A stretch of 64,000 nucleotides of DNA from Sedimentisphaerales bacterium (GTDB lineage Bacteria; Planctomycetota; Phycisphaerae; Sedimentisphaerales; UBA12454), in the NCBI GenBank assembly GCA_049518795.1, contig JBEKRK010000002.1, forward strand, positions 564,146 through 628,145, given 5' to 3'. The notes beneath the pieces are model-generated. The model made no database searches. It was given only the letters and a program-made list of their open reading frames with translations, and had not been told where the DNA came from. Position 1 is the stretch's first letter, and each line of letters begins with the position of its first letter. This document shows, one piece after another, positions 1 through 64,000 of the stretch. The translations under genes and the position numbers were made by a program.

Positions 1-462
1 CGTTATCCTGATTTTGTCGCCGGGGACAATCTCTGTATGAATTATCGCAGGCGTGTTTGTGCCGGTGTTTTTCCTGCCGCAGGCCTCGCGGCCTTCGAGC
101 CGAGGGTTATTTAAAGGCTTGGCGACAACACTTTTACGCAAAAAGCCTTTTTCGTAACCATTTGCCACGCCTGCATTTATGGCATCGACAACAGTTTTGT
201 TTTCCGGCGACAATTGGACATTAGAACCCAATTGAACAAAGACAACGGCCAGGCCTGTATCCTGACAAATTGGGATATTCCGGTCTTGTGCAATCTTGGC
301 GTTTTCAATAAGCTGATTCAGGATTTTCTTCGCAGATGAATTTGACTCTTTTTGCTCAGCGTTTTCAAGAGCAGTCAAAACATCCTGCGGTAATTCATAG
401 CAGCTTTTTATACTGAGCTTTTCAACTTCCGAGACAATTTTTTCAAATTGAACGGTTTTCAT
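1..462 (-). CDS. Fe-S hydro-lyase alpha subunit/N-terminal domain (class I fumarate hydratase / L-tartrate dehydratase type); N-terminal 154 codons only, gene runs off the window edge
   Basis: Own translation of the minus strand from ATG at 462: MKTVQFEKIVSEVEKLSIKSCYELPQDVLTALENAEQKESNSSAKKILNQLIENAKIAQDRNIPICQDTGLAVV. It contains the PICQDTG motif of this family. ATGA stop/start overlap with the upstream gene. Absent from the ORF track because no stop lies in the window. Confidence 0.8.
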   Translation of the reverse strand, partial: MKTVQFEKIVSEVEKLSIKSCYELPQDVLTALENAEQKESNSSAKKILNQLIENAKIAQDRNIPICQDTGLAVVFVQLGSNVQLSPENKTVVDAINAGVANGYEKGFLRKSVVAKPLNNPRLEGREACGRKNTGTNTPAIIHTEIVPGDKIRIT

Positions 463-2789
463 TTGGATTCGGCAGGCTCAGCACCGGCAATATTAACATC
501 GAAAGTTTCATACATTGTATTGCCTTCGGCATCGGATATTTTAACAGCCAAGACGTGGCGCCCCGGTTTTAAATCAGTTATCGTTATCGTAAAATCTTCT
601 TCCATCGTGTCGAAGATGCCGTCCTTTGGCAATGTTGAAATCCATTTTTCATTACTGTCGATTGTATAACTTAAACTTGCGATAATGCTGAAGGCATCTT
701 TTACTTTCAGGTCCAGCACCGCCTTTTTATTTGAAACCTGAAGTTTGTGCGATTCAATAACAGGCGGGGTATTATCGACTATTACAGGGTCGCTTATTCG
801 CGAACCCGTAAGTTTTGTGCTTTGGTCGTTGCTTAATTCGTCCGAAGCGGTAACTCTGATTTCATAGGTGCCGTCCTCGACGGTCCTGCTGTCCCATTCG
901 AAGGTTGGTTTGTCAAGTTCGTTTTTCAATTCAATCCAGCCGCTGCGTCCTGTTTTTCTGTAGTCTATTTTATATAAGAGCTGGTCGCCGTTTTCATCTT
1001 CCGCTTTCCAGTCGATTTTGAAGATGCCGGGATTGGCCTTTTTATCCGGCTTTTCTATAGCTATTTCCAGGATTTTTGGCGCCAGATTTGGTATCGCAAA
1101 AGCTGCGGCAACTTCACGAATAACAGGTGTGGAATCGGCTGTTCCTTCGAGAATCAGTTTGTATTGGCAGAACCTGCCCAAAGGCACGGAAAGGTCGGTC
1201 GGCGTTGTTATTCTTACCGGCGCCGTCCAGTTTGAAAAGGTCGGGTCGTTGACATCTTCAACGTTTCCGCTGCGGGCGGAAAGAAGAACTTTTGTGTTCG
1301 TGGGAATATCGGCGTCAAGCTGAAGTTTGCCCCATTGCGCGGGCTGGCCGGCATCGATAAGTGCGGATTCAAAACTTCCCTTTTCGGCATACGTTGACTT
1401 GAGCATTATGAGTTTAGGAGGATTTGCAGTACAAAAATACACTTCGTTATTTGCGTTGATTATGTCTGTTACCTGAGAGGCGGTCTGGTCTTCATAGATG
1501 AGGCTTTCAATTTCAGTCTGAGGATTGATACTGAAAACCTGCGCTTTGTTGCCGGTGCCGACGAGAATTTTGCCGTTCTGCATATCAAGAGCGAAAAAGA
1601 CCGCGGTGTGACTGAAAATATCGGTTACAAAGCCGTTTGGGTCGATTTTGTAGACGTGGCTTGCGGAAGATTCGCGGCCTCTTTCAAGGTTTTCCGGCGG
1701 CGGGACAGATTCCACAGGTTTGCTGTCAGGACTGGTATTTGCAATTTTAAGCGATGTTCCCCGACCAGCGACAGATGCCGATTCTTCGGATGATTCATCT
1801 TCATCCTTATTTTCCGGTCTGCCGGAAACAAACGGTTTGGGTTCCGGAGATTCTTTTAATTGTGCCTTGATTGATTTGTAAGAAGTAGCGGCTGCATATA
1901 GACTGCCTTTATTATCGAATAATAAGTCGGTAATCTCGTCTTCGCTGCTGTCGTAAAGAACTGATGTAGTTTTCTTGTCCGGTTCTATTTTATATATGAG
2001 CCCTCTTGTATCAGTGCCGGCATACAAAATCTCGTCCGAACCCATAGCAAGCGAAAGGACATTTTTGTCTTTGCATTTGTAGATAAGCTGAGGATTTTTA
2101 CCTTTATTGTCGAGACGCCATATTTTGCCTTGCGGACCTGTGCCGAGAAAGATATTTCCATTTTTATCGAGTTCAATGGCGAATATATATGATGTTTCGT
2201 TCGGCTCGAAAATCGTTTCTGTTGTTTTGCCGTCGATTCGAATAAGACTGCATTTATCGCCGCTTATGCCGGCAAGGACTTTGCCCCAGGAATCAATGGC
2301 CAATTTGAAAACGTGCAGATTTTGAATGTGTTTCTCAGCGACGACCTGCGGCTCGCCTCGCTTCGCGGTCGAAGCAGGTTTATTGGGTTCGTTAGGCTCG
2401 TTTGGCTCGACAGGCTCACCACGGGCGGGCTCTTTTGTTTCTTTTGGTTTTTTCGGTATTTTTTTCTCAAGAGGGTAAATACATTCGGTTTTGCCGTCTT
2501 TGAACCTGAAGATTTTGCCATCAGGACTTGTGCCGATGTATATTGAACCGTCTCTGGCCCGCACGATTGAATTTATTACCCAGACATCGTTAAAATCCTC
2601 GCTAAGCAATTGCGTTGCCGCCGCAAGCGTGATATTGCCGCGGGAATTTATCACGGTGTCCTGTGTTTTTCCTTTTGAGAAATCGTCCATTGATTTTTGC
2701 CTGACGATTTTACTTGTAACGGCAGGGCAATTGGCGGCAAAAACGGCAACTGCCAAAATGCAAAAGAGTTTTTTCATATCGAGCCTCAT
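459..2789 (-). CDS. secreted repeat protein, beta-propeller-like N-terminal half and Ig/FN3-like C-terminal half (function unknown)
   Basis: 776-aa ORF with a signal peptide (KKLFCILAVAVFAANCPA). Recurring GT(S/G)PxGKIxR blade-like motifs. PEPNEPNEPNKP low-complexity linker. Stop overlaps the next start. Confidence 0.75.
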   Translation of the reverse strand: MRLDMKKLFCILAVAVFAANCPAVTSKIVRQKSMDDFSKGKTQDTVINSRGNITLAAATQLLSEDFNDVWVINSIVRARDGSIYIGTSPDGKIFRFKDGKTECIYPLEKKIPKKPKETKEPARGEPVEPNEPNEPNKPASTAKRGEPQVVAEKHIQNLHVFKLAIDSWGKVLAGISGDKCSLIRIDGKTTETIFEPNETSYIFAIELDKNGNIFLGTGPQGKIWRLDNKGKNPQLIYKCKDKNVLSLAMGSDEILYAGTDTRGLIYKIEPDKKTTSVLYDSSEDEITDLLFDNKGSLYAAATSYKSIKAQLKESPEPKPFVSGRPENKDEDESSEESASVAGRGTSLKIANTSPDSKPVESVPPPENLERGRESSASHVYKIDPNGFVTDIFSHTAVFFALDMQNGKILVGTGNKAQVFSINPQTEIESLIYEDQTASQVTDIINANNEVYFCTANPPKLIMLKSTYAEKGSFESALIDAGQPAQWGKLQLDADIPTNTKVLLSARSGNVEDVNDPTFSNWTAPVRITTPTDLSVPLGRFCQYKLILEGTADSTPVIREVAAAFAIPNLAPKILEIAIEKPDKKANPGIFKIDWKAEDENGDQLLYKIDYRKTGRSGWIELKNELDKPTFEWDSRTVEDGTYEIRVTASDELSNDQSTKLTGSRISDPVIVDNTPPVIESHKLQVSNKKAVLDLKVKDAFSIIASLSYTIDSNEKWISTLPKDGIFDTMEEDFTITITDLKPGRHVLAVKISDAEGNTMYETFDVNIAGAEPAESK

Positions 2790-2799
2790 TTTATGATTT

Positions 2800-4647
2800 T
2801 TATTGTTTTTCCACTACTATATCGATTGTCCTGTTATCAATAACAATGGTATCGAGCGGTATTGTTTTTTCGAGCCATTGGCCGGCAGGTTTTGCGACAA
2901 TAGAGCGTTTTTCATTATTTAAAAGCATAGTTTTACTAAGCGGCAACTGGGGCAGCTGGGCAGTTTCAATCGCAATTCCGCCGGGAGGCAGAATAAGGAT
3001 TAAGTGCAGGTCATTTCTTTTTGTATTGGCGATGCTGTTTATAATGCTAATCAGGCTCGGCAGATTTTCAGGAACATATCTGTAAGGAGCTGCTTTGATT
3101 ATAAATTGGGTGTATTCTTCTGCGCCGCCGAGCAGGAGTTTGTAATTGCCTGGCTGGATATTGTCGGGAATGGTAATCGTCTGTTTGTAATTTTTCAGGC
3201 CGGTAAGATACGACTCCAGCGTTATCGAGGCTGTTATCGTCTGGCCGGGTTTTACCGTTGTATCCGATACATCGAAGCTCCATATATGGGAGATTGCCGT
3301 TTTGGGTAGGATTTTGACTTCAAAATCAAGCGAAGTTATCGCGGCCCTGTCATAAGGATTGTTCATAATAAGGGTCAGAGCACCAATGCTGTCGAAAAGA
3401 TAATCTTCGAGTTTGGCATCGCTTGAGAAATTTTCCATATAGACCGGCTCGTAGCCGTCGATACCAATTTTGGCCTTGTATTGAATCGAGTGTTCAACGG
3501 GAAGGGGGCCGAGCATTTCGGCTGTTCCCGCCAGGCAGATTTTGGCCAAAAGCGGCGTGTAAAAGTGGTGCGATACAATTTGACAATCATAAGTTCGTAT
3601 TTTTTCGTCGTTGAACCGTTCTACCGTCAGGCGCATAGGTATCATCGTCGCCTTTCTGCCGATAGTGCCGACAACAGCGGTTGACTCGTCGGCATATAAA
3701 GCGCCTTTAACATCGATTACCTGTCCGAATTTGAACGACCGGACAAGACCTGCCACAATGGTATGAACATAGCCGGTTGCCATAGGGACATCAATCGGGC
3801 CTTCACCTGTAAAACTATGGCCGAAACCGTAAATTTTGTTATCGACCACATCGGTAATTGTGCCGATAACGGCCAATTCGATATCGCCGTAAACAAGCGG
3901 CAAAGCAAGTATGCCGCCGGGTTTCATAGGAACATCCAAATACTCGGACAGCTTTCCTGAAGCGCCGGCTGATACCGGCAAAAGACCGGCAGATTCGAAA
4001 ATGCCGGCGGAATCTACAAAGGATTCCTGAGGCAATGTAGTGGTTATCGGGCAGGGCAGCCAGCTTATGCCGGTTTTAGGAGGCTGATTATTTTTAAAGT
4101 TAATTATCTGGTTGTATGCTGTTTTAAGGTCAACAGGTTTTGAAAAATCCAGAGCAGGAGCCGGAGATGTTTTTGCCGCCGGCGTATAAGCGCCTGCCCG
4201 CAGCATTTCTTCAATGGGAGTAACGCCATAAAGCGGGTCTTTGCTGAACGTCCAGGCAAATGCAAGTGCGCCGGCAAGTCTGTTGTTTATATATACCGGC
4301 GAACCGCTGCAGCCTGCGACAGGACCTGTATGAATAAATCTTTCATCAGTCCCCATTACGAGAATCGCATTTCTGCCGGGTTCTAAACCTTTGACAACGT
4401 CCACGACCTTGAGATTAAACCTCTCAATCTCCACCCCTTTATAAACAGTCAGGCATACGGCATCCATTCCGGGCTTGATTTCATCGATAGTTATGTATCT
4501 TGTTTTGTCGATTTGGCCGGCCTGCAGCCGCGAAGGCACAAAGGCACAAAGGAAAAAAATAGAAAATAAAAAACAACATACTGTATTTACGATACTTATG
4601 CGATTGTTAATCATAAGGCTTTCCTGTGAACGTCTGTTTTGTTCCAT
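2800..4647 (-). CDS. SpoIVB-type (peptidase S55-like) serine peptidase, membrane anchored
   Basis: 615-aa ORF with an N-terminal hydrophobic anchor. The segment GPVAGCSGSPVYINNRLAGALAF resembles the SpoIVB active-site serine context. Confidence 0.6.
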   Translation of the reverse strand: MEQNRRSQESLMINNRISIVNTVCCFLFSIFFLCAFVPSRLQAGQIDKTRYITIDEIKPGMDAVCLTVYKGVEIERFNLKVVDVVKGLEPGRNAILVMGTDERFIHTGPVAGCSGSPVYINNRLAGALAFAWTFSKDPLYGVTPIEEMLRAGAYTPAAKTSPAPALDFSKPVDLKTAYNQIINFKNNQPPKTGISWLPCPITTTLPQESFVDSAGIFESAGLLPVSAGASGKLSEYLDVPMKPGGILALPLVYGDIELAVIGTITDVVDNKIYGFGHSFTGEGPIDVPMATGYVHTIVAGLVRSFKFGQVIDVKGALYADESTAVVGTIGRKATMIPMRLTVERFNDEKIRTYDCQIVSHHFYTPLLAKICLAGTAEMLGPLPVEHSIQYKAKIGIDGYEPVYMENFSSDAKLEDYLFDSIGALTLIMNNPYDRAAITSLDFEVKILPKTAISHIWSFDVSDTTVKPGQTITASITLESYLTGLKNYKQTITIPDNIQPGNYKLLLGGAEEYTQFIIKAAPYRYVPENLPSLISIINSIANTKRNDLHLILILPPGGIAIETAQLPQLPLSKTMLLNNEKRSIVAKPAGQWLEKTIPLDTIVIDNRTIDIVVEKQ

Positions 4648-4755
4648 AAAGTAGGGATTTTAGTGTATAAAACAGATATTGCAAGTTAAAAGACAAAAGA
4701 CTATAATTCATTGTTTATCTATTATTAAATCCGATTTTAAAAAGGGAAAAACAAG

Positions 4756-5562
4756 ATGAAAACAGAGCGACGTCACGAACTGGCAACGAATGAGCTTGCC
4801 GACTGGATAGTGCATTTTCCACAGTGGTTTAAGGATAACCAGACGACCATAATAGTCGGTGCGGTTGTAGTTGCAGGTCTGATTGCCTATACAATATTCT
4901 ATTACAGCAGGCAAAGCAATATCGTTGAGGAAAAACAAGCGATTGCTACCGTTTTGCTTGAACAGCTCGACTATGAAAAAGATACTGTCATAGAAGGTAA
5001 AGCAGAAGGATTGGGTGTTTCAGATATCTTTCTTAACACGGCAGGAAGCCTTCAGAACGCTGCCGAGGAAACTGACAATCCGCTTATGGCTGCGCTTGAT
5101 ATGATTAAAAGGGCAGAGGCCCTTCGTACCGAGCTTCACTATCGTCCAAAGCCTGCCGAGCTGGATGTTCGAAAGAATCAACTTCAGCAGGCCAGAGATA
5201 TTTACCAGCAGGCTCTTGAAAAAGCCAAAGGCAACCCTGATATATCAGCTATGGCTGAATACGGAACGGTGTTAAGTCTTGAAGATATGGGTGATTTTGA
5301 AGGCGCCCAAAAACTATATGAAAAAATAGCCGATACAGCGGAATATAAGGGCAGCTCTTATGCGGCAAGGGCAAAATTTCGCCAGAAAGTCCTGAGCGAC
5401 TATAAAGAAAAAGTCTTTTTTGCTCAGGCGTTAAAGCCGGTTGAACAGCCTGTTGAGCCTAATGCCCGGCCAATACCGGCGCCGCTGGATTTGGAATCGC
5501 CATCGACCGATATTAATAAGACAATCCAGGATGACCTGGAAATAAATTTGCCGACTCAATAA
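4756..5562 (+). CDS. membrane-anchored helical/TPR-like protein (YfgM-like architecture, function unknown)
   Basis: 268-aa ORF with a single TM helix (TTIIVGAVVVAGLIAYTIFYY) followed by a helical-repeat region. Confidence 0.65.
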   Translation: MKTERRHELATNELADWIVHFPQWFKDNQTTIIVGAVVVAGLIAYTIFYYSRQSNIVEEKQAIATVLLEQLDYEKDTVIEGKAEGLGVSDIFLNTAGSLQNAAEETDNPLMAALDMIKRAEALRTELHYRPKPAELDVRKNQLQQARDIYQQALEKAKGNPDISAMAEYGTVLSLEDMGDFEGAQKLYEKIADTAEYKGSSYAARAKFRQKVLSDYKEKVFFAQALKPVEQPVEPNARPIPAPLDLESPSTDINKTIQDDLEINLPTQ

Positions 5563-5568
5563 TCAGCG

Positions 5569-6654
5569 ATGGACGAGGAAAAATTTACAGGGGAAAACTT
5601 AAACGGGTCGAATAACTCCGCTTTAGGCGAGACCTCGCCTTTGGGCGGGCAGGAATTGCTTGAGACGGAAGGCGCCGAGCATCTTTCATTGCGGGTTGGA
5701 AACAACATAACGAATCGCAGATTAGACAAATATCTCCAGGGCAGATTAAGTCAATTCAGCAGAACTACTATCCAGAAGCTGATAAAAGAGCAGGGGATAA
5801 CAGTAAACGCCAAATATGTAAAGCCCAGCACCAAACTTTCGCCGGGCGACACTGTGGATTTGATTCTGCCTCCGCCGGAGATTAAGGAGATTATTCCTGA
5901 AGATATTCCATTAAATGTTATTTATGAAGATGAGGATATTCTTGTTATAAATAAGCAGGCGGACTTGATTGTTCATCCGGCAAGAGGCTTTAAAAAAGGC
6001 ACGCTTGTAAATGCACTTGTTTATTACGCAAAACAACATTCAAAGCAGCTTTCGAAGGGCAGCGAGGAATTCCGCCCCGGCATAGTTCACAGGCTCGACC
6101 GCAATACTACCGGCGTCCTCGTTATCGCAAAAAATGATACTGCACACTGGCGGCTGGCAAGACAATTTGAAATGAGACAAACAAAGAAGCATTATCTTGC
6201 GATTGTGCACGGAACGCCGGAACTTTCAGCGGATTGCATAAATAAGCCGCTTGCTGTTCATCCGATAATACGCGAGAGATTTGCAGTCAGGCCGGAAATC
6301 GGCAAAGAAGCGATTACATATTATGAAGTTCTTGAAAAATTCAGGGGTTATTCACTGCTCAAGCTTGATATAAGAACCGGCAGGACACATCAAATTCGCG
6401 TTCATATGTCTTATATCAAACACCCCATAGTCGGCGATGAAATGTATGGCGGAAAAATCGTCTATCGCTGGCAGATTGAGGATAAAGAGGCCAAGCCCCA
6501 GGAGCCGCTTTTGGCAAGACCTGCTCTTCACGCCTGGCAGCTCAAATTGACGCATCCGACGACAAACAAGAAAATGACGTTTGAAGCTCCATTTCCGCAG
6601 GATATGCAGCAATTACTGGAAGAATTACGGAAATACAGAAAAACAGGCGTGTGA
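5569..6654 (+). CDS. rluD: 23S rRNA pseudouridine synthase, RluD/RluA family, with long N-terminal extension
   Basis: S4-like region, then the HRLDRNTTGVLVIAK catalytic motif and the RTGRTHQIRVH motif. Confidence 0.9.
   Translation: MDEEKFTGENLNGSNNSALGETSPLGGQELLETEGAEHLSLRVGNNITNRRLDKYLQGRLSQFSRTTIQKLIKEQGITVNAKYVKPSTKLSPGDTVDLILPPPEIKEIIPEDIPLNVIYEDEDILVINKQADLIVHPARGFKKGTLVNALVYYAKQHSKQLSKGSEEFRPGIVHRLDRNTTGVLVIAKNDTAHWRLARQFEMRQTKKHYLAIVHGTPELSADCINKPLAVHPIIRERFAVRPEIGKEAITYYEVLEKFRGYSLLKLDIRTGRTHQIRVHMSYIKHPIVGDEMYGGKIVYRWQIEDKEAKPQEPLLARPALHAWQLKLTHPTTNKKMTFEAPFPQDMQQLLEELRKYRKTGV
5618..5649. repeat. family-1 palindromic repeat (CCGCnTTnGGCGAGACCTCGCCnnnGGGCGG), intragenic copy
   Basis: ccgctttaggcgagacctcgcctttgggcggg, translated as SALGETSPLGG inside rluD. 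Confidence 0.8.
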
Positions 6655-6669
6655 GTTCGTTGAGGCTAT

Positions 6670-7038
6670 TTATTTTTGATTTTTGTATTTTTCCAAAAGC
6701 CCTTTGACCTGTATGCCATCAATTTGGCAGTTCTGGATTTTGACGTTTGACAAATTGCATTTGGTTAAACTGGAGCTGTTTAAGTCACACTCGTCGAAAA
6801 TCAAGGGTCTCTGCCTGCCTTTTGGGCCTTCCGGGGGCAAACCAATGTGCTGGAATTTTGTTCCTCCCATTTGCGCGGCGGTAAATGAAACATCGCTGAA
6901 ATTGATATTGTGAAAACCGGCCCCGGATAGATTTACATTATCAAATTTTGCTTTGCAAAGATTGACATTGTGAAATTCTGATTCACTCAAGTTAGCATTT
7001 TGTGCGAGATGTTTTCCGCATTTTATTGTTTCTTCCAT
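6670..7038 (-). CDS. pentapeptide repeat protein
   Basis: Runs of A(D/N)LxX-type pentapeptides: NLSESEFHNVNLCKAKFDNVNLSGAGFHNINFSDVSF. Confidence 0.8.
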   Translation of the reverse strand: MEETIKCGKHLAQNANLSESEFHNVNLCKAKFDNVNLSGAGFHNINFSDVSFTAAQMGGTKFQHIGLPPEGPKGRQRPLIFDECDLNSSSLTKCNLSNVKIQNCQIDGIQVKGLLEKYKNQK

Positions 7039-7107
7039 TTCGACCTTTCTGGTTTAAAAGACAATATTTTATACAGACTGTGGCAGTTTGGCAAGATCTT
7101 CGTCCGA

Positions 7108-7205
7108 ACAAATAAAAACCCCGCCCCCTGTGCTTTCTTGCATGCCTCTGCGATTCTCATCGCAAGATGAGGCAGCAGGCGAAAGCAAGAACAGGGGGCG
7201 GGATT
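7108..7205 (-). terminator. compound hairpin plus T-tract downstream of the HAF/PEP-CTERM gene
   Basis: Arms aaccccgccccctgt..ttcttgc (7117-7141) and gcaagaacagggggcgggatt (7185-7205) enclose an inner hairpin ctcatc-gcaa-gatgag. On the minus strand the structure is followed by ttttatttg. Confidence 0.55.
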
Positions 7206-7231
7206 GGAAATTTTGCCGAAATTAACACATA

Positions 7232-8383
7232 TTATGCGGTTTTTCTCCTTAAAAGAGTAAGCCCTCCAAACGTTAGCAGGCAAATTGTTGCCGGTTCGGG
7301 TATAGGTTGCCAAAGGATTGCGTGACTATTGGCCCCCATGTCATCAGTTGCATAGCCGACGATGTTGCCATTTATGTCGATACCTTCGGCAAAAGAATTG
7401 GTGAAATTACCCGGCAGGAACTGGTGCAAATCAATGTAGTTCTCGGCTGAGCCGTTCCAGAGCAGGGCGTGGGCGTGGTTGCTCGTGATCTCGCCATATC
7501 CGACCTGCTGTGTGCCGTTGGTGCCGTAGGCAACAGAACCGTAGAATCCAGCAGGGGTCAAATTGACATAGCTGTCGGCGGAGCCATTCCAGAGCAGGGC
7601 CTGGCCATCGCCACATCCGACCTGCTGTGTGCCGCTGATGCTGTAGGCATAAGACTGGCTGAACCCGGTGGGATTCAAATCGACGCAAGTTTCGGCCGAG
7701 CCATTCCAGAGAAGGGCGTGGTCGTAGTGCGTAGCCGGCCAGTAGCCACTACCAACCTGTTGTGTGCCGCTGATGTCGAAGGCACGAGATTTACCGAACC
7801 CGCTGGGGTTCAAATCGACGTAATTGTCTGGGGAGCCATTCCAGAGTAGGGCGTGGTCGCCGCCGTAGCCCGTAGCCTTGCCATTGCCATAGCCGACCTG
7901 CTGTGTGCCGTTGGTGCCATAGGCATAAGAATTGTCGAAGCCATTTGGGTTCAAGTCTACGCAGCTTGCCGCACTGCCACTCCAAAGAAAGGCGTGGTCG
8001 TAGAGCGTGTAGACCGTGATTGGAACGCCTCCCCAGCCGACCTGCTGTATGCCGTTGGTGCTGTAGGCATAAGAACTACTGAACTCAATGGGGTTCAAAT
8101 CGACATAGCCGGTTGCCGAGCCGTTCCAGAGCAGAGCGTGGCAGTAGTAGCCTGTGGCCGAACCAGAACCATAGCCGGCCTGCTGCGTGCCGCTGACCCC
8201 AAAAGCATAAGAGGTAGTAAATCCGCTGGGATTTAAATCTATTGCTGTGTAGGTTGTTCCCCAGGCAGGGTTTGCTGCGCCGGCTGCAAAAACCATCGCT
8301 GCGAAAAACACTAAATAGACATTCCTTCCATCTTCGCCAAGGCTTCGGCGGATAAAGTTGTGGCTTACAATTAACTTTTTCAT
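7232..8383 (-). CDS. PEP-CTERM protein with seven HAF-type extracellular repeats
   Basis: Signal peptide. Seven units of HALLWNGSAxxYVDLNPxGFxxSYAYGxxGTQQVGxG. C-terminus IPEPATICLLTFGGLTLLRRKTA. SD aaaaggagagg lies upstream. Confidence 0.85.
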   Translation of the reverse strand: MKKLIVSHNFIRRSLGEDGRNVYLVFFAAMVFAAGAANPAWGTTYTAIDLNPSGFTTSYAFGVSGTQQAGYGSGSATGYYCHALLWNGSATGYVDLNPIEFSSSYAYSTNGIQQVGWGGVPITVYTLYDHAFLWSGSAASCVDLNPNGFDNSYAYGTNGTQQVGYGNGKATGYGGDHALLWNGSPDNYVDLNPSGFGKSRAFDISGTQQVGSGYWPATHYDHALLWNGSAETCVDLNPTGFSQSYAYSISGTQQVGCGDGQALLWNGSADSYVNLTPAGFYGSVAYGTNGTQQVGYGEITSNHAHALLWNGSAENYIDLHQFLPGNFTNSFAEGIDINGNIVGYATDDMGANSHAILWQPIPEPATICLLTFGGLTLLRRKTA

Positions 8384-8423
8384 AACTTACCTCTCCTTTT
8401 ACTGTTTGTTTTTTTATTTATTG

Positions 8424-9221
8424 TTATTTTTTCCTTCTTGTGAAAATTAATGACCCTAAAGCCAGCAGGCAAATCGTGGCCGGTTCAGGTGTCACAACTA
8501 CAGAATCGCCTCCGCTATAAGTTAAAATTGAATAGGTACAGCTCACAGTGATAGGTGCCTCGCTGGCCACCCAGGCAAAATAATCATCCATCGCAGCTTG
8601 GGCAGTAGGGAGTTCTGAAGTTACCTTCGGCCACCATGCATTTCCAGCTCCTGCATATATAATTTCATCTACCAGCGTCGTACCATTGCCGGACATGTAA
8701 ACCACATCATCTGTCCCTCCTTTTTTTCTGTCTGCACCCCATGAAATGCCCCACCGATAGTAATTATAAGCCTTGCCGACAAAGTTACTCACAACCTTCA
8801 ACGAATCACACGGGTCGCTGCTGTGTATCTCATACGACAGGTTTTCCAGTTTGAACTGTGTGGTCCCGTCACCATAGGCATGCAGCCCAAAATGCATTCG
8901 ATTGCCATATTCGTTGTTAAATGGTGATGGAGGATCCACTTCTCCACGCCAACTCTTGAACGAGGTCACAACAATTTCTCCTGCACCAACCATATCCGGC
9001 GCCCTTTCGTAGGCTGTCGGGTCTGTTGCACGGTCTCCATTAACGCTCAATCCGTTTTCCAGTGCATACATAGACTTGGTTACGTACCCACTCCAACTGG
9101 CTGAACCGGATGCGTTCGGTGCCGAAGAGGCATAAACGTCCATTATAATCGTACCAAGACTTATTGTCTGAAAACAGGGACAAAACACCAACATTGATAA
9201 AACGGTAATTAACTTTTTCAT
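8424..9221 (-). CDS. PEP-CTERM secreted protein
   Basis: Signal peptide. C-terminus VTPEPATICLLALGSLIFTRRKK. SD aaaggag lies upstream. Confidence 0.85.
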   Translation of the reverse strand: MKKLITVLSMLVFCPCFQTISLGTIIMDVYASSAPNASGSASWSGYVTKSMYALENGLSVNGDRATDPTAYERAPDMVGAGEIVVTSFKSWRGEVDPPSPFNNEYGNRMHFGLHAYGDGTTQFKLENLSYEIHSSDPCDSLKVVSNFVGKAYNYYRWGISWGADRKKGGTDDVVYMSGNGTTLVDEIIYAGAGNAWWPKVTSELPTAQAAMDDYFAWVASEAPITVSCTYSILTYSGGDSVVVTPEPATICLLALGSLIFTRRKK

Positions 9222-9243
9222 TTGAGTTTACTCCTTTACCATT

Positions 9244-9313
9244 GCCACAAAGACACCAAGGCACTAAGTTTTTTAAATATATATTTTTCTTCGTGTCTTA
9301 GCGCCTTCGTGGC
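9244..9313. repeat. family-3 hairpin repeat built from (G/A)CACnAAG octamers with an AT-rich loop
   Basis: gccacaaagacaccaaggcactaag - loop ttttttaaatatatatttttc - cttcgtgtcttagcgccttcgtggc. Lies between two PEP-CTERM cistrons. Confidence 0.8.
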
Positions 9314-9322
9314 TAATTTTTA

Positions 9323-10144
9323 TTATTTTTTTCTTCGAATCAGACTTAAAGCGCCAATGCCGAGCAGACAAATCGTCACCGGTTCAGGAACAGCCAAACC
9401 GCTAATACCAGTTCCGCTAATTGTTGGAGCGAAACTGCCGACAAGGGTATGTGCACCAGTCAAAAGGTCAAAGGAATATAGTTCGTTGGAACCAGGAAGC
9501 GCGGTACCGGGGCCGGAAGTTGCGAAGTAGCCCGTGTTGCCTGCAGCGGCCATACCGCCGACTGCACCAACGGTCGGACGGACTACTGCAATAAGCGAAC
9601 TAACCGCTGTTACGGGGTCAATTGCGAGCAGCGAATTCGTCCCGCGATCCAGTCCGACTAACATACCGTCGCTTCTCCATGCTAATCCATTAAGGTCAGA
9701 GCCTCCGCTTATCTCCCCAATAAGGGTCGCTGCGCCCGTACCAAGGTTAATCGTAAAGAGGTTGGTATTGGCTGCAGTCGTTCCGTAAGCGGTTCCATCC
9801 GGTGCAATAACCAGGCCGCCTTCACAAACATTCTGGAGACCCAACTGGCCTACCGCCACAGTGACAGCATTGGCCGGATTGATTTTATACAAGGTCGAAT
9901 TAAGCACCCCCTCGGCAACTCCGTAGAGAAAACCGTCCGCTCCAAGCTCGAGACTTCCTATGGGGCCGGTGCCGGTATTACCGATGAGCGAAAGCGATGC
10001 ATTCGTCGTCGAAACCGTGTACAGATTGGAACTGTCACGGTCAATCGCGAACAGGTTGGCCATTGCTGCGGACGATATTAACAATAATGTACAACAGGTA
10101 ACTACCGACAATCCATAAACATTTTTTGTTTGTACCTTCAACAT
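9323..10144 (-). CDS. PEP-CTERM secreted protein (propeller-like repeats)
   Basis: Signal peptide. C-terminus VPEPVTICLLGIGALSLIRRKK. SD aaggaga lies upstream. Confidence 0.85.
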   Translation of the reverse strand: MLKVQTKNVYGLSVVTCCTLLLISSAAMANLFAIDRDSSNLYTVSTTNASLSLIGNTGTGPIGSLELGADGFLYGVAEGVLNSTLYKINPANAVTVAVGQLGLQNVCEGGLVIAPDGTAYGTTAANTNLFTINLGTGAATLIGEISGGSDLNGLAWRSDGMLVGLDRGTNSLLAIDPVTAVSSLIAVVRPTVGAVGGMAAAGNTGYFATSGPGTALPGSNELYSFDLLTGAHTLVGSFAPTISGTGISGLAVPEPVTICLLGIGALSLIRRKK

Positions 10145-10180
10145 AAATTCATCTCCTTTGGTTATGTTATTTTTATATTT

Positions 10181-10822
10181 CTATCCTTTTTTTCTGACAA
10201 GACTTAAAGCTCCCAGACCGAGCAGACAAATTGTCGTTGGTTCTGGAATCTGGTTAACTGTGCCATTGAGAATGACATTATCAACAGAGAAAGTGCCGTA
10301 TGTATATGCTTCTCTGCCATATATGCGAAATTCAACGCTGCCTGTCAGTCCTGTCGGCGGGAGCAGTGAATAGGTATCGTAGTTCCACCAGCTGCTGCCT
10401 CCGATTTCAATGTTGTCCCTCATAATAGTTTCAGGATTACCCAAGTATGTTACTCTGCCTAAATTAGGGCCGGACATATTAGTGGTGCTGGCATCAAACT
10501 CGAGACCTGTTGCATCAAGGTCAAGACTCCAGCCGGGTGCAATCGCAACAGTAAAATAGAAATAATCTGAATATTCGCTGTAAGGCCAACCGCCATAGAC
10601 TTGATAACCTTCTCCATATCCGCTGTGGTCGGTAAAACTAGTAGCTCCGTCGCCGACGTAGCCAAAATCACTTGCTGAAATATGGTCAGCCGGATTGCAG
10701 GGGTCAAGCGTTTCATAGTTGTAAATTCCGAAATCGTATTTGACGATTGTATTTGAAGTAGTTGCGTGCGTAAGACCGCTGACTGCTAAAATGATAACTG
10801 CTATTGTAATTAAATTTTTCAT
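10181..10822 (-). CDS. PEP-CTERM secreted protein
   Basis: Signal peptide. C-terminus IPEPTTICLLGLGALSLVRKKG. Confidence 0.85.
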   Translation of the reverse strand: MKNLITIAVIILAVSGLTHATTSNTIVKYDFGIYNYETLDPCNPADHISASDFGYVGDGATSFTDHSGYGEGYQVYGGWPYSEYSDYFYFTVAIAPGWSLDLDATGLEFDASTTNMSGPNLGRVTYLGNPETIMRDNIEIGGSSWWNYDTYSLLPPTGLTGSVEFRIYGREAYTYGTFSVDNVILNGTVNQIPEPTTICLLGLGALSLVRKKG

Positions 10823-10844
10823 TTGAGTTTACTCCTTATTCCTT

Positions 10845-10912
10845 GCCACTAAGACACCAAGGCACTAAGTTTTTTAAATATATTTTTCTTCATGCCTTCG
10901 GGACTTCGTGGC
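10845..10912. repeat. family-3 hairpin repeat
   Basis: gccactaagacaccaaggcactaag ... cttcatgccttcgggacttcgtggc. Confidence 0.8.
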
Positions 10913-10921
10913 TGTTTTTAT

Positions 10922-12001
10922 TTATTTTTTCGTTCTAATCAGACTTACAGCGCCGAGGAAAAGCAGACAAATCGTCGCTGGTTCGGGAATCGGCTTAAGC
11001 AGGAAACCGCGCTGCTGGCCATTGAGATAGCCCGTTCCTGCAATCCAGCCGTTATCGTTTATTGATGTTGCGTAATCAAGAGACGTCCAGCCGGAACCTG
11101 CGGATAAATAAGATTCAAGATTAATATTGCCGCCGGAGTCAAAAAGACAGGCGTGTGAAAATCCAGAACTATCAGCGGCAAAACCGACAATCTGGCCGCT
11201 TTCGTTGATGGATAGGGCCCCGCTGAGAGTTCCGCCAAGTGTTCCAAGGTCGAGATTATTCAGCGGATTTGTCGAATCAAATAAACAGGCATGATAGTCG
11301 CCGGAACTGTTTTGAGCCTGGCCGACAATCTGGCCGCTATTGTTGTTAGATGAGGCGCTGCTGTCATTGCCGCCGAGAGTTCCGAGGTCAGTAAGATTGT
11401 CATAATAAATAAAAATGCAGGCACGTGTATTATAGGAACTGTTCATGGCCTGGCCGACAATCTGGCCGCTATCATTGATGGACGCTGCCTCGCTGTTGTA
11501 TCCGTCCGTAAACGTTCCAAGGTTCATAACGGCGCCGCCGAATGCCGAGTTAAAAAAACAGGCGCGAGTATTGCCGGAACCATCTGAAGAAGAGCCGACA
11601 GGCAAGCCGTTATTGTTGATGGAATTAGCCCAGGAAAAACCATCAATACCATACAGTGACCCGAGGTTTTTATTAGTGCTGGGCGTGAGAAAAAGACAGG
11701 CACGGCCAAGAGTATGGTCCCCTCCAACTATTTGTCCGTTATTATTTATGGACTCGGCGGTGCTCCAGTGTCCTTCTTCGTTCAATGAGCCGAGGTCAGT
11801 GTTATTGCCGCCGCCTGTGGAATCAAAAAGGCAGGCTTCACCAGATATGCCTACGACCTGACCGCTATTGTTGATTGAATAAGCGGTACTGTAAGTGGAG
11901 CCCGACAAAGTTCCGAGGTTGATGATTTGATATTCAACTGCAAAGAGATTTGATGATAAAAGACATACACATACTAAACAGATTGTAATTAGAGTTTTCA
12001 T
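10922..12001 (-). CDS. PEP-CTERM protein with HAF-type repeats
   Basis: About 7 units of (R/H)ACLF...DLG(S/T)L...SIN(N/D)SGQIVG. C-terminus IPEPATICLLFLGAVSLIRTKK. Start moved to ATG 12001 (MKTLITI), which is preceded by aaaggaaaaactc; the track ORF begins at 12028. Confidence 0.8.
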   Translation of the reverse strand: MKTLITICLVCVCLLSSNLFAVEYQIINLGTLSGSTYSTAYSINNSGQVVGISGEACLFDSTGGGNNTDLGSLNEEGHWSTAESINNNGQIVGGDHTLGRACLFLTPSTNKNLGSLYGIDGFSWANSINNNGLPVGSSSDGSGNTRACFFNSAFGGAVMNLGTFTDGYNSEAASINDSGQIVGQAMNSSYNTRACIFIYYDNLTDLGTLGGNDSSASSNNNSGQIVGQAQNSSGDYHACLFDSTNPLNNLDLGTLGGTLSGALSINESGQIVGFAADSSGFSHACLFDSGGNINLESYLSAGSGWTSLDYATSINDNGWIAGTGYLNGQQRGFLLKPIPEPATICLLFLGAVSLIRTKK

Positions 12002-12023
12002 GAGTTTTTCCTTTCTTCCATTA

Positions 12024-12091
12024 GCCACTAAGGCACCAAGACACTAAGTTTTTATACTTAATTTTTCTTCGAGCCTTTGTGTCTTTGTGGC
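12024..12091. repeat. family-3 hairpin repeat
   Basis: gccactaaggcaccaagacactaag ... cttcgagcctttgtgtctttgtggc. Confidence 0.8.
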
Positions 12092-12154
12092 TAATTTCTA
12101 CTATTTATTTTAACGAACAAACAAAATACTCATTGTCCGGTCTTGCATACGCCC

Positions 12155-12244
12155 AACTTCTTCGCCTATAAAAATTTACTGAATCCGGCCGTCATACCTC
12201 CTTTCATCCTGATATGTGCCAGGAAAACAGTTTTCTCCGTCTAT
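12155..12244. repeat. conserved intergenic element, copy 1 (69-nt core 12175-12243)
   Basis: The core tttactgaatccggccgtcatacctcctttcatcctgatatgtgccaggaaaacagttttctccgtcta differs by one base from the copy at 12963-13031. Confidence 0.85.
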
Positions 12245-12245
12245 A

Positions 12246-12312
12246 GCCGCTAAGGCACCAAGGCACGAAGTTTTTATATATATTTTTCTTTGTGCCTTCG
12301 GGACTTCGTGGC
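12246..12312. repeat. family-3 hairpin repeat
   Basis: gccgctaaggcaccaaggcacgaag ... ctttgtgccttcgggacttcgtggc. Confidence 0.8.
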
Positions 12313-12319
12313 TATTTTC

Positions 12320-12874
12320 TTATTTTTTCCCTTTTATAAATGCCAACGAACCTAAAGCCAGCAGGCAAATCGTTGCCGGTTCGGGAACATCGCTGGTGAA
12401 ATTGTAGTGCACGCCATTAAAGCCATATAGCTCCATATATCCCGGCTCACCTGGATCAGGACCCTCTAACACGTCGTTCACACCGTTCCAGCCATTCTCA
12501 CTTCCTTGTTCGATCACTGTCTGCACGTTGCTGAGGAACTCTGTGGGAATACCCGTGTCCGCTAAGTCATATGGTGGTTGTTCTTCTTCCCTCTCCGAGT
12601 ATACGTAAACGCGACTGTCGGCGAATCTTAAAACGTCACTGATCACATAGGGGTTTTCAGGCTCCACAATGTTCACATCTCCTACGGTAACACTCGCAGG
12701 GAGATCGTAATACAAAGTAGCGTGCCCACCGACTGATGGGGCAGCTGTGCCATGTGTGAGCGAGCTCCCACCCTCAATGTAGCCTTGGCCATTCTCGTCG
12801 AAGTTGATGATGATATTACCCCATACTGCCGCTGTTAAAACACACACTAAACAAACTGTAATAAACTTTTTCAT
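12320..12874 (-). CDS. PEP-CTERM secreted protein
   Basis: Signal peptide. C-terminus VPEPATICLLALGSLAFIKGKK. Confidence 0.85.
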   Translation of the reverse strand: MKKFITVCLVCVLTAAVWGNIIINFDENGQGYIEGGSSLTHGTAAPSVGGHATLYYDLPASVTVGDVNIVEPENPYVISDVLRFADSRVYVYSEREEEQPPYDLADTGIPTEFLSNVQTVIEQGSENGWNGVNDVLEGPDPGEPGYMELYGFNGVHYNFTSDVPEPATICLLALGSLAFIKGKK

Positions 12875-12944
12875 TTGAGTTTCTCCTAAAATTTATCCAT
12901 AAATTTACTATTTGTGTTTTTTAATGACCCGCCTTTGGCGGGCA

Positions 12945-13032
12945 AACTTCTTCGCACTGCATTTTACTGAATCCGGCCGTCATACCTCCTTTCATCCTGA
13001 TATGTGCCAGGGAAACAGTTTTCTCCGTCTAT
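12945..13032. repeat. conserved intergenic element, copy 2 (69-nt core 12963-13031)
   Basis: Near-identical to 12175-12243. Flanked by the short hairpin cccgcc-tttg-ggcggg at 12928-12943. Confidence 0.85.
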
Positions 13033-13721
13033 TGTTTATTTTTTCTTTTTATAAGTGCCAATAAGCCTATTGATAAAATTGCAATTGTCGCAGGTTCAGG
13101 AACTATCTGAATAGTTAGCGGCATTCCGGCACTTTTCTTCCAAATGAGCGATGCAGAACCTTCATCTGCTATTGCAAACAGATCATTGGACAAGGTGATT
13201 TTAATATGCGTCCAGTTCAACCCGGTTATTGTTGCAGAACCTGACCATTCGTTTGCGTCGTTTCCGTGGCCGGAATATACCGGCATAGGCGGATTAAAAT
13301 TGAGGGACGCAACTTTATCAGACTCGCTACTCGCGAGGTTATGAATGGTCAGTTCTCCAAGGACGTTCACCGAGCCATCGCCCACAATATCATAATCGCC
13401 GCCTTCACTAATCTGTATTGCGGTTATCAGATACCCGGAATTGGCGGTTAAATCAAAAACAAGCGTGTCGCTGACCTCAGGATTTTCAGAGGAGTCGGCT
13501 TCAAAGTTGGTTATAGAGGAGAACGAAAACGTGTTTCCAATAATATTAGGATTGCCATACAACCCCGAATTACTGCCGCCGTTTTCCCACTTGAAAAAGG
13601 CGTTGCTGCCGTTGGGTTCATCCCAGTAAACAAAGCCATTAGCCGGGCTTGTAAAAACAAGATTATGAATAAAGATTATCGCAGCTGCCAAAATAACAAG
13701 CCTAAAAGATGTATTTTTCAT
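13029..13721 (-). CDS. PEP-CTERM secreted protein (paralog family A)
   Basis: Signal peptide. FFKWENGGSNSGLYGNPNIIGNTFSF motif shared with 13721..14563 and 15060..15737. C-terminus VPEPATIAILSIGLLALIKRKNKQ. Confidence 0.85.
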   Translation of the reverse strand: MKNTSFRLVILAAAIIFIHNLVFTSPANGFVYWDEPNGSNAFFKWENGGSNSGLYGNPNIIGNTFSFSSITNFEADSSENPEVSDTLVFDLTANSGYLITAIQISEGGDYDIVGDGSVNVLGELTIHNLASSESDKVASLNFNPPMPVYSGHGNDANEWSGSATITGLNWTHIKITLSNDLFAIADEGSASLIWKKSAGMPLTIQIVPEPATIAILSIGLLALIKRKNKQ

Positions 13722-14563
13722 TACTTCTTCTCCAAATATTTTAAAAAATTTGTTTTCTCATCCTGATTATTTCTTCTTCCGTGGATATAAATCCGCTGCT
13801 GCAGATTTAGAATATTTGTTTTTTTGCCGAATAAAGGCAATATAAAGCCGCCAAGCGTCAGCACAGCAATTGTCGCAGGCTCTGGAACATTATTATCGTA
13901 GGGGATAATCTCAAGGTCGAACGATGTCTTTTTGATAAATGAATTCGACCCCTGCTGACTTGTAGCAATAAGGTTATTGTTTAAAACAATTCGAAGATGG
14001 ATCCAGCCAATATCATTAATAGCAACCCCACCGCTCCAGGGTCCGTTCCCGGTTGCCGAGATTGGCATAGATTGGTTCATCGGAACCGTTGAGCTGCGGA
14101 CCTCGTATTGGCTCAAATTCGTTATGAATATCGCGGCACTGGCTGAAACCTTTCCTATGGTACTGATATCGAAAATGCCGCATTCGGCAACACTGATACC
14201 TTGAATTACGAAGTCGGTCTGAGCGAACATGTCAACCTGAAGGCGGTCCGATGTTATGGCACTTTTGCCGCTAAGGCTCTTGGCCATAAAATTAAAATCA
14301 TTATCCCACGAAAAATGCAGAGTGTGCCCATCCGCAGAAAGTGTCGGATTATCAAACAGGCCTTTATCGCTTCCGCCGTTTTGCCAGTAAAAACCGTCTC
14401 CTGTGCCGCTGGCGTTTGAGTGCCAGGGTATAAGCGCGGCCTGTGCATCGCCGGCATTAAATACCGAATAAAATGGGGAAATAAATAGAATAAACAGCAA
14501 TAGAAAAACTGCGCTGAAATGAGAACGTGAAATGCCCGCATAACTTCTTCTTATACTTCTCAC
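13721..14563 (-). CDS. PEP-CTERM-type protein (paralog family A) with an atypical 33-aa tail after the sorting signal
   Basis: The sorting signal NVPEPATIAVLTLGGFILPLFGKK is followed by TNILNLQQRIYIHGRRNNQDEKTNFLKYLEKK. The stop overlaps the next ATG (TAATG). Confidence 0.75.
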   Translation of the reverse strand: MRSIRRSYAGISRSHFSAVFLLLFILFISPFYSVFNAGDAQAALIPWHSNASGTGDGFYWQNGGSDKGLFDNPTLSADGHTLHFSWDNDFNFMAKSLSGKSAITSDRLQVDMFAQTDFVIQGISVAECGIFDISTIGKVSASAAIFITNLSQYEVRSSTVPMNQSMPISATGNGPWSGGVAINDIGWIHLRIVLNNNLIATSQQGSNSFIKKTSFDLEIIPYDNNVPEPATIAVLTLGGFILPLFGKKTNILNLQQRIYIHGRRNNQDEKTNFLKYLEKK

Positions 14564-15059
14564 AATAACACCTCTTCCCTTTTACTCCGCATAACTTCAA
14601 CAATCCAATAACTTGCTTTTCCGTCTTCCCTGTTTTCTCTCCTGCCGAAATTTTAAAAATCGGCAAGACCGCATTTACGCAATGCGGACAATAACTCCCG
14701 ATAGTGACAGATGAATTTTAAAAAGCTGGTTGTTAAACAGCACAAAGCGTAAGGCAAGCAAGATGCATATAAATAGCTTTGGTGTTTTCTCCCTATTAGC
14801 GGGTAAATGTGTGCTAAAAACGCGCGCAAAAACCTGCAAATCCCAAAATAACGCGTTTTCTCCGATTCCCTATATGTGTTTTCTCAAACTCCCGTTTTCT
14901 CTTCTACCCAATTGTTGAAATGAATTATACGATAAACGAGGTATATTTGTCAAGAGAAAAAAAAGATATTTTTAATATAAAAAGATTTTTTAAAGGAAAT
15001 GCTTAAAATGGCTTTTATATGATAAAAAAACAAGGTTTTTAGGTAATTTTCTTTTTTCC

Positions 15060-15737
15060 TTAATGCCTTTTTCTTTTGGACGCGAGAAAAATCATACCTG
15101 ACGAAAGTAGAATTGCAGTGGCCGGCTCAGGAATCAGTGTTACAGCTATAGCGTTGCTGAGAACCTTCTTTTCTATCCAGGCGCCTGAACTAAAGCCGCT
15201 TACGACAAACAGGTTATTTTCAAGCGTGATTCTGATATGGGTCCAATCCGGCCTGTTGACATCGAGATTTGTCCAAGCCTGCCATTCGCCGGCGGCATCG
15301 GCTGGAAATATTGAAGGCAAGTCAGTTTCAAGGCCGTTGCTTAATGTATCAGTAGTATCCAGATTCTCAACGGAAAGAGTGCCTGATGCTTCAACCAGGC
15401 CGTTGCCTAAAATGCCGTAATCGCCATATTCTATGATTGAAATGCTCTGGAACCTGTAGCCGGGATGAGCAATTAGTTCAAATTCCAGCGTGTCTGAAAC
15501 AGTATTTTCCTGCCTGTCTAAACTTTCAGCTCTGAACAATGAAGGGAAAAACACAAAGGTATTGCCGATGGGAATTGGGTCTCCGAAAAGGCCGTTAAGA
15601 CTTTGGCCGTTGGCCCAGTCAAAATAATCGGTGCTGCCATAAGGCTCGCTCCAAAGAACCGTTGCCTGGACGGATGATAATAGAAATAAAACGGAAACTA
15701 CCGCGAGAAACCTTGTTTTTAGCATTAAAATCCCCAT
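15060..15737 (-). CDS. PEP-CTERM secreted protein (paralog family A)
   Basis: Signal peptide. YFDWANGQSLNGLFGDPIPIGNTFVF motif. C-terminus IPEPATAILLSSGMIFLASKRKRH. Confidence 0.85.
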   Translation of the reverse strand: MGILMLKTRFLAVVSVLFLLSSVQATVLWSEPYGSTDYFDWANGQSLNGLFGDPIPIGNTFVFFPSLFRAESLDRQENTVSDTLEFELIAHPGYRFQSISIIEYGDYGILGNGLVEASGTLSVENLDTTDTLSNGLETDLPSIFPADAAGEWQAWTNLDVNRPDWTHIRITLENNLFVVSGFSSGAWIEKKVLSNAIAVTLIPEPATAILLSSGMIFLASKRKRH

Positions 15738-16098
15738 AAATATAGTATATCTTTGCGTTCAGCCGTTAAAATCGGCAAAACCCCTGAAGTTAGACTTTCA
15801 GCCCTAAAAGCTGCAATATAAATGCAACCTGACTCTTTTTACCTTTTACAAATAAAATATAATAAATAAATCAGGCAAAGTCAAAAAAGAGTGAGATTTT
15901 TCGGCTCGGGTAATTGTAAGATTAATTCAGGTTACAATAGCCCGACATAAATAGATATATCCTATTAAAATTTCAATAATTTCATTTTTTCCAACTAATT
16001 TAATTCAAAAAAACCCCTTAAAACATCCTATAAAAAGCCTGTTTTTGTGAAAATAATCGGGTTTTTCCATAAAAATTTTAGCTAAATCAATTTTTTTC

Positions 16099-16126
16099 TT
16101 GAATTTATATATTTTTGTGATATAAT
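16099..16126 (+). promoter_or_regulatory. sigma-70-type promoter candidate (TTGAAT-N16-TGATATAAT)
   Basis: ttgaat at 16099-16104 and an extended -10 tgatataat ending at 16126, about 140 nt upstream of the 16269 ATG. Confidence 0.45.
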
Positions 16127-16268
16127 GCTATAATAGTTTGGGAGTTTGGAGAAAACATCGTATAGCGAAAGCATATTTTTTCTGTTTATATTTTTATAGT
16201 AACAGCTCTGATTTTTAAACAGATTTTATAAAAAGCGACAAAAACAATCTTTTATTTGGAGGTGTGAA

Positions 16269-16913
16269 ATGGTAAGAAGATTAATATTATTAGCTGCTTT
16301 TTTTGTAATTTTCCTTCCTTGTCTGTCTATTGCGAATACCGATGGTCCATATACTGCATCGATTTCGAGCGCATTGACGGATTGGACAGGAACACTATCA
16401 TTTCAGCAGTTTAATCCGGCTTTAGGCACATTAAATAGCGTAGAAATAGAACTGTTTGGGTCGATGGATACGGTTCTGACTGTTACTAATAATTCAGATG
16501 AAGTTTCGTCCGGCCATGCTAACACTCATCTTAAGATAACAGTTCAGGATTTGGGGCACAACCTTATTGACGCTCCGCAAATAGATATGTGGAGTCCGGA
16601 TTTTGACTACGTTCTTGCTGCTTATCAGTCACTAACTTCCGGCTTGCTCACCAAAAATGACACATATTCACATTTATATACTAATTCGGTAATACTTAAC
16701 GAGTTCACAGGAATCGGCAATATTGTGCTGGATGCCGGGACGTTTACAGAAACAGCTTTGTTCAACACAGGCGGAAATACAGATACGGGCCAGGTTACGC
16801 ATGCATTATTAAATGGAACTGTTACATACAATTACACTGTTCCTGAACCGGCTACAATTACTTTGCTGTGTGCCGGTGCTTTTGCTCTCTTGAAAAGAAA
16901 AAGCGGCAAATAA
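16269..16913 (+). CDS. PEP-CTERM secreted protein
   Basis: SD ggaggtg. Signal peptide. C-terminus VPEPATITLLCAGAFALLKRKSGK. Confidence 0.85.
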   Translation: MVRRLILLAAFFVIFLPCLSIANTDGPYTASISSALTDWTGTLSFQQFNPALGTLNSVEIELFGSMDTVLTVTNNSDEVSSGHANTHLKITVQDLGHNLIDAPQIDMWSPDFDYVLAAYQSLTSGLLTKNDTYSHLYTNSVILNEFTGIGNIVLDAGTFTETALFNTGGNTDTGQVTHALLNGTVTYNYTVPEPATITLLCAGAFALLKRKSGK

Positions 16914-16930
16914 CGTCTAAGACTGATATG

Positions 16931-16953
16931 GGCGAACGTAAGTGTTCGCCTTT
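16931..16953 (+). terminator. hairpin terminator candidate
   Basis: ggcgaac-gtaagt-gttcgcc followed by ttta. Confidence 0.4.
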
Positions 16954-17047
16954 ATGGATTATACAGGAATTTACTTCAAATGAATCGGCCATCAGGGCTT
17001 TTACTTAATGCAAGGTTAAAAAAATTTAAATAATTTTTATTTTTCTC

Positions 17048-17076
17048 TTGCATTTCTGTTTTCGTTATGATATAAT
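17048..17076 (+). promoter_or_regulatory. sigma-70-type promoter candidate (TTGCAT-N17-TGATATAAT)
   Basis: ttgcat at 17048-17053 and tataat at 17071-17076 preceded by tga. About 420 nt upstream of the 17503 ATG. Confidence 0.45.
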
Positions 17077-17502
17077 ACCTATCAGAATTGGGGTGTAGGT
17101 TAAGGGTTATTGTTACAAAGCGTCTTGGTGTTCATCTTAAGTTGTCTTTGTCATATTGCTTTGTTGCGCTGACTTGTCCGCCGGAGGCGGGCTTTAGTCA
17201 AATCTTTATTTTAATCGAGAGAAGAGGTTATCTGGTAGAGAATTTGCGCGCGTTTTTAAAGCGATAACAATAACTGTTTAATTTAGAAAGGGTATCAAAA
17301 AAGAGTTCTTCAAATTTTTCCGCCGACAATAGTTTGCGCTATGAGCGGGAAAAGCTGAATGAACAGGGGAATAGGAGAAACATCCATAAACCTTAAACAC
17401 AGGACTAAATACTAAGCGTTTGAATTTATGCGCTGAGCGGATAGTCCGACTCGACTTCGCTCGTCGAAGTCGAATAGAAACTAAAATTGAAGGAAAACAA
17501 TA

Positions 17503-18165
17503 ATGAAAATAGACCGTTTGATAATCGTGTTATTGACGATTCTTTCAGTCGCATTTGCGACCAGTGATGCAAAAGCCAGTTATACGGTGGCGACGTTTTT
17601 CGACCCATCAAATAGCAGCAGTAATCCGCTGTTTAACGTTAATTTTACAACTCTGAAACTCACAGGTGGATGGGATGATTCCAAAACCGGCTTGACACTG
17701 CAAGTTCCTTGTACTGATCACAACTATCCTAATGCGTGGTTTAATTTAACATCGCCAACCGGAGCACCTTATATAGGTATAACAAACACATATACGTTAC
17801 CGTGGGGAACAGTTGGTCAAACTGGTCCGGGCGTAGTTAAATTTTACAAGGACGGCACCTCGACAAACCCGTTGATAGTTGTTGGCTTCGACGGCGGCGT
17901 TGTATCGATGAGCAACTTTGGGGCCAGTGAACTTACCGCCAATACTGTAACAATCACGGGCTCTGAGATTTCAGGGACATTAACACAGGAAGAATTTTCT
18001 TTCAGCTTTGCCAATACAGTGTCCCTACCAAACAATGGAGGCTTTACTGCCACAGCGTCATTTACTTCATCGGCGGTTCCTGAACCGGCGACGATTGGGT
18101 TACTTTGCCTTGGTGCTTTGAAATTGGTTACAAGGAAAGGCAAGAACATAAGAGAAGGCAAATAG
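17503..18165 (+). CDS. PEP-CTERM secreted protein (paralog family B)
   Basis: Signal peptide. ASYTVATFFDP...LKLTGGWDDSKTGLTLQVP motif. C-terminus VPEPATIGLLCLGALKLVTRKGKNIREGK. Confidence 0.85.
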   Translation: MKIDRLIIVLLTILSVAFATSDAKASYTVATFFDPSNSSSNPLFNVNFTTLKLTGGWDDSKTGLTLQVPCTDHNYPNAWFNLTSPTGAPYIGITNTYTLPWGTVGQTGPGVVKFYKDGTSTNPLIVVGFDGGVVSMSNFGASELTANTVTITGSEISGTLTQEEFSFSFANTVSLPNNGGFTATASFTSSAVPEPATIGLLCLGALKLVTRKGKNIREGK

Positions 18166-18202
18166 GATGCCTCGAGGAATCTAAAAGATAAGGAACAAAA
18201 TA

Positions 18203-18841
18203 ATGAAAAATCGTCTTATAATACTCGTCTTACTGACGCTTCTTATAATCGCATTTACGACGTTTGAGACAAGAGCCAGTTATACGGTGGCAACGTTTTT
18301 CGACCCGGCCCAGACAAATAGCAAATATCCGTTGTTTGATGTTAATTATGCAACTATGAAGCTTACCGGCGGCTGGCCTGACAGCAAAACTGGGTTGACT
18401 CTGCAAATTCCTTGGAGCGGCCATACCTTTTCAAATGCTTGGTTCGAGGTAAAACAGCCGATAGCGCTATCTGCTCCGACAATGGGTTACTGCAGCACCG
18501 GTCCCGGCGAAGTTGATTTTTACAAGGATAACACAAGCACAAATCCGTTATTGATTATCCAATTTGACTACGGCGTTATGTCTCCATCTGGCTTTGGCTC
18601 CAATGATGCATATGCTCTTGCGAATGTGAGAATCACCGGTTCCGAGATAACAGGAACGCTTTCGGATGAAGTATTTGCTTTCAGCTTTGCCAATCGGGCA
18701 TATTTGCCGGGCAGTTCTAAATGGAGTGACGGATGGACCGCTACAGCGTCGTTTACTTCATCGGCGATACCTGAGCCTGCCACTATAGGGCTTCTGTGCA
18801 TGGGTGGGCTGGCTATCCTTAGAAAAAAGAAACGCAGCTAA
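18203..18841 (+). CDS. PEP-CTERM secreted protein (paralog family B)
   Basis: ASYTVATFFDP...MKLTGGWPDSKTGLTLQIP motif. C-terminus IPEPATIGLLCMGGLAILRKKKRS. Confidence 0.85.
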   Translation: MKNRLIILVLLTLLIIAFTTFETRASYTVATFFDPAQTNSKYPLFDVNYATMKLTGGWPDSKTGLTLQIPWSGHTFSNAWFEVKQPIALSAPTMGYCSTGPGEVDFYKDNTSTNPLLIIQFDYGVMSPSGFGSNDAYALANVRITGSEITGTLSDEVFAFSFANRAYLPGSSKWSDGWTATASFTSSAIPEPATIGLLCMGGLAILRKKKRS

Positions 18842-18871
18842 GAAAAAAAAGCAATATCTTTAATATAGGAA

Positions 18872-18899
18872 GGTCGGAAGGAACCGTTCCGGCCTTTTT
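18872..18899 (+). terminator. intrinsic terminator candidate
   Basis: ggtcggaa-ggaaccg-ttccggcc followed by ttttt. Confidence 0.55.
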
Positions 18900-18960
18900 G
18901 CGCACAGTGTGTGGATTTTGGGAGGCGTTACAGAATTATTAAGCCCGAGAACAAACTGTT

Positions 18961-19671
18961 ATGGATAGCAAAAGGTGTATCGTCGGCGAAAAAACTGGCA
19001 AACACCTTTTTTTAGACTTCAAAACAACTTTTTTGTTATTTGCCGCTTTTACAACGACAGTCTCTATCGTTATTGCAAATCCATTAATCCAAAAACAGAC
19101 CTTCTTTAGTGAAATCCCCAATTTTTCAACGTTATTAACATTCGATAAATTTAGCGCCGGCGGGACGCTTGCATCCGTTAGAATAACTATCCAATTACAG
19201 ATAAATGGCGGCACACTTATCATTGACAATGACGGCGATAGCGATGTTTCCGGAACAGTTGAATTCGGCATCTTTGGAAACGCCGATTCAATCGAGGTAA
19301 ACCTGCCTTTACTTGGCAGAGAAGCGTTTTGCAGTCAACCTTTTTATCTTGGTAGTAATGTAGGTGATGGAATAGGTGATTATGACCCTTCACCGCCTGA
19401 TGGGATGCAATTTACAGGCGGCAGTAACAGCGGCACTGTATCAGCATTCGTTGAGGATAAGTTTTTGAATAATTATATCGGCACAGGAACATACAACATC
19501 GCCGTTGGTATTATACAATTGGTTAATTGCGACAATACAAATATTGAATATTCTATTGTAACGCCTATCACAACCAGCGGTTTTATTGAGGTGGCTTACA
19601 ATGTTCCCGAACCGGCAACGATTTGCCTGCTGGCAGTTGGGGCTTGGACGCTTCTGAAAAGAAAAGGTTAA
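18961..19671 (+). CDS. PEP-CTERM secreted protein
   Basis: Hydrophobic N-terminus. C-terminus VPEPATICLLAVGAWTLLKRKG. The N-terminal FxxFxxxxGTLxSVxI motif resembles that of 16269..16913. Confidence 0.8.
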   Translation: MDSKRCIVGEKTGKHLFLDFKTTFLLFAAFTTTVSIVIANPLIQKQTFFSEIPNFSTLLTFDKFSAGGTLASVRITIQLQINGGTLIIDNDGDSDVSGTVEFGIFGNADSIEVNLPLLGREAFCSQPFYLGSNVGDGIGDYDPSPPDGMQFTGGSNSGTVSAFVEDKFLNNYIGTGTYNIAVGIIQLVNCDNTNIEYSIVTPITTSGFIEVAYNVPEPATICLLAVGAWTLLKRKG

Positions 19672-20099
19672 TTGTGAGAGAAGATTTTGCTGAAAAAGCC
19701 CTGTTTGCCATTGTGTTTGCCGTGGACTTTTTCGAGATGCTTAAGCACCATTTCAGGCACTTCATAAGCCTTGAAGGGTTTTACGATATAATCGACAGCG
19801 CCTTTCCTGATGGCAAGGTCGATGTCTTTTGAGTCTTCCTTGGATGTGAGCATAAAGACCGGTATGTGCATTGTGTCGCCGTTGCGTTTAAGCTCTTCCA
19901 AAACCTCCATACCATCCATTTCAGGCATCATCCAGTCCAGCAGTATGACGTCAATCTTTTTGGTCTTCGCGATGTCAAGACCGTCTAAACCTGAGGCAGC
20001 GGCAAAAACCTCAAAACCTTTGTTTGAAAGGGCGTTCTGCAAAAGCGTCCTTATCATCGTGTCATCGTCAATTACTAAAATTTTTATAAGTTGCTGCAT
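19668..20099 (-). CDS. stand-alone response regulator receiver (CheY-like)
   Basis: ILVIDDD...DVILLDWMMPEMDGMEVL...TSK receiver motifs; no output domain. Confidence 0.85.
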   Translation of the reverse strand: MQQLIKILVIDDDTMIRTLLQNALSNKGFEVFAAASGLDGLDIAKTKKIDVILLDWMMPEMDGMEVLEELKRNGDTMHIPVFMLTSKEDSKDIDLAIRKGAVDYIVKPFKAYEVPEMVLKHLEKVHGKHNGKQGFFSKIFSHN

Positions 20100-20299
20100 A
20101 ATATCACTCTCTCTAATTAATCCGGGCTGTTTGCGATATTGACATAAATTCGCTATGGGGTTATAAAAAACGGTGCAAAATACAGCATTTAAGAGGGAGA
20201 TTCTATGCCGAGTCCTATAAAGATGCAGATAAGTCTGAAATCATTTTTCGTTGATTGAAGAGAGGTTTTAGATTAAAATGCCTCCTTTTAAGGGCATTT

Positions 20300-21508
20300 A
20301 TGACGGAAAATATTAAGACACAAGTTGAGCAGCTTAAACGCGGCACTGTTGAGATATTCAACGAAAATGAGCTTGCCGAGCGGCTTGCCGAGGCGGCAAA
20401 GGAAAAACGCCAGCTCCGAATCAAGCTTGGTATGGATCCAACCGCGCCGGATATTCATCTTGGACATACCGTTGTTATGCGAAAGATGAGGCAGTTTCAG
20501 GATATGGGGCATAAAGCCGTCCTCATTATAGGCGATTACACCGCCCGTATTGGCGACCCGACAGGACAAAATATGACAAGGCCGATTTTATCGCCTGAAC
20601 AAATTGAAAAAAACGCAAAGACTTATCTTGAGCAGGCGGGGAAAATTCTCGATACTTCAAAAGATAAACTTGAAGTCCGACATAACAGCCAATGGCTCGA
20701 AAAAATGAGTCTTATGGAACTTATACAGCTTGCCGCTAAAAAAACAGTCGCGCAAATGCTTGCCAGAGACAGTTTCAAACAGAGATTACAAAATGATATT
20801 GACGTTTATACTCACGAATTTATTTACCCTCTTATGCAGGGATACGATTCTGTGGTAATAAAAAGCGACGTCGAACTTGGCGGAACAGACCAGACATTCA
20901 ACAACCTTGTAGGCAGGGACATTCAGCGGGCATACGGCCAAAAGGCGCAGATTGTAATTACAATGCCTATACTTGTCGGGCTTGACGGCAAAGAAAAAAT
21001 GAGCAAATCGAAAGGCAATTATATCGGCGTAACCGAAAAGCCAAAAAATATGTTCGGCAAAATAATGAGCATAAGCGACGATATGATGGAAAATTATTGG
21101 ACGCTTCTGACTGATATCCCGGCCGACAAAATTAAAGAGCTTGTCAATCCGCAAAAAACGCATCCAAAACAGGCAAAGGTGCTTTTGGCCAAGACTATAA
21201 TAAAGCAGTTTTATGACGAATCTGCTGCCGAGCAGGCCGCCAGTGAATTTGAAAAAGTCTTTGCGCAAAAGCAAATGCCGCAGGATATGCCTGAAGTTAA
21301 AATTTCCGCTGAACCAATAACGGCAGCGAAACTGCTTTTGGCTTGTAATCTTGTCGCAACCGGCGGCGAGGCAAAAAGGCTTATCGTCGGCGGGGGACTA
21401 ACGATAAACGGCGAAAAAATAACAGACCCGAATAAAGCGATAACGCCGGCAAATGGAATGATTGTCCGCGCCGGGAAACTTAAATTTGCAAAATTAGCGG
21501 TTAATTAA
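20300..21508 (+). CDS. tyrS: tyrosine--tRNA ligase
   Basis: HIGH-type PDIHLGH motif, KMSKS motif and a C-terminal S4-like domain. Start set at ATG 20300 (MTENIK); the track ORF begins at 20255. Confidence 0.9.
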   Translation: MTENIKTQVEQLKRGTVEIFNENELAERLAEAAKEKRQLRIKLGMDPTAPDIHLGHTVVMRKMRQFQDMGHKAVLIIGDYTARIGDPTGQNMTRPILSPEQIEKNAKTYLEQAGKILDTSKDKLEVRHNSQWLEKMSLMELIQLAAKKTVAQMLARDSFKQRLQNDIDVYTHEFIYPLMQGYDSVVIKSDVELGGTDQTFNNLVGRDIQRAYGQKAQIVITMPILVGLDGKEKMSKSKGNYIGVTEKPKNMFGKIMSISDDMMENYWTLLTDIPADKIKELVNPQKTHPKQAKVLLAKTIIKQFYDESAAEQAASEFEKVFAQKQMPQDMPEVKISAEPITAAKLLLACNLVATGGEAKRLIVGGGLTINGEKITDPNKAITPANGMIVRAGKLKFAKLAVN

Positions 21509-22090
21509 ATGAAACTACCTGAAATAAAAAATCCGGATAGGTATGTTGACCTTTATGTTGTTGACTTCGGCGACCATAGCGGAGTCGGTTTTACCGCTGA
21601 TGAAGTTGCAGAACTGCTGGAAAGCGAGCAATTCAAAGACGTGAAAGCATATAGAATCTATAAGGCTTATCCAGACGGCAAAATGGAATTGGAAGGAGTG
21701 CCGAGCGGGATTTTCCAGCTTGAGGCGGGAATGTTTTTCTATGAGATTGAGAAAGGTGCCGCTCAAGACGATTATAAAAAACTGATAAACTCCGCTGTCG
21801 CAAACACACCGCCCATAAGAGCAAAGGTTCATCTTGCAAAATACAGCGATGAAAAATTTGTTACCGCGATAATTTTCCCTGCTGAATATAAAGACCAGTT
21901 CAGCAAATGGCTGCTTGATATTGATTATAAAACAGCCGGGCCTGCAGAAGGGGGAATTGAAGCGGCCAAGCGATATTACGCAGATAAGCCGGAGATACTA
22001 GAAAGACATCAATTATTCGGTCAACAAAAATTTGAAAGTTTGACCGGAACGGAACTTTTGGCAGCGACGAAAAAAGCGGTTGTCCGATGA
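21509..22090 (+). CDS. hypothetical protein
   Basis: 193-aa ORF starting immediately after the tyrS stop (TAAATG). Confidence 0.6.
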   Translation: MKLPEIKNPDRYVDLYVVDFGDHSGVGFTADEVAELLESEQFKDVKAYRIYKAYPDGKMELEGVPSGIFQLEAGMFFYEIEKGAAQDDYKKLINSAVANTPPIRAKVHLAKYSDEKFVTAIIFPAEYKDQFSKWLLDIDYKTAGPAEGGIEAAKRYYADKPEILERHQLFGQQKFESLTGTELLAATKKAVVR

Positions 22091-22287
22091 GAATTGAAGA
22101 TTTAAAATTGAAGATTGAAAATTACGGAATTTCTTTCTTGTTATTTATTTCTTCTTTATTCAAAAGAAAAGCAACATCAGCGGATTTGAAAAAGATGGAA
22201 TTTTCGACTTCAACGCAAAAAATGGGGGTTAGTTTCACGGATAAAATGAGGGATATTTTCCGCCATAAATGGATAAAAAAAGCATAG
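22087..22287 (+). CDS. small hypothetical protein (doubtful)
   Basis: 66-aa ORF with ATGA overlap to the upstream gene. The first 13 codons are encoded by a dispersed attgaagattgaaaatt repeat. Confidence 0.3.
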   Translation: MRIEDLKLKIENYGISFLLFISSLFKRKATSADLKKMEFSTSTQKMGVSFTDKMRDIFRHKWIKKA

Positions 22288-22359
22288 AAATTAATTTTTT
22301 TCTTTTATTTGTTTTTGAAATTTTGTATATTCAAATTTAGTAACTTATTCATTTTCAGC

Positions 22360-22410
22360 GCCGAACAAGTTATTATCTTTTTAGATATTAGCTTGTTCGG
22401 CAATTTTTTA
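22360..22410 (+). terminator. long hairpin plus T-tract
   Basis: gccgaacaag (22360-22369) pairs with cttgttcggc (22392-22401), followed by aattttttagg. Confidence 0.5.
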
Positions 22411-25400
22411 GGCGTTTTTGCCGTGGCATTTCTTGTATTTTTTGCCTGAGCCGCAGGGGCAGGGGTCGTTTCTGCCGACCTTTGGCTGCTCAAGAACTAT
22501 CTGCTTAACCTTTGTCGCTTCGCCTTGCGGGGCCTGAGCCGCTGCACGCTGGCGCTCGGCCATTTCAAACTGGCTGACCTCTTCGTGTTTTGTCTGGCCT
22601 GCCTGCCAGACGTTTCTTGCCCTTGTGCCTGCCTCAAGACGAACCTTGAAAATAACATCGGTAACTTTATCCTCAACAGAGTCGAGCATCTCGCTGAACA
22701 TCCTGAAGCCTTCCTGCTTGAACTCGATTTTCGGGTCTTTTTCTGCGTAAGCCCGCATAAAGATGCTTTCCTTCAAATGGTCCATCGCATACAAATGGTC
22801 TTTCCAGACGGAATCGAATATCTGCAGAAGGACGTATCGTTCAAGCTCTGTCAGCTCGCTTCGCAGGAAATCTTTACCGGCAGAAAGCAGTTTTTCCTTT
22901 GCGATTTGCTTGTCTTCAAGTTCGGCAGAGTCGATTGCCGCATTGAATCGCTGCTTTGCCCATTCGGCAAGAGAATCGGGATTTGAGCCGGCAAGTTTTT
23001 CATCAATCTCTTTTTCCAAACCTGTTTTATGATAATCTTCGCTGATTTTCATCAAATAGCTGTGAACATCGCGAGGCGAAGTGTTTTGGAGGAAAGAAGT
23101 GGATAATTCAGTGCCGAATTTTTCGTTCACCCATTTGGCAAGATTATCGAAGGCGTAAATATTCACGCTGTCGCCCCGGTAGGTTATGCTCATCGCAAAT
23201 TCGATGGGGTATTCAATTTCCCGGCGGGCATATCCGGCCCGAATTTGCCCGGAAAGCTCTTGCTCGATCTGGTCGGGCTTTAAGGTTTTAAGCCGATTTG
23301 CATCGAGCCGGACAGTGAATTTGTTGCCTGCCCAGTTTACAAACGATTTAACCCCAAAATCAGGGTCGAGAAACTCAATCAGTATAGCACAATCTTTCTT
23401 ATCAATCTGCTGGGCTGAAGAATCAATTAAGTTTTGCTGGATTTCTTCAGCGGTCATCTGCCTGATTTTGCTGCCGGAGAGCTGGACACTGTATGCACTC
23501 ATCGCCCATTTGCACAGGTCTTCAATGTTCCAGGTGCTTTTGTCCTCATAATCTTCCAGATATTCTCCGAGCGTAACAGAGATATTATTTGCCGCTTCGT
23601 TTTTCGCGGTTTTCTTTATAAGCTCTTCGATTTGCTCAACAGTAAGGCCGTTAAGGCGTTTGGGGTTTATGTCCACGCCGAAAGTTGTTCTTGCCCATTC
23701 AGCGATACAAACATAAGGATAGCCTTCTTTGAGCATATCGACGCAGGCCTTTTCGACAACCGATTTAATCATTTCAGTTATCATTTCCTTAAGGCCTGCG
23801 CCTTCGATTATCTGTCTTCGGCGCGAATAAAAGATTTTCCTCTGATAATCCATCACCTCATCGTAATCGAGCAGGCTTTTGCGGGCTTCGAAGTTCCGCT
23901 GCTCGACTTTTTTCTGCGCCTTTTCAATGCCTTTGCTTATCCTGCCGTGCTGGATAGGCATACCCTCTTCCCAGCCGACCCAGGAAAGAGCCTTTACCGT
24001 CCATTCAGGAGAAAAGATTTTCAAAAGGTCATCTTCGAAACATAAAAAGAACTGGCTTGAGCCTGCGTCACCCTGTCTGCCGGAGCGACCACGAAGCTGA
24101 TTGTCGATTCTTCTTGCCTCGTGGCGTTCTGTGCCGAGTATGTGCAGGCCGCCGATTTGAGCTACGCCGGGGCCGAGTTTAATATCCGTGCCGCGGCCTG
24201 CCATATTTGTAGCGATGGTAACATTGCCGCAGGTTTTTCCCAGCCGGTCGGTATGCTGATGGCCTGCCTTTTCGACAATAAGAGCCTCTCTTGCGTGCTG
24301 CTTTGCGTTTAAGACTTCGTGCTCTATGCCGTATTTTCTTGTGAGGGCATTGGAAATGGCCTCGCTTTTTTCGACGCTTATCGTGCCGACGAGGACCGGC
24401 CTACCGGCAGAGCTTATATCGTGAATTTCCTCGACAATAGCGTTGAATTTTTCGCCCATAGATTTGTAAATCATATCGTCAGAGTCTTGGCGAATGCAGG
24501 GCTGGTTGGTAGGAATGGTAACAACTTCGAGTTTGTATATCTGCATAAACTCATCTGCTTCAGTCGCGGCTGTTCCGGTCATTCCCGCAATCTGGTCATA
24601 TAGACGGAAGAAATTCTGCAGAGTGATTGTCGCAAGGGTCTGCGATTCCTCTTTTATCGTAACATTTTCTTTGGCTTCGACAGCTTGATGAAGACCGTCC
24701 GACCATTGTCTGCCGTGCATAAGACGGCCGGTAAATTCGTCAACAATTACGACCTTACCGTCCATAACGACATAGTCTTTTTCCTTTTCAAAGACTATGT
24801 GCGCCCGCAGAGACTGCTGCAAAAGATGAGGCCAATCCATATTGGAGCCTGCAAAGAAAGAACCTACACCTGCAAGCTCCTGTGCGGCGGCCAGACCATT
24901 GCCATCGTGGTCGAAACGGACTTGCTTATGGTCGTATTCGACCTCATAATACTGCTTTGCCGCTGCAAGACGAGGTTCGAGAGATTCAATTTCCGAACGC
25001 CCCTTTTCGGAAACCTGCCGTGCTTTCTGCATACGGCCGTCGTCTTTTGCCTTCTTCGCTTCTGAAAGCTCGCCTTCGGCGTTTGCAACTGTCCTTTGTG
25101 CCGAGTCTAACTGCTGTTTTATACGGTCGTAGCCGCTTTGCATATTTATAATCTGTCTTGCGACGGCATCTGCTTTTTTATACCTGCTGACGTCATCGAA
25201 AGCGGGGCCGGAGATAATCAGCGGCGTTCGGGCCTCGTCAATGAGAATTGAGTCAACCTCATCAATGATGGCGTATTCGAGCGGCCCCTGTGCAAGCTGC
25301 TCTTTATGCAGTTTCATATTGTCGCGCAGATAGTCGAAACCGAATTCGTTATTTGTGCCGTAAGTTACATCGCAGGCATATTGAGCTTTGCGTTCATTGC

Positions 25401-25905
25401 CAATGGTGTCCATATCGGCCTGAATGGCGCCGACTGACAATCCCAGAGATTTGTAAATCGGGCCCATCCATTCGGAGTCGCGTTTGGCCAGATAATCGTT
25501 GACGGTAACAATATGCACCTTTCTTCCCGTAAGATAAACAAGATATGCGGCAAGAGTAGCAACAAGAGTTTTTCCTTCACCGGTCGCCATTTCAGCGATT
25601 TTGCCGTCATAGAGGACATTGCCGCCGATAAGCTGCACATCGAAATGACGCATATTAACGTTTCGCCTTGCTGCCTCGCGAACTACAGCAAAAGCTTCGG
25701 GAAGGATTTGCTGGGGACTTTCGCCCTGGGCAAGACGGTTTTTAAACCCAGCCGTTTTATCCTTTAGGGCGCTGTCGTCAAGGGTTTTTAGCTGCTCTTC
25801 AAATTCACCTGCTTCGAGAGCAATGCGCATATAGCCTTTAACGAGCCTTTCGTTGCGTGAGCCGAAAAGCTTAAGTAAAAACTTGCTTATTGTGCTGCCT
25901 GTCAT
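22408..25905 (-). CDS. secA: preprotein translocase ATPase SecA (long form, 1165 aa)
   Basis: [11 protein letters not shown] Walker [28 protein letters not shown], and a C-terminal zinc motif [14 protein letters not shown]. Confidence 0.95.
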
Positions 25906-26118
25906 AAATAAATTCTAAAAAGTTACAAAAATGTAGCATTCCAGTATCCCAGAAAAAAACAGAAAGTCAACCCCGCACCTATTTTGAAGATTCCATTAGC
26001 GCTTTTATCTGTTTTCGCCTTCTTTCCTGAAATTCCTGCTCTGACATTCGCATTTTCAGAATAAAAATAGGTACGGGGTTGCATTTAAAACACTTATTAA
26101 TTATATTACATTTGCCTC

Positions 26119-26185
26119 TCCGCCTTTGGCCCGGCCTCGCCTTCGGCGAGAGCCGAGGCGGGCGAGACCTCGCTCGCTGGCGGGG
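26119..26185. repeat. composite/nested family-1 palindromic repeat, intergenic
   Basis: tccgcctttggcccggcctcgccttcggcgagagccgaggcgggcgagacctcgctcgctggcgggg. Confidence 0.75.
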
Positions 26186-26235
26186 TTGTTTGGTGAGGCC
26201 GCTAACTGATTAACTCCAGATTGACAGGTGAAGAA

Positions 26236-27630
26236 ATGGCAGATGCTGTAACGCCCGAAATTGAAGGAATAGTGCCTGAAAAGACACCCAAAGACCCGTT
26301 TTTGACGGAATTGGCAAGGCTTGCAAAGCAGAATAACAAGATTGAGCCTGAGCTATTCGAAAAATTCGATGTCAAGCGAGGCCTTCGCAATTCGGACGGC
26401 ACGGGAGTCCTTGTCGGCCTTACCGAAATCGGCGACGTCCACGGCTATATCATCAGCGAAAAAGAAAAAGTGGCCGTGGCCGGCAGGTTAAGATACCGCG
26501 GTATGGAAATAGAAGATATAGTTGCCGGCTTTCAAAAAGAAAAAAGGCACGGTTTTGAAGAGACCGCTTATCTTCTGCTGTTCGGCGAGCTGCCGAAGAA
26601 AAAAGATTTGACGAAATTTTGTCGTCTTTTAGGCAAAAACAGAGTTTTGCCGGAAGGCTTTGCCGAGAATATGATTCTTAAAGCGCCGAGCAATAATGTG
26701 ATGAACAAGCTGGCGCGGAGCGTTCTGGCTGCCTATTCTTACGATAAAACGCCGGAAGAACGGTCGATAAAAAATATTCTTCGCCAGTGTATAGGATTGA
26801 TTGCCCGGTTTCCGACTTTTGCCGCTTACGGCTATCAGGCCAAGTCCCATTATTATGACGGCGAGAGCCTGTATTTGCATTCTCCGGACGAAAAACTTTC
26901 AACCGCGGAAAACTTTCTGCTGATGACAAGGCCGGACAAAAAATATACGAAAACAGAAGCTGATTTGCTCGACCTTTGCCTTGTTCTGCACGCTGACCAC
27001 GGCGGCGGAAACAACTCAACTTTTGTCGCTCACGTCGTTACCTCTTCGGATACCGATGTTTATTCGTCCGTTGCAGCCGCTATCGGCTCGCTGAAAGGCA
27101 ATAAACACGGCGGAGCGAATATCCGGGTTATTCAAATGATGGACAATATAAAGCAGAACGTCAAAAATCTGGAAAGCGAAGGACAGGTCGCCGATTATCT
27201 GGCGAAGATTGTCAGAAAAGAGGCGTTTGACGGTTCAGGTCTGATTTATGGTTTGGGACACGCGGTTTATACAATTTCAGACCCGCGAACCGAGCTTTTG
27301 AAAAAACAGGCGGCAAGACTTGCAAAGGAAAAAGACCTTGATTGGGAGTTTGAATTTTATTCCCTGGTTGAAAGGCTGGCGCCGGCAGTTTTTCAGGAAG
27401 TCAAAAAATCTCAAAAGAAAGTTTGTCCCAATGTGGATTTTTATTCCGGTTTTGTTTACAGAATGCTCGGTATTCCTACCGAATTATATACTCCGATTTT
27501 CGCGATAGCGAGAATCGCCGGCTGGTGTGCACATATTATTGAAGAAAACGTTAGCGGCGGACGAATAATGAGACCGGCATATAAAAGCGTTGCTGAAAAA
27601 AGAGAATATATACCGACTTCAAAAAGATAA
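26236..27630 (+). CDS. gltA: citrate synthase
   Basis: LHADHGGGNNSTF, GLGHAVY and NVDFYSG motifs. Start set at ATG 26236 (MADAV); the track ORF begins at TTG 26221. Confidence 0.9.
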   Translation: MADAVTPEIEGIVPEKTPKDPFLTELARLAKQNNKIEPELFEKFDVKRGLRNSDGTGVLVGLTEIGDVHGYIISEKEKVAVAGRLRYRGMEIEDIVAGFQKEKRHGFEETAYLLLFGELPKKKDLTKFCRLLGKNRVLPEGFAENMILKAPSNNVMNKLARSVLAAYSYDKTPEERSIKNILRQCIGLIARFPTFAAYGYQAKSHYYDGESLYLHSPDEKLSTAENFLLMTRPDKKYTKTEADLLDLCLVLHADHGGGNNSTFVAHVVTSSDTDVYSSVAAAIGSLKGNKHGGANIRVIQMMDNIKQNVKNLESEGQVADYLAKIVRKEAFDGSGLIYGLGHAVYTISDPRTELLKKQAARLAKEKDLDWEFEFYSLVERLAPAVFQEVKKSQKKVCPNVDFYSGFVYRMLGIPTELYTPIFAIARIAGWCAHIIEENVSGGRIMRPAYKSVAEKREYIPTSKR

Positions 27631-27667
27631 TTTGAAATCTCAAATTTGAAATTTCAAATTTCAGAAG
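27631..27667. repeat. family-4 repeat (TTTGAGATTTGAAATTTCAGAAG type) between convergent genes, possible bidirectional terminator
   Basis: tttgaaatctcaaatttgaaatttcaaatttcagaag fills the whole gltA/trxB gap. Confidence 0.7.
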
Positions 27668-28663
27668 TTACCATTCGCTCGGCATAAGGGCGTCTGAAAT
27701 CGGTTTTTTCCACCAGGCAGGGTCTCTTAGATACTGCTTTGTCATCATCGCTGCGTTCACGCCGTCGCCGACAGCGGTTGCGAGCTGCATAGCCGCCGCT
27801 ACCCGGCAGTCGCCGGCGACAAAAACACCCGGCACTTTTGTCCGCAGAAAGCCGACATCGCATTTGATGAAGCCCGCCTCGGTAAGGTCGAGAAACCCCT
27901 TAAAAAATGAGGTATTCGGGACTGTTCCGACAAAAATAAAAATGCCGTCACAGGACACGGTATCTTGGGCTTCTGTTTGGATGTTTTTGAGCCAGACTTT
28001 TTCCACTTTTTTATCGCCTTCAATAGCGACAACGACAGTATCTAATTTTAATCTAAAATTACTGTTGGGACTATTTACCTTGTTCATTAGCTCTTCAACA
28101 AGGACTTTTGTCGCTCTGAATTCCTGCCGCCGATGAACAAGTGTCAATTCTGACGCGAATTTTGCAACGTGCAGTGATTCTTCAACAGCGGTATTTCCGC
28201 CGCCGACGGTAACAACCTTTTTGCCTTTGAAAAAAGGAGCATCGCAGATTCCGCAATAACTCACGCCGGCGCCTGCGTTTCTGAATTTATCTTCGCCCGG
28301 CACTCCGAGTTTTCGATAATCGCTGCCGCAGGCGATAATCACCGACCGGCCAACAAAACTTTCTTTATCGCAATTGACCTGTATATTGCCGTCCGCAAGA
28401 CGGACAAGTTTTTTTACTTCACAGCCGAGTTTAAATTCAGCGCCGAAATTTTCCGCCTGCTTTTTCATTTTTTCAATCAAATCCGAACCTGAAATATTTT
28501 CATAGCCGGGGTAATTTTCGATTCTATCGGTATTTATTATTTGGCCGCCGGGGTAGAATTTTTCGAGGATAACTGTTCTTAATCGGTCTCTTGCGTTATA
28601 GAGCGCTGCTGCAAGGCCGGCGGGGCCTGCGCCTATGATGATGGAATCATATAAACCAGTCAT
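27668..28663 (-). CDS. trxB: thioredoxin-disulfide reductase-like flavoprotein
   Basis: [11 protein letters not shown] motif, [15 protein letters not shown] motif, GVFVAGD. The redox motif reads CGIC rather than the usual CATC/CAVC. Confidence 0.8.
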
Positions 28664-28674
28664 TTTTTATCCCC

Positions 28675-30015
28675 TTAATTTTTGTTTTCTTCAAAAATAT
28701 ATTGCCCAATCTGCCCTAATTTTTCACGCCAATCAGGAAAAACCGAGATGAGATGCTCTTTGTCCGTTTTTTCGAGTTTATATGAAATTTTGCCGTGCAC
28801 TTCGCTTTTCAGAATTTGTCCGTTTTTATCAAAGTATGTTGCCTGCCTGCCTCCATCCATACCCAAAAATTGAATATCGACAGCAAAGGAGATGTTCGGG
28901 TCAGTGTATTGCTGTTTTCGGGCCTTGGCGATAACAGCAGGTATGACTCGCCCGTCCGAAAGAAGCGTATCAACCATAACGGAATTAAAATCGCTTTGCA
29001 AAAAACTTTCAATAAGGAAATCCATCAATATATCCGGTATTATTGTCGGCGCAGAAGTAAAAGTCTGCTCGATTTTTTCACTGCGGATAGTTAATTTGTC
29101 TTCTTTGTCCAGTTCAATGCTTGTGGTTGTCTGGCGGTTAATTAAAAGGTCGCTTTGCCGGCTGACCCATTTGAAACTTTGAAGGTTCGGCTCGCCTCTC
29201 AGCAGACTTTGTTCCGCAAAAGACTGGACGCCTACTTTGAGCAGATACAAATTAGCCGCTATGAGCGACCCCCCGGTAAATCGGGGCTTATCAGTTTTGA
29301 CGGCAATTGCATCGGTAGTGAAGCCGATAGGACTGTCGGTATAGTTTTGTATGAAAAAGAAGTTCTGCTGCTGTCTTTTCCTTATTAAATCAGCAAGGGT
29401 TTTATTTTTGAAGTCATTTATCAGCTTTTTTCCGTTAGCCAAAGGATTATCCGGCGTGAAAGTCGCCGAAGCGGTAAGAGACCTGAAGATTTTATCGACA
29501 AGGTTTACATCCCGCCCTTTTTGAGCTACTTCGAGCGATAACGTCCTGCCGTCAGGCAGCAGAGTTGTGGCGCTGAGCAGCAAAGTCGAGTTTTTAGAAG
29601 AGACAATCCTGGCATAATCAAAGGTGAGCTGCCCGAATTTTTCTGAACCGGTTTTTTCGATGTTTCCATCAATGTAGGCGGCTTGCTCCTCAAATCTTTC
29701 AGCGGTCGTTCTCTTGAAAGGCACAATAAAATACCGCCAGTTCACCTTCACGACGGCGTCATTGCTTATCTGCATAGCAGAGGACAGTCGAAATTCATTA
29801 TCATTATATTCGAAACCATCGGTAATCACCTGGAAACCGGCGCCGGTTGGAACAGAGACCGAAACGCCGCAGCCGCCAAGCATAACCGGTTTAGAGAGTT
29901 TAAAACTTCCTCGTGATGAGACTATCAATTTTGCGATTAGAAGACCTGCCAGCAGCAGAAGCAGAAACGCGACTTTGTCGAGACCGAAACGTCTTGTTTT
30001 TTCACTATCAATCAT
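28675..30015 (-). CDS. hypothetical membrane-anchored protein
   Basis: 446-aa ORF with an N-terminal TM helix (VAFLLLLLAGLLIAKLIV). Confidence 0.65.
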   Translation of the reverse strand: MIDSEKTRRFGLDKVAFLLLLLAGLLIAKLIVSSRGSFKLSKPVMLGGCGVSVSVPTGAGFQVITDGFEYNDNEFRLSSAMQISNDAVVKVNWRYFIVPFKRTTAERFEEQAAYIDGNIEKTGSEKFGQLTFDYARIVSSKNSTLLLSATTLLPDGRTLSLEVAQKGRDVNLVDKIFRSLTASATFTPDNPLANGKKLINDFKNKTLADLIRKRQQQNFFFIQNYTDSPIGFTTDAIAVKTDKPRFTGGSLIAANLYLLKVGVQSFAEQSLLRGEPNLQSFKWVSRQSDLLINRQTTTSIELDKEDKLTIRSEKIEQTFTSAPTIIPDILMDFLIESFLQSDFNSVMVDTLLSDGRVIPAVIAKARKQQYTDPNISFAVDIQFLGMDGGRQATYFDKNGQILKSEVHGKISYKLEKTDKEHLISVFPDWREKLGQIGQYIFEENKN

Positions 30016-30064
30016 TGTTTCCCTTTTTTTGTAGAGACCCGCCGAATAAATCGGCGAGCTAAAC

Positions 30065-30508
30065 CTATTTGTTTTCTTTTTCGAGACTATCAGGCAAAGT
30101 CATAATAAAATCCCTGATTTCATCACGTGTTTTTCTAAAAGCGTTCATAATTACTTCTTCATCGCCTATAAGGAATGTAGGGTCCGCAAAAGGTTTGTGT
30201 ATTAGCTTTCCCCTGTCATAAAAAACGGGACAGTTTTCCTTTGCATTGTCGCAGAGCGTAATCACATAATCAAAATCTATTCCGACAAGGTCGTTAATGT
30301 GTTTTGAAAATTGTTCGGAAATATCGACATCTGCCTCAGCCATTACCTTGACGGTTCTTGCGTTCAAACCAGCAGGAGCAATGCCGGCAGAGAAGGCTTC
30401 TATACAATCGCTTTTAAGCTTTCTTGCCCAGCCTTCGGCCATCTGGCTTCGGCAGGCATTACCGGTGCATAAGAATAATATTTTTAATTTTTCTTTTTTT
30501 ACAGCCAC
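30065..30508 (-). CDS. arsC: arsenate reductase, LMW-PTP/thioredoxin-coupled type
   Basis: ILFLCTGNACRSQMAEGW P-loop. Start placed at in-frame GTG 30508, because the 34 upstream codons of the track ORF are encoded by the family-3 repeat. Confidence 0.8.
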   Translation of the reverse strand: MAVKKEKLKILFLCTGNACRSQMAEGWARKLKSDCIEAFSAGIAPAGLNARTVKVMAEADVDISEQFSKHINDLVGIDFDYVITLCDNAKENCPVFYDRGKLIHKPFADPTFLIGDEEVIMNAFRKTRDEIRDFIMTLPDSLEKENK

Positions 30509-30641
30509 AAAGACACCAAGACACAAAGTTTTATATAATAACATAAAGATACCAAGACACAAATTTTTTAATATATCAATTTTTCTTAGTGCCTTCGCCT
30601 GTCCCGCCATAGCCTTTGGCGACGGCGGATGTCTTAGTGGC
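30504..30641. repeat. enlarged/nested family-3 hairpin repeat
   Basis: Left arm gccacaaagacaccaagacacaaag, plus an extra partial arm. The right arm cttagtgccttcgcc...gtcttagtggc is interrupted by a cccgcc...ggcgacggcgg insert. Confidence 0.75.
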
Positions 30642-31998
30642 TATAAATTGCGGTGGATTTTCCAGCCAGAAAACCGCTGGAAAATGCGAATTGCAGATTG
30701 TAACCCCCACAGGGGCCGTCAACATCAATTACTTCTCCTGCAAAAAACAGGCCGCTGCACAATTTCGACTGCATAGTTTCGGAGTCAATCTGTGTGATAT
30801 CAATGCCGCCTCTTGTTACTGTTGCCTTTTCTATTGATTCGGTTGAAGTAATGGTAAGCCCGAGATTTTTCAGTTTGCCGACAAGTAATCTCCTGGTTTG
30901 TTTGTCTATTTGACCTGCCCCAATTTGCCCCAGCCGACCCACCAAAGGGCGAGGTCTCGCCGAAGGCGGATTTATAAGGCATATCTGCTGGGCAGCCGCT
31001 TTAGGCAAAAATTGGGACAGAACAGAAACAACATTTTGTTTGGCATTCTGGGCAAAATAATCGGCAAGTTTTTTATCGAGCTCCTGTGAGTCTATAGCGG
31101 GCAGCAAGTCAATTGAGATTTCGATTTTATTCTTATTGAGTTTATCGGTTATGAATCGACTCAAATCAAAGACGGCAGGGCCGCCGATGCCTTTATGAGT
31201 GAAAATCATCGGGCCGGATGCAGAGATTTTTTTGTTTTCAATTTTACAGCTTATCTCGACATTTGTTATTCCTACACCTGCTAAAGATGAGCAAAACTTT
31301 TCAGCAGTTACAAGCGGAACAACGCAGGCCTTCGGCTCAATGATTTTATGTCCGAAGTCCTGGGCGAATCTGAAGCCGTCGCCGGTTGAGCCAGTCTGCG
31401 GCCAGCTTACGCCGCCGGTGGCAATTATCACAGATTTTGCCTCAATGTTAAATTTTTTGGACGACACTATGAACAAATCTTTCTCTTTTTTAACGGATTG
31501 AACTTTTTTACCGTAAAAAATTTGTATTGTAGGGGCAGACCTATGTGTTTGCTCAAAGGGTGAATACGCAGGTTCGCCCCTACAGTATTTTTTAATCTCA
31601 TCAAGCAGTATTCGTTTGACATCGCTTGAACGCTGGGTTTTTGGAAATACGCAGCCGTCGGCTTCTTCAATTGTTTCAAGGCCGCGGCGGCGGAAAAATT
31701 CTCTTAAACTCTGCGGCGGGAATTCATAAATGCAGTGGCGGACAAATTTGTCAAAAGGTTTGAATGCCCTGATAAATTCGTCAATTGTGCCGGTATGGGT
31801 CAGGTTGCATCTGCCTCGGCCGGTAAGCAGAAGTTTCCTGCCGGCAGTTGTGTTCGACTCGATAACAACAATTTTCGTAGGGGCAGACCTGCGTGTCTGC
31901 GCCGGGCGAACACATAGGTTCGCCCCTACATCCGCTGCGGCAGAAGCAGCCATCATGCCAGCCGGACCGGCGCCAATTATGCAAATGTCAGATTCCAT
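30634..31998 (-). CDS. HI0933-family NAD(P)/FAD-dependent oxidoreductase carrying three repeat-derived insertions
   Basis: [14 protein letters not shown] dinucleotide fold, GRKLLLTGRGRCNLTH, C-terminal GGYNLQFAFSSG. Start set at ATG 31998 (MESDICIIGAG); the track ORF begins at 32148. Confidence 0.8.
   Translation of the reverse strand: MESDICIIGAGPAGMMAASAAADVGANLCVRPAQTRRSAPTKIVVIESNTTAGRKLLLTGRGRCNLTHTGTIDEFIRAFKPFDKFVRHCIYEFPPQSLREFFRRRGLETIEEADGCVFPKTQRSSDVKRILLDEIKKYCRGEPAYSPFEQTHRSAPTIQIFYGKKVQSVKKEKDLFIVSSKKFNIEAKSVIIATGGVSWPQTGSTGDGFRFAQDFGHKIIEPKACVVPLVTAEKFCSSLAGVGITNVEISCKIENKKISASGPMIFTHKGIGGPAVFDLSRFITDKLNKNKIEISIDLLPAIDSQELDKKLADYFAQNAKQNVVSVLSQFLPKAAAQQICLINPPSARPRPLVGRLGQIGAGQIDKQTRRLLVGKLKNLGLTITSTESIEKATVTRGGIDITQIDSETMQSKLCSGLFFAGEVIDVDGPCGGYNLQFAFSSGFLAGKSTAIYSH
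30938..30969. repeat. family-1 palindromic repeat, intragenic
   Basis: cccaccaaagggcgaggtctcgccgaaggcgg, translated on the minus strand as PPSARPRPLVG. Confidence 0.8.
31529..31583. repeat. family-2 palindromic repeat (GTAGGGGCrrACC...GGTTCGCCCCTAC), intragenic
   Basis: gtaggggcagacctatgtgtttgctcaaagggtgaatacgcaggttcgcccctac, translated as RGEPAYSPFEQTHRSAPT. Confidence 0.8.
31878..31929. repeat. family-2 palindromic repeat, intragenic
   Basis: gtaggggcagacctgcgtgtctgcgccgggcgaacacataggttcgcccctac, translated as VGANLCVRPAQTRRSAPT. Confidence 0.8.
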
Positions 31999-32050
31999 TA
32001 TAATACCTTTGAAAAATCGGGAGTTTAGATTAACATAGTCAGCCTTAAAA

Positions 32051-33493
32051 ATGAAAAATAATTCTGAAAAAATTACAGTAAATGAAGGCGGGCCAAGAGA
32101 AGTTCTGAAAATTGCATTTCCGCTGATTTTAAGCACTTCAGCATACACTCTGCAGCTATTTGTGGACAGGGTATTTCTGATGTGGTATGACCGCGACGCT
32201 ATGTCGGCGGCGTTTCAGGGTGGGATGCTAAACTTTGTATTTTTCAGTTTTTTCCTCGGCACTGCCACCTATGCGAATACATTTGTCTCACAATATGACG
32301 GCGCCAATATGAAAAAACGTATTGGGCCGGCTGTCTGGCAAAGCGTCTATTTTTCAATTTTTGCCGGACTTATTATGGCGAGTATCGCTTTTTTCAGCAG
32401 ACAGATTATCGCTCTTGTCGGGCATCCGCCCAAAATCGCCGGTTTCGAGCTTATATATTTCAAAATCCTGTTGATTGGTTCGATGTCGGGACTGGTTAAC
32501 GCTTCGCTTTCCTGCTTTCTTACCGGCAGGGGGAAAACCTGGACTGTTTTCTGGGTCGATATTTCAGGCACAATAGTGAACATTGTGCTGGATTACGTAA
32601 TGATTTTCGGCAAATTCGGTTTTCCAGAATGGGGCGTCGGCGGCGCTGCGATAGCAACTGTTATCTCGAATACAACCGGCTGCGTAATTTATTTTATCAT
32701 ATTTTTACTGTCGGAAAACCGTAAAAATTTCGGCACAGCAATTTTCAAACCCGATACAAAACTTTTCGGCGGATTAATGAAATTCGGACTTCCCAGCGGT
32801 ATGCAGTTTATGTTAGACATATTAGGCTTTACGATATTTGTGATTTTCATCGGCAGAATCGACCCTGTGTCATTCGCGGCCTCGTCGATGGCGCTTAATA
32901 TTAATACTCTGGCGTTTATGCCGATGATAGGCTTTGGAATGGCAACAACCGTTCTCGTCGGCAGGGCATTGGGGGCGGATAAACCGCAAATTGCTCAAAA
33001 AGCCACTATATCGGCAGCTTATATTACATTTGCGTATATGACTGTTGTGGCGGTTGGATACTGGTTTTTGCCGCAGGTTTTTATGATTCCTTATAAGCTT
33101 CAGGCTTCCGCAGAACAGTTCGAGGCGCTCAAGCCGATTGTCGCCAGATTGCTTTGTTTTGTCGCTTTTTACTCTTTGTTCGATACTGGAAATATTATTT
33201 TTGCAGGCGCCCTTAAAGGAGCGGGAGATACGAGATTTGTTATGTGGATTTCTATTTTCTGCAACTGGTTACTAATGGTTGTGCCAAGCTGGGCTTCTGT
33301 AACATTTTTGCAGGGCAGAGCGAGGCTTTACGGTGCCTGGTTAGGATTAACATCTTATGTCTGCGTCCTGGCGATACTATTCTTTTTGCGTTTCCTTGCG
33401 GGCAAATGGAAAACAATGCGGGTGATAGAAAAAGCTCCGGTTCTGCCGGGCAAAGTTCAAACCCTGCCGACCGCCGGCATAGAATCAGTTTAA
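32051..33493 (+). CDS. MATE family efflux transporter
   Basis: 480 aa, about 12 TM segments, N-terminal PLILSTSAYTLQLFVDRVFL typical of MatE. Confidence 0.8.
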   Translation: MKNNSEKITVNEGGPREVLKIAFPLILSTSAYTLQLFVDRVFLMWYDRDAMSAAFQGGMLNFVFFSFFLGTATYANTFVSQYDGANMKKRIGPAVWQSVYFSIFAGLIMASIAFFSRQIIALVGHPPKIAGFELIYFKILLIGSMSGLVNASLSCFLTGRGKTWTVFWVDISGTIVNIVLDYVMIFGKFGFPEWGVGGAAIATVISNTTGCVIYFIIFLLSENRKNFGTAIFKPDTKLFGGLMKFGLPSGMQFMLDILGFTIFVIFIGRIDPVSFAASSMALNINTLAFMPMIGFGMATTVLVGRALGADKPQIAQKATISAAYITFAYMTVVAVGYWFLPQVFMIPYKLQASAEQFEALKPIVARLLCFVAFYSLFDTGNIIFAGALKGAGDTRFVMWISIFCNWLLMVVPSWASVTFLQGRARLYGAWLGLTSYVCVLAILFFLRFLAGKWKTMRVIEKAPVLPGKVQTLPTAGIESV

Positions 33494-33503
33494 ATTAAAA
33501 ATT

Positions 33504-35153
33504 TTATGTGAATTCGATGTGGGTTTTGAATTTTTTGTCGTCTATTTGCGGGAAATCGCTGCGGAAATGAACGCCCCTGCTTTCTGTCCGGACTTCTGCT
33601 GCTTTTGCCATCATCAGGCAGACAGTCAGCATATTCTGACATTCCCAGCCGAGCGGGGAATCAAAAACCTTGTCTAAAACATACCGCTGCCAGAAACTGA
33701 TAATTTCCTGAGCCTCGGCAAGCGGCTTCGCAGAACGGGTTATACCGACGTTTCGCCACATAAGCGACCTGAGAGAATTAAGCACGTCAGAAGTATCAAG
33801 CCTGCTTCTGTCGGATTTCAGAACATCGTATTTAAACTTTCTTAAACCTGTTGCGCCATTGGTTTGACTGCTTTTCTGTGAGGCCAATCGACCTGCGATT
33901 CTGCCAAAGACCAGACCTTCCAGAAGCGAATTGCTGCCAAGCCGATTTGCGCCGTGCAGGCCGGTCGAGGCGACCTCGCCGCAGGCAAGAAGGTTCGGGA
34001 TATTTGTTCTTGCCTGGCCGTCTATTTTTACGCCGCCGACCATATAATGAGCGCTGGGGCGAACCGGTATCAGGTCTTTGCTTACGTCAATATCAAAACT
34101 TTCTACAAGTTCGCTGATAAGCGGAAATCGCTTTGCAAAATAATTTTTGTCAAGATGACGAATATCCAGAAAAACGTGTGTGGCATCCGTTTTGAGCATT
34201 TGAGACAGGATTGCTCTGCTTACAATATCGCGTGGAGCAAGCTCGGCGTCTTTGTGATATTCTGCCATAAAAGGATGATGATTAATGTCGCGCAGAATAG
34301 CGCCTTCGCCGCGAAGTGTCTCGGTAATCAATGCTCGCGATGCGCCTGCGATATAAAGCGTTGTTGGATGAAACTGCATAAATTCCATATCGCGCAAAAC
34401 GGCGCCTGCACGAGCGGCTATCGCAAGACCATCGGCTGTTGCGACTTCGGGATTTGTTGTCTCGCGGTAAAGCCTTCCCGCTCCGCCTGTGGCGAGAATT
34501 GTAGTTTTAGCCCAGATAATTTCCGGAGTTCCCTTTTGAGTTTGACCGAGGACGCCGAGGCAGGCGTCATCTTCATTTGTAATAAGGTCAATTACGTAGT
34601 AATTTTCGACAAAGGTTATATTATCAAACTGTCTTGCTTTGTTTAAAAGAGCCTGTGCGATTGCTCTGCCGGTATTATCTCCGAGAGCATGAGCGATTCG
34701 TGCGTGGCTGTGGCCGCCTTCGAATGTGATTGAGATTGAGCCGTCCTTTTGTCTGTCGAATTCAGCGCCCCAGTCAAGCAGCTCCTTTACAAGTCCGGGT
34801 CCGTCTTTTACAACCCGTTCAACAGTTTCTTTGTTGCATATACCGCAGCCGATTGTCAGGGTGTCTTCTATGTGCGAAGCGAAAGTATCATCACTGCCGA
34901 GCACCGAAGCGATTCCGCCCTGGGCGTTGAAGGTATTGCTGTCTTCGAGAGTTTTTTTGCAGACCAGCACGACTTCGCAGCCGTTTGTTGCTGCTTCAAT
35001 TGCCGCTCGAAGTCCCGCAACGCCGGAGCCGATTATCAGACAATCTGTAAATAGCTGCTGAGTGGCGGCTGTGTTTATCGGCACAAGATAACGGCGTAAA
35101 TCAGGCCGTTTCAGAACTATCGATTTGTCATTCATTTTTTTATTTTCGTCCAA
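33504..35153 (-). CDS. nadB: L-aspartate oxidase
   Basis: DCLIIGSGVAGLRAA FAD fold, HYMVGGV, GLHGANRLGSNSLLE, RGVHFR. An alternative start at ATG 35135 (MNDKS) would give an ATGA overlap with the bioD stop. Confidence 0.9.
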   Translation of the reverse strand: MDENKKMNDKSIVLKRPDLRRYLVPINTAATQQLFTDCLIIGSGVAGLRAAIEAATNGCEVVLVCKKTLEDSNTFNAQGGIASVLGSDDTFASHIEDTLTIGCGICNKETVERVVKDGPGLVKELLDWGAEFDRQKDGSISITFEGGHSHARIAHALGDNTGRAIAQALLNKARQFDNITFVENYYVIDLITNEDDACLGVLGQTQKGTPEIIWAKTTILATGGAGRLYRETTNPEVATADGLAIAARAGAVLRDMEFMQFHPTTLYIAGASRALITETLRGEGAILRDINHHPFMAEYHKDAELAPRDIVSRAILSQMLKTDATHVFLDIRHLDKNYFAKRFPLISELVESFDIDVSKDLIPVRPSAHYMVGGVKIDGQARTNIPNLLACGEVASTGLHGANRLGSNSLLEGLVFGRIAGRLASQKSSQTNGATGLRKFKYDVLKSDRSRLDTSDVLNSLRSLMWRNVGITRSAKPLAEAQEIISFWQRYVLDKVFDSPLGWECQNMLTVCLMMAKAAEVRTESRGVHFRSDFPQIDDKKFKTHIEFT

Positions 35154-35863
35154 TCAATTTTTTGCAGGGCTTTTAAAACCTTTTGGCCGATTATGAATTT
35201 TTTCATATTCGTCTTATCGTCAAAAGGCACAACGGCTATAATTTTTACCCTGCCCAGCTTTTTTATAATTTCAGCGTTAGTTTTTTCCGCAACGTCTTTA
35301 GTTTTCTCATCATAACCGTTAATTATTACCCCTGCAAGCAAAAGTCCTGCCCGCCGAACAGCGCCAATAGTTAAAAGTGTGTGATTTATTGTGCCAAGTT
35401 TCGACCTTGCGACGATTACAACGGGTAAATTAAAGGCTTTTGCAAGACTTAACACATTAACATTTTTTGTTATCGGCACTTTTATTCCGCCGATGCCTTC
35501 GATGATGACAAAATCACTTTTTTGACAGATTTGTTTATAGGCAGCGGCAATTTTTCTAAGGTCAACTTTTTTATTTTCCGCTTTTTCGCAGGCAAACGGT
35601 GCAGCAGGAACTTTAAAGGCAACTGGATTGATTATATCAAGAGCAAATTCGCTCTTGGCACAATGAGCCAAAAACTTTGCATCTTCGCTTATAAGTCTTT
35701 GTTTTATTTTTTTGCAGCCGGATGCGACAGGTTTAAATACACCAATATTTTCGCCTTTTTGTAAAAGAATTTTTGTAATCGCCCCGGCAATAAGTGTTTT
35801 TCCGACGCCGGTATCAGTGCCGGTGATAAATAATCCATTGCGTTTCGTGAAAATTAATTCCAT
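35132..35863 (-). CDS. bioD: dethiobiotin synthase
   Basis: LFITGTDTGVGKT P-loop and IIEGIGG motif. Confidence 0.85.
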   Translation of the reverse strand: MELIFTKRNGLFITGTDTGVGKTLIAGAITKILLQKGENIGVFKPVASGCKKIKQRLISEDAKFLAHCAKSEFALDIINPVAFKVPAAPFACEKAENKKVDLRKIAAAYKQICQKSDFVIIEGIGGIKVPITKNVNVLSLAKAFNLPVVIVARSKLGTINHTLLTIGAVRRAGLLLAGVIINGYDEKTKDVAEKTNAEIIKKLGRVKIIAVVPFDDKTNMKKFIIGQKVLKALQKIDWTKIKK

Positions 35864-35881
35864 TTTATAGGAAGATGTTTT

Positions 35882-36274
35882 TTAAGAAGATAATACGATT
35901 GAAGCAATCTTTTCTATAAGTTCAGCAGCCTGTTCAATATCATTTTCTGTTGATTCGTTCTCAAATTCGTCCCAACTGCCATAATCGCTTTCCATTCGAT
36001 TATCAAAAATGCCTGAGTAAAATTTCCCCATTGCAACAGGTATTATGCCCGGTTTGATGAAATGTTTATTAAATAACGACATTACTCCGCTATGCTTACT
36101 GCTTGAAAGGTCTTTGCTCAATAATAATGCCGTTATAGCATAAAAACAGGCGTAATATAAACGATTAGTGCAGCCGCGAGGATGGTTGGTTTTTAGCATA
36201 ATTTTTGCTTCATCGAGAGTCTCGTCAGCTCTCCTGAGCCAGTATTCAATAAGCTCTCTTTGGCCTTTTGTCAT
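35882..36274 (-). CDS. HEPN domain protein (toxin-like partner of the adjacent nucleotidyltransferase)
   Basis: 130 aa, with a RLYYACFYAITALL helix and an RMESDYG motif. 4-nt overlap with the upstream NTase gene. Confidence 0.75.
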   Translation of the reverse strand: MTKGQRELIEYWLRRADETLDEAKIMLKTNHPRGCTNRLYYACFYAITALLLSKDLSSSKHSGVMSLFNKHFIKPGIIPVAMGKFYSGIFDNRMESDYGSWDEFENESTENDIEQAAELIEKIASIVLSS

Positions 36275-36624
36275 CCTATTGCCACTCCGAAACGTTGAAT
36301 GTTATTATAAAGAGGTGTAGCTTTTGTAATTGGCATGTCCCATGTTGAAGTGCTTTTTATAATAGCACTGATAACAACATCATTTTTGAGGGAAATTTCA
36401 TATAATAAGTCTCGGATTTGTTTTTTCTTCTGTATAGTTAGTTCTTGGTCCAACAAAATCAGCAAATCAAGGTCGGACTCGGGACCAGCAGAACCTCTTG
36501 CGTAAGAACCATATAAAACCAGTTTTGCGCCTGTTTCAATTTCATTTAAAGCGGTTTGGCATTCGGACAAAATACTCAATATGTGGGGACTTAAATCTTT
36601 TTGTTTTTCTTTTAATCTATACAT
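36271..36624 (-). CDS. minimal nucleotidyltransferase (MNT) domain protein
   Basis: LYGSYARGSAGPESDLDLLIL (GSxxRG...DxD) motif. Confidence 0.8.
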   Translation of the reverse strand: MYRLKEKQKDLSPHILSILSECQTALNEIETGAKLVLYGSYARGSAGPESDLDLLILLDQELTIQKKKQIRDLLYEISLKNDVVISAIIKSTSTWDMPITKATPLYNNIQRFGVAIG

Positions 36625-36713
36625 AATGCACCTTTTAGTATCCGATTAGTATTATATCGGATTTTCATATTCAGGCAATAGATGTTTTGCAGGTGTAGTT
36701 GGCAATGCTTTCC

Positions 36714-36742
36714 TTGACATACTGTAAATAAAGTGCTTAAAT
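36714..36742 (+). promoter_or_regulatory. sigma-70-type promoter candidate (TTGACA-N17-TTAAAT)
   Basis: ttgaca at 36714-36719 and ttaaat at 36737-36742. It overlaps the GTG 36733 start of the track ORF, which argues for the downstream start. Confidence 0.4.
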
Positions 36743-36777
36743 ACTGCGAAAATTACATACAAATTGGGATTATTCTT

Positions 36778-38001
36778 TTGAATGTTTTAGTTTTTAATTG
36801 CGGCAGCTCTTCGCTTAATTACAAAGTCTTTGAATTAACCGATTCCAAAGATGATAAAGTTATATTGTCCGGCAAGGCTCACCGGATAGGAGTCATCGGC
36901 ACTGAATCGTCTTTTATCGAGCATAAGCTTGACGGCAAAAGTCTAAAGGTTACTGTTTCCCTTGAAAATCACAGTCAGGCTGCCAGCCTGATTATAAAAT
37001 ATATAAGAGAAGAGAGAAATATCGACATTGGTCTGATAGGACACCGGTTTGTCCATTCCGGCGGGTTTTTCGACAAATCCGCTTTTATCGACAGCAAGTC
37101 TCTGAAAAAACTGCGCCAATGCCTGCCTTTTGCGCCAATTCATAACCCGATTTCGCTAAATGTTATAGATGAGTCGATAAAAGCGTTTCCGCAGTTAAAG
37201 CAGTATGTTGCCTTTGACTCTGCCTTTCATTCCACTATTCCGCCCTGTGCATATACTTATCCGCTGCCGGAGAAAATCTTAAAAAAATTCAGGTTCAGGA
37301 AATACGGTTTTCACGGCCTGTCTTATCTGCATACAATGAGGGAAACTGCCCGTTTTTTGCAGACGACCCCTGAGAAATTAAAAATTGTCGCTTGTCATCT
37401 TGGAACAGGCGGCTCAAGCGTAGCCGCGATAAAAAATGGACGGTCAATTGATACATCTATGGGGTTTTCTCCGCTTACAGGTCTTGCGATGAGCACTCGC
37501 TGCGGAGATATTGACCCGATGCTGACAATATATCTGATGAGTGTTTATGGCTATCGCGCCGATGAAATGCAGGATGTGCTTGAAAGAAAAAGCGGCCTTT
37601 TGGGCGTTTCGGGCTTTTCAAGCGATATCCGGGACATAATAAATTTTACTTCCAAAGGAGAAAAAGAGCAGGCTGAACTGGCGTTGAATATGTATGTCCA
37701 CCGGATTAAAAAATATATCGGCGGCTATGTGGTAATAATGGGCGGGATAGATGCACTTGTGTTTACCGACGATATCGGCGTAACTAATTGGCTGGTAAGA
37801 GAAAAGATATGCAATAATATGGATTGGTGCGGCGTTAATCTGGATGGAGAAATGAACCGCAAAACAGAGAACGCCAAAATTTGCCGGATTAACAAAAAAG
37901 ACTCTAAGACAAGTATTCTTTCCATACCGCCGGATGAAGAACGAATTATTTTTCTGGAAGGAGTCAAATTACTTGAAATGTTGAAAGAGAAAAGCCGATG
38001 A
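36778..38001 (+). CDS. ackA: acetate (short-chain acyl) kinase
   Basis: NVLVFNCGSSSLNYKVF, HRFVHSGG, APIHNP, FDSAFH, RKYGFHGLSY, DTSMGFSPLTGLAMSTRCGDIDP. Start tentatively at in-frame TTG 36778; the track ORF begins at GTG 36733. Confidence 0.8.
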   Translation: MNVLVFNCGSSSLNYKVFELTDSKDDKVILSGKAHRIGVIGTESSFIEHKLDGKSLKVTVSLENHSQAASLIIKYIREERNIDIGLIGHRFVHSGGFFDKSAFIDSKSLKKLRQCLPFAPIHNPISLNVIDESIKAFPQLKQYVAFDSAFHSTIPPCAYTYPLPEKILKKFRFRKYGFHGLSYLHTMRETARFLQTTPEKLKIVACHLGTGGSSVAAIKNGRSIDTSMGFSPLTGLAMSTRCGDIDPMLTIYLMSVYGYRADEMQDVLERKSGLLGVSGFSSDIRDIINFTSKGEKEQAELALNMYVHRIKKYIGGYVVIMGGIDALVFTDDIGVTNWLVREKICNNMDWCGVNLDGEMNRKTENAKICRINKKDSKTSILSIPPDEERIIFLEGVKLLEMLKEKSR

Positions 38002-39131
38002 TTTTGCTTTTTGATAATAATATGTCGAGTTTAAGCTGGTGCAAGGCTGAGGATGGACGTTTTCATTCGGATTCGTGCGAATTTTCTCTATCTTGCTGCG
38101 ATAGTATAATTAAAGATGTCGGCGGTTCGGGCAAAATCGAAGCTGTAGGTTATTTATTACGGCACAGCACAGAACTTTTTGAGGAACAAACCGTTTTACT
38201 CACGGGGCAATTGCTTGACAAGCTGCGGAACAATACCAGTTTCTTTCCTGAATACAGCGATATGACATTTAAGGTTATTGATTACTGGATAGAGAAAATG
38301 TCGAAGGCGGCGCACGTTTTAATTTCCGATACCACTTTCTTTAATAAACTGCCTGCACAAGCCGGTAATTATGCTGTTCCTTATGAACTTAGTAAAAAGG
38401 GAATAAGAAGATACGGTGGATACGGATTATTTCATTCCTGGGCGGTTGAAAATGTTTCAGCTTACGCAAAATTGCCGCTGTCAAAAATTATATCTGTTTA
38501 TATCGGAGACCGGACGAATGTCGCGGCTGTGAAAGATGGAATAGCCGTGGAAACAAGCACCGGTTTTACACCTGTGGAGGGGATTTTATCTTCAACCGGC
38601 TGCGGCGATATCGACCCTACGATTGTTTTTTATCTGCAGTCAATAGGAATGACTTTTGGCCAGATAACCCATCTGCTTTCCAGCCAAAGCGGTTTTACCG
38701 CACTTATGAATCCCGTTAGAAACAAGGCATCTATGATGCCTGACGGTTGCCAAAGGCAACCTGTTTCTAACGGGATGAATAAACAGGCAAGCCTGACGGA
38801 TGTTATAAACGCCGGCGCTGACGCTAAACAAGCTCTGGATATTTATCTGTATCAGGTTAAAAGATATATCGGCAGTTTTATTTCTGTGCTCGGCGGTGTT
38901 GATGCCGTTTTTTTCCTTGCGGAAAAACCTTTTCTTTATGGCACAATTATTTCACAAATCTGCCGGCAATTGGAATTTTTGGGTTTAAAATGTAACACAA
39001 TCACTGAAAACAGCGATTTTTTGCAGGATTTGACAGATAATGCTTCACTTATAAAGGTTTTCAGTTTAAGCTGTAACAAATGGGAAATTATGACTCATAA
39101 TATCAAACGATTGCTCGATAAGGAGAAATAG
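37998..39131 (+). CDS. acetate kinase paralog with degenerate active-site motifs
   Basis: Colinear with ackA (RRYGGYGLFHSW, ETSTGFTPVEGILSSTGCGDIDP), but the N-terminal and HNP motifs are replaced (FDNNMSSLSW, FFPEYSD). ATGA overlap with ackA. Confidence 0.7.
   Translation: MILLFDNNMSSLSWCKAEDGRFHSDSCEFSLSCCDSIIKDVGGSGKIEAVGYLLRHSTELFEEQTVLLTGQLLDKLRNNTSFFPEYSDMTFKVIDYWIEKMSKAAHVLISDTTFFNKLPAQAGNYAVPYELSKKGIRRYGGYGLFHSWAVENVSAYAKLPLSKIISVYIGDRTNVAAVKDGIAVETSTGFTPVEGILSSTGCGDIDPTIVFYLQSIGMTFGQITHLLSSQSGFTALMNPVRNKASMMPDGCQRQPVSNGMNKQASLTDVINAGADAKQALDIYLYQVKRYIGSFISVLGGVDAVFFLAEKPFLYGTIISQICRQLEFLGLKCNTITENSDFLQDLTDNASLIKVFSLSCNKWEIMTHNIKRLLDKEK
38710..38776. repeat. family-5 element with 15-nt terminal inverted repeats (ATCCCGTTAGAAACA / TGTTTCTAACGGGAT), intragenic
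   Basis: The arms enclose two inner palindromes (ggcat-ctatg-atgcc and ggttgcc-aaa-ggcaacc). Translated as NPVRNKASMMPDGCQRQPVSNGM. Confidence 0.75.
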
Positions 39132-39133
39132 CG

Positions 39134-39925
39134 ATGAATGACGAAAAAAGATTTCTTGTTGATGTAGGTATGAAGGATTTGCCTTTTCCGATAAGGGTGC
39201 TGTCCAGGGTCAACCCGGAAGGGCAGTTTACAATTGCCAATATTTCCGTCGATGCCCGGATAATGCAGCAGTTCGAGGCGAAATGGATTGACCAGTTCAT
39301 TATTATTCTTCATCAGCACCGCGACATAATAGGCACAAAGACAATTGCGACAAATGTCTGGGATTATCTGGAGAAATTAAAAGCAAATACCGCCCAGATA
39401 ACCTTCGATTACCCGTTTTTTGTTGAAAAACTTACGCCTGTATCGAAGGAAAAATGCCTTGTCAGATACTTGTGCAAATATATCGCCAAGGCTCATTCGA
39501 CAGAAAAAAAAGCGCGCGTCATATTCAGAATCGCGGTGCCGTGTATTACGACATATCCGGCGTCGCATCCGGAAATGCAAAAAAGTCTTTTCGGCCAGCT
39601 CAGTATTATAGATATTGAGGTTGATTCGAAAAAGGATGTTTATCCTGAATCTATAATCGATCTTGTGGATAAACACGCGCTGGTGCCGGTTTATTCTTTT
39701 CTGACCGAAAAAGACCAGGACTTTGTTATAGACAAGATACATTCACAAAGTAAAACCAGTGTTGTTGTGATTGACGAGATAAAGGACGAGCTTGCCCGCG
39801 ATAGCAATATTAACTGGTATGCGGTTCGCAGTTCTAATTTCGGAATGCTTCATTCCTATCAAACGGTAATCGGAACTGAAAAAAGTATGTGGGTGCCGTT
39901 CAGCGGTTACAGTGAAGACGTATAA
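39134..39925 (+). CDS. FolE2/MptA (GTP cyclohydrolase IB) family-like protein, possibly divergent
   Basis: VGMKDLPFPIRV and DYPFFVEKLTPVS resemble conserved FolE2 segments as I recall them. The expected Cys/His-rich metal-site motifs are not evident. Confidence 0.5.
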   Translation: MNDEKRFLVDVGMKDLPFPIRVLSRVNPEGQFTIANISVDARIMQQFEAKWIDQFIIILHQHRDIIGTKTIATNVWDYLEKLKANTAQITFDYPFFVEKLTPVSKEKCLVRYLCKYIAKAHSTEKKARVIFRIAVPCITTYPASHPEMQKSLFGQLSIIDIEVDSKKDVYPESIIDLVDKHALVPVYSFLTEKDQDFVIDKIHSQSKTSVVVIDEIKDELARDSNINWYAVRSSNFGMLHSYQTVIGTEKSMWVPFSGYSEDV

Positions 39926-41268
39926 TTCGGTAAATCGTTTTTAATTGTGTCGTAAACGATATCGAGTAATTTTTGCAGCAAGGGCAAATCAATCGCCACC
40001 GGCGGCATTAGAACGATACAATCCGACAAAGACCGCATCATTGCTTCTTTAGGTCTCATTGCTTCGCAGACCTTTGCGCCAATCAATTCCTCGTAAGCGA
40101 ATGATTCTTTAGATTTTTTATCTTTAACAATCTCAATACCTGCCATTAAGCCGCATTGACGGACATCGCCGACATAATCCAATACCGAGATTTTTTTGAG
40201 ATAATCGGCAATCAAATCTATTTTTGCAGGCAGCGATTCGATTATTTTGTTTTCCTCAAAAAGTTCGAGCGAAGCAATCGCTGCGGCACAGGCTAATGCG
40301 TTGCCGGTGTAGGTATGGCCGTGAAAAAATGTCTTAAATTCTTCAGGTTCACCTAAAAAAGCGTCAAAAATCTCCTGCGTCGTAAGTGTAGCCGCCAAAG
40401 GCAGATAGCCGCCGGTAATTCCTTTTGCAAGGCACATAATATCGGGCTGGACATCTTCATTTTCGCAGGCAAACATCCTGCCCGTTCTGCCGAAACCGGT
40501 TGCGACCTCATCGGCTATCAGAAAACAATCGTATTTTTTTGTAAGGTCTCTAACGCCTTTTAAAAAACCTTTCGGATGAACAATCATTCCTGCTGCACCC
40601 TGAACCAGCGGCTCGACGATTACCGCTGCGATTTTGTCCGAATGTTTCTTTAAAAGTTCCTCGATTTTATCGAGACTAAACTGTCTGCATTGCTCGGCAG
40701 AACCATTGAAACGATACGGGAAAGGAGAAGGGGCAAAAAAAGTGTCAAAAAGCATCGGCTTAAAAATCGAATGAAATATTTCCATTCCGCCGACGCTGAC
40801 TGAGCCGATTGTATCGCCGTGGTAAGATTGTCCCAATGCTATAAATTTATCTCTTTTTTGACCTTTATTATGATAATACTGGTAAGCGATTTTCAAAGCG
40901 ATTTCAACGCTTGTTGCGCCGCTGTCGGAATAAAAGACTTTTTTAAGATTTTTTGGCGCAATAGCGATAAGTTTCTCGGCAAGTTCGATAGATTTTGTCT
41001 GCGCGAGACCCAAAAGGGTGCTGTGGGCAATTTTTTCAAGCTGCTTTTTTATAGCGTCATCGATTTTTTTGACTCTGTGGCCGTGAACATTACACCAAAG
41101 ACTACTAACACCATCGATATAGCATCTGCCTTCGGTATCAATCAGGTAAAAGCCGTCGCCAGACTCAATAACAACCGGCTCAGAAGCCAGCCAGGCCTTC
41201 ATCTGTGTAAACGGGTGCCAGAGATATTCCTTATCAAAGTTGATTAACTTTTCAGTTCCGGAATTCAT
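39907..41268 (-). CDS. bioA: adenosylmethionine-8-amino-7-oxononanoate aminotransferase
   Basis: Class III aminotransferase motifs YHGDT, ADEVATGFGRTG, LAKGITGGYLP. Confidence 0.9.
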   Translation of the reverse strand: MNSGTEKLINFDKEYLWHPFTQMKAWLASEPVVIESGDGFYLIDTEGRCYIDGVSSLWCNVHGHRVKKIDDAIKKQLEKIAHSTLLGLAQTKSIELAEKLIAIAPKNLKKVFYSDSGATSVEIALKIAYQYYHNKGQKRDKFIALGQSYHGDTIGSVSVGGMEIFHSIFKPMLFDTFFAPSPFPYRFNGSAEQCRQFSLDKIEELLKKHSDKIAAVIVEPLVQGAAGMIVHPKGFLKGVRDLTKKYDCFLIADEVATGFGRTGRMFACENEDVQPDIMCLAKGITGGYLPLAATLTTQEIFDAFLGEPEEFKTFFHGHTYTGNALACAAAIASLELFEENKIIESLPAKIDLIADYLKKISVLDYVGDVRQCGLMAGIEIVKDKKSKESFAYEELIGAKVCEAMRPKEAMMRSLSDCIVLMPPVAIDLPLLQKLLDIVYDTIKNDLPNYTSSL

Positions 41269-41270
41269 TA

Positions 41271-41855
41271 TTATTTAATACGATGAAATTTGCTGGCGTC
41301 TTTGTCTCCAAAAAGTTCCGCTTTTTTATCGGCGCCGTACTTGAGTATAAACTTTTGCAGTTCTTTCGTTGGCGCTGTAAGGACAATGCGACCATTATCA
41401 TCTTCAAGGGTTTCGTGTTTTACGGCGTTCGGTTTGGATTTTAGCAGTTTGTCTGTCCCATCCGGACTCATAGAACAAAGTTTTAATATGTCTTTTGATA
41501 ATTCTATCTTCATAAAAGAATGTGTGGACAAAAGATGAGATTTATAGAAATCGTTTTCCATCATATTCGGTTCGCTGGGATAAATATCCAGATACGTAGT
41601 ATTTCCGAGTTTGCCGAGACCTGCGATAAATGTGCCTGATTTGTTGTCTTTGTCGATATAAATACATTCATAATATTTAGTTTTTGTCTGTTGGAACTCA
41701 AAGCGTTCATTGGGCTCAGCCGATGCCCAGGTGCCGATGAGATTTGCGTCGAAAATCAGGTCGTTTTCCGTGAAGAGCGGATGCAGGGAAGGCACGCAGC
41801 CGCCTAATATTGCAGCCAGCAGGTAAAACGCGGCGATTTTTAGCTTCGTTTTCAT
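41271..41855 (-). CDS. lipoprotein, function unknown
   Basis: Lipobox LAAILGGC after a signal peptide. The stop lies 3 nt from the bioA start. Confidence 0.7.
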   Translation of the reverse strand: MKTKLKIAAFYLLAAILGGCVPSLHPLFTENDLIFDANLIGTWASAEPNERFEFQQTKTKYYECIYIDKDNKSGTFIAGLGKLGNTTYLDIYPSEPNMMENDFYKSHLLSTHSFMKIELSKDILKLCSMSPDGTDKLLKSKPNAVKHETLEDDNGRIVLTAPTKELQKFILKYGADKKAELFGDKDASKFHRIK

Positions 41856-41914
41856 TTTATATCTCCTTAAAAATTGATTTGCAAAACGCGTTTAACAACG
41901 CAATTATTATAGTT

Positions 41915-42610
41915 ATGCAGCAGGCAAATGAAAAGGACAAATTTACTGCCGAGAGGCAGGCAATGGTTAGAATCCAGCTAAAAAGCAGGGATATCACAGA
42001 CCCTGCCGTTTTGCGGTCAATGGCTCAAATTCCGAGAGAAAAATTTATACCTGATGAATTTCTCGAACAAGCCTATTATGACGGCCCGTTGTCAATCGGC
42101 TGCGGCCAGACAATAAGCCAGCCTTATATTGTCGCTTTAATGACACAGGAATTGAAAGTTGATAAAGATTGTGATGTTCTCGAAATCGGAACAGGCAGCG
42201 GCTATCAGACCGCGATACTTGCCAAACTTGCCAAAGAAGTCTGGACAATCGAAAGAATAGGAAATCTTACATTAAAGGCGAGGCAGATTTTAGCTGAATT
42301 AAACATAACAAACGTGAAATTTCTCACAGGCGACGGCACAGTCGGCTGGCCTGAAAAAAAACAATCCGCCTTTGGCGAGACCTCGCCCCCGGGCGGGTTT
42401 GACAGGATAATAATTACAGCCGCGACTCCACAAATGCCCAAGCCGCTGATTGAGCAGTTGAAAACAGGCGGCCTGGCTGTTTTGCCGCAGGGAGCGGATT
42501 ACGTGCAGGAGCTTATTGTAATTGAAAAAACCGCAAGCGGCTTAAAATCTAAATTCGTTTGCGGATGCAGATTTGTTAAACTTATCGGAAAGTTCGGCTA
42601 CTCGGAATAA
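41915..42610 (+). CDS. pcm: protein-L-isoaspartate O-methyltransferase with repeat-derived insertion
   Basis: GQTISQPYIVALMTE, VLEIGTGSGYQTAILA, DRIIITAA. Start set at ATG 41915 (MQQANE); the track ORF begins at 41810. Confidence 0.9.
   Translation: MQQANEKDKFTAERQAMVRIQLKSRDITDPAVLRSMAQIPREKFIPDEFLEQAYYDGPLSIGCGQTISQPYIVALMTQELKVDKDCDVLEIGTGSGYQTAILAKLAKEVWTIERIGNLTLKARQILAELNITNVKFLTGDGTVGWPEKKQSAFGETSPPGGFDRIIITAATPQMPKPLIEQLKTGGLAVLPQGADYVQELIVIEKTASGLKSKFVCGCRFVKLIGKFGYSE
42366..42397. repeat. family-1 palindromic repeat, intragenic
   Basis: ccgcctttggcgagacctcgcccccgggcggg, translated as SAFGETSPPGG inside pcm. Confidence 0.85.
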
Positions 42611-42612
42611 AT

Positions 42613-44694
42613 ATGACAGAAAAACCGTTGGATAATGTCAGTCTTGATATGTCGGTGCAGTTTCTAAAAGGGGTAGGGCCGGCAAGGGTGACGACTTTTG
42701 AAAAACTGGGCATAAAAAGCGTTTTCGATTTGCTCGAATATTATCCGAGAGACTGGTTCTTTGCGCCGGAGCCTGTAAAAATCGAACAAATAAAGGAAAA
42801 CCAGACTGTTACTCTTGTGGGAACTGTCGAAAGCACAGATTTTCAATATTGGCGAAAACCATCATATTTTGAAGCTTATATAAACGATGATACTGGTTCG
42901 TGCAGGATTATCTGGTTTAACAGCAAATTCCTGCAGGGCAAAATTTTGCCAAGCCAAAACCTTATCGTTTGGGGAAAAATAGGCCAATATAAACATCAGC
43001 TTCAGCTTACTAATCCGAAATTTGTAATAGTCGAGGGCGATGAAATTACCGCTGACAGTTTCAGCGGGCCTGTATATCCGGCAACTGCCCAGCTTCCGGG
43101 CGGACAGATAAAAAGGATTTTCCGCAGCTCGCTTGATAAAATAGTCGAACTTGTGCCGGAGTTTTTTGACGCAGATTTTCTAAAGAAGTCAAACCTTATA
43201 GAACGCCAGAAAGCATATAAGTGGATTCACAGCCCTGAAGATGAATCGCAGGTTGATAAGGCAAAACGCAGATTGAAATATGATGAGCTGTTTTTAATGC
43301 AGGCCGCTCTGGCTCTGCGGCGGTATAAGGTAAAACATTTTGCAAAAGCAGTGCCGCTCAAATGCACCGAGCAGATTGATAAGAGAATAAGGAAACGATT
43401 TCCGTTTCTGCTCACGGAAGACCAGGACAAGGTAATCGGCGAAATTGCTGCGGATTTGGCAAAGCAAGTCCCGATGAACAGGCTGCTTCAGGGCGATGTC
43501 GGCAGCGGGAAAACAGTTGTCGCTTTATATGCCGCTCTTATCGCGGTGGCCAACAAACAGCAGGTCGCGATAATGGCTCCGACCGAAATTCTTGCCGGAC
43601 AGCATTTTATAAACATTGAACGGTATCTGAAAGGCAGCGATGTCCAAAGGGTTCTTATCACAGGCGGCATAAACGGCGAAAAAAGAAAAGAAATCCTCGA
43701 CGGTATTAAGTCCGGCGAAACCAATATTATTGTCGGAACAACCGCTCTTTTACAGGAGGATGTCCAATTTGCCAACTTGTCCCTTGTAATAATTGATGAG
43801 CAGCACAAATTTGGAGTTCATCAACGGGCGCAGTTAAGAAAGGATGCCGAGCCGCATTGTCTTGTTATGACGGCAACGCCCATACCGAGAACGCTTGCGA
43901 TGACGGTATTCGGCGATTTGGATATATCCGTTATAAAACATTCGCCGCCGGGCAGAGGACAGGTAATAACAAGATACATTCAGCCGAAAGATTTGCCAAA
44001 GGCTTATGATTTTATCCGCGAGAGATTAAAAGCAAAAAAACAAGTTTATTTTGTTTATCCGCGAATAGTTGATAGCGAGAACGGCGATGTGAAAGCAGCA
44101 ATCGCTGAATATGAGAATTTAAGCAAAAATATCTTCCCAGAATTTAACGTTGGTCTGCTGCACGGCCAAATGGCCGGCGACGATAAACAGAAAATAATGG
44201 ATGATTTTCGCAAGGGGAAGATTCACTGCCTTGTCTCGACAGTTCTTATTGAAGTTGGAATAGATGTTCCCAACGCGACAATAATGGTTATCGAAGGGGC
44301 CGACAGGTTCGGCCTTGCTCAATTGCATCAGCTTCGCGGCAGAATTGCCAGAAGTCAGTCAAAGGCTTATTGCCTGCTCGTTGCGCAGGCTGAAAGCGAA
44401 ACGGCAAAAAGCAGGCTCGAAATAATGACCCGCAGCAATGACGGCTTTGAAATCGCGGAGCACGACCTGAAAATTCGCGGCCCCGGCGAACTTTTAAGCT
44501 CGCGCCAGCACGGCCTGCCCGATTTGAAAATAGCCGATATTATCGATGATTTCGACCTGTTGACTCTTGCCAGAAAGGATGCTTTTGAGCTTGTAGAAAA
44601 AGACCCAATGCTCAAATCGGCTGAGCATAGAAACATAAGGGCAGAGCTTATGCGAAAGTTTGCCGACAGCCTTGGTCTGGTTGATGTGGGCTAA
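42613..44694 (+). CDS. recG: ATP-dependent DNA helicase RecG
   Basis: Wedge/OB N-terminus, GDVGSGKT, DEQHKFG, TATPIPRT, QLRGRIAR. Confidence 0.95.
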   Translation: MTEKPLDNVSLDMSVQFLKGVGPARVTTFEKLGIKSVFDLLEYYPRDWFFAPEPVKIEQIKENQTVTLVGTVESTDFQYWRKPSYFEAYINDDTGSCRIIWFNSKFLQGKILPSQNLIVWGKIGQYKHQLQLTNPKFVIVEGDEITADSFSGPVYPATAQLPGGQIKRIFRSSLDKIVELVPEFFDADFLKKSNLIERQKAYKWIHSPEDESQVDKAKRRLKYDELFLMQAALALRRYKVKHFAKAVPLKCTEQIDKRIRKRFPFLLTEDQDKVIGEIAADLAKQVPMNRLLQGDVGSGKTVVALYAALIAVANKQQVAIMAPTEILAGQHFINIERYLKGSDVQRVLITGGINGEKRKEILDGIKSGETNIIVGTTALLQEDVQFANLSLVIIDEQHKFGVHQRAQLRKDAEPHCLVMTATPIPRTLAMTVFGDLDISVIKHSPPGRGQVITRYIQPKDLPKAYDFIRERLKAKKQVYFVYPRIVDSENGDVKAAIAEYENLSKNIFPEFNVGLLHGQMAGDDKQKIMDDFRKGKIHCLVSTVLIEVGIDVPNATIMVIEGADRFGLAQLHQLRGRIARSQSKAYCLLVAQAESETAKSRLEIMTRSNDGFEIAEHDLKIRGPGELLSSRQHGLPDLKIADIIDDFDLLTLARKDAFELVEKDPMLKSAEHRNIRAELMRKFADSLGLVDVG

Positions 44695-44777
44695 ATTATC
44701 AAAAATTTTATATACAAGTCCTTTTTTGACAGTATGTTATGCAAAGAACATATATCAAGAAAAAATTATTTTTTTGT

Positions 44778-44806
44778 TTGCATATCCTACTGGTATAGGG
44801 TATAAT
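44778..44806 (+). promoter_or_regulatory. sigma-70-type promoter candidate (TTGCAT-N17-TATAAT)
   Basis: ttgcat at 44778-44783 and tataat at 44801-44806, about 160 nt upstream of ATG 44968. Confidence 0.45.
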
Positions 44807-44967
44807 GTTGTCCGTATATAAAAGCAGTTTGGAAGGATGAGGCAACGAAGAAGATGGTAGTGAGAGAGAAACGGATTTCAAGTTGTCCTTTCGTATCTTT
44901 GCACTTCTGATACATCCTTCCCTTTCAGCAAAAAAAATGTGATATTTTGGTTTTGGAGGAAGAGAAA

Positions 44968-45591
44968 ATGAAGAAGTTAATTGCAATTTGTGCGGCAGTA
45001 ATTTTTGTTATGGCGGTGTCCGCTGGCGCGGCAACCGTCAATTACACGGTGTCGGGCTGGGGGCCAACGCAGTTTCCCGGTCCTCTCACACCACCGGAAG
45101 ACGCTCCTTGGGGCCCTGACGGTTATCCGGGCGATACGGTAGAGCTTCAAACCTACAATGGCACCCTCGATCTCACGCCGGGCACCTACGTTCAGAAGAT
45201 CAACACGCTTCTCTGGACAGTAGATTACACCTATGGAGGTTCACCGGAACCTTGGCCTGATATGTTTCTCAACGACAGCCTAACTCGCAATATGACTTTA
45301 GGCGGGGTTCCTGGCGCCCTCGACCAAACTGTCAATCTCCTGGTCAATTACTGGTACGACTACCTCTCGCTTGATTCCGGGCCAACGACGACTTTCATCG
45401 TCCAAGGTTACCGAGTTGACGTTACGCCGCTTTTACTCCCAGAGAAGAAAATGAACAACTGGAGCGGCGACAATCCCTGGACTCAGTCTCCGCGAGACAT
45501 AATGGCGAGATTCGACGTTATTATTCCCGAACCGGCGACAATTTGCCTGCTTGGTCTTGGTATTTTAAGCTTATTGCGGAAAAATAAATAA
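44968..45591 (+). CDS. PEP-CTERM secreted protein
   Basis: SD ggaggaag. Signal peptide MKKLIAICAAVIFVMAVSAGA. C-terminus IPEPATICLLGLGILSLLRKNK. The track ORF begins at 44947. Confidence 0.85.
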   Translation: MKKLIAICAAVIFVMAVSAGAATVNYTVSGWGPTQFPGPLTPPEDAPWGPDGYPGDTVELQTYNGTLDLTPGTYVQKINTLLWTVDYTYGGSPEPWPDMFLNDSLTRNMTLGGVPGALDQTVNLLVNYWYDYLSLDSGPTTTFIVQGYRVDVTPLLLPEKKMNNWSGDNPWTQSPRDIMARFDVIIPEPATICLLGLGILSLLRKNK

Positions 45592-45627
45592 ATCAAATTT
45601 TGTTTTTGTTTAAGAAAGTGAGGAATA

Positions 45628-46347
45628 ATGAAGAAGTTAATTGTTGTTTGTGTAGCGATTCTGATGTTTTGCTGTACTGGTTTCGCAACAGCCGGTATAA
45701 CGACCGGCGTGTATGTCGATTCGATGCCGCTGAATTTTACTTCATTGTCGGAAACAAACCCGGCAGGAATGTGGTATCAAATTGAGCATTGGGCGGCAGC
45801 GGAAAAAGCGGCTATAATGGCCGGGACGTTTGTGGATATGGCGAACGGCACCTATCCAGGCACACACACCATCTCGATCGACGATGACGTTCTTACAGTT
45901 ACGGGTTCCGCCAGTGCATACGGAAAGGCGATTATGTGGTCCTTTCTTCTCAAGACCGATGAGGCTGTAAATATCCAGGTCAGAGAGGCGTGCACCTATA
46001 CTTTTGTTCAAGGCGGAACGACATCCATTTGGGATGATGTTGCAGGCGCCTGGTTGGCTGGAAGCAGCACTATGGCTTGGCAATCTATCTACAACGCTAA
46101 TCCTTATGGTGTAAATATACCATTGGCAGCAGGCGGCAATATTTATCAGGGGTGGTGGGAATATATGGATTCAACAAGTTCGTTGCTGCCTGATTTGACC
46201 GCTATCAATTATTACGTTGAGTATTCTACTAACCAGGGCGGCACATGGGTCCCCGGCGCATCAGGCTCAGTCAGCGTAATTCCGGAACCTGCGACGATTT
46301 GTCTGATTGGTCTTGGCGTATTAGGTTTACTGCGAAAAAAACAGTAA
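45628..46347 (+). CDS. PEP-CTERM secreted protein
   Basis: Signal peptide. C-terminus IPEPATICLIGLGVLGLLRKKQ. Confidence 0.85.
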   Translation: MKKLIVVCVAILMFCCTGFATAGITTGVYVDSMPLNFTSLSETNPAGMWYQIEHWAAAEKAAIMAGTFVDMANGTYPGTHTISIDDDVLTVTGSASAYGKAIMWSFLLKTDEAVNIQVREACTYTFVQGGTTSIWDDVAGAWLAGSSTMAWQSIYNANPYGVNIPLAAGGNIYQGWWEYMDSTSSLLPDLTAINYYVEYSTNQGGTWVPGASGSVSVIPEPATICLIGLGVLGLLRKKQ

Positions 46348-46383
46348 ACAGAAAAATACAAATATTTTTGGAAGGAGTAGAGA

Positions 46384-47142
46384 ATGAAAAAGTTTATAAC
46401 AATTTGTGCAATAGCAACCGCCTTAAGTTTTGGGGTGAATATGGTCTGTGCTACTGAATTGCCTTATACCACCCCGAGCATTAACGGCGACATTACCACA
46501 ATGCAGGGGTCGGGTGGAACTTTTTCCTGGACCGATAGTTCAAGTGCGGTGGGAAATTGGTCGGCAAAATTGGATTGGCCCGGAACGGGCGGATACGCCC
46601 AGGCGAGAGTCTTTCCCGCACCTGCCGGTGTTACTACCGTCAGCAGTGTTAATTCCTGGAGCTATTGGGCGAACGCACCCGAAGACTACATCCCCAACCT
46701 CAGTTTCGTATTGGACGATCCCGACATAAGCAACAACGGGCCCATCTATTCGGGAGCAGGATACGATACAGTGGTCACAATCTGGCCTGCCAATGACAGC
46801 CTCGGTAATACGTGGCTGAACTTCACAAGCAACCAGAGTCTTAGCTACATCATCTGGACCAACGCCTACAGTGGCGGCCCGGTTATGAAGACTATGACTT
46901 GGTCGGAGTTTAAGAACCCATGGTCTCAGTGGGGAAACAACTTTGATTTTTCGAATGCCGCCGTGCTCAGGATGAACATCGGCAAGGGGGTCATTGGAAC
47001 AAACCAGACGATAACCGCATATGCAGACGACTTCGTCCTGAATAGTTACACCTACACTTTTGAACCTCTTCCTGAACCGGCGACGATGGTTCTATTGGCA
47101 ATCGGAGCAATGGCACTTTTGAGAAAAAAACCCGCCTTTTAG
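46384..47142 (+). CDS. PEP-CTERM secreted protein
   Basis: Signal peptide. C-terminus LPEPATMVLLAIGAMALLRKKPAF. The last 3 codons and the stop lie inside a family-1 repeat. Confidence 0.85.
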   Translation: MKKFITICAIATALSFGVNMVCATELPYTTPSINGDITTMQGSGGTFSWTDSSSAVGNWSAKLDWPGTGGYAQARVFPAPAGVTTVSSVNSWSYWANAPEDYIPNLSFVLDDPDISNNGPIYSGAGYDTVVTIWPANDSLGNTWLNFTSNQSLSYIIWTNAYSGGPVMKTMTWSEFKNPWSQWGNNFDFSNAAVLRMNIGKGVIGTNQTITAYADDFVLNSYTYTFEPLPEPATMVLLAIGAMALLRKKPAF

Positions 47143-47175
47143 AACAGCTAAAAGGCGAGGTCTCGCTGAAGGCGG
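47131..47175. repeat. family-1 palindromic repeat (expanded copy) at a gene 3' end
   Basis: cccgccttttagaacagctaaaaggcgaggtctcgctgaaggcgg. Confidence 0.75.
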
Positions 47176-47202
47176 ATAAATAGACCGAAATACTTTTTAA
47201 TA

Positions 47203-47234
47203 AAAGGCTGTGAATTTTTTCACAGCCTTTTTTT
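47203..47234. terminator. bidirectional intrinsic terminator between convergent genes
   Basis: aaaaggctgtg-aatttttt-cacagcc-ttttttt: an A-tract and a T-tract flank a 7-bp GC-rich stem. Confidence 0.7.
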
Positions 47235-48708
47235 CAGTATTTTCTGGTTTTGGCAGAATTTGAGCTGTTGTAATTCACGAAGAAATACCGCAGAGCGTCA
47301 ATTGGATGGTCGTAAATACCGTCCTTTAAAGGCAATTCTTCCGCACCTTCCTGCGGATAATGATAACACTGCATAGCCTCAATAAGCCTGCCGCAGCGAG
47401 GACTGATAACAAAATTGCTTCGTCCATCGCCGCTGCGCAAAGCCCTGCGAATAAGCTCTATTCCTTCCAATATCGAACTGCGTTTATAACGAAGTATTAC
47501 GCTGGCCTTTCTTAATTGAAAAACAGGACTTGTGCCTGTAACATCATTTACGCCAGCTCCCGCAGGGTCGCAAAAAGTAGCAATAATCCGCTCTTCGCTG
47601 AAAGGTATCCTGTTTTTTATCTCGTCAGCGTGAACGTCAATCGTCTGCCTGCTTTGGACATATTCATCAATGACGCGAACAGTTCCATTTCCGTCAATCT
47701 GAATCCACAAACATACAAACGGATTGACAAAGCCAAAGTCAATCGCGCGATACAGCGGCAAAGCCGGATTATAATCGACAGACGCAATGTGCACGTCAGG
47801 CTCGAATTCCGCAAAGACAACGTTTTCAAGCGATGGCCGAAGACAAAGCATTTCAGACTCAAAGGCGGCTCTGCTGCTCCGCCGCATCTGTGCCAGAACG
47901 TCATCTATCTTCAAATAGCCTGACGCTTTTCTCGCTCTGCCCCGGCAATCGTTATTCAGCGGACATCTTGAGCAGCTTCTGTCCGGCGGACAATTTTCAA
48001 TAACTTCCCAGACGCACCATTTGAAAATCGGCGTTCCGCAGGAAGAGGCCTTGCCGACAAGCTCGTGCATAATGCCGAAAGGCTGATGCATCGTGCTAAG
48101 CGATTCTATTGCACCGACAATTTCATTAGTGCTTTTGGTAACGAACTTTGCCGCTTCGAGAATCTGCCTGTCGAAAAGCTCAACCTCATCACAACGTAAT
48201 TTCTGGATATGACTGCCGCGAACGGAAGCCGCCGATTGGGTGAGAACTTCGACATCTGAGCCGTTAAGGAAGCTGCATTTATTTTTATGAACAGGTTCGG
48301 AAAGAAAACCTTCAAAACCTTTTCTTAAAAATTCGAGCAGGTAATCGAACATTCTTTGAGCCTGCAATTCACTGCCGGCGAGGATTCTAACTTTACAGTC
48401 AGGCTTAAAGATACAATCCAGCAGCGTAGCAACAGCGGCCAAAAGTGTCTTTCCGCCTCCGCGGCCTGCCCAGACGACACAATCCTTTGAGATTTGAGAT
48501 TTGAAATTTCAGAGAAGCAATGCTAAAGATAATCCATCGGCGTATTATGTTCAGGACAGATTTTTGCCTCGCCGATGTCAAGGCCGAGAAAGACTTTGAG
48601 ATAATTTTTTAAATCGGTTCTTGTCAGCGGTCTTGTTTTTTTAAGAGTTTGGTAAAAACTATTTGCTTTTAAAAGATGCTGCGGAGATAGAATGATTGAG
48701 TTGTGCAT
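47234..48708 (-). pseudogene. phage terminase large subunit, interrupted near the N-terminus (fragments 48523..48708 and 47234..48508)
   Basis: Own upstream extension of the 402-aa ORF reads NFKSQISKDCVVWAGRGGGKTLLAAVATLL. The Walker A (GRGGGKT) therefore lies upstream of the only usable start codon. A 61-aa ORF ending ...CPEHNTPMDYL lies upstream in another frame. A family-4 repeat sits at the junction. Confidence 0.65.
48488..48514. repeat. family-4 repeat at the terminase break point
   Basis: tgagatttgagatttgaaatttcagag. Confidence 0.75.
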
Positions 48709-48747
48709 AGTGAATTCCTTTAAGAGGTTGTAGATTTAAAATGAATT

Positions 48748-48824
48748 GAGTTATCAGTTATCGGTAACTCGGTTATCAGTAACCAAATATAAACTGATAA
48801 CCGATAACTGAATTACCGATAACT
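48748..48824. repeat. long imperfect inverted repeat built from TTATCGGTAAC-like units
   Basis: The left arm gagttatcagttatcggtaactcggttatcagtaacc pairs with the right arm aactgataaccgataactgaattaccgataact. Lies between the GH30 stop and the terminase fragment. Confidence 0.7.
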
Positions 48825-48828
48825 ATTT

Positions 48829-51800
48829 TTACTGCCAGCAGTCAGCCGGATTAGCCAGGCCGCACTGGAGCCAGGTGTCGGCTATATTTTTAAGAGTAAG
48901 ATGATTTGCCTGCGAACCTGTGAAACTAGCGCCGAGCGCGACAATATCGAAGAAATCAACCTGACAATCGTGGTTCAAATCGCCTGCCGGCGGATTAGAA
49001 CAGGATGAGGTATTTCCGGTCAGTGCAACGGTTACAATGGACTTGGCAGGAAGGGTTACAGACACACCTTCCTCGTATTCTCCGATGAGGGCGCAGTTTT
49101 CAGTTGCGATTGTTCTATAAATCTTTCCGCTTACGGCGTTGAAATTGCCGAGAGAACTAATGTCCAGCGTAGTAAAATTATAGGAAGGATTGATTATCAC
49201 AATACTTATCTGATTATTGTTGGGACTGATATAAGCCGATATTCTCAGGTTGGGGTCTGTTGTTGAGGCTTCGATGCGCTGCCAGTTGGGGTCTGTAAAG
49301 GCAGAATAGTGCTTAAAGGCATAATAGACGGGATTGATGGTCCAGCTTGTTGGAGTGATCATAACTAAACCTTGAGGTGCACTATAGGCCAACTCCCAAT
49401 ACATATATGACGATGCTCCCTCAACAACGAGCGAGTTATGCATCATAAGAGCCAGATTCATAGAATCGGTGAAGGTAAGAGGAACCACATCTCCCTTTGA
49501 GAATTCTGTCTGCATCCGCGGTTTATCATTGAAAGCCGTTGCGAAGTTGGTCATAGCCGGAATATAGGCATCGGGGTTGTCCACGCCGCCGCCGCCATTA
49601 TAAAGGTGATGGTCGTAGCCGTAAACCGGCGACCTGTCAATAAGGGCGTTTATGTAATCGGCCAAACTGATAAAGCCTGCTGTTTCCGGCGCCAGCATTT
49701 TGGGCGGATTCGGCAAAGTTGCAATCTTGACGGAAAAAGCGTCAAAGGCCTGGTCGTAACCTGCAACTGCACCATTCTCTGTCGGGTCAAATCTGCACGA
49801 ATCCCAGGCGGCATCATAGTCGGGTTCATTTTGCATACTTACATAGTCTGGTGATATTCCCAAACTTCTGTAATAAACTATACTGTCATACCACCATTGC
49901 GCATAATCGTTATACCTGTAATTGCCGTATTCGTCTCTTGCAAGTGTTGCGTTTCCGCCGCCGTTTAGGGCGCCGTTGCTTTTGAGGTTTGCTGACGGAG
50001 CCCAGGAGCAAAGCAGAATTTTTAGTGGTCTGCCTGTTCGTGCCCTGCCTGCTGCTATTGTCTGGGCTGAATTAGTTATATAATTGTCGCCGTATCCGTA
50101 GGTATTTCTCAAGCGGAGTATGTCAAGCCCCAAATCGCCGAAGATGACATCAAAGATAGCCGGATTGTAATTGCCAAGAGCTACGATTCCATTTCCGGAC
50201 CAGGTGTTAGAGGCGCCGAAGCCTTCAAGCACCTGATAGCGTATAGATGCGTCGGCCTGACCATCGACATAGAAAGGAGTATATTTGACAGTTCCATAAT
50301 CGAATTTTCCGCTTGAATCGGCACATCTGCCTGTAACATACACTTCATCGCCGCTGACTGCAATCGCCGTTGCGATGTCCATTTGAGAAGCAGGGCCGTT
50401 GTAACTCATCTTCCAAAACATTGTGCCATCTGGGCCATAACATATTGTAAGATAGTCCATCGAGCTGCCTTCGGTGCTTCTGCCGGCAACATAAACATTG
50501 CCCCGGCTATCGGCAGCAATCGCTTCGGTGTAATCGGTTGAATTGCCTGTGCCGTTATATCTGGAAGCCCACACCTGAGCTCCTGTTTGCGAATTATATT
50601 TCACAGTAGCTGCATCCGCACTGGTTGTGCCCTGGCTGTATCCCGTTACAGCGACATTACCGTCTGAAGTAAGAGTGATTGCATAAGACTCATCCCAGCC
50701 CCAAGCTGTGCCGGTATAGGAAGCTGTCCAGAGCAAATTGCCGTCCGGCGCATACTTGATTGTTATATAATCGGAGTCGGTCGCAGTCTCGACAGAACCG
50801 GTAACATAGGCATTGCCGGCAGAATCAACCGCTATCGCCTCCAGCAGGTCCCAGCCGTTGGCAGGGCCGTTATAAGTTTTGGCCCACAGTAAGTTTCCTG
50901 CCGATGAATATTTTAAAACCAGACAATCCTGGTCAGTGCCGATGCCTGCTGATTCTCCGCATGCATAAACATTGCCGCTTGCGTCAAGGGCAAGGCTATA
51001 AAGCGAATCATAGCCGTTTGCCGAACCATTATAGATTTTCGTCCAAGCGACATTGCCGTCAGGCGTGAACTTTACTATCAGGCAGTCTCCGTTTCTTTCG
51101 CCAATTGCATAAATATTCCTGCTTGAATCAACCGCGACATCGTAAAATATATCGTCGCCGGTGCCTGAATAATTGTATGCTTTTGCCCAGAGCTGATTTC
51201 CGGATGATGTGTATTTGACGATTATTCCGTCATAACCAGTTGTTGTGTAACTGCATCCTGCGACAACAATATCTGAATTTGCGTCAACGGCCATCGCAGT
51301 GGCATAATCAGTATAAGAACCGGGATTATTATATGTCCTTGTCCAGACAGGAGTTCCGTCGGGCGAGTATTTTATTGTAGCAAAGTCGTAATTTGTGCCT
51401 GTATTTTTCGCGTAGCCCGTAACATACACGTTGCCTGCTGAGTCGAGCGCGATATCCTGTGCATAATCAGAGCCGGTAGCGCTGCCGCTGTATTGCTGCA
51501 TCCAGCAGAATTGTGCCTTGACCGAATTATCAACTGGCGGAGGCGGAACATATTGGGTAACCGCTACATTTGCGTCATCGACATAGAAATTTACGCCTAT
51601 TGCCGGTCCTTCAAAATAAACATATAAGACGGATATATTTCCCGGAGCGGTCAATGTGTAATTTCCAGAAAGATAGACCCAGCCGGTGTTATTGGCTGTT
51701 CCACTGGCAACACCATCATAACTTGTTACGCCATCGACAGTTTTCTGAATGGTTATTCTCACAGTATCACTGGCTGCGTTGTTGAGTCTGACCCAGGCGG

Positions 51801-52074
51801 AAATTGTGCAGGAGTTTCCGTCCTTTAATTTGCCTAAAAGAGATTGCTGGAGTCCCTGCCAGGTTGCGGTTCTGTCGCTTGCCTTTCCGCTGTAAGAACC
51901 ATTGCGATGTTGTTCGTTTGTATATGCGAATGTGCAGTTTCGGCGAACCCAGTTACCGTCGGCAATGTTCTCAAAGCCGGGATTTATAAGCAGGTTGGTA
52001 TCGCTGTAACAAAGCGAAAACGTTGATAAAATAACTGCGAAAAACGAATAAACAGAAAATCTTCTAACGGACAT
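48829..52074 (-). CDS. secreted multidomain glycoside hydrolase: CBM4/9-like + SBBP-type beta-propeller repeats + GH30-like catalytic domain + dockerin-like tail
   Basis: Signal peptide. NLLINPGFE...WVRL CBM-like module. About 8 repeats of DxxGNVYVTG...TIKYxxDGxxxW. YQVLEGFGAS, SMQNEPD and QTEF GH30-type motifs. C-terminal GDLNHDCQVDFFD. Confidence 0.75.
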   Translation of the reverse strand: MSVRRFSVYSFFAVILSTFSLCYSDTNLLINPGFENIADGNWVRRNCTFAYTNEQHRNGSYSGKASDRTATWQGLQQSLLGKLKDGNSCTISAWVRLNNAASDTVRITIQKTVDGVTSYDGVASGTANNTGWVYLSGNYTLTAPGNISVLYVYFEGPAIGVNFYVDDANVAVTQYVPPPPVDNSVKAQFCWMQQYSGSATGSDYAQDIALDSAGNVYVTGYAKNTGTNYDFATIKYSPDGTPVWTRTYNNPGSYTDYATAMAVDANSDIVVAGCSYTTTGYDGIIVKYTSSGNQLWAKAYNYSGTGDDIFYDVAVDSSRNIYAIGERNGDCLIVKFTPDGNVAWTKIYNGSANGYDSLYSLALDASGNVYACGESAGIGTDQDCLVLKYSSAGNLLWAKTYNGPANGWDLLEAIAVDSAGNAYVTGSVETATDSDYITIKYAPDGNLLWTASYTGTAWGWDESYAITLTSDGNVAVTGYSQGTTSADAATVKYNSQTGAQVWASRYNGTGNSTDYTEAIAADSRGNVYVAGRSTEGSSMDYLTICYGPDGTMFWKMSYNGPASQMDIATAIAVSGDEVYVTGRCADSSGKFDYGTVKYTPFYVDGQADASIRYQVLEGFGASNTWSGNGIVALGNYNPAIFDVIFGDLGLDILRLRNTYGYGDNYITNSAQTIAAGRARTGRPLKILLCSWAPSANLKSNGALNGGGNATLARDEYGNYRYNDYAQWWYDSIVYYRSLGISPDYVSMQNEPDYDAAWDSCRFDPTENGAVAGYDQAFDAFSVKIATLPNPPKMLAPETAGFISLADYINALIDRSPVYGYDHHLYNGGGGVDNPDAYIPAMTNFATAFNDKPRMQTEFSKGDVVPLTFTDSMNLALMMHNSLVVEGASSYMYWELAYSAPQGLVMITPTSWTINPVYYAFKHYSAFTDPNWQRIEASTTDPNLRISAYISPNNNQISIVIINPSYNFTTLDISSLGNFNAVSGKIYRTIATENCALIGEYEEGVSVTLPAKSIVTVALTGNTSSCSNPPAGDLNHDCQVDFFDIVALGASFTGSQANHLTLKNIADTWLQCGLANPADCWQ

Positions 52075-52216
52075 TCCGTCCTCCTGATTGAAAATTGCAC
52101 CGGTTAGACCGTCGATTCCTTGAATTTTCGGCAGTATCTAACACGGCTAAAAATTTATGAAGGTCCTTCTTCCTGCCTGCCTCGGCTCGACGTTGAGTCG
52201 AGACGGGTTGAAATGT

Positions 52217-52246
52217 CGGGGGTAAACACACAGATTCGCCCCTAAT
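52217..52246. repeat. family-2 repeat, half copy
   Basis: gggggtaaacacacagattcgcccctaa. Confidence 0.5.
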
Positions 52247-52320
52247 TTTCAGGTATTATACCATAGAATGGCTTAAAAATCAAGTTTTTAACCGTCAATA
52301 AGCTGCTTTTATTACAGAAC

Positions 52321-52350
52321 TTGCACAAAATGCTGTTTTTATGGTATATT
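52321..52350 (+). promoter_or_regulatory. promoter candidate for RNase P RNA (TTGCAC-N18-TATATT with TG extension)
   Basis: ttgcac at 52321-52326 and tggtatatt ending at 52350, about 25 nt upstream of the predicted mature 5' end. Confidence 0.4.
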
Positions 52351-52375
52351 ATGCTTTGCTGATAAAGATTTTTTT

Positions 52376-52769
52376 GTCTGGCTGGTCGAGCGGCCGCCCC
52401 CTCAGCTTCTTGCGAAGCAAGAGAGGGGGAGGAAAGTCCGGGCAGGACAGGGCACAGCGATGGCTAACGGCCACTATGAGATTTCAAATTTGAGATTTCA
52501 GAAGGAAAGTGCCACAGAAAATACACCGCCAATTTGAGATTTGAGATTTCAAATTTGAGATTGGTAAGGGTGAAAAGGTGCGGTAAGAGCGCACCGCGGT
52601 TCTGGCGACAGAACCGGCAGGGCAAACCCCGCTGCCTGCAAGACCAAGTATGCCGGTATGCTTTGCCCGAGCGTTAATCCGGCGGGTAGGTCGCTTGAGA
52701 TTGTCGGCAACGGCAGTCCTTAGAGAAATGGTCGCATAAAACAGAACCCGGCTTACGGACCTGCCAGAC
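52376..52769 (+). ncRNA. rnpB: RNase P RNA, bacterial type A
   Basis: GAGGAAAGTCCGGGC (P4), GTGCCACAGAAAATACACCGCC, GGTAAGGGTGAAAAGGTGCGGTAAGAGCGCACC, GGGTAGGTCGCTTGAG, ACAGAACCCGGCTTAC. P1 pairing of gtctggctggtc with gacctgccagac. Confidence 0.92.
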
Positions 52770-52888
52770 AAAAAATTCAAAAGTGTAGAACCACGACACG
52801 GGGAATAAATTTTTTCATTTTCTTCTTTTTTTTTCGTTCGATTATAGGATAAGAAGAGGCAGATTTTCTTATAAGCAGGGATTTGGCG

Positions 52889-54232
52889 ATGGTAAGGAAA
52901 CTGGTTTTTGCAGCGTTTGTTATAGGGTTTTGTTTTTGTCCAATGCTGCGCGGAGAGGAGAAAACTGCTGATGATGCCGCTAAAAAGGTAACCGACCTCA
53001 AACATCCAACCGACTGGCTTGAACTTGGCGGAGATTTTCGTTTCCGGTTTGCGTATGATAATGCCCGCAATCTCGACAATAAAGCTTTCGGACACGAGAG
53101 AATCCAAATGCGTTTTCGCGCAAGAGTGCAGGCGAAGATAAGATTAACCGACGACCTTGACTTTAATATACGGCTTATGACAGAGCCGCGATATTATATC
53201 AGGGCTGAGGCAGAGCCGCACCATTGGGCATATAACGAGGCGCTGTTCGATAAGTTAAACCTGACATGGAGAAACGCGTTCGATTTGCCAATGACGATAG
53301 TCGCCGGCAGGCAGGAAATAATACTCGGCAGCGGCTGGCTCGTTTGTGACGGCACACCGTTAGACGGCGGCAGAACCGCTTACTTTGATGCTCTGCGATT
53401 CACATATAATATTGATTCCAACACCACGGCAGATGTCATATTGATTGACAATCACGCCGACAGCGCGAAATGGTTCAAACCCTTTAACGACAGGGACATC
53501 GACCTTTCGGAACAGGACGAGCGGGGAGCCATATTGTATTTTAACAAGAAAACCTCGAAAGATTCCGGCATTGACCTGTATTTAATTTACAAACACGACG
53601 CTCATCGAATCGTAAGCAGCGGCTCTGAAGGCGAAATTTACACACTCGGCACCAGATTCTACGGCAAATTAAACGACCACTGGCAATACAGTGCCGAATT
53701 TGCGCCGCAATTCGGGCACAAAAACGGCAAAAGTCTCGGCGCATTCGGAACAAACAATCAGTTGATTTATAATTTCAACGATGAAAAGAAAAACAGGATA
53801 TATCTCGGCTACGAATATCTTTCCGGCAGCCGAGACCCCGATAAGAATTTCGACAGGGGCTGGGGACGCGTTGATACCTGGAGCTATCTATATCAGGGCA
53901 ATATCGATGCCATTGACGGCAGAGCGTATGACAATTCCAATATGCACAGGATTTACACGGACTGGGCGACTAACCTTACTGAAAAGACAGAACTGAAAAC
54001 CGGCTATGCGATTCTGTTTGCAGACGAGAACACCAATAAAGCCGGCACCGGCGGAATGAGCGAACACGGCAAATTACGCGGACATCTGCTCAGGACGGTG
54101 CTTTCATACAAGCCGACTAAAAACATAGAACACAAACTGGAAGGCGAAGTGTTTATCCCCGGCAATTTCTACAGCGACGACAGAAACGACGTCGCTGTGT
54201 TTTTCAGATATAATCTGATTTTTACCTGGTAG
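52889..54232 (+). CDS. outer-membrane beta-barrel porin (alginate-export/AlgE-like family candidate)
   Basis: Signal peptide. Alternating-strand composition. C-terminal aromatic terminus RYNLIFTW. ATG 52889 preferred over TTG 52883. Confidence 0.65.
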   Translation: MVRKLVFAAFVIGFCFCPMLRGEEKTADDAAKKVTDLKHPTDWLELGGDFRFRFAYDNARNLDNKAFGHERIQMRFRARVQAKIRLTDDLDFNIRLMTEPRYYIRAEAEPHHWAYNEALFDKLNLTWRNAFDLPMTIVAGRQEIILGSGWLVCDGTPLDGGRTAYFDALRFTYNIDSNTTADVILIDNHADSAKWFKPFNDRDIDLSEQDERGAILYFNKKTSKDSGIDLYLIYKHDAHRIVSSGSEGEIYTLGTRFYGKLNDHWQYSAEFAPQFGHKNGKSLGAFGTNNQLIYNFNDEKKNRIYLGYEYLSGSRDPDKNFDRGWGRVDTWSYLYQGNIDAIDGRAYDNSNMHRIYTDWATNLTEKTELKTGYAILFADENTNKAGTGGMSEHGKLRGHLLRTVLSYKPTKNIEHKLEGEVFIPGNFYSDDRNDVAVFFRYNLIFTW

Positions 54233-54259
54233 TCGTTTTCCACCGAATAATTGAAGTTG

Positions 54260-54922
54260 TCAGCGTCCGCCTCTGCCGCCGCCAAAACCGCCGCGTCCGC
54301 CGGGGCCTCCCGGGCCAGGCATACTTATCCCGCGCTGCTGCATTCTTGTCCGCATAGCTTCAAAAAATGCCTCGCGCTGTGCTCTTTGAAGCGGCGTTCC
54401 TCTTTCACTTCTTGCCCGCATATTCGCGGCAGTGAAATTTCTTCTGTTGCCGAATGGCTGCGGACGATTAGGGTCATTCGGCTCATTTGCATCGCGTCTG
54501 GGCGGTCGCATCCGCTCAAAATTTGTCCGCTGTGTCTGCATACGGTCAATCATCTGGTCGAGATAAGCTGTTTTCTGCTGCTCATCGGGCAGAGAAAAGT
54601 ATGTGTCCATTTGATATTCCATTACCTTTTGGCCGCCTTGGCGCATATACATAAATTGCTCACGACCCGACAGCTTCTTAAACTCATCACTATCCATATA
54701 AGCCATAATCTCCTGCGGCTTTTGCTTGTCGGGATTGGGAAGGTTACTGTCATTCCATTCTCTTCTTCGCCGACCGAAATCGTCCTCTGCTCCGTTATTG
54801 CTGCCCCTAAACATATAATACAAACCGCCGGAAGCTGAAAGGCAGACGACAATTATAACGGCTGTGATAATTGCGATCTTTTTTCTGTTTGACGGCGGAC
54901 GTCGAAGTGTGCCTTTATACAT
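54260..54922 (-). CDS. membrane-anchored periplasmic helical protein with Gly/Arg-rich tail (Spy/CpxP/ZraP-like, tentative)
   Basis: N-terminal TM helix (IAIITAVIIVVCLSASGG), Q/R/M-rich helices (LPDEQQKTAYLDQMIDRMQ), tail GPGGPGGRGGFGGGRGGR. TAATG overlap with the pseudopilin gene. Confidence 0.6.
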   Translation of the reverse strand: MYKGTLRRPPSNRKKIAIITAVIIVVCLSASGGLYYMFRGSNNGAEDDFGRRRREWNDSNLPNPDKQKPQEIMAYMDSDEFKKLSGREQFMYMRQGGQKVMEYQMDTYFSLPDEQQKTAYLDQMIDRMQTQRTNFERMRPPRRDANEPNDPNRPQPFGNRRNFTAANMRARSERGTPLQRAQREAFFEAMRTRMQQRGISMPGPGGPGGRGGFGGGRGGR

Positions 54923-55575
54923 TATTTTTTCCTTTCCCTGTCAGCTACTAATGTGTCGGCATAAAGATACATTACCGAACCTGATTTGCCGGGAGTGCCG
55001 TGGAATGAACTATAGTCTCTCAGCAGGAATATTTCGTTTAAGCCGAAACGTTTGGCAATCCAGCTTTGGTCAATATTCTGATTGTCCAATCTCGTATTAT
55101 ATTCATAACTTGAGCCTTCATCAATATAATAACAATCAGCGTCTTTTTCTTCCTGCGCTCCGGTTGTGCCCAAAAATGTTGTTCCTAAAACAGTTCCTTT
55201 GTCAGCAGGGCATTTTAGGACTTTCTGGTCACCGAGATATTTGCCGATGGCGGTATAAATGGGAATCGGATTGGTGGTTATAGGTGGTTTCACATTGGGC
55301 ATATTTGTGATTGTCGGCATAACGTTTTTGTTGTCGTCGAGATACATCCTGAAAGCAAGGGCGCAGGTGTGAAGATTTGATTTGCAGATGGTTTTTTTGG
55401 CAATCTTGCGGGTAGCGGCCAGTGCCGGCATAAGTATGCCCAGCAGCAGAGCGATAACCGATATTGCCACAAGCAGCTCAACTAAAGTAAACCCCGTTAG
55501 AAACAAAGCGCTCGTGTGCCTGCCCCAGCCTGTCCCTAACGGGGTTAAAATCGTTTTTCTATCTCTCATATCCAT
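54922..55575 (-). CDS. type II secretion pseudopilin-like protein (prepilin-type N-terminal cleavage/methylation domain)
   Basis: G/FTLVELLVAISVIALLLGILMPAL motif. Unusually long 28-aa leader encoded by a family-5 repeat. An alternative TTG start would give the leader MFLTG. Confidence 0.75.
   Translation of the reverse strand: MDMRDRKTILTPLGTGWGRHTSALFLTGFTLVELLVAISVIALLLGILMPALAATRKIAKKTICKSNLHTCALAFRMYLDDNKNVMPTITNMPNVKPPITTNPIPIYTAIGKYLGDQKVLKCPADKGTVLGTTFLGTTGAQEEKDADCYYIDEGSSYEYNTRLDNQNIDQSWIAKRFGLNEIFLLRDYSSFHGTPGKSGSVMYLYADTLVADRERKK
55490..55546. repeat. family-5 element (arms AACCCCGTTAGAAACA / TGTCCCTAACGGGGTT), intragenic
   Basis: Same terminal arms as 38710-38776 but a different interior. 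Encodes TPLGTGWGRHTSALFLTG of the pseudopilin leader. Confidence 0.7.
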
Positions 55576-55730
55576 TAACCTGTTTGCGCAGTATCAAATT
55601 TGTATTCTAACCTTATTCGGTGGTTGGTTTCCAGCACAGGTAACATAAAATTCATATTTTTCTATATTATGGACGTTTAGAGGGGCTGAAATATTGCAGC
55701 AAAATGTTTTTTTAAGGCAAATTACCTATT

Positions 55731-56153
55731 TTAACTTCCTGTTTCTGCGGCGGATTGATTTTCCTGTGCCAAAGCAGCAAGTATTTTTGAGGCGGTGGCG
55801 GGGTCAAGGCTCGGCAGTGATTCGACAAGTTGGCCGGCATCCGTTTTTAAGAGCCGGTCATTCTGCAAATTCAGAATATCCAAACAGGCCTTTCGGCTGG
55901 TCTCCTGATTTTCGCTTTGACAAAGCTGAATCAGCTTTGTCGCTGCGAAAGATGCGTATTTTGAAAGCAAAATTTCGCTGTGCAGCTTTGACAATTTTAA
56001 CCTGTCGGCAACACAATCAGAAAAATCCTTGTCTTTAAGCCAATCTTGTAAAACTGTTCGTGAGATATTGTGCTTTTGCAGGACAGCGGTTTCATCGCCG
56101 CCTGATTCAAATAAATCGTCGATAATCGCTAATTGTTCTTTTGTTAATGACAT
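55731..56153 (-). CDS. HTH protein resembling a phage terminase small subunit
   Basis: SD aaggag before ATG 56153. MSLTKEQLAIIDDLFESGGDETAVLQKHNISRTVLQDWLKDKDF follows the LTxxQxxF...G...A...G(Y/I)S pattern of TerS N-termini. The track ORF begins at 56243. Confidence 0.55.
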   Translation of the reverse strand: MSLTKEQLAIIDDLFESGGDETAVLQKHNISRTVLQDWLKDKDFSDCVADRLKLSKLHSEILLSKYASFAATKLIQLCQSENQETSRKACLDILNLQNDRLLKTDAGQLVESLPSLDPATASKILAALAQENQSAAETGS

Positions 56154-56261
56154 AGTGTTCTCCTTGAGAATATAGAAAGTGGAATAATGTAAAAGTTGGG
56201 GAATAATGCGGGCGACAGGAAACTGTCGCCCGCTGTGTATCATTTTAAAAACGTATTTAAA

Positions 56262-58217
56262 TTACCTTGAGCCGCTGCCCGGCACTGTAAGCAGAATCTT
56301 AAGCGCTTCTTCGAGAGAATCTACGCTCTTATTTATTTCCTGCTTTGCCCATAATTCATCTGCCAAAGCGGCAAGGAGTTTAATATTAATTTTGAGAATC
56401 TTGCTGCGTTCCTTGACTGGCAATTTTATCGCCACCCGCGGTATCATTTGCATCGTCACCCGTTCAATTTTCATCGCATAGTTAAGGTCTTCGATTATGC
56501 CCTGCTTGATTTTAACGGTATCGGCGATGTCGCGTTTAAATATCTGCTGCTCTGTGCATTGATTGCCGTCGCAGAGAGGATAAATTGTAACACTCTTTGA
56601 AGCGGAAAAGCCTTCGTAATCGGCGTTAATAGTGCAGATTTCTTTTAACTGGTAAAGTCTTTCGGTTGATAACAGGCCGTTGGCGTCTATCAGGGCGAAC
56701 TCATCAGGAACAACTGTAAGATTTGCGTCGGCTGTTATGTTTTGACGTGAGCCGTCGTCATAATGACCGATGACCCGATACTGAGTGTCAGATTCCTCAG
56801 GCACGGAATTGGGGCCGGCAATTTCGATACTTTGCAAATTCGGTTCACCTTCAGCGTAAAGCTCGGCAACTTCATTCGCGTCAAGGGCGTAATTATAAAC
56901 GCGAACATCGTCAATCAGGCCGTCGAAATAATCGCTTGTTTGCGAGTCAACCAGCCAGGCGCCGATTCCCATAGGGCCGTCAGGAACGGTCGTGCCTGTG
57001 TTATAAGTAAAGGTGTTCGCAGCTCGCTGCACTCCGTCCAGATAAATACTCATTTGTGTATTATCGTAAACACAAACCACGTGATACCAGCTTCCGGCGG
57101 GCGCCGAGCCGTTAGGAGAAATGGCGTTTGTAGTGCCTTGATTAGATGACTCCGCTGCGAAATTAAAATGTCCTGATGCGGCGCCATAACCAAGCCAATA
57201 TCCAAAAGTGCCGTATTGTCTGTTAACTCTCATTTTGTCGATAATCCAGCCGGAGTGCTGAGTGCCTCTCGGTTTAACCCAGCAGGAAATTGTAAAACTG
57301 CTGTTTTTGTTAAACTCTAAGGCTGCATCGTTTGCATCGCTGATTTTAACATAGTCATCTATTCCATCGAGCAGTACGGCATTGCCGAATTTGCCTGCTG
57401 TCCGGGCAGCGCCATTCATCAATGTGCCGTTATGGCTGTCGGCACTGTCATAGGCCGTCAAGTCGTTGCTTTCGTCAAATTTCCAGTGAGCGACGGGATG
57501 GTCAATGTCCGATGCCGGCTGAATCTGATAAAGCTGTGCGACCTCGCCTGCGCTAAGGGCGTAATTATAAATCCTGACATCATCAATTAAACCTTTGAAA
57601 TAAGAAACTCCCACCCACGCTCCGATTGTCATATTGGAGGTTGGGTAAGTCGTGCCCGTGTCATAAGTAAATGTGCCCGTGTTGCTTAACACGCCATTGC
57701 TATAGATGCTCATCTGGGTATTATCATAAACAGCGACAATATGAGCCCATGTGTTGACAGGTACGCTAGTTGTTGAATCTATGTATGAAGCTCCTATATT
57801 GTGCGAATCAATCACGAAACGGTAAGTGTTTCTGTCGTGATCGCCCATAAAATAACCAAAACTGCCGGTTGTTCTTCCCAGTTTGGTAAGGAACCATTTG
57901 TTATCTTGTGATTTAATCCATAAAGAAATTGTAAATTTGCTGTTTTTGTTAAACTCTATTGCGGAATCATTTGCATCGCTGATTTGAACATAATCATCGA
58001 CGCCATCAAGTTGCACGGCGTTGCCGAATTTACCTGCTGTTCGAGTAACGCCGTTTATTAATGTGCCGTTGCATACTCCTGCACTGTCATAAGCTGTTGT
58101 GCCGGAGCTTTCGTCAAATGTCCAGTAAGCAACCGGATGATAAATGTCCGATGCCAATGTAAAAGTGCAGAAAGTTAAAAATATCGCAACTATAATTACT
58201 GATTGAAAAGTTTTCAT
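56262..58217 (-). CDS. secreted protein with two LamG (concanavalin A-like) domains and a C-terminal helical region
   Basis: SD ggagga before ATG 58217, then a signal peptide. Duplicated module LDGxDDYVxISDAND...FTIS.W...GLIDDVR(I/V)YNYAL...EVAxLY. Confidence 0.8.
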   Translation of the reverse strand: MKTFQSVIIVAIFLTFCTFTLASDIYHPVAYWTFDESSGTTAYDSAGVCNGTLINGVTRTAGKFGNAVQLDGVDDYVQISDANDSAIEFNKNSKFTISLWIKSQDNKWFLTKLGRTTGSFGYFMGDHDRNTYRFVIDSHNIGASYIDSTTSVPVNTWAHIVAVYDNTQMSIYSNGVLSNTGTFTYDTGTTYPTSNMTIGAWVGVSYFKGLIDDVRIYNYALSAGEVAQLYQIQPASDIDHPVAHWKFDESNDLTAYDSADSHNGTLMNGAARTAGKFGNAVLLDGIDDYVKISDANDAALEFNKNSSFTISCWVKPRGTQHSGWIIDKMRVNRQYGTFGYWLGYGAASGHFNFAAESSNQGTTNAISPNGSAPAGSWYHVVCVYDNTQMSIYLDGVQRAANTFTYNTGTTVPDGPMGIGAWLVDSQTSDYFDGLIDDVRVYNYALDANEVAELYAEGEPNLQSIEIAGPNSVPEESDTQYRVIGHYDDGSRQNITADANLTVVPDEFALIDANGLLSTERLYQLKEICTINADYEGFSASKSVTIYPLCDGNQCTEQQIFKRDIADTVKIKQGIIEDLNYAMKIERVTMQMIPRVAIKLPVKERSKILKINIKLLAALADELWAKQEINKSVDSLEEALKILLTVPGSGSR

Positions 58218-58393
58218 ATTTCCTCCATTTAAAAATATTGTTTTTTTCTCCAAAACTAAGTTTTCCGTCCCTGATGCCTGTAAGCCCTATATTATACCGC
58301 CTATTTTAGCAAAAACAAGGAAAATCATCATAATATATCTTTTTAAGGGGCCTAAAACAGGCTTTTTTGAGGTGAAATCGCGGATTTTTGGGT

Positions 58394-59152
58394 TTAGTCG
58401 CCTTTGTATCCAAGTTCTCTTTTGACTTGAGCAAAAAACACGGCTATAGGCTTTCGGCTCCTGCCGTTTTTGGATTCGACAGCCATATTGACGATTGTTT
58501 TGAAAATCTCCGGCTCGAATTTGCCCGCAGCGATATTGTTTTTAGCCCAGCCGACAAGGTTGCGAATCGCTGTAGTATCCGATGTTGTCCTGCCTTTGAA
58601 TATGCCGCAAAGTATGTCGTAAATTCTGAATCTTAGAGTTTCCAGTTCCGCGGTTGTAATCGCGGCGAGTCGAGCCGAAGACATAAGAGATTGAAATTGC
58701 GAGTCATTCGTATTCGAATGATTATTACTTTCAGTTCCTTCGCTTCGATTCATTTCGCTTCGCTTTACTTGGCGATTGTCCGGCGATCGCTGTGCAATCG
58801 CTGTGCGATGATTTCTCCATCGTTCATCATTTCCTTTAACGCCTTTTTCAGACTGGGCTTGCAAAAATTGTTTCGCTTTGTCAAGCTCGGCTATGACTCT
58901 TTTGTGCGTTATTGTGTTGTTTCTCACAATAAATTTCGGCCTGATAAATTCCCAGGCCTTTTCAAAGTTTTCGCAGTTGCAGAGATGCTTCAGGGTCTCG
59001 ATATTTAAAGGCAGTCTGCCATTGTTTTCATAGAGGTAAAAAATCAGTGAGCAGTAAACGCCTCTTTCTTCAGCGTTCATAGCCTGAAAGACAAGGTCGG
59101 AAAGAAAAGCTCCCGATTCAAGCGATACATATTGTATTTTTTTGTGTCTCAT
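58394..59152 (-). CDS. DUF1376-like phage/plasmid replication-associated protein
   Basis: N-terminal FLSDLVFQAMNAEERGVYCSLIFYLYENNGRLP matches the DUF1376 pattern as I recall it. GGAGG lies 5 nt before ATG 59152; the track ORF begins at 59164. Confidence 0.55.
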   Translation of the reverse strand: MRHKKIQYVSLESGAFLSDLVFQAMNAEERGVYCSLIFYLYENNGRLPLNIETLKHLCNCENFEKAWEFIRPKFIVRNNTITHKRVIAELDKAKQFLQAQSEKGVKGNDERWRNHRTAIAQRSPDNRQVKRSEMNRSEGTESNNHSNTNDSQFQSLMSSARLAAITTAELETLRFRIYDILCGIFKGRTTSDTTAIRNLVGWAKNNIAAGKFEPEIFKTIVNMAVESKNGRSRKPIAVFFAQVKRELGYKGD

Positions 59153-59164
59153 ATTTGCCTCCAT

Positions 59165-59270
59165 TCTGATTTCGTTTATCGGTTACGGTTACGATGCTCG
59201 TTTCGTCTGTCGTATTACGTTTTACGTAACCGACACGAGCCGCGTAACCGCCGCCGTATTACTTTTTCTG
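59165..59270. repeat. iteron-like cluster (CGGTTACG x2 direct, CGTAACCG x2 inverted, CGTATTAC x2)
   Basis: tttatcggttacggttacgatgctcg...cgtattacgttttacgtaaccgacacgagccgcgtaaccgccgccgtattac, between the ParB-like and DUF1376-like genes. Confidence 0.6.
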
Positions 59271-59903
59271 TTAATGTGAATATAAGTATTGTTGTGCGAC
59301 TGCTGTTATTGCGTTAGCTAATTTTTCAGATTTACCCGCTCCATTACTGTCGCGGCTCTGTTGCATTGCCTTTTCAAGAGCGGCCTCGACAATTTTTATC
59401 TGCTCATCATTCAAAAAGAAAACCAGCGTATTTAAAAATGCCTTCGTGTCATCTTCAGACAGCGGCAGCGATTTTGTTATGTCTTTTAGTCTTTCAATAG
59501 CTGATTTTGTGTCAGGCAGCAGTTTGGCCAATTCCTTGCTGCTGAATTTTTCAGAAAGACTCTTTATCAGCTCTGCTTTAAGACTTAGTTCATCTTTTCC
59601 GCTGAGCCTGTTTAATGTCGCAAGAAGCACTCTTGCCTGGTCGTCATCAATATTCCAGATAACGCAGTCAGCGAATGTTTCGCCAAGCTGGCGAAGGGCA
59701 TCAGCCCTGTGATGGCCGTTGATGATTTGAAAATGATTTTCAGTTTCAGGATGACTGCGGACAATCAGCGGCTCATAGTTATGGGATTGTTTGATATGGC
59801 GTTTGAGTTTTTCAAACGTCTGTTTGCTCATCTTGTTGGGGTTTTCCGGATGAGGCAGCAGCTTGTCCAGAGGTATTCGAATAATTGTTGTTTGGTTTTG
59901 CAT
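59271..59903 (-). CDS. ParB-like nuclease domain protein
   Basis: IPLDKLLPHPENPNKMS...PLIV...FQIINGHHRADAL (ParB/Srx fold motifs). Confidence 0.75.
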   Translation of the reverse strand: MQNQTTIIRIPLDKLLPHPENPNKMSKQTFEKLKRHIKQSHNYEPLIVRSHPETENHFQIINGHHRADALRQLGETFADCVIWNIDDDQARVLLATLNRLSGKDELSLKAELIKSLSEKFSSKELAKLLPDTKSAIERLKDITKSLPLSEDDTKAFLNTLVFFLNDEQIKIVEAALEKAMQQSRDSNGAGKSEKLANAITAVAQQYLYSH

Positions 59904-60025
59904 AAGGAATTCCTTTTATTTAAAATTGAAGATTGAAAATTTGAATTTGACTTATATTTTGTTATGAGGTAGAGTGAATTTATGAATGACGAGAGGTTAA
60001 TTGCGTTTTTGAAGGGAACGGAAAA

Positions 60026-60439
60026 ATGAATGATATTTATTGTTCTTCTTTATCCGGAGTATTGGCACATGGTGTCGATATGAATGCCGGTAGCGGAATA
60101 AGCCTTTTAGTCGTAATGTCTATTATTGTATTCATGCTTTTGATATGTAAAAATGATGTCAAAATGCCAAAAGGATTATTTGTTTCTTCTATAATTCCCT
60201 ATGTGTTAGTATTAATTTGTATTCTTCATTTCTCCTTTGAACTTCAGATTCCCAAAATAATAGGGTATCCTTGTTTTGCGGCAGTATGTTATCCGAGTTT
60301 CTTTCTTATTTTCATATTTGGTATGGGAGGCATCTTCTTTCTGGGTGCATTTATCATAGATACATTGATTATCTTTGGGATAATAAGGCTGATTTTATAT
60401 ATCAAGGGCAAGATTAAAGCTAAAAATCAGGCGGTTTGA
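60026..60439 (+). CDS. small AT-rich integral membrane protein (4 predicted TM helices)
   Basis: 137-aa ORF, very hydrophobic, visibly lower GC than its neighbours, followed by a strong terminator. Confidence 0.55.
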   Translation: MNDIYCSSLSGVLAHGVDMNAGSGISLLVVMSIIVFMLLICKNDVKMPKGLFVSSIIPYVLVLICILHFSFELQIPKIIGYPCFAAVCYPSFFLIFIFGMGGIFFLGAFIIDTLIIFGIIRLILYIKGKIKAKNQAV

Positions 60440-60467
60440 TTATTTATTATAGACAGAGTTTTTAAAA

Positions 60468-60491
60468 GGCCGGCCATACGCCGGCCTTTTT
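60468..60491. terminator. bidirectional intrinsic terminator
   Basis: aaaaggccggc-catac-gccggcc-ttttt between convergent genes. Confidence 0.7.
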
Positions 60492-60537
60492 GTTTGTCTA
60501 ATTCTCATATTAACTTGTAAAAAAACAGTTTTGAGTT

Positions 60538-61281
60538 TTAAGTTAATTTCAAATCACAGGCGGTATTTCGCCAGAGATAGTAAACCGGCCGTTCAGACAA
60601 TCTGCTGATAAAGAATTCCGTTCTTTCGAGGCTGTCGTGCATAAATCTTGCCCTTCTGCCGTAAGCGGCGAGGAAATCCGTTATCTGCTTTTCAACGAAT
60701 TTCTTTGCCTTATGATTGAGACTTTGAAGTTTATTATGTGTCTTTTCGATATCGACGAGGTCAGTCTCTTCAATGCCGATTGCGCTTAGAGCCTGGCAAA
60801 GTTTAACGCTGCGCAGAGGCTGGGGGCATTCGAATTTCATCATTCCAGCTTTTTCAAAGAATGGATTGACTTTGCCCATTACCGCAAGAGCCTCGATATA
60901 AGGCATATTCAGCATCGGCATAGTTTTTTTGACGAGCTGATAGGAAAGCCCCAAAGCCCTGTATCTTGGCTCGATAACGACCCTGCTTATCGTGCGGATG
61001 TTGTTGTTTACAAGCTGCATATTAGCGTTTGCAGAGCCTAATTTTGTAAACAGTCCTTGTGTCGCGATGTTGCGAAGCTGCACAGCACAGGCAGGCATTG
61101 AATAAATGATTATGCCGACGACAGGGGCGATTTGTTCTCTCATCGGATGGGTGTCGATGATTTTGTAAACCGCCGCGATAGGTCCTGTTTGGCTTTGGCG
61201 ATAATGAAAACGAGCCAATGGTTTATAATCGGCGATTGTGCCGGGAACAATCTTCAGGTATTTTTTTATTGTGCAATTCAT
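60538..61281 (-). CDS. GNAT-fold-like protein (function unknown)
   Basis: ISRVVIEPRYRALGLSYQLVKK resembles GNAT motif A (beta4-alpha3, R/QxxGxG/A-like). Third gene of a tight operon. Confidence 0.5.
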   Translation of the reverse strand: MNCTIKKYLKIVPGTIADYKPLARFHYRQSQTGPIAAVYKIIDTHPMREQIAPVVGIIIYSMPACAVQLRNIATQGLFTKLGSANANMQLVNNNIRTISRVVIEPRYRALGLSYQLVKKTMPMLNMPYIEALAVMGKVNPFFEKAGMMKFECPQPLRSVKLCQALSAIGIEETDLVDIEKTHNKLQSLNHKAKKFVEKQITDFLAAYGRRARFMHDSLERTEFFISRLSERPVYYLWRNTACDLKLT

Positions 61282-61287
61282 AAGTGA

Positions 61288-62088
61288 TTACTCCGCTATG
61301 GGATGGCTTACGCCACTCGGATTCTTGTAAATTACCTCAGCTTCGCCTGCCAGATGCTTTATGACGATTACATCCGGCAGCAAGTCAACCAGCAGGTCAT
61401 CGTGTGAGCTTGCGAGGACAAAGATTTTGCCGGTTTTTGTCGCGAATTTACGCAGGTTATAGCTGATAATCGCTGCTGTTACACGGTCGAGATTGCTGCA
61501 GAACTCATCGGCGAAGATAAATTGTTTATCGCTTGTAATAGCCTTTGCTATGCGGTATCTGTATTTTTGTCCTTCACTTAAGTTGGCGGGAGAATTGAGA
61601 ACGCAAAAGACATCTGTCAGACCCGCGCAGCTTAAATTTCTAAGCGTTTCAAGAACCCCGCACCTATTGTCCTGTTTCGTCCCCAACCCAAAATCATTTC
61701 GATTGCCATTTGTTGAATCAGTTGTTTCTTGGTTTTGGCACTGTGCAATAGGTGTGGGGTCGATGCAGTCAACGCAGGTTTTGTCATCGGGCAGGGGAAT
61801 ATCATCAATGTTGATTTTTTCACCGCCGGCAAAAGTGTTATAAAATTCTCTTAGCAGAACGCTTTTTCCGCTGCCGGAAGGGCCGGTGATGTAGGCAATT
61901 TGACCGGACGACAGTTTAATATCGCATTGATGCGTAATGGCGTTGTTTTTTAGTCTTTGAACCGTTATTCCAAAGGCTCGCAGGACGTCCGCGACTTTTT
62001 CAGTGACAGGCAGATTCCAATCGAATTTTTTGTCCGCCTTAAGCGAGACCTCGCCAAGAGGCGGGTTGGCAGATAATATTGTAATCAT
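61288..62088 (-). CDS. soluble ABC-type ATPase (no transmembrane partner nearby)
   Basis: Walker A GPSGSGKS, signature LSEGQKYR, Walker B FIFADEF, D-loop SNLD, H-loop SSHD. Codons 8-18 are encoded by a family-1 repeat. Confidence 0.75.
   Translation of the reverse strand: MITILSANPPLGEVSLKADKKFDWNLPVTEKVADVLRAFGITVQRLKNNAITHQCDIKLSSGQIAYITGPSGSGKSVLLREFYNTFAGGEKINIDDIPLPDDKTCVDCIDPTPIAQCQNQETTDSTNGNRNDFGLGTKQDNRCGVLETLRNLSCAGLTDVFCVLNSPANLSEGQKYRYRIAKAITSDKQFIFADEFCSNLDRVTAAIISYNLRKFATKTGKIFVLASSHDDLLVDLLPDVIVIKHLAGEAEVIYKNPSGVSHPIAE
62034..62065. repeat. family-1 palindromic repeat, intragenic
   Basis: ccgccttaagcgagacctcgccaagaggcggg, translated on the minus strand as PPLGEVSLKAD. Confidence 0.8.
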
Positions 62089-62459
62089 AAATTCCTCATT
62101 TGCCTGATAATTTTTTTTATTCTGTAAATAGATAAACCGGTATTTTCCGAGATTGCTCTTGAGCTCAATCTGTTAAGAAAGTAGTTTCTGATTGCTTCCA
62201 TTTTTTCCGGCGGCACATCATTGTTCCGCGACAAGACAGCGGCAAAGTTGCCGCTGCTGATAAGCCAGGCGATTTTTTTTAGTCTCCTTGCGACGGTTGC
62301 TTCATTGACATTTGCCATTTTTGCGAGGAATCTGTAGTTCGGCGTGGTTTGAAAAAGCCTTACAAGTGTTCTTTGCTCCAGACTGAGCATATCAATCCTT
62401 GTCGTGAATACCTCGAAAAGGTCCAGAAGCTCTTTTTTGGATAAATCGTTTGTATTCAT
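62085..62459 (-). CDS. small protein with two sigma-70 region-4/LuxR-like HTH motifs
   Basis: LSLEQRTLVRLF...FLAKMANVNEATVARRLKKI and SSRAISENTGLSIYRIKKIIRQM. ATGA overlap with the ATPase gene. Confidence 0.6.
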   Translation of the reverse strand: MNTNDLSKKELLDLFEVFTTRIDMLSLEQRTLVRLFQTTPNYRFLAKMANVNEATVARRLKKIAWLISSGNFAAVLSRNNDVPPEKMEAIRNYFLNRLSSRAISENTGLSIYRIKKIIRQMRNL

Positions 62460-62511
62460 AAAAAATCCACAAATACGTTAATTAAGTTTATCATATATCT
62501 AATATATAATT

Positions 62512-62539
62512 ATTTTAACGTTTTGTATTAAAAATGCAA
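62512..62539 (-). promoter_or_regulatory. promoter candidate for the HTH-ATPase-GNAT operon (TTGCAT-N16-TAAAAT)
   Basis: The minus strand reads ttgcat (62539-62534) and taaaat (62517-62512). Confidence 0.35.
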
Positions 62540-62754
62540 GGAAAATCTGGAAAATTTTGCAAATTTTTTTATATTTTCACTAAATATCTAACAACAAAGA
62601 GGTTATAATAGGGGCGAAAACAAGAAAATTTATAAATAAGCAATTTTTTCTGAATTTTTCTTGCTCTATTATGGGACGACCATATAATCAGAATTGCTGT
62701 TGGGAGCAGTGGGAGAAACTTAAGCAAGCGGATTTTATATATAGGGAATAAGTT

Positions 62755-63165
62755 ATGAAGACGTTATTGAGTATTATTGCAGTTTGTATTTCTATAATTA
62801 TATTTTCTCCCGTATCCGCCAGCGTTGTTCCTGTGTCTGACCAGATTGCCTGGGGATGGAATGAACATAGCGACAAGGTATGTGTTGTTGAGCGGACGCA
62901 GTCAACTTTTAATTCAGGCGCGATAATAGGTGTTGATTCCGGCACAAGCGGCTTTATTAAAAAGATATGGGTTGAGGCATCGGCCCAGTCTCCGTCTGAA
63001 AACAGCTTAAACATCTGCTATCAGGCTTGCCGCATCTCATTCTCGCCGGGAAACAAACCTGTGGATGTAAACTTCAGCATTACAATGAAAACTACCGTTG
63101 ACAGCGTGCTGTATTATGCTATCGGTGCTGGTTCAGTCAATCCAATTCACGTCGAGCTATTCTAA
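62755..63165 (+). CDS. small secreted protein, function unknown
   Basis: Signal peptide MKTLLSIIAVCISIIIFSPVSA; followed by a terminator. Confidence 0.6.
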   Translation: MKTLLSIIAVCISIIIFSPVSASVVPVSDQIAWGWNEHSDKVCVVERTQSTFNSGAIIGVDSGTSGFIKKIWVEASAQSPSENSLNICYQACRISFSPGNKPVDVNFSITMKTTVDSVLYYAIGAGSVNPIHVELF

Positions 63166-63198
63166 GTAAAAAGTAATATATTTATCAGCACATTAAAA

Positions 63199-63225
63199 AG
63201 CCCTGTTTTACAACAGGGCTTTTTT
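63199..63225 (+). terminator. intrinsic terminator
   Basis: agccctgt-tttaca-acagggct followed by tttttt. Confidence 0.7.
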
Positions 63226-63487
63226 GTTTTCGATAATCCGGCGAAGGTCCATATAAATTTTGGAAAAATTAAAATATTTTTCTTCTTCAGTCCGGTAAAA
63301 CAAAGCTTTGAACGCAGCACTATCAATTTCAAAAAAAAATTGTCAATTTATGGTTGACGAGGCAAAAATTTCCAAATCAAACTGCTATAATCAATATACA
63401 CACAATAGGGACGGAAGATATAGGGGCGGATTCAAAGCGCTGTTAAAAGGAAAACCATAAGAAGTTTGTTTATTTGGAGAGAAAAGA

Positions 63488-64000
63488 ATGAAGAAGTTAG
63501 CAGTAGTTTTAATTTTGGCAGGTTTGGCCTGCACAGCAAGTGCAACGATTCTTGGCACTGTAAACATTCAGAATCACAACAATAATCTTTCTGACACAGG
63601 CAATCTCTGGGGCGGCGGCCTTTCCGGCGGACTCTACTACACGGGCGTTTATTCGTGGACCAACGCAGGCGGCAGCGGTTTGGGTTTGCAGGTTCCTAAT
63701 TGGGGCTTCTGTATAGAATTGACTCAGGAACCATATACCGGCTGGCAGAATGTTATTTCCCTAGATGCGGCGCCTCAGCCTGTTACGGCTGTTACGCCAA
63801 TGGGACTTACCAAAACCAACTATATTCGTGAGCTTTGGGGCAGGGATTTTGACCCCACCTGGGCAACTGGCGCAAACAGACAAATGGCAGAAGCCTTCGG
63901 TGCCTGTTTATGGGAGATTGTTTATGAAACCGATCCCACCTGGGATGTTACGAGTAGTGCAGGTTTCCATGCTACAATCGAACAAGCTGCCACTGCCAAT
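63488..64000 (+). CDS. secreted protein, N-terminal 171 codons only (runs off window; likely another exosortase-type surface protein)
   Basis: Own translation: MKKLAVVLILAGLACTASATILGTVNIQNHNNN...FCIELTQEPYTGW...AEAFGACLWEIVYETDPTW. SD ggagag. No stop before the window end. Confidence 0.7.
   Translation, partial: MKKLAVVLILAGLACTASATILGTVNIQNHNNNLSDTGNLWGGGLSGGLYYTGVYSWTNAGGSGLGLQVPNWGFCIELTQEPYTGWQNVISLDAAPQPVTAVTPMGLTKTNYIRELWGRDFDPTWATGANRQMAEAFGACLWEIVYETDPTWDVTSSAGFHATIEQAATAN

Follow-up and report, generated by a model that had tools for sequence, protein, structure and literature searches.

Three in-frame palindromic repeat insertions from two families in a flavoprotein gene of a Sedimentisphaerales bacterium

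In-frame insertion of repeats into genes is a general phenomenon, and several described systems resemble the case reported here. REPs headed by GTAG, and dimers of them, were found within genes by Di Nocera, De Gregorio & Rocco (2013, BMC Genomics 14:522; PMC3733652), including uvrA genes of Opitutus terrae with two dimers and pseudouridine synthase genes, and were interpreted by these authors as neutral insertions into loops or linkers that survived selection. In Rickettsia, selfish palindromic repeats (RPEs) are inserted in-frame into unrelated housekeeping genes (Ogata et al. 2000, Science 290:347, reviewed in PMC10969869). The same review lists ERIC, QMITE1 of Coxiella and MITEs of Anabaena as in-frame intragenic MITEs.

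In a stretch of 64,000 nucleotides from a Sedimentisphaerales bacterium, all of which was analyzed and which is called the window below, one flavoprotein gene contains two GTAG-headed REP doublets (family 2) and one untagged 33-nt nested hairpin (family 1). The doublets share with the intragenic REPs of PMC3733652 the GTAG head followed by a stem-loop, the head-to-head dimer with outer GTAG termini, a spacer of 1–3 nt and the heterodimeric stems; they likewise encode about 20 aa in-frame in a known enzyme, occur twice in one gene and have a host from the PVC superphylum. In contrast to the cases in that study, the host belongs to the Sedimentisphaerales (Planctomycetota), the third insert comes from an unrelated, untagged family, and neither the text of PMC3733652 nor, by peptide motifs, its table of intragenic elements yielded the class GTAGGGGCGAACC.../GTAGGGGCAGACC.... 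Inverted REP units with a short spacer, outer GTAG heads and a mostly extragenic distribution are also typical of the REPIN-RAYT system (Bertels & Rainey 2011, PMC3116915; Nunvar et al. 2010, PMC2817692), from which the present case differs in that no RAYT was detected by a motif scan and in that the family-2 doublet is near-identical across more than 15 phyla. Both families resemble RPEs as described in PMC10969869: they lie in-frame, are missing from orthologues, fit the protein fold and are read as extra peptide segments. However, RPE-1 is about 100–150 bp long and specific to Rickettsia, with its reduced intracellular genome, whereas the elements described here measure 33 and 53–55 nt and reside in a free-living sediment bacterium, and the reading of family 1 varies in frame and orientation. 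Size and host thus make membership implausible and leave an analogy only. Like MITEs (PMC10969869), both families are small, non-autonomous repeats fused in-frame to host ORFs. Both are palindromic. A MITE with target-site duplication was considered but rejected: MITEs have terminal inverted repeats and target-site duplications, whereas the two precisely mapped family-1 insertions (flavoprotein gene and pcm, exactly 33 nt each) show neither a flanking direct repeat nor any loss of target, and no target duplication was evident at the family-2 sites in the flavoprotein gene.

Repeat copies in the flavoprotein gene and in the window

The host gene and its inserts are:

30634..31998, minus strand: gene for an HI0933-like / TIGR00275 predicted FAD flavoprotein, 454 aa, NCBI MGA2915765.1; intact gene with three inserted repeats
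31877..31929, minus strand: family-2 copy A, 53 nt, GTAG-headed REP head-to-head heterodimer, encodes VGANLCVRPAQTRRSAPT, residues 24-41
31529..31583, minus strand: family-2 copy B, 55 nt, REP doublet as copy A with spacer TTT, encodes (C)RGEPAYSPFEQTHRSAPT
30938..30970, minus strand: family-1 copy, nested hairpin of 33 nt (TCCGCCTTCGGCGAGACCTCGCCCTTTGGTGGG), read as PPSARPRPLVG (residues 344-354) within a loop of the helical subdomain

An earlier note on this DNA had proposed that an HI0933-type gene stays open through three repeat inserts, placed at 31878-31929, 31529-31583 and 30938-30969. Apart from shifts of one nucleotide at two borders this was borne out: the 1365 nt form a single frame of 454 aa with no stop and no frameshift, and each of the three added segments (residues 24-41, about 138-156 and 344-354) corresponds to a palindromic repeat with further copies elsewhere. 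Junction peptides across the inserts include, from translation, AADVGANLCVR, YCRGEPAYSPFEQTHR and INPPSARPRPLVGR. By its profile matches (PF03486 with 235.7 bits at a cutoff of 50, PF22780 with 96.9 bits at a cutoff of 27, TIGR00275 with 382.8 bits at a cutoff of 183.8), the product is an HI0933-like / TIGR00275 flavoprotein of the aminoacetone oxidase family and a predicted FAD-binding oxidase. It retains GAGPAG (residues 9-14), the GxGxxG dinucleotide-binding motif, and the acidic E47 at the end of strand beta2. In the Rossmann motif, copy A lies between helix alpha1, which bears GAGPAG, and strand beta2, in agreement with the earlier placement of the first insert just after GAGPAG.

Copy A consists of the units GTAGGGGCGAACCTATGTGTTCGCCC and GCGCAGACACGCAGGTCTGCCCCTAC joined by a single G, deviates at one position from the cross-phylum consensus, and folds as DNA into two hairpins (-14.7 kcal/mol, z -3.5). 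Copy B carries four stem mutations that leave its hairpins decayed (-9.1 kcal/mol), and adds net 18 aa between helix 124-136 and strand 157-162. Both copies share the ends GTAGGGGC...GCCCCTAC, while their left halves are read in different frames; their 13-mers have 6 and 4 matches, against 0.68 and 0.45 expected. In each unit, a stem of 8 bp or 6 bp with a 6-nt loop comes after GTAG, and this layout of an unpaired GTAG plus stem-loop recurs in 122 family-2 elements of other genomes. The GTAG heads point outward, and copies A and B have spacers of 1 nt and 3 nt, respectively, compared with 0–11 nt in other genomes. Altogether, family 2 matches more than 120 near-identical doublets with the same units in more than 15 phyla. 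The class is mostly extragenic, since only 9 of the 122 elements (7%) lie in ORFs, defined as at least 60 codons on each side of the doublet, compared with 61% of random positions. Copies A and B belong to an intragenic minority, which in other phyla also includes elements within TrmFO and Mfd genes. The window contains only these two full family-2 copies, both in the flavoprotein gene, and one or two degenerate single units.

Further repeat copies of both families in the window, with their host genes, are:

5617..5649, plus strand: family-1 copy in rluD (5569-6654, plus strand), N-terminal tail upstream of the S4 domain, SALGETSPLGG
26119..26186, plus strand: two adjacent degenerate family-1 copies (26119 and 26152), in no long ORF
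about 41915-42610, plus strand: pcm (protein-L-isoaspartate O-methyltransferase), host of a family-1 copy
42365..42397, plus strand: family-1 copy in pcm, in-frame, adds SAFGETSPPGG to the GWP...FDRIIITAA loop
47148..47180, minus strand: family-1 copy in no long ORF
52233..52258, minus strand: single degenerate REP unit resembling family 2 (TTAGGGGCGAATCTGTGTGTTTACCC), not within an ORF, upstream of rnpB
62033..62065, plus strand: family-1 copy in an ABC-type ATPase gene (61288-62088, minus strand), within N-terminal residues 8-18, PPLGEVSLKA

The family-1 core GGCGAGACCTCGCC has 9 matches, against 0.14 expected. In the flavoprotein gene the element was inserted within the codon AA|T, with the target neither duplicated nor lost, and the resulting 11 aa are an exact surplus over every close homologue. 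The insert in Pcm corresponds to an 11-aa gap in the PDB homologues 4l7v and 3lbf and is missing from relatives of 81% identity. Pcm of relative L005 bears a different insert in the same loop. The four window genes read the element as SAxGETSPxGG, PPSARPRPLVG or PPLGEVSLKA. It had been suggested that the flavoprotein gene reads family 1 in another frame and orientation than rluD and pcm. The frame does differ (+1), but on the coding strand the orientation is the same, and the copy only seems reversed in plus-strand coordinates of the window because the gene lies on the other strand; it is the ABC-type ATPase gene that reads its copy in the opposite orientation. Elsewhere, more than 117 metagenome contigs contain matches to family 1, with at least five modes of frame and orientation. 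About 30% of the copies reside within real genes, and many such genes occur in sediment metagenomes. Host genes outside the window include those for GH2, GltB, a DinG-like helicase, an aminotransferase, GH116 and another HI0933-like protein.

The two families differ in what their intact frames imply. The earlier note took three of three frame-preserving insertions as a sign of selection. For family 1 this argument fails: the fixed length of 33 nt equals 11 codons and all six frames of the conserved core are free of stop codons, so that every reading frame is preserved by construction. For the two family-2 copies it stands, since elements of 53 and 55 nt can stay in frame only through filtering or compensation, and the TAG of GTAG closes one frame per orientation. 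The net changes at the family-2 sites are +54 and +45 to +51 nt, and a precise insertion of 53, 54, 55 or 57 nt does not restore the modal ancestral loop length in any case. Because copy lengths and net changes do not match, a simple precise insertion is insufficient, and we assume trimming of the target or a compensating indel.

Homologues, predicted fold and constraint on the gene

The inserts are lineage-specific. All three segments are absent from 115 of 115 homologues, including all 20 close ones and syntenic orthologues of 70–79% identity (closest homologue P0002, 79%), which rules out ancestral or family-wide loops. At the copy A site, the loop has 14 aa in 102 of the 115 homologues and 29 in the flavoprotein; at the copy B site, 6 aa (111 of 115) compare with 24; at the family-1 site, 17–18 aa (100 of 115) compare with 28. 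Codon alignment with L001 and L002 gave exactly +33 nt and +54 nt at two of the three inserts. Orthologues in relatives bear different palindromic inserts, and these lie elsewhere in the gene.

The predicted fold is intact, with the inserts at positions that fit surface loops between secondary-structure elements. An AlphaFold model based on an alignment of 116 sequences reached a mean pLDDT of 92.1 (67.9 with 21 sequences, an alignment too shallow for this purpose), and its TM-scores, normalized to the target, were 0.84–0.88 to the three-domain structures 2i0z, 4cnj, 2gqf and 3v76. The only blocks of ten residues with a pLDDT below 80 are 31-40, 141-150, 341-350 and 351-360, all coil linking secondary-structure elements; the inserts themselves score 64 (copy A), 56 (copy B) and 66 (family 1), and coil is predicted at 29-41, 137-156 and 342-352. 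HMMER alignments to PDB structures show gaps at the same sites.

The choice posed earlier, a tolerant protein or a decaying gene, is decided in favor of tolerance under selection by substitution pattern, evolutionary rate, conserved residues, predicted fold and homologues: the gene is not decaying but under constraint. Its dN/dS against orthologues is 0.14–0.18, equal to the value among the orthologues, although dS is saturated (above 1), so that the ratio averages the whole divergence and not just the time after the insertions. The protein is 51.3% identical to the outgroup and thereby ranks at the upper end of the orthologues (48.6–51.8%), which argues against an accelerated rate, and all 43 residues that are invariant among the 116 sequences are retained together with nearly all near-invariant ones. 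The gene order MatE–flavoprotein–LMWPc–unknown–TrxR is shared with relatives.

Origin and meaning of the insertions

We consider it very probable that two unrelated families of hairpin repeats landed three times in a functional flavoprotein gene, where the copies were tolerated as loops and kept in their present form by selection. Family 2 is REPIN-like and, by analogy with known GTAG REPs, a RAYT/TnpA-REP HUH tyrosine transposase may have mobilized it in the form of single-stranded hairpin DNA. A crude scan of six-frame ORFs for HUH and NPV(R/K)xGL motifs, in the window and at 120 family-2 loci, revealed no RAYT, which is a weak negative. Family 1, the untagged nested hairpin, inserts precisely and without target duplication. 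The three copies would be translated as added coil loops joining secondary-structure elements, leaving the fold and the FAD-binding motifs unaffected. Family-1 copies would keep the frame open by their length of 11 codons and their stop-free core, while family-2 copies that shift the frame or strike the protein core would be removed by purifying selection until only in-frame survivors in loops remain. The encoded peptides would be by-products, since one and the same element is read in three ways in four genes and copy B has lost its hairpin complementarity but kept its frame. Why both full family-2 copies lie in one gene is explained only loosely, by permissiveness of the host.

Recruitment of the peptides for a function, e.g. 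as positively selected rather than tolerated loops for interaction, regulation or localization, appears improbable. The in-frame persistence of the inserts, with copy B still an ORF despite its decayed palindrome, would fit such a role, as would the different insert at the same loop of Pcm in L005, and Di Nocera et al. speculated that some intragenic REPs alter protein activity (PMC3733652). However, selection against imprecise deletion explains retention equally well, and the many readings of family 1, three in the window and at least five modes in metagenomes, mean that no particular peptide is selected. The differing frames of the left halves of the family-2 copies, the predicted disordered coil of the inserts and their absence from every relative also speak against recruitment.

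Even less credit can be given to the idea of a decaying pseudogene, in which the frame would be open by chance and the build-up of repeats would reflect relaxed constraint. Three of about nine palindromic repeats in the window do fall into 2% of its length, a clustering with an estimated Poisson probability of about 0.001, or about 0.05 after correction for roughly 55 genes; orthologues elsewhere gain inserts as well, so that the family may be weakly constrained, and saturated dS would hide a very recent relaxation. Against decay stand the intact frame, the retention of 43 of 43 invariant residues, a dN/dS as among orthologues on a branch that is not longer, the confident fold prediction and the conserved synteny. 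Furthermore, copy B acquired four hairpin-breaking substitutions while the gene around it stayed intact, indicating that the gene survived long after the insertion. An artefact of assembly or binning in this metagenome-assembled genome, by chimeric joins at repeats, which are a classic cause of mis-assembly, has a negligible probability, because the inserts of 33–55 nt are below read length with the same gene in-frame on both flanks, 4 contigs (50 kb to 0.7 Mb, from several sources) encode the 454-aa protein with identical sequence, and a second assembly in ENA matches the locus at 100% over 9365 nt.

Other candidates were discarded as well. A pattern scan for intragenic transcription terminators found no terminator-like site at the three repeats and as many sites overall as expected from shuffled sequence; Rfam at gathering threshold recognized only rnpB in the window; and megablast gave no match that would indicate a plasmid origin. 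A literature search with the repeat cores as strings returned no relevant paper.

It is conceivable, albeit rather doubtful, that two further proposals hold together, namely that family 1 is a palindromic element, compatible with coding and so far undescribed, that belongs to sediment Planctomycetota and their neighbors, and that coding sequence acts as a refuge for dead repeats. Copies in genes would then outlast intergenic ones because imprecise deletion breaks the frame of the host, which would account for the intragenic position of both full family-2 copies in 64 kb. If so, family 1 would be the counterpart of Rickettsia RPEs in free-living bacteria, and dead repeats such as the decayed copy B would survive longer within genes than between them.

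In-frame palindromic inserts in Rickettsia and other bacteria have already been published along with the standard explanation, and intragenic REPs, including two per gene, are on record (PMC3733652). The present case is therefore well documented but ordinary, and opens no new question beyond a map of permissive loops and an extended host range. The flavoprotein represents a triple natural insertion scan, in which the alpha1-beta2 turn of the Rossmann motif, the loop preceding the beta-meander and a loop of the helical subdomain accept 11–18 extra residues, and it extends the in-frame colonization of genes by palindromic repeats to the Sedimentisphaerales (Planctomycetota). For annotation, REP-derived peptides (VGANLCVRP...RSAPT, SAFGETSPxGG) are to be expected in conserved proteins of sediment MAGs, where they are to be taken neither for novel motifs nor for marks of pseudogenes.

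Repeat insertions in loops of an intact flavoprotein

The flavoprotein is encoded by a single open frame of 454 codons on the minus strand (30634-31998) and scored 382.8 bits against TIGR00275 ("aminoacetone oxidase family FAD-binding enzyme"; cutoff 183.8), 235.7 bits against HI0933_like (PF03486) and 96.9 bits against HI0933_like_1st (PF22780). The identical protein occurs on four contigs, a second assembly is 100% identical to the locus over 9365 nt, and it is deposited as MGA2915765.1 (NAD(P)/FAD-dependent oxidoreductase, Sedimentisphaerales MAG). The homologues are true orthologues, and the neighbourhood of MatE, flavoprotein, LMWPc, unknown and thioredoxin-reductase-like genes is common to the window and its relatives. 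The positions of the three repeat segments in the earlier note proved correct to within one base.

Repeat copies in the flavoprotein gene and loop lengths at their sites
31877-31929 (-): family-2 copy A, 53 nt, encoding VGANLCVRPAQTRRSAPT; loop 1, length 29 versus 14 in 102/115 homologues (12 in the closest)
31529-31583 (-): family-2 copy B, 55 nt, encoding RGEPAYSPFEQTHRSAPT; loop 2, length 24 versus 6 in 111/115 homologues
30938-30970 (-): family-1 copy, 33 nt, encoding PPSARPRPLVG; loop 3, length 28 versus 17-18 in 100/115 homologues

All three segments recur far beyond chance expectation, with 6 and 4 matches for the family-2 13-mers (0.68 and 0.45 expected) and 9 for the family-1 core (0.14 expected). 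The earlier note had named the same segments in homologues of unrelated taxa as counterevidence. We aligned first 20 and later 115 homologues of 50-79% identity; not one carried any of the three inserts, and outside the window flavoprotein the loop lengths at these sites are conserved. Codon-level alignment with two orthologues gave exactly 33 nt for insert 3, which lies inside the codon AA|T with target bases neither duplicated nor lost, exactly +54 nt for insert 2, and +45 to +51 nt for insert 1, depending on the homologue loop length assumed to be ancestral. The inserts are repeat copies that entered this lineage at loops of a constrained gene.

Decay of the gene, which the earlier note had weighed against tolerance, is not what we observed. 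The dN/dS values against four orthologues were 0.14-0.18, averaged over the whole divergence because dS is saturated, and lie within the range among those orthologues (0.11-0.18). The branch is not lengthened, identity to a 51-sequence outgroup (51.3%) is at the upper end of the 48.6-51.8% obtained for the orthologues, and the protein conforms at 43/43 invariant columns of a 116-sequence alignment. An AlphaFold model from that alignment reached a mean pLDDT of 92.1 and a pTM of 0.88, and the only 10-residue blocks with pLDDT below 80 were 31-40 (64), 141-150 (56), 341-350 (66) and 351-360 (76). The model resembles the structures 2i0z, 4cnj, 2gqf and 3v76 (TM-score normalised to target 0.84-0.88). 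The inserts are predicted to form coil between H12-28 and E42-47, H124-136 and E157-162, and H333-341 and H353-358, respectively, and the sequence alignments to the four structures have gaps at these sites.

Reading frame and the 33-nt element

Family 1 (TCCGCCTTnGGCGAGACCTCGCCnnnnGGCGGG) is a nested hairpin without GTAG or CGTC tag. All canonical copies in the window measure 33 nt; the flanking copy at 26119 is degenerate. The canonical element comprises 11 codons and is stop-free in all six frames, TAA or TAG arising occasionally and only from variable bulge bases. Its insertion is therefore unable to shift the frame, so that the argument for selection from three in-frame insertions loses one case, in which the frame is kept by construction, and is left with the two family-2 copies. 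The length of family 2 is not divisible by three, and the TAG of its GTAG head closes one frame per orientation; that copies A and B, whose left halves are read in different frames, are both in frame therefore means either that purifying selection let such copies survive or that compensation took place. The modal loop length was not brought back by precise excision of 53, 54, 55 or 57 nt, the net changes being +45 to +51 and +54 nt compared with elements of 53 and 55 nt. Since A-runs flank both sites, compensating slippage is conceivable and possibly lies behind these net changes.

Four of the seven family-1 copies in the window lie within coding sequence:
42365-42397: pcm, 11-aa insert in the GWP...FDRIIITAA loop
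rluD: N-terminal tail
ABC ATPase gene: N-terminal tail, where the gene start overlaps the upstream stop
flavoprotein: loop 3

The flavoprotein copy is read in a different frame from those in pcm and rluD, as the earlier note stated, but in the same, not a different, orientation on the coding strand. Neither the structures from E. coli and V. cholerae nor 81%-identical relatives have the pcm insert. In the Pcm of a relative (L005:3622-4332, minus strand), the same loop holds a 16-aa insert (FDSFDFTQDKSAQGRPEQR region) of unrelated sequence; this permissive loop was struck independently in the two.

In a scan, family 1 was found on at least 117 metagenome contigs, mostly from freshwater-sediment and peat samples. 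Of 93 listed copies whose flanks were long enough, 28 (30%) fall within long ORFs, compared with 56% of random positions, and these are read in at least five frame/orientation modes. Six of seven host ORFs tested were real enzymes (GH2, glutamate synthase, DinG-like helicase, class I/II aminotransferase, GH116 and another HI0933-like protein). A distant HI0933-like homologue from another metagenome (L214:1539-2975, minus strand; 38% identity) also has a family-1 copy (SAFGETSPAGG), which lies elsewhere in the protein, following the ILYGxxV strand; the protein has further long inserts.

Family 2 and other repeats

Family-2 copies are built from two inverted units, GTAGGGGCGAACCTryGTGTTCGCCC on the left and GGGCAGACACryAGGTCTGCCCCTAC on the right, each a GTAG head with a stem-loop, the GTAG ends facing outward. 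REP families are as a rule lineage-specific. Scanning one genome per species located the doublet at 120 or more loci, the matches listed including Thermodesulfobacteriota, Chloroflexota, Nitrospirota, Omnitrophota, Cyanobacteria, Acidobacteriota, Zixibacteria, Cloacimonadota, Phycisphaerae and Bacteroidota, among the latter the cultured isolate Dysgonomonas alginatilytica DSM 100214. Across loci L007-L126, from more than 15 bacterial phyla, GTAGGGGCGAACCT..GTTCGCCC / GGGCAGACAC..AGGTCTGCCCCTAC is near-identical and only the spacer varies (0-11 nt); these strings had no match in the searchable literature. Doublet lengths of 52-63 nt fill the whole span permitted by the search pattern, and multiples of three are not favoured. 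Because only 9 of 122 listed doublets lie in long ORFs (at least 60 codons on each side), compared with 61% of random positions, the class is extragenic as a rule; genuine in-frame copies elsewhere occur in TrmFO (L098) and Mfd (L126). Copy A deviates from the cross-phylum consensus at one position and copy B at four, all in stems, with DNA folding energies of -14.7 and -9.1 kcal/mol, so that copy B represents an old, decaying hairpin within a still-intact frame. Copies A and B (31529-31929) are the only full family-2 copies in the window; they differ at about 10 positions, with loop sequences exchanged between left and right units, and are not recent duplicates of each other. No family-2 heads were detected in 750 kb of family-1-bearing metagenome loci.

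The insertion phenomenon recurs within the clade. Flavoprotein orthologues P0032 and P0029 from another Phycisphaerae lineage (L005:10001-11308 and L006:275-1720) contain a 69-nt palindrome whose terminal inverted repeats match perfectly over 15 bp (ACCCCGTTAGAGACA...TGTCTCTAACGGGGT) and which encodes VDPVRDKASKMPDGCQRRPVSNG; P0029 has a further 102-nt in-frame insert, and dN/dS between the two is 0.18 despite the inserts. A further 10 or so lineage-specific inserts, each 8 aa or longer, were seen across the 115 homologues.

Further repeats were seen in the window. In the RNase P RNA gene (52378-52771, plus strand; RF00010, 290.8 bits), two helices are each tipped by an additional AT-rich palindromic segment (~52475-52502 and ~52533-52560). 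These segments count as insertions relative to the Rfam model and belong to a third dispersed family (TTTGAGATTTGAGATTTGAAATTTCAGA; further copies at 27631 and 48486); they parallel, in an RNA gene, the inserts in protein loops. Between the flavoprotein stop and the LMWPc gene (30465-30575) lie copies of a CACAAAGACACCAAGACACAAAG-type repeat, also present at 4537, 9246, 10847, 12026 and 12248, and a GCCGTCGCCAAAGGCTATGGCGGGACAGGC palindrome. Both recur 3' of the orthologue in L006 (1720-1824), where the former provides the C-terminal residues ...ATKTQRH of P0029. Gene clusters at 7200-20000 and 45500-47200 share a terminal motif (VPEPATI.LLGLGA-like, encoded by TTCCTGAACCGGCGACGAT...) that looks like a PEP-CTERM-type sorting signal, and 7482-8152 contains an internal 134-nt tandem repeat.

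Mobilisation and known systems

The architecture of family 2 matches that of GTAG-tagged REP head-to-head dimers, or REPINs (PMC3733652, PMC3116915). By this likeness, a RAYT-type HUH transposase that acts on hairpin ssDNA would move family 2; a scan of the window and 120 family-2 loci with crude motifs found no RAYT gene. The precise, duplication-free insertion of family 1 would also suit mobilisation through ssDNA or a hairpin. Di Nocera et al. (PMC3733652) described intragenic GTAG REPs that are for the most part dimers encoding 20-30 aa, are most numerous in the PVC bacterium Opitutus terrae, hit some genes twice and are present in genes for repair and for pseudouridine synthase. Those authors read them as neutral loop inserts, disruptive ones being purged, which is the same interpretation as ours. 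Such in-frame inserts have their classic analogue in the Rickettsia RPEs. The flavoprotein is a well-supported further example of an already described phenomenon, to which our analysis makes two modest additions: a 33-nt element that is coding-compatible by construction, and a conserved REP doublet shared by many phyla.

Follow-up and report, generated by a model that had tools for sequence, protein, structure and literature searches.

To our knowledge, Pi/PPi-dependent acetate kinase has been demonstrated in Entamoeba only. The acetyl phosphate source and the physiological role of the E. histolytica enzyme (EhACK; EC 2.7.2.12; PDB 4H0O) are still unresolved (PMC9983610), and the supply of PPi to PPi-dependent glycolysis in anaerobic bacteria is an open question (PMC8863071). 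No accessory proteins have been reported for EhACK, and the Pta-AckA and Xfp-Ack pathways, which use ATP/ADP, need no accessory subunits. Pseudo-enzyme partners of active paralogs represent a general principle, as in pseudokinase-kinase pairs; we are aware of none within the acetate kinase family, and of none in which a T-fold pseudo-enzyme is the third component. A literature search found no description of the three-gene module reported here or of an acetate-kinase pseudo-enzyme pairing.

The locus was found at positions 36778-39925 (+ strand) of a 64,000-nucleotide window, the whole stretch of DNA analyzed, from a Sedimentisphaerales MAG, where the ORFs read from the sequence form one translationally coupled unit of three genes. 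Gene 1 (36778..38001, +) starts with TTG, encodes a 407-aa protein named AckA* and is identical to the public gene call; a longer ORF opens with GTG at 36733. Gene 2 (37998..39131, +) encodes AckA', a predicted pseudo-enzyme of 377 aa with the acetate kinase fold, and gene 3 (39134..39925, +) encodes FolE2', a 263-aa T-fold protein apparently derived from GTP cyclohydrolase IB (FolE2). The preliminary description of this locus had called the three genes tightly coupled, and direct reading of the sequence bears this out. Genes 1 and 2 share an ATGA stop/start overlap (37998..38001, +), which indicates translational coupling, and at the gene 2/3 junction (39121..39136, +) the TAG stop codon (39129-39131) is followed, after a 2-nt gap (39132-39133), by the ATG at 39134, with a Shine-Dalgarno-like AGGAG (39121-39125) inside the end of gene 2 ahead of this ATG. 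All the peptide motifs quoted in that description were also present in the translations. In the coordinates of related loci, 4-nt or short overlaps between genes 1 and 2 were seen again. The upstream intergenic region (36625..36777, +) carries a TTGACA hexamer at 36714-36719 and presumably contains the operon promoter, but this assignment is tentative because a consensus scan of its + strand revealed no full sigma-70-like site. Nothing relevant to PPi-PFK, PPDK, pta or a true folE was detected within the 64-kb window.

In profile searches, the protein encoded by gene 1 matched the acetate kinase models PF00871 (383 bits) and TIGR00016 (389 bits versus a cut-off of 293), and the alignment showed that it keeps Arg91, His123, Asp148, Phe179, His180, Arg241 and Glu384 (M. 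thermophila numbering for acetate kinase residues unless EhACK is named). All seven of these acetate/phosphoryl-transfer residues are present in 39/39 members of the AckA* clade. While the family model and catalytic residues of ATP-dependent AckA (EC 2.7.2.1) are thus found in gene 1, the ATP-site determinants are not: Asn211, Gly239 and Gly331, all strongly conserved among ATP-dependent acetate kinases (PMC4390882), are replaced by Thr, Ser and Asp, respectively, Lys14 is replaced by Asn, and the PHOSPHATE2 segment has one extra Gly. The corresponding motifs read HLGTGGSS, MSTRCGDIDP and FTDDIG, and neither the ATP-type motifs HLGNG or FT[AG]G[IV]G nor Lys14 occurred in any of the 119 near-full-length AckA* homologs.

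The closest solved structure to gene 1 is that of the E. histolytica enzyme (4H0O, 382.6 bits, versus 314.5 bits for the T. maritima kinase), and EhACK is the sister of the AckA* clade in a neighbor-joining (NJ) tree. Gene 1 and EhACK have in common the catalytic core, Thr at the Asn211 position (Thr201 of EhACK), an identical HLGTGGSS including the inserted Gly of PHOSPHATE2 (Gly203), the LOOP3 Ser, the Asp preceding the Gly331 position (Asp322), identical MSTRCGDIDP and FTD- segments and the lack of Lys14; the roles of Thr201, Gly203, the LOOP3 Ser and Asp322 in EhACK have been described (PMC5517563, PMC5931981). The two proteins differ at Gln323-Met324 and Glu327, which occlude the adenosine pocket of EhACK and correspond to Asp-Ile and Thr in gene 1, and the Asp-Ile in place of Gln323-Met324 is a point against the reading preferred below. 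The same Asp-Asp variant is found in the putative non-ATP acetate kinases of Anaerolineae (Dang & Ingram-Smith 2017), for which the authors who first saw it there left open whether PPi is used at all. With the ATP/PPi-site residues interpreted after PMC4390882 and PMC5517563, gene 1 is predicted to be a catalytically complete acetate kinase of the Entamoeba Pi/PPi clade with a remodelled nucleotide pocket, and it is probably a non-ATP enzyme. The earlier identification of gene 1 as ackA holds for the catalytic residues and motifs, but not for the standard ATP type, given the replaced ATP-site residues and the Entamoeba-type signature.

The protein encoded by gene 2 also matched PF00871 (167 bits), but its TIGR00016 score (156.8 bits) fell below the cut-off of 293.4. 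In the alignment, Arg91 is changed to Leu, His123 to Tyr, Phe179 to Gly, His180 to Tyr and Arg241 to Gly, and Glu384 is lost. Arg91, Phe179, His180, Arg241 and Glu384 are lost across the members of the AckA' family (n = 40), in which Asp148 is retained in 39/40 sequences and Leu122 has become Glu in 38/40. The AF2 model of gene 2 is confident (pLDDT 86.8, pTM 0.87) except for residues 250-260, which are disordered. The protein carries a disordered, lineage-specific insertion (23 aa, approximately residues 237-259), and the best Foldseek matches are acetate kinase PDB structures (TM ~0.75). The ASKHA acetate-kinase fold is thus present in the model while the catalytic residues and motifs are absent, and gene 2 is predicted to be a genuine pseudo-kinase that confidently keeps the acetate kinase fold, as had been proposed. 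It is not a pseudogene, because the family has intact ORFs, 35 positions conserved at ≥95% and a confident fold; gene decay was rejected on the same grounds.

Gene 3 is annotated by NCBI as "GTP cyclohydrolase, FolE2/MptA family" and reached the gathering cut-off of PF02649 (87.2 versus 25 bits), but not that of the FolE2 equivalog NF010200 (68.6 versus 215 bits). In FolE2 (B. pseudomallei numbering), Cys154, His166 and Glu208 are the metal ligands, Glu250 is the proposed base and His253 is conserved (PMC11573665). The three ligands are replaced in gene 3 by Tyr141, Phe153 and Gln195, which are conserved in 114, 117 and 118 of 120 FolE2' sequences, respectively, and the base is replaced by Gly237 in 120/120; only His253 is kept, as His240. 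At the motif level, CPCS has become YPAS, AHNQRS has become LFGQLS, PDEK has become KDQD and ENFESIHNH has become SNFGMLHSY, and GTHMSRF and PKFVED are replaced as well. The features shared with FolE2 (PDB 3D2O, 2R5R, 8G6C) are the bimodular T-fold (Foldseek TM 0.79-0.89 at 20-22% identity, the top PDB matches being FolE2), full-length homology (E ~1e-20), the VG..LP.P motif, (F/Y)P(F/Y)F followed by PVS, and the first His of IHNH. The AF2 model has a pLDDT of 85 and a pTM of 0.80, and QueF-like proteins, DHNA and urate oxidase were found as remote structural matches. Unlike FolE2, gene 3 carries an additional conserved C-terminal extension, STVIGTEKSMWVPFSGY, and has acetate kinase genes rather than folate or queuosine genes as neighbors.

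The FolE2' proteins form a tight clade (≥58% identity) apart from canonical FolE2 (≤30%). Within this family 62/263 positions are ≥98% conserved; Tyr141, Phe153, Gln155, Ser157, Asp194, Gln195, Asn235, Gly237, His240 and Tyr242, at or near the former ligand and base sites, are near-invariant (95-100%), and a new invariant His/Cys set has appeared (His60, His62, Cys108, Cys114 and His203). On these alignments, gene 3 is best described as a branch of the GTP cyclohydrolase IB T-fold that has lost the metal site and is under very strong purifying selection. The preliminary description had noted a resemblance to FolE2 without the Cys/His metal motifs, which agrees with the loss of the ligands and the catalytic Glu on a retained fold; as supposed there, the aligned catalytic residues are not intact in either gene 2 or gene 3. 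The term "degenerate" it had used for gene 3 is misleading, since this is the slowest-evolving gene of the three, with a mean pairwise identity of ~63% over more than 12 phyla, and the replacement residues are near-invariant. The Pfam and TIGR family matches, together with the NCBI name of gene 3, would suit a standard annotation that takes gene 1 for an ordinary ATP-dependent acetate kinase, gene 2 for a duplicate in decay and gene 3 for a functional GTP cyclohydrolase IB. The catalytic and ATP-site alignments contradict it, given the replaced metal ligands and Glu of a gene 3 that scores under the equivalog cut-off, the lack of ATP-type motifs or Lys14 in all 119 AckA* homologs and the intact, conserved and confidently folded gene 2 family, and we consider it barely tenable.

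The three genes (AckA*, AckA' and FolE2'; hereafter the triad) were found together at 42 of the 82 informative loci anchored on FolE2'; these 42 come from about 12 phyla, and their flanking genes are unrelated. The triad was also recovered in 3/3 AckA*-anchored and 2/2 AckA'-anchored look-ups. The synteny of the triad is thus widespread, and such an arrangement is far beyond chance because the same gene order occurs in dozens of unrelated genomes. The AckA* clade was accompanied by AckA' and FolE2' at each locus examined, whereas EhACK has no such reported partners, and AckA' was never seen outside the triad among these loci. In 12 further loci FolE2' immediately follows an ATP-type ackA, and pta is present in 10 of these; FolE2' comes after ackA, pta and an aldehyde dehydrogenase gene in the Geobacter-type loci (n = 4), and 24/82 loci had no acetate kinase (ACK) gene within 8 kb. 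FolE2' is accordingly not tied to the triad only, being also found after ordinary pta-ackA operons, as in the cultured carrier Anaerobaca lacustris, and sometimes standing alone. When FolE2' residues were compared among the triad, pta-ackA and stand-alone contexts, no context-specific residues of note were found, with two columns differing in the pta-ackA group only. The role of FolE2' cannot depend on AckA', because of the 24/82 loci without a nearby ACK gene and the similar sequences across contexts.

When the ORFs within ~6 kb of 85 FolE2' loci were clustered, only ACK-family genes and pta recurred across lineages; no other conserved neighbor was found, the remaining ones being lineage-specific. 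The recurring neighbors are acetyl-phosphate genes, namely pta (19 loci) and ATP-type ackA, with phosphoketolase in one locus (L094), where the triad adjoins both ATP-type ackA and the phosphoketolase gene. In its genomic context the FolE2' family is linked to both types of acetate kinase and shares the metabolic neighborhood of the Pta-AckA and Xfp-Ack pathways; the triad itself adjoins pta, ATP-type ackA or phosphoketolase genes at several loci. In one operon (L095) the order is pta, ackA, ackA*, ackA', folE2', and the coexistence of an ATP-type kinase in the same operon implies a distinct role for the EhACK-type kinase. The proposal that the locus lies outside standard acetate or folate metabolism stands as far as folate is concerned, but the pta and ackA neighbors point to an unusual acetate metabolism, not to something outside it.

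Several other contexts were considered and rejected. A functional link to the flanking bioD/bioA genes was discarded, as this context is common only to the closest relative (L010) and all other loci differ. The adjacent HEPN/nucleotidyltransferase pair had prompted a defence-system reading, which was abandoned because none of the three proteins had a PADLOC match and the closest relative lacks the pair. Plasmid carriage of the triad was likewise rejected, since PLSDB plasmids held only canonical FolE2 (22-25% identity) and canonical AckA (≤40%).

Across a common set of 37 loci, the mean pairwise identity was 63% for FolE2', 56% for AckA* and 40% for AckA', and the pairwise identities of the three genes were correlated (r = 0.79-0.87). 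FolE2' is conserved to a similar degree in helices, strands and loops, suggesting constraint on several surfaces. One MAG (L024) encodes an in-frame AckA'-FolE2' fusion of 623 aa, in which the internal Shine-Dalgarno site and ATG are still present. An apparent natural AckA*-FolE2' fusion (P0241) was dismissed: half of each partner is absent, and it looks like a deletion or misassembly. An inactive, fold-retaining paralog immediately beside an active enzyme and translationally coupled to it resembles the known pairs of pseudo-enzymes and active paralogs.

From the translational coupling, the strict co-occurrence and the single gene fusion, we infer a physical complex. We propose, with a probability of roughly 40%, that the triad is a conserved operon, complete in itself, at the acetyl-phosphate node, and that its products most likely form one hetero-oligomeric acetate-kinase complex. 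In such a complex, AckA* would catalyze acetyl phosphate + Pi <-> acetate + PPi, or use another non-ATP phosphoryl partner. AckA' would replace one protomer of the usual ACK dimer or dock on the dimer, and would bridge ACK to a FolE2' oligomer. FolE2' may bind a ligand in its remodelled former active-site pocket and thereby tune or scaffold the acetate-kinase activity, and may serve ordinary Pta-AckA in the same way where a lineage has neither AckA* nor AckA'. As evidence for a complex the fusion has its limits, being a single case from one MAG with its internal start signals retained. Since EhACK is active alone in vitro (PMC5517563), catalysis may proceed without the accessory proteins.

The same in vitro activity, together with the stand-alone occurrence of FolE2', would suit three proteins that are co-transcribed but act independently, with AckA* as a stand-alone Pi/PPi (or other) kinase and AckA' and FolE2' in unrelated roles, sharing only their regulation with fermentation genes. 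Such independence is quite improbable in view of the strict co-occurrence of the three genes in a fixed order with overlapping stop/start codons across about 12 phyla and varying flanks, the AckA'-FolE2' fusion and the lack of AckA' outside the triad in the loci examined.

The near-invariance of the FolE2' replacement residues fits a regulator no better than it fits a new enzyme activity. In a second explanation, possible although on balance doubtful, FolE2' is a neo-functionalised enzyme, not a regulator or scaffold, and its remodelled, metal-free T-fold pocket has acquired a new reaction, one that either supplies the acetate-kinase step or draws from it. FolE2' might produce acetyl phosphate, or it might process the second substrate or product of the kinase; AckA' would then be the adaptor to the EhACK-type kinase, and FolE2' would be the "missing partner" of such kinases. 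The 95-100% conservation of the former ligand and base positions and their neighbors, the five invariant His and Cys residues, and an identity of ~63% across phyla, typical of core enzymes, all speak for an enzyme, as does the presence of FolE2' without AckA' and at times without any adjacent ACK gene. The acetyl phosphate source of EhACK is acknowledged to be unknown (PMC9983610), and T-fold proteins, to which the remote structural matches belong, are known to change chemistry. The sequence yields no candidate substrate, however, Pta is already encoded as an acetyl phosphate source in many loci (and phosphoketolase in one), and no additional conserved neighbor points to a pathway.

Under the preferred reading of an acetate-kinase complex, many uncultured anaerobic bacteria seem to carry, in the triad, an accessory system for acetyl-phosphate metabolism that has not been described before. 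The bacterial clade that is sister to EhACK is widespread, occurring in uncultured anaerobes of more than 12 phyla, and has two dedicated partner proteins in each locus examined, and the triad proteins are concrete, clonable candidates for testing the needs and function of EhACK-type kinases. FolE2' is a tight, highly constrained family mis-named "GTP cyclohydrolase FolE2/MptA"; judged by its residues it cannot be a cyclohydrolase, so that it clearly needs re-annotation and may represent a new T-fold function, and AckA' would exemplify a pseudo-enzyme partner in the acetate kinase family. A more far-reaching version, which we regard as unlikely, holds that AckA' and FolE2' are obligatory subunits of an unrecognised bacterial enzyme system around an Entamoeba-type acetate kinase, with FolE2' as a repurposed T-fold that does a new reaction or delivers the non-ATP substrate, and that many uncultured anaerobes use the module to fuel PPi-dependent glycolysis, converting acetyl phosphate into PPi or a different phosphoanhydride currency. 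If this is true, the triad identifies the kind of partner that has been sought for EhACK.

Three genes on the forward strand of the window, read as ORFs at 36778-38001, 37998-39131 and 39134-39925, are translationally coupled. The end of gene 1 overlaps the start of gene 2 in an ATGA at 37998-38001, and the TAG of gene 2 (39129-39131) is separated by 2 bases from the ATG of gene 3, which is preceded by AGGAG. The preliminary description proposed here an operon of ackA with two degenerate partner genes, and all the motifs it cited were found in the three translations. By exact match, the sequence belongs to a metagenome-assembled genome (MAG) of the Sedimentisphaerales (Planctomycetota). The encoded proteins are named AckA*, AckA' and FolE2', respectively, and the genes in this order are referred to as the triad. 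The triad lies in the interval from bioD to bioA, both of which are minus-strand genes: nadB and bioD, which overlap each other by 22 nt, are at 33504-35863 (minus strand) and bioA is at 39907-41268 (minus strand), all three confirmed by NCBIfam equivalog matches, and the convergent gene 3 and bioA overlap by 19 nt (39907-39925).

Gene 1 encodes a member of the acetate kinase (ACK) family (PF00871, 383 bits; TIGR00016, 389 bits, with the cut-off at 293). In the AckA* group, all residues for acetate binding and phosphoryl transfer are kept, and the ATP-site residues that define AckA are missing: in the numbering of M. thermophila ACK, Asn211 is replaced by Thr (39/39), Gly239 by Ser (38/39), Gly331 by Asp (38/39) and Ala330 by Asp, PHOSPHATE2 has one additional Gly, and Lys14 is absent. 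These positions have been shown by experiment to govern nucleotide use in the M. thermophila enzyme (PMC4390882), and they also set apart the Pi/PPi-dependent acetate kinase of Entamoeba histolytica, EhACK (PMC5517563, PMC5931981). EhACK is also the best solved relative of gene 1 (382.6 bits, versus 314.5 for the next match), and in a simple neighbor-joining tree of limited sample, the ACK-family genes of the loci fell into three monophyletic groups, with EhACK as sister to the AckA* clade.

HLGTGGSS and MSTRCGDIDP of gene 1 are identical in EhACK, whereas FTDQMG of EhACK reads FTDDIG in gene 1; four EhACK-specific features are present, while Gln323, Met324 and Glu327 are not. FTDDIG is the Asp-Asp variant of the four Anaerolineae sequences of Dang & Ingram-Smith, who left the phosphoryl partner of these kinases open; isolates of this class with Asp-Asp kinases are Ornatilinea, Longilinea, Flexilinea and Leptolinea. 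Among 119 near-full-length gene 1 homologs, FTDD[IVLM]G occurs in 118, MSTR.GD in 117 and HLGTGG[ST]S in 106, and ATP-type motifs in none. As judged from its residues, gene 1 encodes a competent but non-ATP-type kinase, and no ordinary AckA.

The product of gene 2 matches this family weakly (167 bits for PF00871; 157 bits for TIGR00016, under the cut-off), and public databases annotate it as “hypothetical protein”. Alignment to M. thermophila ACK with 40 family members revealed that Arg91, Phe179, His180, Arg241, Glu384 and all three ATPase motifs are missing from gene 2. Within the family, Asp148 is retained in 39 of 40 members, and Leu122 is replaced by a new acidic residue in all 40 (Glu in 38). 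The acetate kinase fold is predicted with confidence (pLDDT 87; TM about 0.75 to acetate kinases). Since it carries a 23-aa insert, NPVRNKASMMPDGCQRQPVSNGM (window 38706-38774, about residues 237-259), which is absent from the family consensus and predicted by AF2 to be disordered, gene 2 encodes 377 aa, versus about 355 aa elsewhere. AckA' is a pseudo-kinase and, among the loci examined, is confined to the triad.

Gene 3 is annotated as “GTP cyclohydrolase, FolE2/MptA family”. It belongs to PF02649 (FolE2) with 87 bits, and its score of 68.6 for the FolE2 equivalog is far under the cut-off of 215. The metal ligands of FolE2 are Cys154, His166 and Glu208 (B. pseudomallei numbering) in the motifs CPCS, HNQRS and PDEK (PMC11573665). 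Alignments to solved FolE2 proteins and canonical representatives place Tyr141, Phe153 and Gln195 of gene 3 at these positions; Gly237 stands in the place of Glu250, which has been proposed as the base, His253 alone is kept (His240), and the motifs GTHMSRF and PKFVED are lost. By its catalytic features, gene 3 does not qualify as FolE2 on any count, and the reading that takes the database annotation as correct, for which the family match speaks, is very improbable. The fold itself is predicted with confidence (pLDDT 85; TM 0.79-0.89 to FolE2 structures). Since genes 2 and 3 have both lost their catalytic residues and retain confidently predicted folds, the earlier suggestion of two inactivated enzyme folds is borne out.

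“Degenerate”, as gene 3 had been called, holds for the catalytic residues but not for its evolution. Its matches are 58-68% identical across phyla (Planctomycetota, Omnitrophota, Elusimicrobiota, Myxococcota, Spirochaetota, Bacteroidota, Acidobacteriota, Kiritimatiellia, Zixibacteria, Ignavibacteria, Desulfobacterota, Nitrospinota and others), and when 1.84 billion cluster representatives were searched exhaustively, the family fell into essentially one 50% cluster, followed by a few outliers at 36-42% and canonical FolE2 at no more than 30%. In 120 sequences, conservation reaches 98% or more at 62 of the 263 positions, and the replacement residues are near-invariant (Tyr141 114/120, Phe153 117/120, Gln195 118/120, Gly237 120/120), as are the His and Cys residues new in FolE2' (His60, His62, Cys108, Cys114, His203) and a C-terminal extension with Lys250 and Trp253. 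Gln155, Asp194, Asn235 and His240 also count among the invariant residues. When the three proteins were compared over one set of 37 loci, the average identity between pairs was highest for FolE2' (63%), followed by gene 1 (56%) and gene 2 (40%). FolE2' is a metal-less T-fold under strong constraint. A remodelled pocket with newly gained catalysis, performing the step just before or after the kinase, is the main rival to the subunit role proposed below for FolE2', and a real if somewhat unlikely one.

The distribution of FolE2' was determined by scanning GTDB at one genome per species, which gave 206 relatives; the best 80 and the loci from exact-match look-ups made 85 non-redundant loci, 82 of them with sufficient upstream sequence. 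The complete triad in unchanged order was present in 42 of the 82, FolE2' lay immediately 3' of an ordinary, ATP-type ackA in 12 (10 with pta upstream), 4 were of a Geobacter type with ackA, pta and aldehyde dehydrogenase upstream, and 24 had no ACK gene within 8 kb, proportions that are biased because the best 80 are those nearest to the query. Look-ups from homologs of gene 1 (3/3) and distant homologs of gene 2 (2/2) also recovered the triad, and all carriers of the triad found are MAGs; a cultured carrier of FolE2' is Anaerobaca lacustris (GCA_030012215.1), with the gene order pta-ackA-folE2'. FolE2' is thus linked to both acetate kinase types and to acetyl-phosphate-producing enzymes, and no sequence differences of note were found between FolE2' proteins from the different contexts. 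Independent functions for the three proteins, which the 24 loci lacking a nearby ACK gene might suggest, are improbable given the conserved and coupled triad.

No other gene family was found to recur across lineages around the FolE2' loci. Only the closest relative, L010, shares the nadB/bioD/bioA surroundings; since the flanks vary everywhere else, the triad acts as an autonomous unit. Between bioD and the triad, the window carries a toxin-antitoxin-like pair (35882-36624, minus strand) of overlapping genes for a HEPN-domain protein (130 aa) and an MNT-type nucleotidyltransferase (117 aa; PADLOC PDC-S09 match at 6e-20, MntA match weak), which looks like a separate, recent insertion because L010 lacks it. 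Large ORFs (383-449 aa) without a Pfam match at E <= 1e-5 were located at 28675-30015 (-), 47234-48442 (-), 52883-54232 (+) and 7232-8383 (-).

Several loci depart from these arrangements. In a Sumerlaeota MAG (L024, 6921-8792), AckA' and FolE2' form a single in-frame 623-aa ORF with no intervening stop and with AGGAGG and ATG still inside; the cause may be genuine fusion or loss of the stop codon. In a chimeric 483-aa protein from the representative search (P0241), an AckA*-type kinase (residues 1-296) is joined to FolE2' (from about position 78), with AckA' missing; it is probably a deletion or assembly artefact. Locus L093 (3-2445) carries, in this order, AckA', truncated at the contig end, FolE2' (62% identity to gene 3) and a diverged second FolE2'-like paralog (50% to the first copy, 41% to gene 3), from which some of the family's own invariant residues are gone. 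Locus L095 (1538-6880) holds pta, ATP-type ackA, AckA*, AckA' and FolE2' in one string, with both kinases called as a single 826-aa product, probably due to a frameshift; in L094 (3801-11089), the triad, with AckA* in two pieces, is followed by ATP-type ackA, a BrkB-family protein and phosphoketolase. Since these two loci carry both kinase types, ATP-type ackA and AckA* coexist, presumably with different uses of acetyl phosphate. In five Geobacter-type MAG loci (L063, L071, L082, L083, L087), a 451-aa aldehyde dehydrogenase family gene lies directly 5' of FolE2', with ackA and pta farther upstream in four and NADH-dehydrogenase/Mrp-like membrane subunits downstream.

Our preferred reading, with a probability of roughly 0.4, is that AckA*, AckA' and FolE2' form a hetero-oligomer. 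The reaction of AckA* would be acetyl phosphate + Pi <-> acetate + PPi, or one with a different non-ATP partner; AckA' would stand in for an ACK protomer or dock onto one, forming the bridge to FolE2'; and the FolE2' subunit would bind a ligand, regulate or provide a scaffold, and could do so for ordinary AckA as well. Among known proteins, gene 1 is closest to EhACK and gene 3 to FolE2, and full-text literature searches found neither a paper tying acetate kinase to FolE2-like proteins nor one describing partner proteins for EhACK-type kinases of bacteria. We regard the triad as an acetate-kinase system whose two accessory proteins are novel pseudo-enzymes. Its importance is that it makes two acknowledged open questions testable: which partner and role EhACK-type kinases have, and where PPi-dependent glycolysis gets its PPi.

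Follow-up and report, generated by a model that had tools for sequence, protein, structure and literature searches.

A 33-nucleotide palindromic repeat in frame in the pcm gene of a Sedimentisphaerales bacterium, probably a REP-like mobile hairpin carried as a passenger loop

Palindromic repeats inserted in frame were described in Rickettsia as the RPE families (RPE-1 to RPE-8; Ogata et al. 2000, as summarised in PMC3184786 and PMC3733652), with a length of approximately 105–146 nt for RPE-1 (PMC3184786). Intragenic REPs with GTAG or CGTC tags were catalogued in several phyla (Di Nocera et al. 2013, PMC3733652); RPE-4 and RPE-6 of R. conorii are among them, as are intragenic GTAG REPs of the verrucomicrobium Opitutus terrae, and pseudouridine synthase genes figure as REP targets (PMC3733652). 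The class of phenomenon is already known, since intragenic REPs have been published. The literature search returned no description of the repeat family analysed here, which we call F1, nor of such insertions in Phycisphaerae or Omnitrophota.

The window is a stretch of 64,000 nt from a Sedimentisphaerales bacterium (GCA_049518795.1, JBEKRK010000002.1:564146-628145). It carries a pcm gene, with an ATG at 41915 and a stop codon ending at 42610, and inside this gene a copy of F1:

41915-42610, plus strand: pcm, coding for a protein-L-isoaspartate O-methyltransferase of 231 aa (PF01135, E = 1.8e-51), intact around the insert
42365-42397, plus strand: F1 copy of the simple 33-nt form, in frame in pcm, codons 151-161, read as SAFGETSPPGG

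The letters of the insert are TCCGCC TTT GGCGAG AC CTCGCC CCCG GGCGGG, with a GC content of 79% against a window mean of approximately 44%. The first-pass annotation had quoted a 32-mer, which was found exactly at 42366-42397, as the repeat unit. The palindrome is indeed present at this place; its length is 33 and not 32 nt, because a T precedes CCGCC in 108 of the 110 full copies listed by the genome scan described below. The segment had been read as SAFGETSPPGG between the conserved GDG..GWPE and FDRIIITAA segments of Pcm, and the pcm ORF bore this out: the eleven residues sit between GDGTVGWPEKKQ and FDRIIITAA. The window protein matched PDB entries with E-values reaching 3e-41, and alignment with four solved Pcm chains (Vibrio 4l7v, E. 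coli 3lbf, Pyrococcus 1jg1 and Methanocaldococcus 2yxe) opened a gap of 11 residues between GW and FD, opposite the insert, in all four. The window protein is thus longer by the length of the element, as had been estimated, and the spacer of about five residues stated for E. coli Pcm was visible in the 3lbf alignment (GW-QARAP-FD).

The closest database proteins came from Phycisphaerae and Sedimentisphaerales MAGs and from metagenomes. The insert was missing from approximately 115 of the best 120 Pcm orthologs, most of which are 220 aa long and read GWPExKQ/FDRIIITAA; the alignment of orthologs and the solved structures, both proposed earlier as a check, were at one in missing the segment. The empty sites that had been sought in relatives were present at the DNA level. 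The sister contig encoding the ortholog P0002 reads AAG CAG / TTT GAC AGG, the window reads AAA CAA (TCC GCC TTT GGC GAG ACC TCG CCC CCG GGC GGG) TTT GAC AGG, and the same empty junction was found in six further pcm alleles. A second P0002-bearing contig has the gene order of the window. The comparison of filled and empty alleles therefore defines an inserted unit of exactly 33 nt, or 11 codons, and nothing beyond one ambiguous T could correspond to a target-site duplication. A junction scan of metagenomic contigs for further filled pcm alleles (pattern GAGACCTCGCCNNNNGGCGGGTTYGACAG) gave no match, and the search for Pcm loci that followed returned eight loci, none of them filled by F1.

All of the nearly invariant Pcm residues are intact in the window protein. 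An AlphaFold model computed with 48 sequences had a mean pLDDT of 84.5, and values below 50 were confined to both termini and to residues 150–159. In this model the insert joins the strand 134–137, with GDG at its end, to the strand 164–167 (RIII), and the remaining fold is intact. The insert would thus be a disordered surface loop. That Pcm tolerates it is suggested by the uninterrupted ORF together with the conserved motifs and the modelled disorder.

A different element of 24 nt, CCCTTCGACTCCGCTCAGGACAGG, was observed directly after the GW of pcm, four codons upstream of the F1 site, in several lineages, and was doubled in two of them. One of its strands is read as PFDSAQDRP and the opposite one as PVLSEVEG, and the element occurs inverted in another gene. 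The carriers are the pcm loci L121 and L002, the proteins P0005, P0007, P0009, P0019, P0022, P0029 and P0066, and P0136, an ortholog of the HI0933-like protein considered below; none was present in the window. Its position near the F1 site in these other lineages makes the pcm loop evidently permissive.

The pcm copy is one of six in the window. The 14-nt core GGCGAGACCTCGCC, with up to two mismatches allowed, matched six sites (nine strand matches), against 0.14 expected from dinucleotide shuffles, and none of 100 shuffles reached the observed number; the repeat count in the window is therefore above chance. With R1, a covariance model built from 55 distinct F1 copies, the top match in the window was the pcm copy (54.9 bits), and the scan of the window revealed no credible degenerate copies. 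The five other copies are as follows:

5617-5649, plus strand: F1 copy in frame in the N-terminal tail of rluD, read as SALGETSPLGG (R1, 52.8 bits)
26119-26185, plus strand: composite F1 copy in a spacer flanked by divergent ORFs, its 5' bulge holding an additional hairpin (R1 match at 26119-26162, plus strand)
30938-30970, minus strand: F1 copy in frame in the gene of an HI0933-like flavoprotein, read as PPSARPRPLVG (R1, 53.7 bits)
47131-47176, minus strand: F1 variant, copy E, whose 3' bulge holds an additional hairpin, TTTTAG-CTGTT-CTAAAA (R1 match at 47147-47173, minus strand)
62033-62065, plus strand: F1 copy F, antisense to an ABC-ATPase ORF (R1, 51.2 bits)

Three of the six copies were verified as coding and one more is probably so. 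The rluD copy has the frame and orientation of the pcm copy, and the claim that the same GETSP peptide recurs in rluD was correct. The tail of this protein (MDEQxLTGxNxNEQNN-QE...) is kept from the ATG in approximately 55 orthologs. The insert measures exactly 11 aa. Apart from the window protein, it was seen solely in P0242–P0244, the three nearest relatives (88–90% identical), and was missing from the next relative (88%) and from the approximately 55 other orthologs; it is inherited vertically within a small clade. The copy in the HI0933-like gene has the orientation of the gene and is read in the next frame relative to the pcm copy, and an exact 11-aa gap faced it in 44 of the 44 nearest orthologs listed. 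Copy F spans codons 7–19 (ANPPLGEVSLKAD) of the ABC-ATPase ORF (61288-62088, minus strand), whose ATG overlaps the upstream stop (ATGA), and may be either coding or part of the 5' leader. Copy E provides the last three codons (PAF) and the stop codon of a PEP-CTERM ORF (46384-47142, plus strand), and the composite copy is predicted to adopt a three-way fold (z = -3.0).

The HI0933-like gene (30634-31998, minus strand) holds three repeat insertions: the F1 copy and two GTAG-tagged REP dimers, also in frame, at 31870-31926 and 31522-31587. The heads of these dimers, GTAGGGGCAGAC and GTAGGGGCGAAC, are the sole four such heads in the window; the dimers are read as ...GANLCVRPAQTRRSAPT... and ...CRGEPAYSPFEQTHRSAPT..., and were missing from 44 of the 44 nearest orthologs listed. 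Elsewhere in the window, the ORF at 47234-48442 (minus strand) resembles a phage terminase large subunit, with a hairpin and T-run at approximately 47203-47230, and the syntenic gene of a sister contig gave a weak Terminase_6C match. The RNase P RNA (bacterial class A, RF00010, 290.8 bits) lies at 52378-52771 on the plus strand.

The distribution of F1 was examined in a genome collection holding one genome per species, with the 22-nt 5' half of the element as query. More than 113 loci were found, with approximately 110 full copies among the matches listed. Among these matches, the full structure was present in Sedimentisphaerales, Phycisphaerae and "Pirellulales" MAGs, in five Omnitrophota MAGs and one single-cell genome, in two Firestonebacteria MAGs and in one Verrucomicrobiae MAG. 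The Omnitrophota copies usually have a 3' bulge of 7–10 nt, so that some of them are 36 nt long, and those of Firestonebacteria are embedded in a larger repeat. Matches in Streptomyces, Kitasatospora, Bosea, Methylopila, Polyangiaceae and a Firmicutes scaffold had no closing stem and were set aside as chance-like, because their number fits the handful expected in high-GC DNA. The Rfam search gave nothing at the gathering score and only noise at E-values up to 10.

Many "Pirellulales" copies (e.g., at loci L019, L025, L105, L112, L023 and L095) are flanked by direct repeats of an 8–9-mer, AATCYGTG(T). These sometimes form short tandem runs which, being stop-free, create very long and possibly spurious ORFs (1199 codons at locus L065). 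The sole contig of the viral collection with an F1 copy was IMG/VR UViG_3300002172_000059 (locus L125, 2542-2577), which has the 36-nt form with a 7-nt bulge; with just this one viral contig carrying a copy, phages were not retained as the vector of F1.

The consensus of the 33-nt form is T-CCGCC-TTY-RGCGAG-AC-CTCGCC-NNNN-GGCGG-G. Folded as single-stranded DNA, it forms an outer stem of 5–6 bp, asymmetric bulges and an inner hairpin (-10.2 kcal/mol), and the opposite strand gives an equivalent fold. In the 45-nt form, the 4-nt bulge is replaced by a second hairpin, which creates a three-way junction (-19.4 kcal/mol, z = -5.0). The sequence of this second arm varies while its pairing is kept: four of the six pairs are changed on both sides, and 91% of the cells are paired, compared to 36–53% in slid controls. 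The F1 structure is under constraint. Some copies, copy E of the window included, hold quite unrelated hairpins in the second-arm slot. In the flanks of the 110 listed copies, a bias was confined to positions -3 to -1, with a G at -2 in 71 copies and a pyrimidine at -3 in 86. At pcm, positions -3 and -2 belong to a Gln codon that is also found in the empty alleles, and therefore the bias reflects, at least in part, a preference for the target rather than just a tag carried by the element. The patterns of wobbles and mismatches were mixed and allowed no inference on the strand of action.

In two other Pcm orthologs, P0015 and P0046, the 33 nt recur with position and frame unchanged. Their inserts match the window copy at 32 of 33 and 29 of 33 positions, respectively, for host proteins that share 74% and 70% identity with the window protein; the element thus appears from these sequences to be more conserved than its pcm flanks. 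A neighbour-joining tree of Pcm was built with the insert columns removed and 100 bootstraps. P0015 grouped with P0047, which has no F1 (100% bootstrap), P0046 fell in a clade with P0053, P0054, P0056 and P0066, all free of F1 (98%), and the window protein was placed beside the empty P0002. None of the 100 bootstraps united two filled sequences. The tree calls for three gains of the insert or, were it ancestral, for no fewer than 16 precise losses. F1 would have entered this site separately in three or more Sedimentisphaerales lineages, which suggests that a preference of insertion (5' YG^T) acts together with selection keeping only the insertions that fall in permissive loops. Three insertions at one nucleotide are hard to explain by a weak flank preference alone and suggest some target selectivity beyond permissiveness.

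Instead of repeated insertion, a single original event could have been followed by the spread of the filled segment among related Sedimentisphaerales, through homologous recombination or gene conversion. The identity of site, orientation and frame in the three filled lineages would be expected from such a transfer, and the highly conserved flanking codons (K-Q/F-D-R-I) could support recombination. The host proteins are only 70–74% identical, a level at which homologous recombination is inefficient, and the DNA adjacent to the insert was no more alike between two filled alleles than between a filled and an empty one, with differing synonymous sites. In addition, locus L002 has the other, 24-nt element at four codons upstream, and the filled lineages are rich in F1 in their own right, as illustrated by a second copy at locus L003. 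The DNA flanking the filled inserts contains no shared tract, so that a transfer is unsupported, and we regard it as unlikely.

At locus L003, this second copy is intergenic and lies 374 nt downstream of the filled pcm. In the region 760-830 of L003, the intergenic F1 is centred in a larger inverted repeat (AGTAGTGAGTG ... CACACTACTT), which suggests either an insertion into a bigger palindrome or the growth of one. In a Phycisphaerae MAG (JBGOWI010000001.1, locus L031), an F1 copy in a BioF-like ORF is read as Q/SAFGETSPLGG/FDRI; its 3' flank, TTCGACAGAATC, is nearly that of the pcm junction, TTTGACAGGATA, the two genes being unrelated, and a GC-rich segment (RCDRVATGRTQ) lies immediately upstream of the copy. 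A target motif shared with pcm was not retained, and the resemblance was treated as possibly coincidental because only positions -3 to -1 are biased over the 110 listed copies.

The genome-wide census of frame and orientation proposed by the first-pass annotation was made with a heuristic criterion for long ORFs: a minimum of 150 codons, the copy lying 25 codons or more from either end. By this heuristic, 41 of the 110 listed copies (approximately 37%) lie in long ORFs, some of which cross the AATCYGTG 9-mer repeats and may be spurious. The length added was 33, 36 or 45 nt, always a multiple of three, in 40 of these 41 copies; among the 69 listed copies outside long ORFs, 17 have a length that is not a multiple of three. 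Both orientations and all six frames are occupied among the long-ORF copies listed, unevenly:

SAFGETSPxGG, forward strand of the element: 15 copies listed
PPxGEVSPKAD, reverse strand of the element: 10 copies listed
PPLARPRxLAG, forward strand of the element: 7 copies listed
PAxGRGLAKGG, reverse strand of the element: 7 copies listed
Arg/Trp-rich frames, one per strand: rare, 1 copy each listed

This is the pattern expected from translation of the copies and from selection purging those that shift the frame or disrupt the protein.

We consider it probable that the pcm segment is a non-autonomous, dispersed mobile hairpin of the REP kind, inserted in frame and tolerated as a passenger loop. 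F1 would owe its spread through the genome to a copying function that acts in trans; the pcm copy landed between the Gln and Phe codons ahead of the strand beta-5. Its 33 nt contain no stop codon and leave the pcm reading frame undisturbed, so that the copy would be translated as an 11-residue loop rich in Gly, Pro and Ser, within the insert-spanning peptide KQSAFGETSPPGGFDR. The peptide is probably functionless, a neutral or slightly deleterious passenger. By analogy with the REP/RAYT and IS200/IS605 systems, we infer mobilisation in trans by an enzyme acting on single-stranded hairpins; the likeliest route would be a trans-acting HUH/Y1 transposase (RAYT or IS200-IS605-like) which recognises the folded single strand and whose insertion would leave no target-site duplication. 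True GTAG REPs lie in frame in the same genome, and REP-type mobilisation therefore probably operates in this organism. A shallow search identified no RAYT or IS200-like gene in the window or beside the copies examined. At five loci with inverted F1 pairs, no recognisable transposase was enclosed (one ORF of 199 aa had no Pfam match), and all-against-all clustering of approximately 1950 ORFs from the 113 listed loci gave no Y1-like family.

Alternatively, F1 could be a mobile hairpin that preserves the frame, selects its targets and is served by a dedicated enzyme, homing repeatedly to the pcm codon boundary, and not a REP accident; we hold this to be unlikely. A new HUH nuclease could then be the enzyme, or the role could fall to the HNH-AP2 proteins seen repeatedly close to the copies. 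The system would be conserved across Planctomycetota, Omnitrophota, Firestonebacteria and Verrucomicrobiota, the lengths of 33, 36 and 45 nt would be an adaptation to life inside genes, and F1 would be a general source of inserted loops in the proteins of bacteria. The sole recurrent candidate for a mobility gene was a homing-endonuclease-like HNH_3+AP2 family, present at six of the 113 listed loci (L015, L063, L082, L091, L100 and L114); the window has no such gene. Two of the six ORFs abut F1: at L091 the copy forms the last 11 codons, and at L082 it lies 14 nt upstream. This adjacency was judged to be within chance, because a copy outside genes has approximately a 2-in-8 chance of falling in a spacer that adjoins any given gene.

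We find it highly unlikely that the pcm insert was exapted, its loop or its mRNA or DNA hairpin being selected for a function such as the control of translation, of mRNA stability or of contacts with other proteins. In favour of such a function, no copy of the window is closer to the consensus than that of pcm, the insertion recurs at the same Pcm loop, and the GETSP frame is over-represented among the listed intragenic copies. The closest Pcm orthologs nevertheless do without the insert, and the same sequence is found in spacers and in unrelated genes, where other frames and the opposite strand are also used. Furthermore, the L003 copy has already lost one stem pair, and the loop is disordered in the model. 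An untranslated F1, skipped by ribosome bypass or removed from the RNA like the yeast mitochondrial "byp" insertions, could be imagined for a GC-rich hairpin in an AT-richer gene. The frame and length pattern of the copies in ORFs argues against bypass or excision: avoidance of frameshifts and stops would be needless, and yet the copies are open and multiples of three in 40 of 41 cases, compared to 52 of 69 elsewhere among the listed copies. No pair of take-off and landing codons was evident in the flanks (CAA and TTT), and this explanation is very improbable. The presence of the segment in three divergent orthologs could also be ascribed to an ancestral Pcm loop lost by most lineages, a hypothesis effectively refuted by the need for at least 16 exact 33-nt losses, by the match of the DNA with a repeat of unrelated genes and intergenic DNA across phyla, and by the lack of the loop in distant Pcm structures.

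As a REP-like passenger, F1 in pcm offers a clean and datable example of short selfish DNA adding loops to conserved enzymes outside Rickettsia, in a free-living uncultured host for which both empty and filled alleles are available. Three features go beyond a routine REP: the breadth of the distribution (PVC lineages and Firestonebacteria), the lengths in multiples of three, and the three parallel insertions at one codon boundary. The parallel insertions and the lengths make target choice and selection for harmlessness inside genes testable. On the practical side, F1 inserts inflate and distort the protein predictions and alignments of MAGs, in which the motifs GETSP, PPLARPR, GEVSPKAD and RSAPT are repeat-derived.

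The first-pass annotation had seen in pcm an RPE-like insertion. A dispersed palindrome does lie in frame in conserved enzymes (pcm, rluD and the HI0933-like gene); it is probably not a member of the Rickettsia RPE families and stands structurally nearer to short REP hairpins. Both F1 and the RPEs are dispersed palindromes found in frame in conserved housekeeping genes, with other copies in intergenic DNA, and the F1 loop, like the RPE segments, would be an extra surface segment tolerated by the protein. F1, presumably unrelated to them in sequence, differs by its length of 33–45 nt, by the use of all six frames and by the repeated striking of the same site, and its host is a free-living bacterium of the PVC group, whereas that of the RPEs is an obligate intracellular alphaproteobacterium. 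Membership of F1 in the RPE family is implausible, as host, length and composition set it apart.

F1 was also compared with other systems. MITEs differ from F1, which is a single hairpin with no known parent IS and no target duplication of 2 bp or more. The BRE of Bordetella and the pneumococcal BOX, RUP and SPRITE elements are, like copy E, small repeats fused internally or terminally to ORFs, but they measure approximately 100 nt or more, belong to other lineages and often disrupt the gene (PMC3184786). The mitochondrial GC clusters and "byp" elements and the palindromes of Nematomorpha mtDNA are also GC-rich or palindromic insertions inside protein genes; those are bypassed or are long perfect inverted repeats (PMC6649704), whereas F1 shows the constraints on frame and stops that ordinary translation would impose.

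The closest likeness is with the REPs. Like them, F1 is a GC-rich imperfect hairpin of 20–40 bp with unpaired bases, high in copy number, sometimes located in ORFs, those of pseudouridine synthases included, and present in the PVC group. With respect to the generic definition of a REP, F1 is an imperfect palindrome of 20–40 nt with many dispersed copies and a conserved hairpin, but it departs from the mainly extragenic location, with 41 of the 110 listed copies in long ORFs by the heuristic used here. About a third or more of the copies thus lie in ORFs, whereas most REPs are intergenic, and F1 is rarely dimeric. The tags differ from those of GTAG REPs: F1 has neither GTAG nor CTAC, its 5' end being YGT-CCGCC and its 3' end GGCGGG-T/C, and the true GTAG REPs of the window look different from it. 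The YGT ahead of the element in pcm is partly derived from the target and is not clearly a tag. A CGTC REP is defined by a CGTC tag (or TGTC/CCTC), a stem of 8–9 bp with A/T first pairs, a loop of 4–5 nt and a CCA tail (PMC3733652). The CGTC REPs have no known dedicated transposase either, and their tag degenerates to TGTC (PMC3733652); YGTC was present in roughly half of the listed F1 copies. The architecture is nevertheless different, as the F1 stem consists of 5 bp of pure G/C, interrupted by bulges and followed by an inner hairpin of 5–6 bp, with no CCA tail.

Follow-up and report, generated by a model that had tools for sequence, protein, structure and literature searches.

The window, that is, the whole 64-kb stretch of DNA analysed here, was searched against Rfam with cmscan and contained one match over threshold, RNaseP_bact_a (RF00010), which corresponds to a 394-nt class A RNase P RNA gene (rnpB) on the plus strand. 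The match scored 290.8 bits (E = 4.7e-94; the RF00010 gathering score is 100 bits) and covered model positions 1-367 of 367, i.e. the full length of the model. The first-pass annotation, which had recognised a type A RNase P RNA at 52376-52769, was correct as to the gene and placed it 2 nt off. In the covariance-model alignment, all core helices were present together with the conserved P4 and J-region sequences. Both P4 strands (GAGGAAAGUCCGGGC and ACAGAACCCGGCUUA) were intact and aligned to the RF00010 consensus, as was GGGUAGG, the GGU motif of P15 that binds the tRNA CCA end in class A RNAs. The whole 394-nt RNA folded better than shuffled versions of itself (z = -6.85), and the intact core had a covariance score as good as those of rnpB from relatives. 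On these data, the gene is that of an ordinary class A RNase P RNA, presumably active, from a Sedimentisphaerales bacterium (Planctomycetota, Phycisphaerae). The same rnpB sequence was also found in ENA assembly ERZ27250059 (contig k141_314395; locus L087), which may share source data with the window. The features of the gene are as follows.

52322-52350, plus strand: candidate sigma-70-like promoter 5' of rnpB, TGCACA-17-TATATT with a TG extension, called by consensus scan alone
52378-52771, plus strand: rnpB, class A RNase P RNA (RF00010, 290.8 bits)
52397-52429, plus strand: P3 hairpin CCCCCTCAGCTTCTTGCGAAGCAAGAGAGGGGG, a 33-nt module of which the same sequence is P12 in L045 and L064
52477-52500, plus strand: P9, heptamers TGAG/ATTTCAA/ATTTGAG/ATTTCA (covariance alignment, TRF and fold); relatives carry CCGGRGNRAYCCGCG here
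52528-52565, plus strand: P12, native base CC/GG and four heptamer units at 52532-52559 (covariance alignment, TRF, unit regex and fold)
52543-52562, plus strand, within P12: 20-mer GAGATTTCAAATTTGAGATT, identical to 52478-52497 in P9 with 0 mismatches

A T7 run (52370-52376) precedes the P1 stem of rnpB and an A6 run (52772-52777) follows it, both of which are kept in the relatives L042 and L045; these runs could add 6-7 bp to P1 in the precursor RNA.

P9 and P12 of the window are built of heptanucleotide units

AT-rich segments had been assigned to peripheral helices P9 and P12 from the sequence alone, and the covariance-model alignment bore this out, with gauuucaaauuuGAGAuuUCAG falling in the P9 hairpin columns of RF00010 and AAUUUGagauuugagauuucaaAUUUGAGAUUGG in the P12 columns. 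TRF reported a period of 7 for both segments (52479-52502 in P9 and 52532-52562 in P12). The units are ATTTGAR/ATTTCAR, at ~25% G+C over the two helices, and can be parsed as TGAG ATTTCAA ATTTGAG ATTTCAG in P9 and as ATTTGAG ATTTGAG ATTTCAA ATTTGAG in P12. With up to 3 mismatches allowed, the 20-mer common to P9 and P12 was also located at 27634-27655 and 48489-48508. The five matches observed, against 0.02 expected from shuffles, rule out a chance likeness between AT-rich hairpins.

Computed folds gave P9 a stem of 10 bp, where a 9-bp hairpin had been described, made of A-U and G·U pairs (52477-52486 with 52491-52500; -9.1 kcal/mol, z = -3.1) and closed by an AAUU loop in place of the GNRA tetraloop that is typical, if not universal, in class A L9. 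P12 folded into a 16-bp hairpin (52528-52565; 8+8 bp with a mismatch; -17.0 kcal/mol, z = -7.1), and both hairpins were kept in the minimum-energy fold of the full 394-nt RNA. Their stems depend on G·U pairs, UGAGAUUUCA being complementary to itself save for transitions. Since the 14-nt double unit (ATTTGAG + ATTTCAA) differs from its own reverse complement by transitions only, tandem copies fold via G·U into a regular hairpin on the strand that is transcribed. Such pairing is specific to one strand, as seen for the copy at 48486, which folds at -10.8 kcal/mol as plus-strand RNA versus -3.4 kcal/mol as minus-strand RNA.

Heptamer arrays are dispersed in the window and across the clade

Beyond rnpB, TRF and a unit regex identified four further heptamer arrays in the window.

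22088-22123, plus strand: sister subfamily (ATTGAAG/ATTTAAA units), just past ORF 21509-22090, convergent with secA
27629-27664, no strand assigned: rnpB subfamily, taking up the 37-nt gap between the convergent genes gltA and trxB; hairpin on both strands
48486-48513, plus strand: rnpB subfamily, within a disrupted terminase large-subunit gene (47234-48708, minus strand); hairpin in plus-strand RNA only
59918-59941, plus strand: sister subfamily (ATTGAAG/ATTTAAA units), 5' of a ParB-like gene

The two members of the rnpB subfamily are the matches previously noted between gltA (citrate synthase, 26221-27630) and trxB (thioredoxin reductase, 27668-28663) and at the terminase break, and the shared ...atttcagaag end noted with them was recovered as a common ...ATTTCAG/A end. 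The array at 48486-48513 coincides exactly with the frameshift and stop that split the terminase large-subunit homologue. This is the one site that was compared with intact orthologues: the array, ~31 nt long, stands where they have ~32 nt of coding sequence, and inspection by eye showed no direct repeat on its flanks. The terminase homologue lies in synteny near rnpB in three species and is a pseudogene in the window only; because this synteny is kept, the gene is probably a domesticated or defective prophage remnant. Between it and an SBBP-repeat gene, inverted heptamer arrays, (AGTTATC)n and (GATAACT)n, occupy 48749-48824, and the counterparts of this site in L042 (4369-4458) and L045 (5799-5875) are heptamer arrays with unrelated units. 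ORF 7232-8383 of the window contains longer tandem repeats at 7491-8003, with periods of 117 and 135 bp (2-3 copies, 72-77% matches), and presumably encodes a repeat protein.

AT-rich arrays with a period of 7, 14 or 21 are a general feature of the clade: after removal of duplicates, 57 were counted over 474 kb from the clade, versus 0 over 238 kb of unrelated loci. Their units vary (GAAGATT, AAGATTT, GAGATTT, AGTTATC and others), and the arrays are often inverted pairs, sometimes placed either side of a G+C hairpin. Directly 5' of rnpB, (GAAGATT)n arrays and their inverse occur in L042 (9204-9287) and L045 (9217-9347) and are absent from the same position in the window. Homologous intergenic sites of the window, L042 and L045 carry heptamer arrays with different unit sequences. 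Arrays also differ by whole units, both between strains and between species. The trxB-gltA spacer, for instance, holds 3 ATTTAAG units in L089 versus 4 in L090, though TrxB is identical. Whole-unit differences of this kind look like slippage.

The arrays of the rnpB type measured 24-36 nt (2-5 units) and had ragged 5' ends, with only the ATTTCAG/A end in common; neither fixed ends nor terminal inverted repeats were present in the heptamer arrays compared. What had been called a repeat family is therefore a dispersed family, as proposed, made up of arrays of 7-nt units with variable unit number and boundaries, and not copies of a discrete element. Change by whole units, differing units at homologous sites and arrays that stand in place of native sequence fit STRR-like or microsatellite-like repeats with turnover through slippage and short-patch exchange, not a transposable hairpin with fixed ends. 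The suggestion that the rnpB helices were themselves the source of the family was not supported and is rejected, since intergenic arrays of many different units occur throughout the clade and heptamers in rnpB are restricted to 3-4 species.

Heptamer helices are rare among related rnpB genes

The ORF next to rnpB (52883-54232, 449 aa) encodes a protein with a 100% identical counterpart at NCBI from a 'Sedimentisphaerales bacterium' MAG. Syntenic relatives were identified through its homologues, the proteins of L042 and L045 being 83% and 79% identical, respectively, to that of the window. The rnpB cores of both loci are almost identical to that of the window, and their P9 and P12 are unrelated to it. 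L045 has CCGGAGAAAUCCGCG as P9 and a G+C-rich P12, while L042 has a 108-nt P9 and ~110 nt extra in P17. On comparison with these syntenic relatives, the heptamers of P9 and P12 substitute for native hairpins and are not added on top of them. In L046 and L093, synteny of the neighbouring gene with rnpB is lost.

A lineage-specific pattern retrieved 40 loci from GTDB genomes, nearly all of them Sedimentisphaerales/Phycisphaerae MAGs, in which helix types were assigned by conserved-anchor segmentation together with covariance-model alignments. In ~30 of the ~40 related rnpB genes, P9 is 14-15 nt long with a GNRA loop (GAAA, GCGA, GUGA, GCAA or GUAA), and their P12 is short or built differently. 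Among these genes, a heptamer P9 was seen only in the window, L065 (2 units) and L071 (4 units; HGW-Planctomycetes-1), and across these three the P9 hairpin is the more stable the more units it has. In L086, P12 is short and AT-rich and finishes with the ...GAGATTGGTAAGG junction also found at the end of P12 of the window. No relative shares the P9 or P12 sequences of the window, and the original proposal that a dispersed repeat makes up these helices thus survives the comparison, which also speaks against rnpB as the origin of the family. A metagenome scan with a P13-P14 core pattern yielded 41 further rnpB genes, all distant, which served as out-group and negative-control DNA; P9 (with a GNRA loop) and P12 were G+C-rich in every one.

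Since relatives combine a near-identical core with a P9 that mostly has a GNRA loop and with other kinds of P12, the heptamer helices are derived rather than ancestral and, as judged from these sequences, their occurrence is patchy. A rough tree of core positions, which is shallow (191 columns), placed the window as sister to the heptamer-free L042, and L065 and L071 as a separate pair. The heptamer P9 and P12 may accordingly have had one origin followed by losses, or several independent origins.

Palindromes and a 33-nt hairpin also occupy rnpB helices

Related rnpB genes range in length from ~370 to 644 nt among close relatives, and insertions take some of them to 576-644 nt. These insertions belong to a family of ~65-110-nt (~100-nt) palindromes with conserved ends, CCCGCACCTA...TAGGTGCGGG, and variable interiors, which sit at the tips of P3, P9, P12, P13, P17, the J15/18 junction and P19 in many relatives and of which the ~100-nt members fold at -47 to -53 kcal/mol. 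Counts of 21 copies in 22.7 kb of rnpB versus 4 in 412 kb of other DNA amount to a ~95-fold enrichment in rnpB. The ~100-nt palindrome had no Rfam match, even at a permissive E-value. Copies include the following, both of those in the window being outside rnpB.

25969-26080 of the window: palindrome in the secA-gltA spacer
61658-61757 of the window: palindrome in an ATPase ORF
L042 9404-9512 and 18478-18576; L071 143-207, 319-383 and 630-732; L078 3275-3931; and many others: palindromes in relatives

Relative to the orthologues in L042 and L045, an ABC/AAA-type ATPase ORF (61288-62088, minus strand) is 32 codons longer through clean, in-frame insertion of the copy at 61658-61757. The copy at 25969-26080, in the divergent secA-gltA spacer, adjoins a promoter-like TTGACT...GATACT of secA (putative -35 box). 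The corresponding spacers of L089 and L091 are 115-150 nt shorter and do not have the palindrome. The junction read by eye, ATGCAA / element / TTGACTTT in the window versus ATGCAAC TTGACTTT in L089, suggests a clean insertion here too.

A third kind of module was found in the 33-nt hairpin CCCCCTCNGCTTCTTGCGAAGCAAGAGAGGGGG, which serves as P3, P9 or P12 depending on the species: it is P3 in the window, P12 in L045 (9478-9510), both P3 and P12 in L055, and P9 in L067. The P12 of L055 is the exact reverse complement of the window's P3 hairpin. No copy outside rnpB was found in about 700 kb. The occurrence of this hairpin in different helices and orientations points to shuffling of the module between helices at the DNA level.

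These comparisons divide the earlier proposal that mobile hairpins had been inserted into, or had replaced, the variable helices of an essential ribozyme. Replacement of P9 and P12 by a dispersed repeat stands, given that the P9 and P12 of relatives differ. Mobility of the heptamers as a discrete element finds no support here, in view of the lack of fixed ends and terminal inverted repeats and of the equal-length replacement at the terminase site. The CCCGCACCTA...TAGGTGCGGG palindromes, by contrast, do show true insertion behaviour, and for the clade as a whole the description of mobile hairpins in variable helices of rnpB holds. The evidence thus makes rnpB of this clade a hot spot at which several families of repeats have settled.

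Comparison with known repeats in structural RNAs

STRR heptanucleotides in cyanobacteria reportedly lengthen P12, are not needed for activity in vitro and differ among close strains. The presence of STRR sequences inside rnpB of heterocyst-forming cyanobacteria is documented by Vioque (1997; Nucleic Acids Res 25:3471; PMC146911). As in the cyanobacteria, the repeats described here consist of tandem 7-nt units, other copies of which are scattered through intergenic DNA. They lie within the P12 helix of a class A RNase P RNA, making it longer, and close strains have unrelated repeats or none, which implies recent, repeated invasion. The likeness to STRR thus extends to the tandem 7-nt units, to their dispersal at other loci, and to a site in a peripheral helix at which relatives differ. 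The differences are several. The host is a MAG of Sedimentisphaerales, in the Planctomycetota; the rebuilding affects not only P12 but also P9, where the GNRA loop of L9 is lost; G·U pairing joins the quasi-palindromic units; and two other repeat modules coexist in rnpB of the clade. The AT-rich ATTTGAR/ATTTCAR units are, we presume, unrelated to those of cyanobacterial STRR, and we treat the window's heptamers as an analogue of STRR and not as the same family.

MITE/REP-type repeats make a poorer comparison, the heptamer arrays being without fixed ends or terminal inverted repeats and varying by whole units, and we found no open-access description of MITE/REP-type elements inside rnpB. A closer match to the CCCGCACCTA palindromes of the clade is provided by the Rickettsia palindromic elements, small hairpin repeats that are intergenic and also tolerated in functional genes (reviewed in PMC10969869); both show in-frame insertion into ORFs. 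The literature searched on repeats and insertions in rnpB and on planctomycete RNase P, the P finder paper included, the coverage of which was incomplete, gave no account of helices built of heptamers. Helices 25 and 45 of 23S rRNA carry intervening sequences that are excised by RNase III. These resemble the present case in being extra stem-loops at helix tips of an essential structural RNA, patchy among close relatives, and differ from it in that the stems of the window are short.

Origin of the heptamer helices

Taken together, the observations are probably best read as an STRR-like repeat invasion, combined with slippage, of dispensable helices. AT-rich heptanucleotide tandem repeats native to the lineage would have taken the place, in the DNA, of the distal parts of P9 and P12, both of them solvent-exposed helices. 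Arrays would be seeded by short-patch recombination, repair or slippage, and would subsequently gain and lose whole units via slippage. Loss of the native sequence could be explained by repair or recombination templated on another array. The P9 and P12 tips of class A RNase P RNAs are directed outwards from the catalytic core, and work on the E. coli and Thermotoga RNAs has described the distal parts of P9 and P12 as dispensable and L9 as contacting P1. Arrays might therefore persist in rnpB because these tips are not needed for catalysis and any sequence that keeps a helix is tolerated. Arrays of quasi-palindromic 14-mers would do just this, keeping the helix in place while its sequence and length drift. 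The probable cost of a heptamer P9 would be the contact made by the L9 GNRA tetraloop. The repeats would on this account be retained in the mature RNA and be neutral. Two observations run counter to the simplest form of this reading. Slippage alone lengthens a sequence, yet native sequence has been lost at P9, P12 and the terminase gene; and the identical 20-mer of P9 and P12 also fits copying from a single donor element.

That 20-mer, the near-identity of the sequence at four sites, the common ...ATTTCAG/A end and the disruption of a coding gene (the terminase) could also be taken to mean that a discrete non-autonomous element of MITE/REP type has transposed into the P9 and P12 loops, the gltA-trxB spacer and the terminase gene, where the heptamer hairpins would be its copies, and the colonisation of relatives' rnpB helices by an insertional palindromic family indicates that mobile hairpins do land there. 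We consider this unlikely, since the length is not fixed (24-36 nt, 2-5 units) and terminal inverted repeats are not defined, the terminase array is an equal-length substitution with no flanking duplication evident, unit number is polymorphic among strains and species, and the homologous spacers of relatives carry arrays of other units. A still smaller chance is given to the idea that the heptamer helices are selected modules, serving either as the binding site of a protein particular to the lineage or as an RNA turnover or regulatory signal that intergenic (terminator-like or mRNA-stabilising) hairpins also provide and that was recruited to RNase P RNA. Arrays do occupy conserved intergenic positions in several relatives (convergent gene ends, and 5' of the ParB-like gene), those in rnpB and at 48486 are oriented for folding as plus-strand RNA, and a heptamer P9 is kept in three species. 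Against this, most relatives, including the closest (L042), have no heptamer helices in rnpB, unit sequences are not conserved at homologous sites, one copy lies in a pseudogene in its non-transcribed sense, and we know of no partner protein for the heptamer hairpin.

Two further explanations concern what becomes of the segments and whether the gene is genuine. Were the segments to behave as rRNA intervening sequences do, they would be transcribed and excised, for example by RNase III, to leave a fragmented but assembled RNase P RNA. Their position at helix tips of a stable structural RNA is that of such sequences in rRNA, and the ~100-nt perfect stems at the same tips in relatives (-47 to -53 kcal/mol) would suit RNase III. 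For the window this is very unlikely, its stems being short and rich in A-U and G·U pairs (10 bp, and 8+8 bp with a mismatch) and therefore poor RNase III substrates. An assembly artefact or a decaying gene copy is hardly credible: short-read assemblies do often break within rnpB at repeats (L043, L044, L088 and L092), but the identical sequence is present in the ENA assembly L087 (which may share source data), independent species carry a homologous heptamer P9, and the core is intact and scores like those of relatives.

A bolder proposal, which we regard as doubtful though worth stating, is that rnpB is an actively targeted landing site for all three modules: the heptamer arrays, the 33-nt GC-clamped hairpin (in P3, P9 or P12, in either orientation) and the CCCGCACCTA palindromes. 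DNA-hairpin-specific or RNA-mediated insertion would then home to the loop tips of a structured, highly transcribed gene; the window's P9 and P12 would be one outcome of this, and the resulting ribozymes (394-644 nt) would either carry the modules or excise them. Excision would make theirs a naturally fragmented RNase P RNA.

Implications of a probable repeat invasion in rnpB

With invasion by STRR-like heptamers as the preferred reading, the entry of genomic heptanucleotide repeats into an essential ribozyme gene is not peculiar to cyanobacteria and recurs in a distant phylum. What would be new in this STRR-type invasion is the phylum, the units and the involvement of P9 alongside P12, earlier descriptions known to us being of P12 in cyanobacteria only. 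With P12 rebuilt, and P9 too (its L9 tetraloop removed), such genes serve as natural experiments that probe which parts RNase P RNA can do without. Quasi-palindromic 14-mers that pair via G·U also offer a simple rule by which a tandem DNA repeat can yield an RNA helix from one strand. More broadly, the analysis exposes a clade in which modular hairpin gain varies rnpB length over the ~370 to 644 nt range among close relatives, and thereby a tractable system for asking how small repeats get seeded.

There is also a practical side, in that short-read assemblies break at rnpB genes of this kind, which annotation may then truncate or overlook. The short-read contigs of L043, L044, L088 and L092 end within rnpB at repeat helices, and one MAG (JBGOWI01; L049 and L064) holds two rnpB alleles with different P12 on two contigs; together, these observations indicate that rnpB in the clade is prone to assembly breaks and bin heterogeneity.
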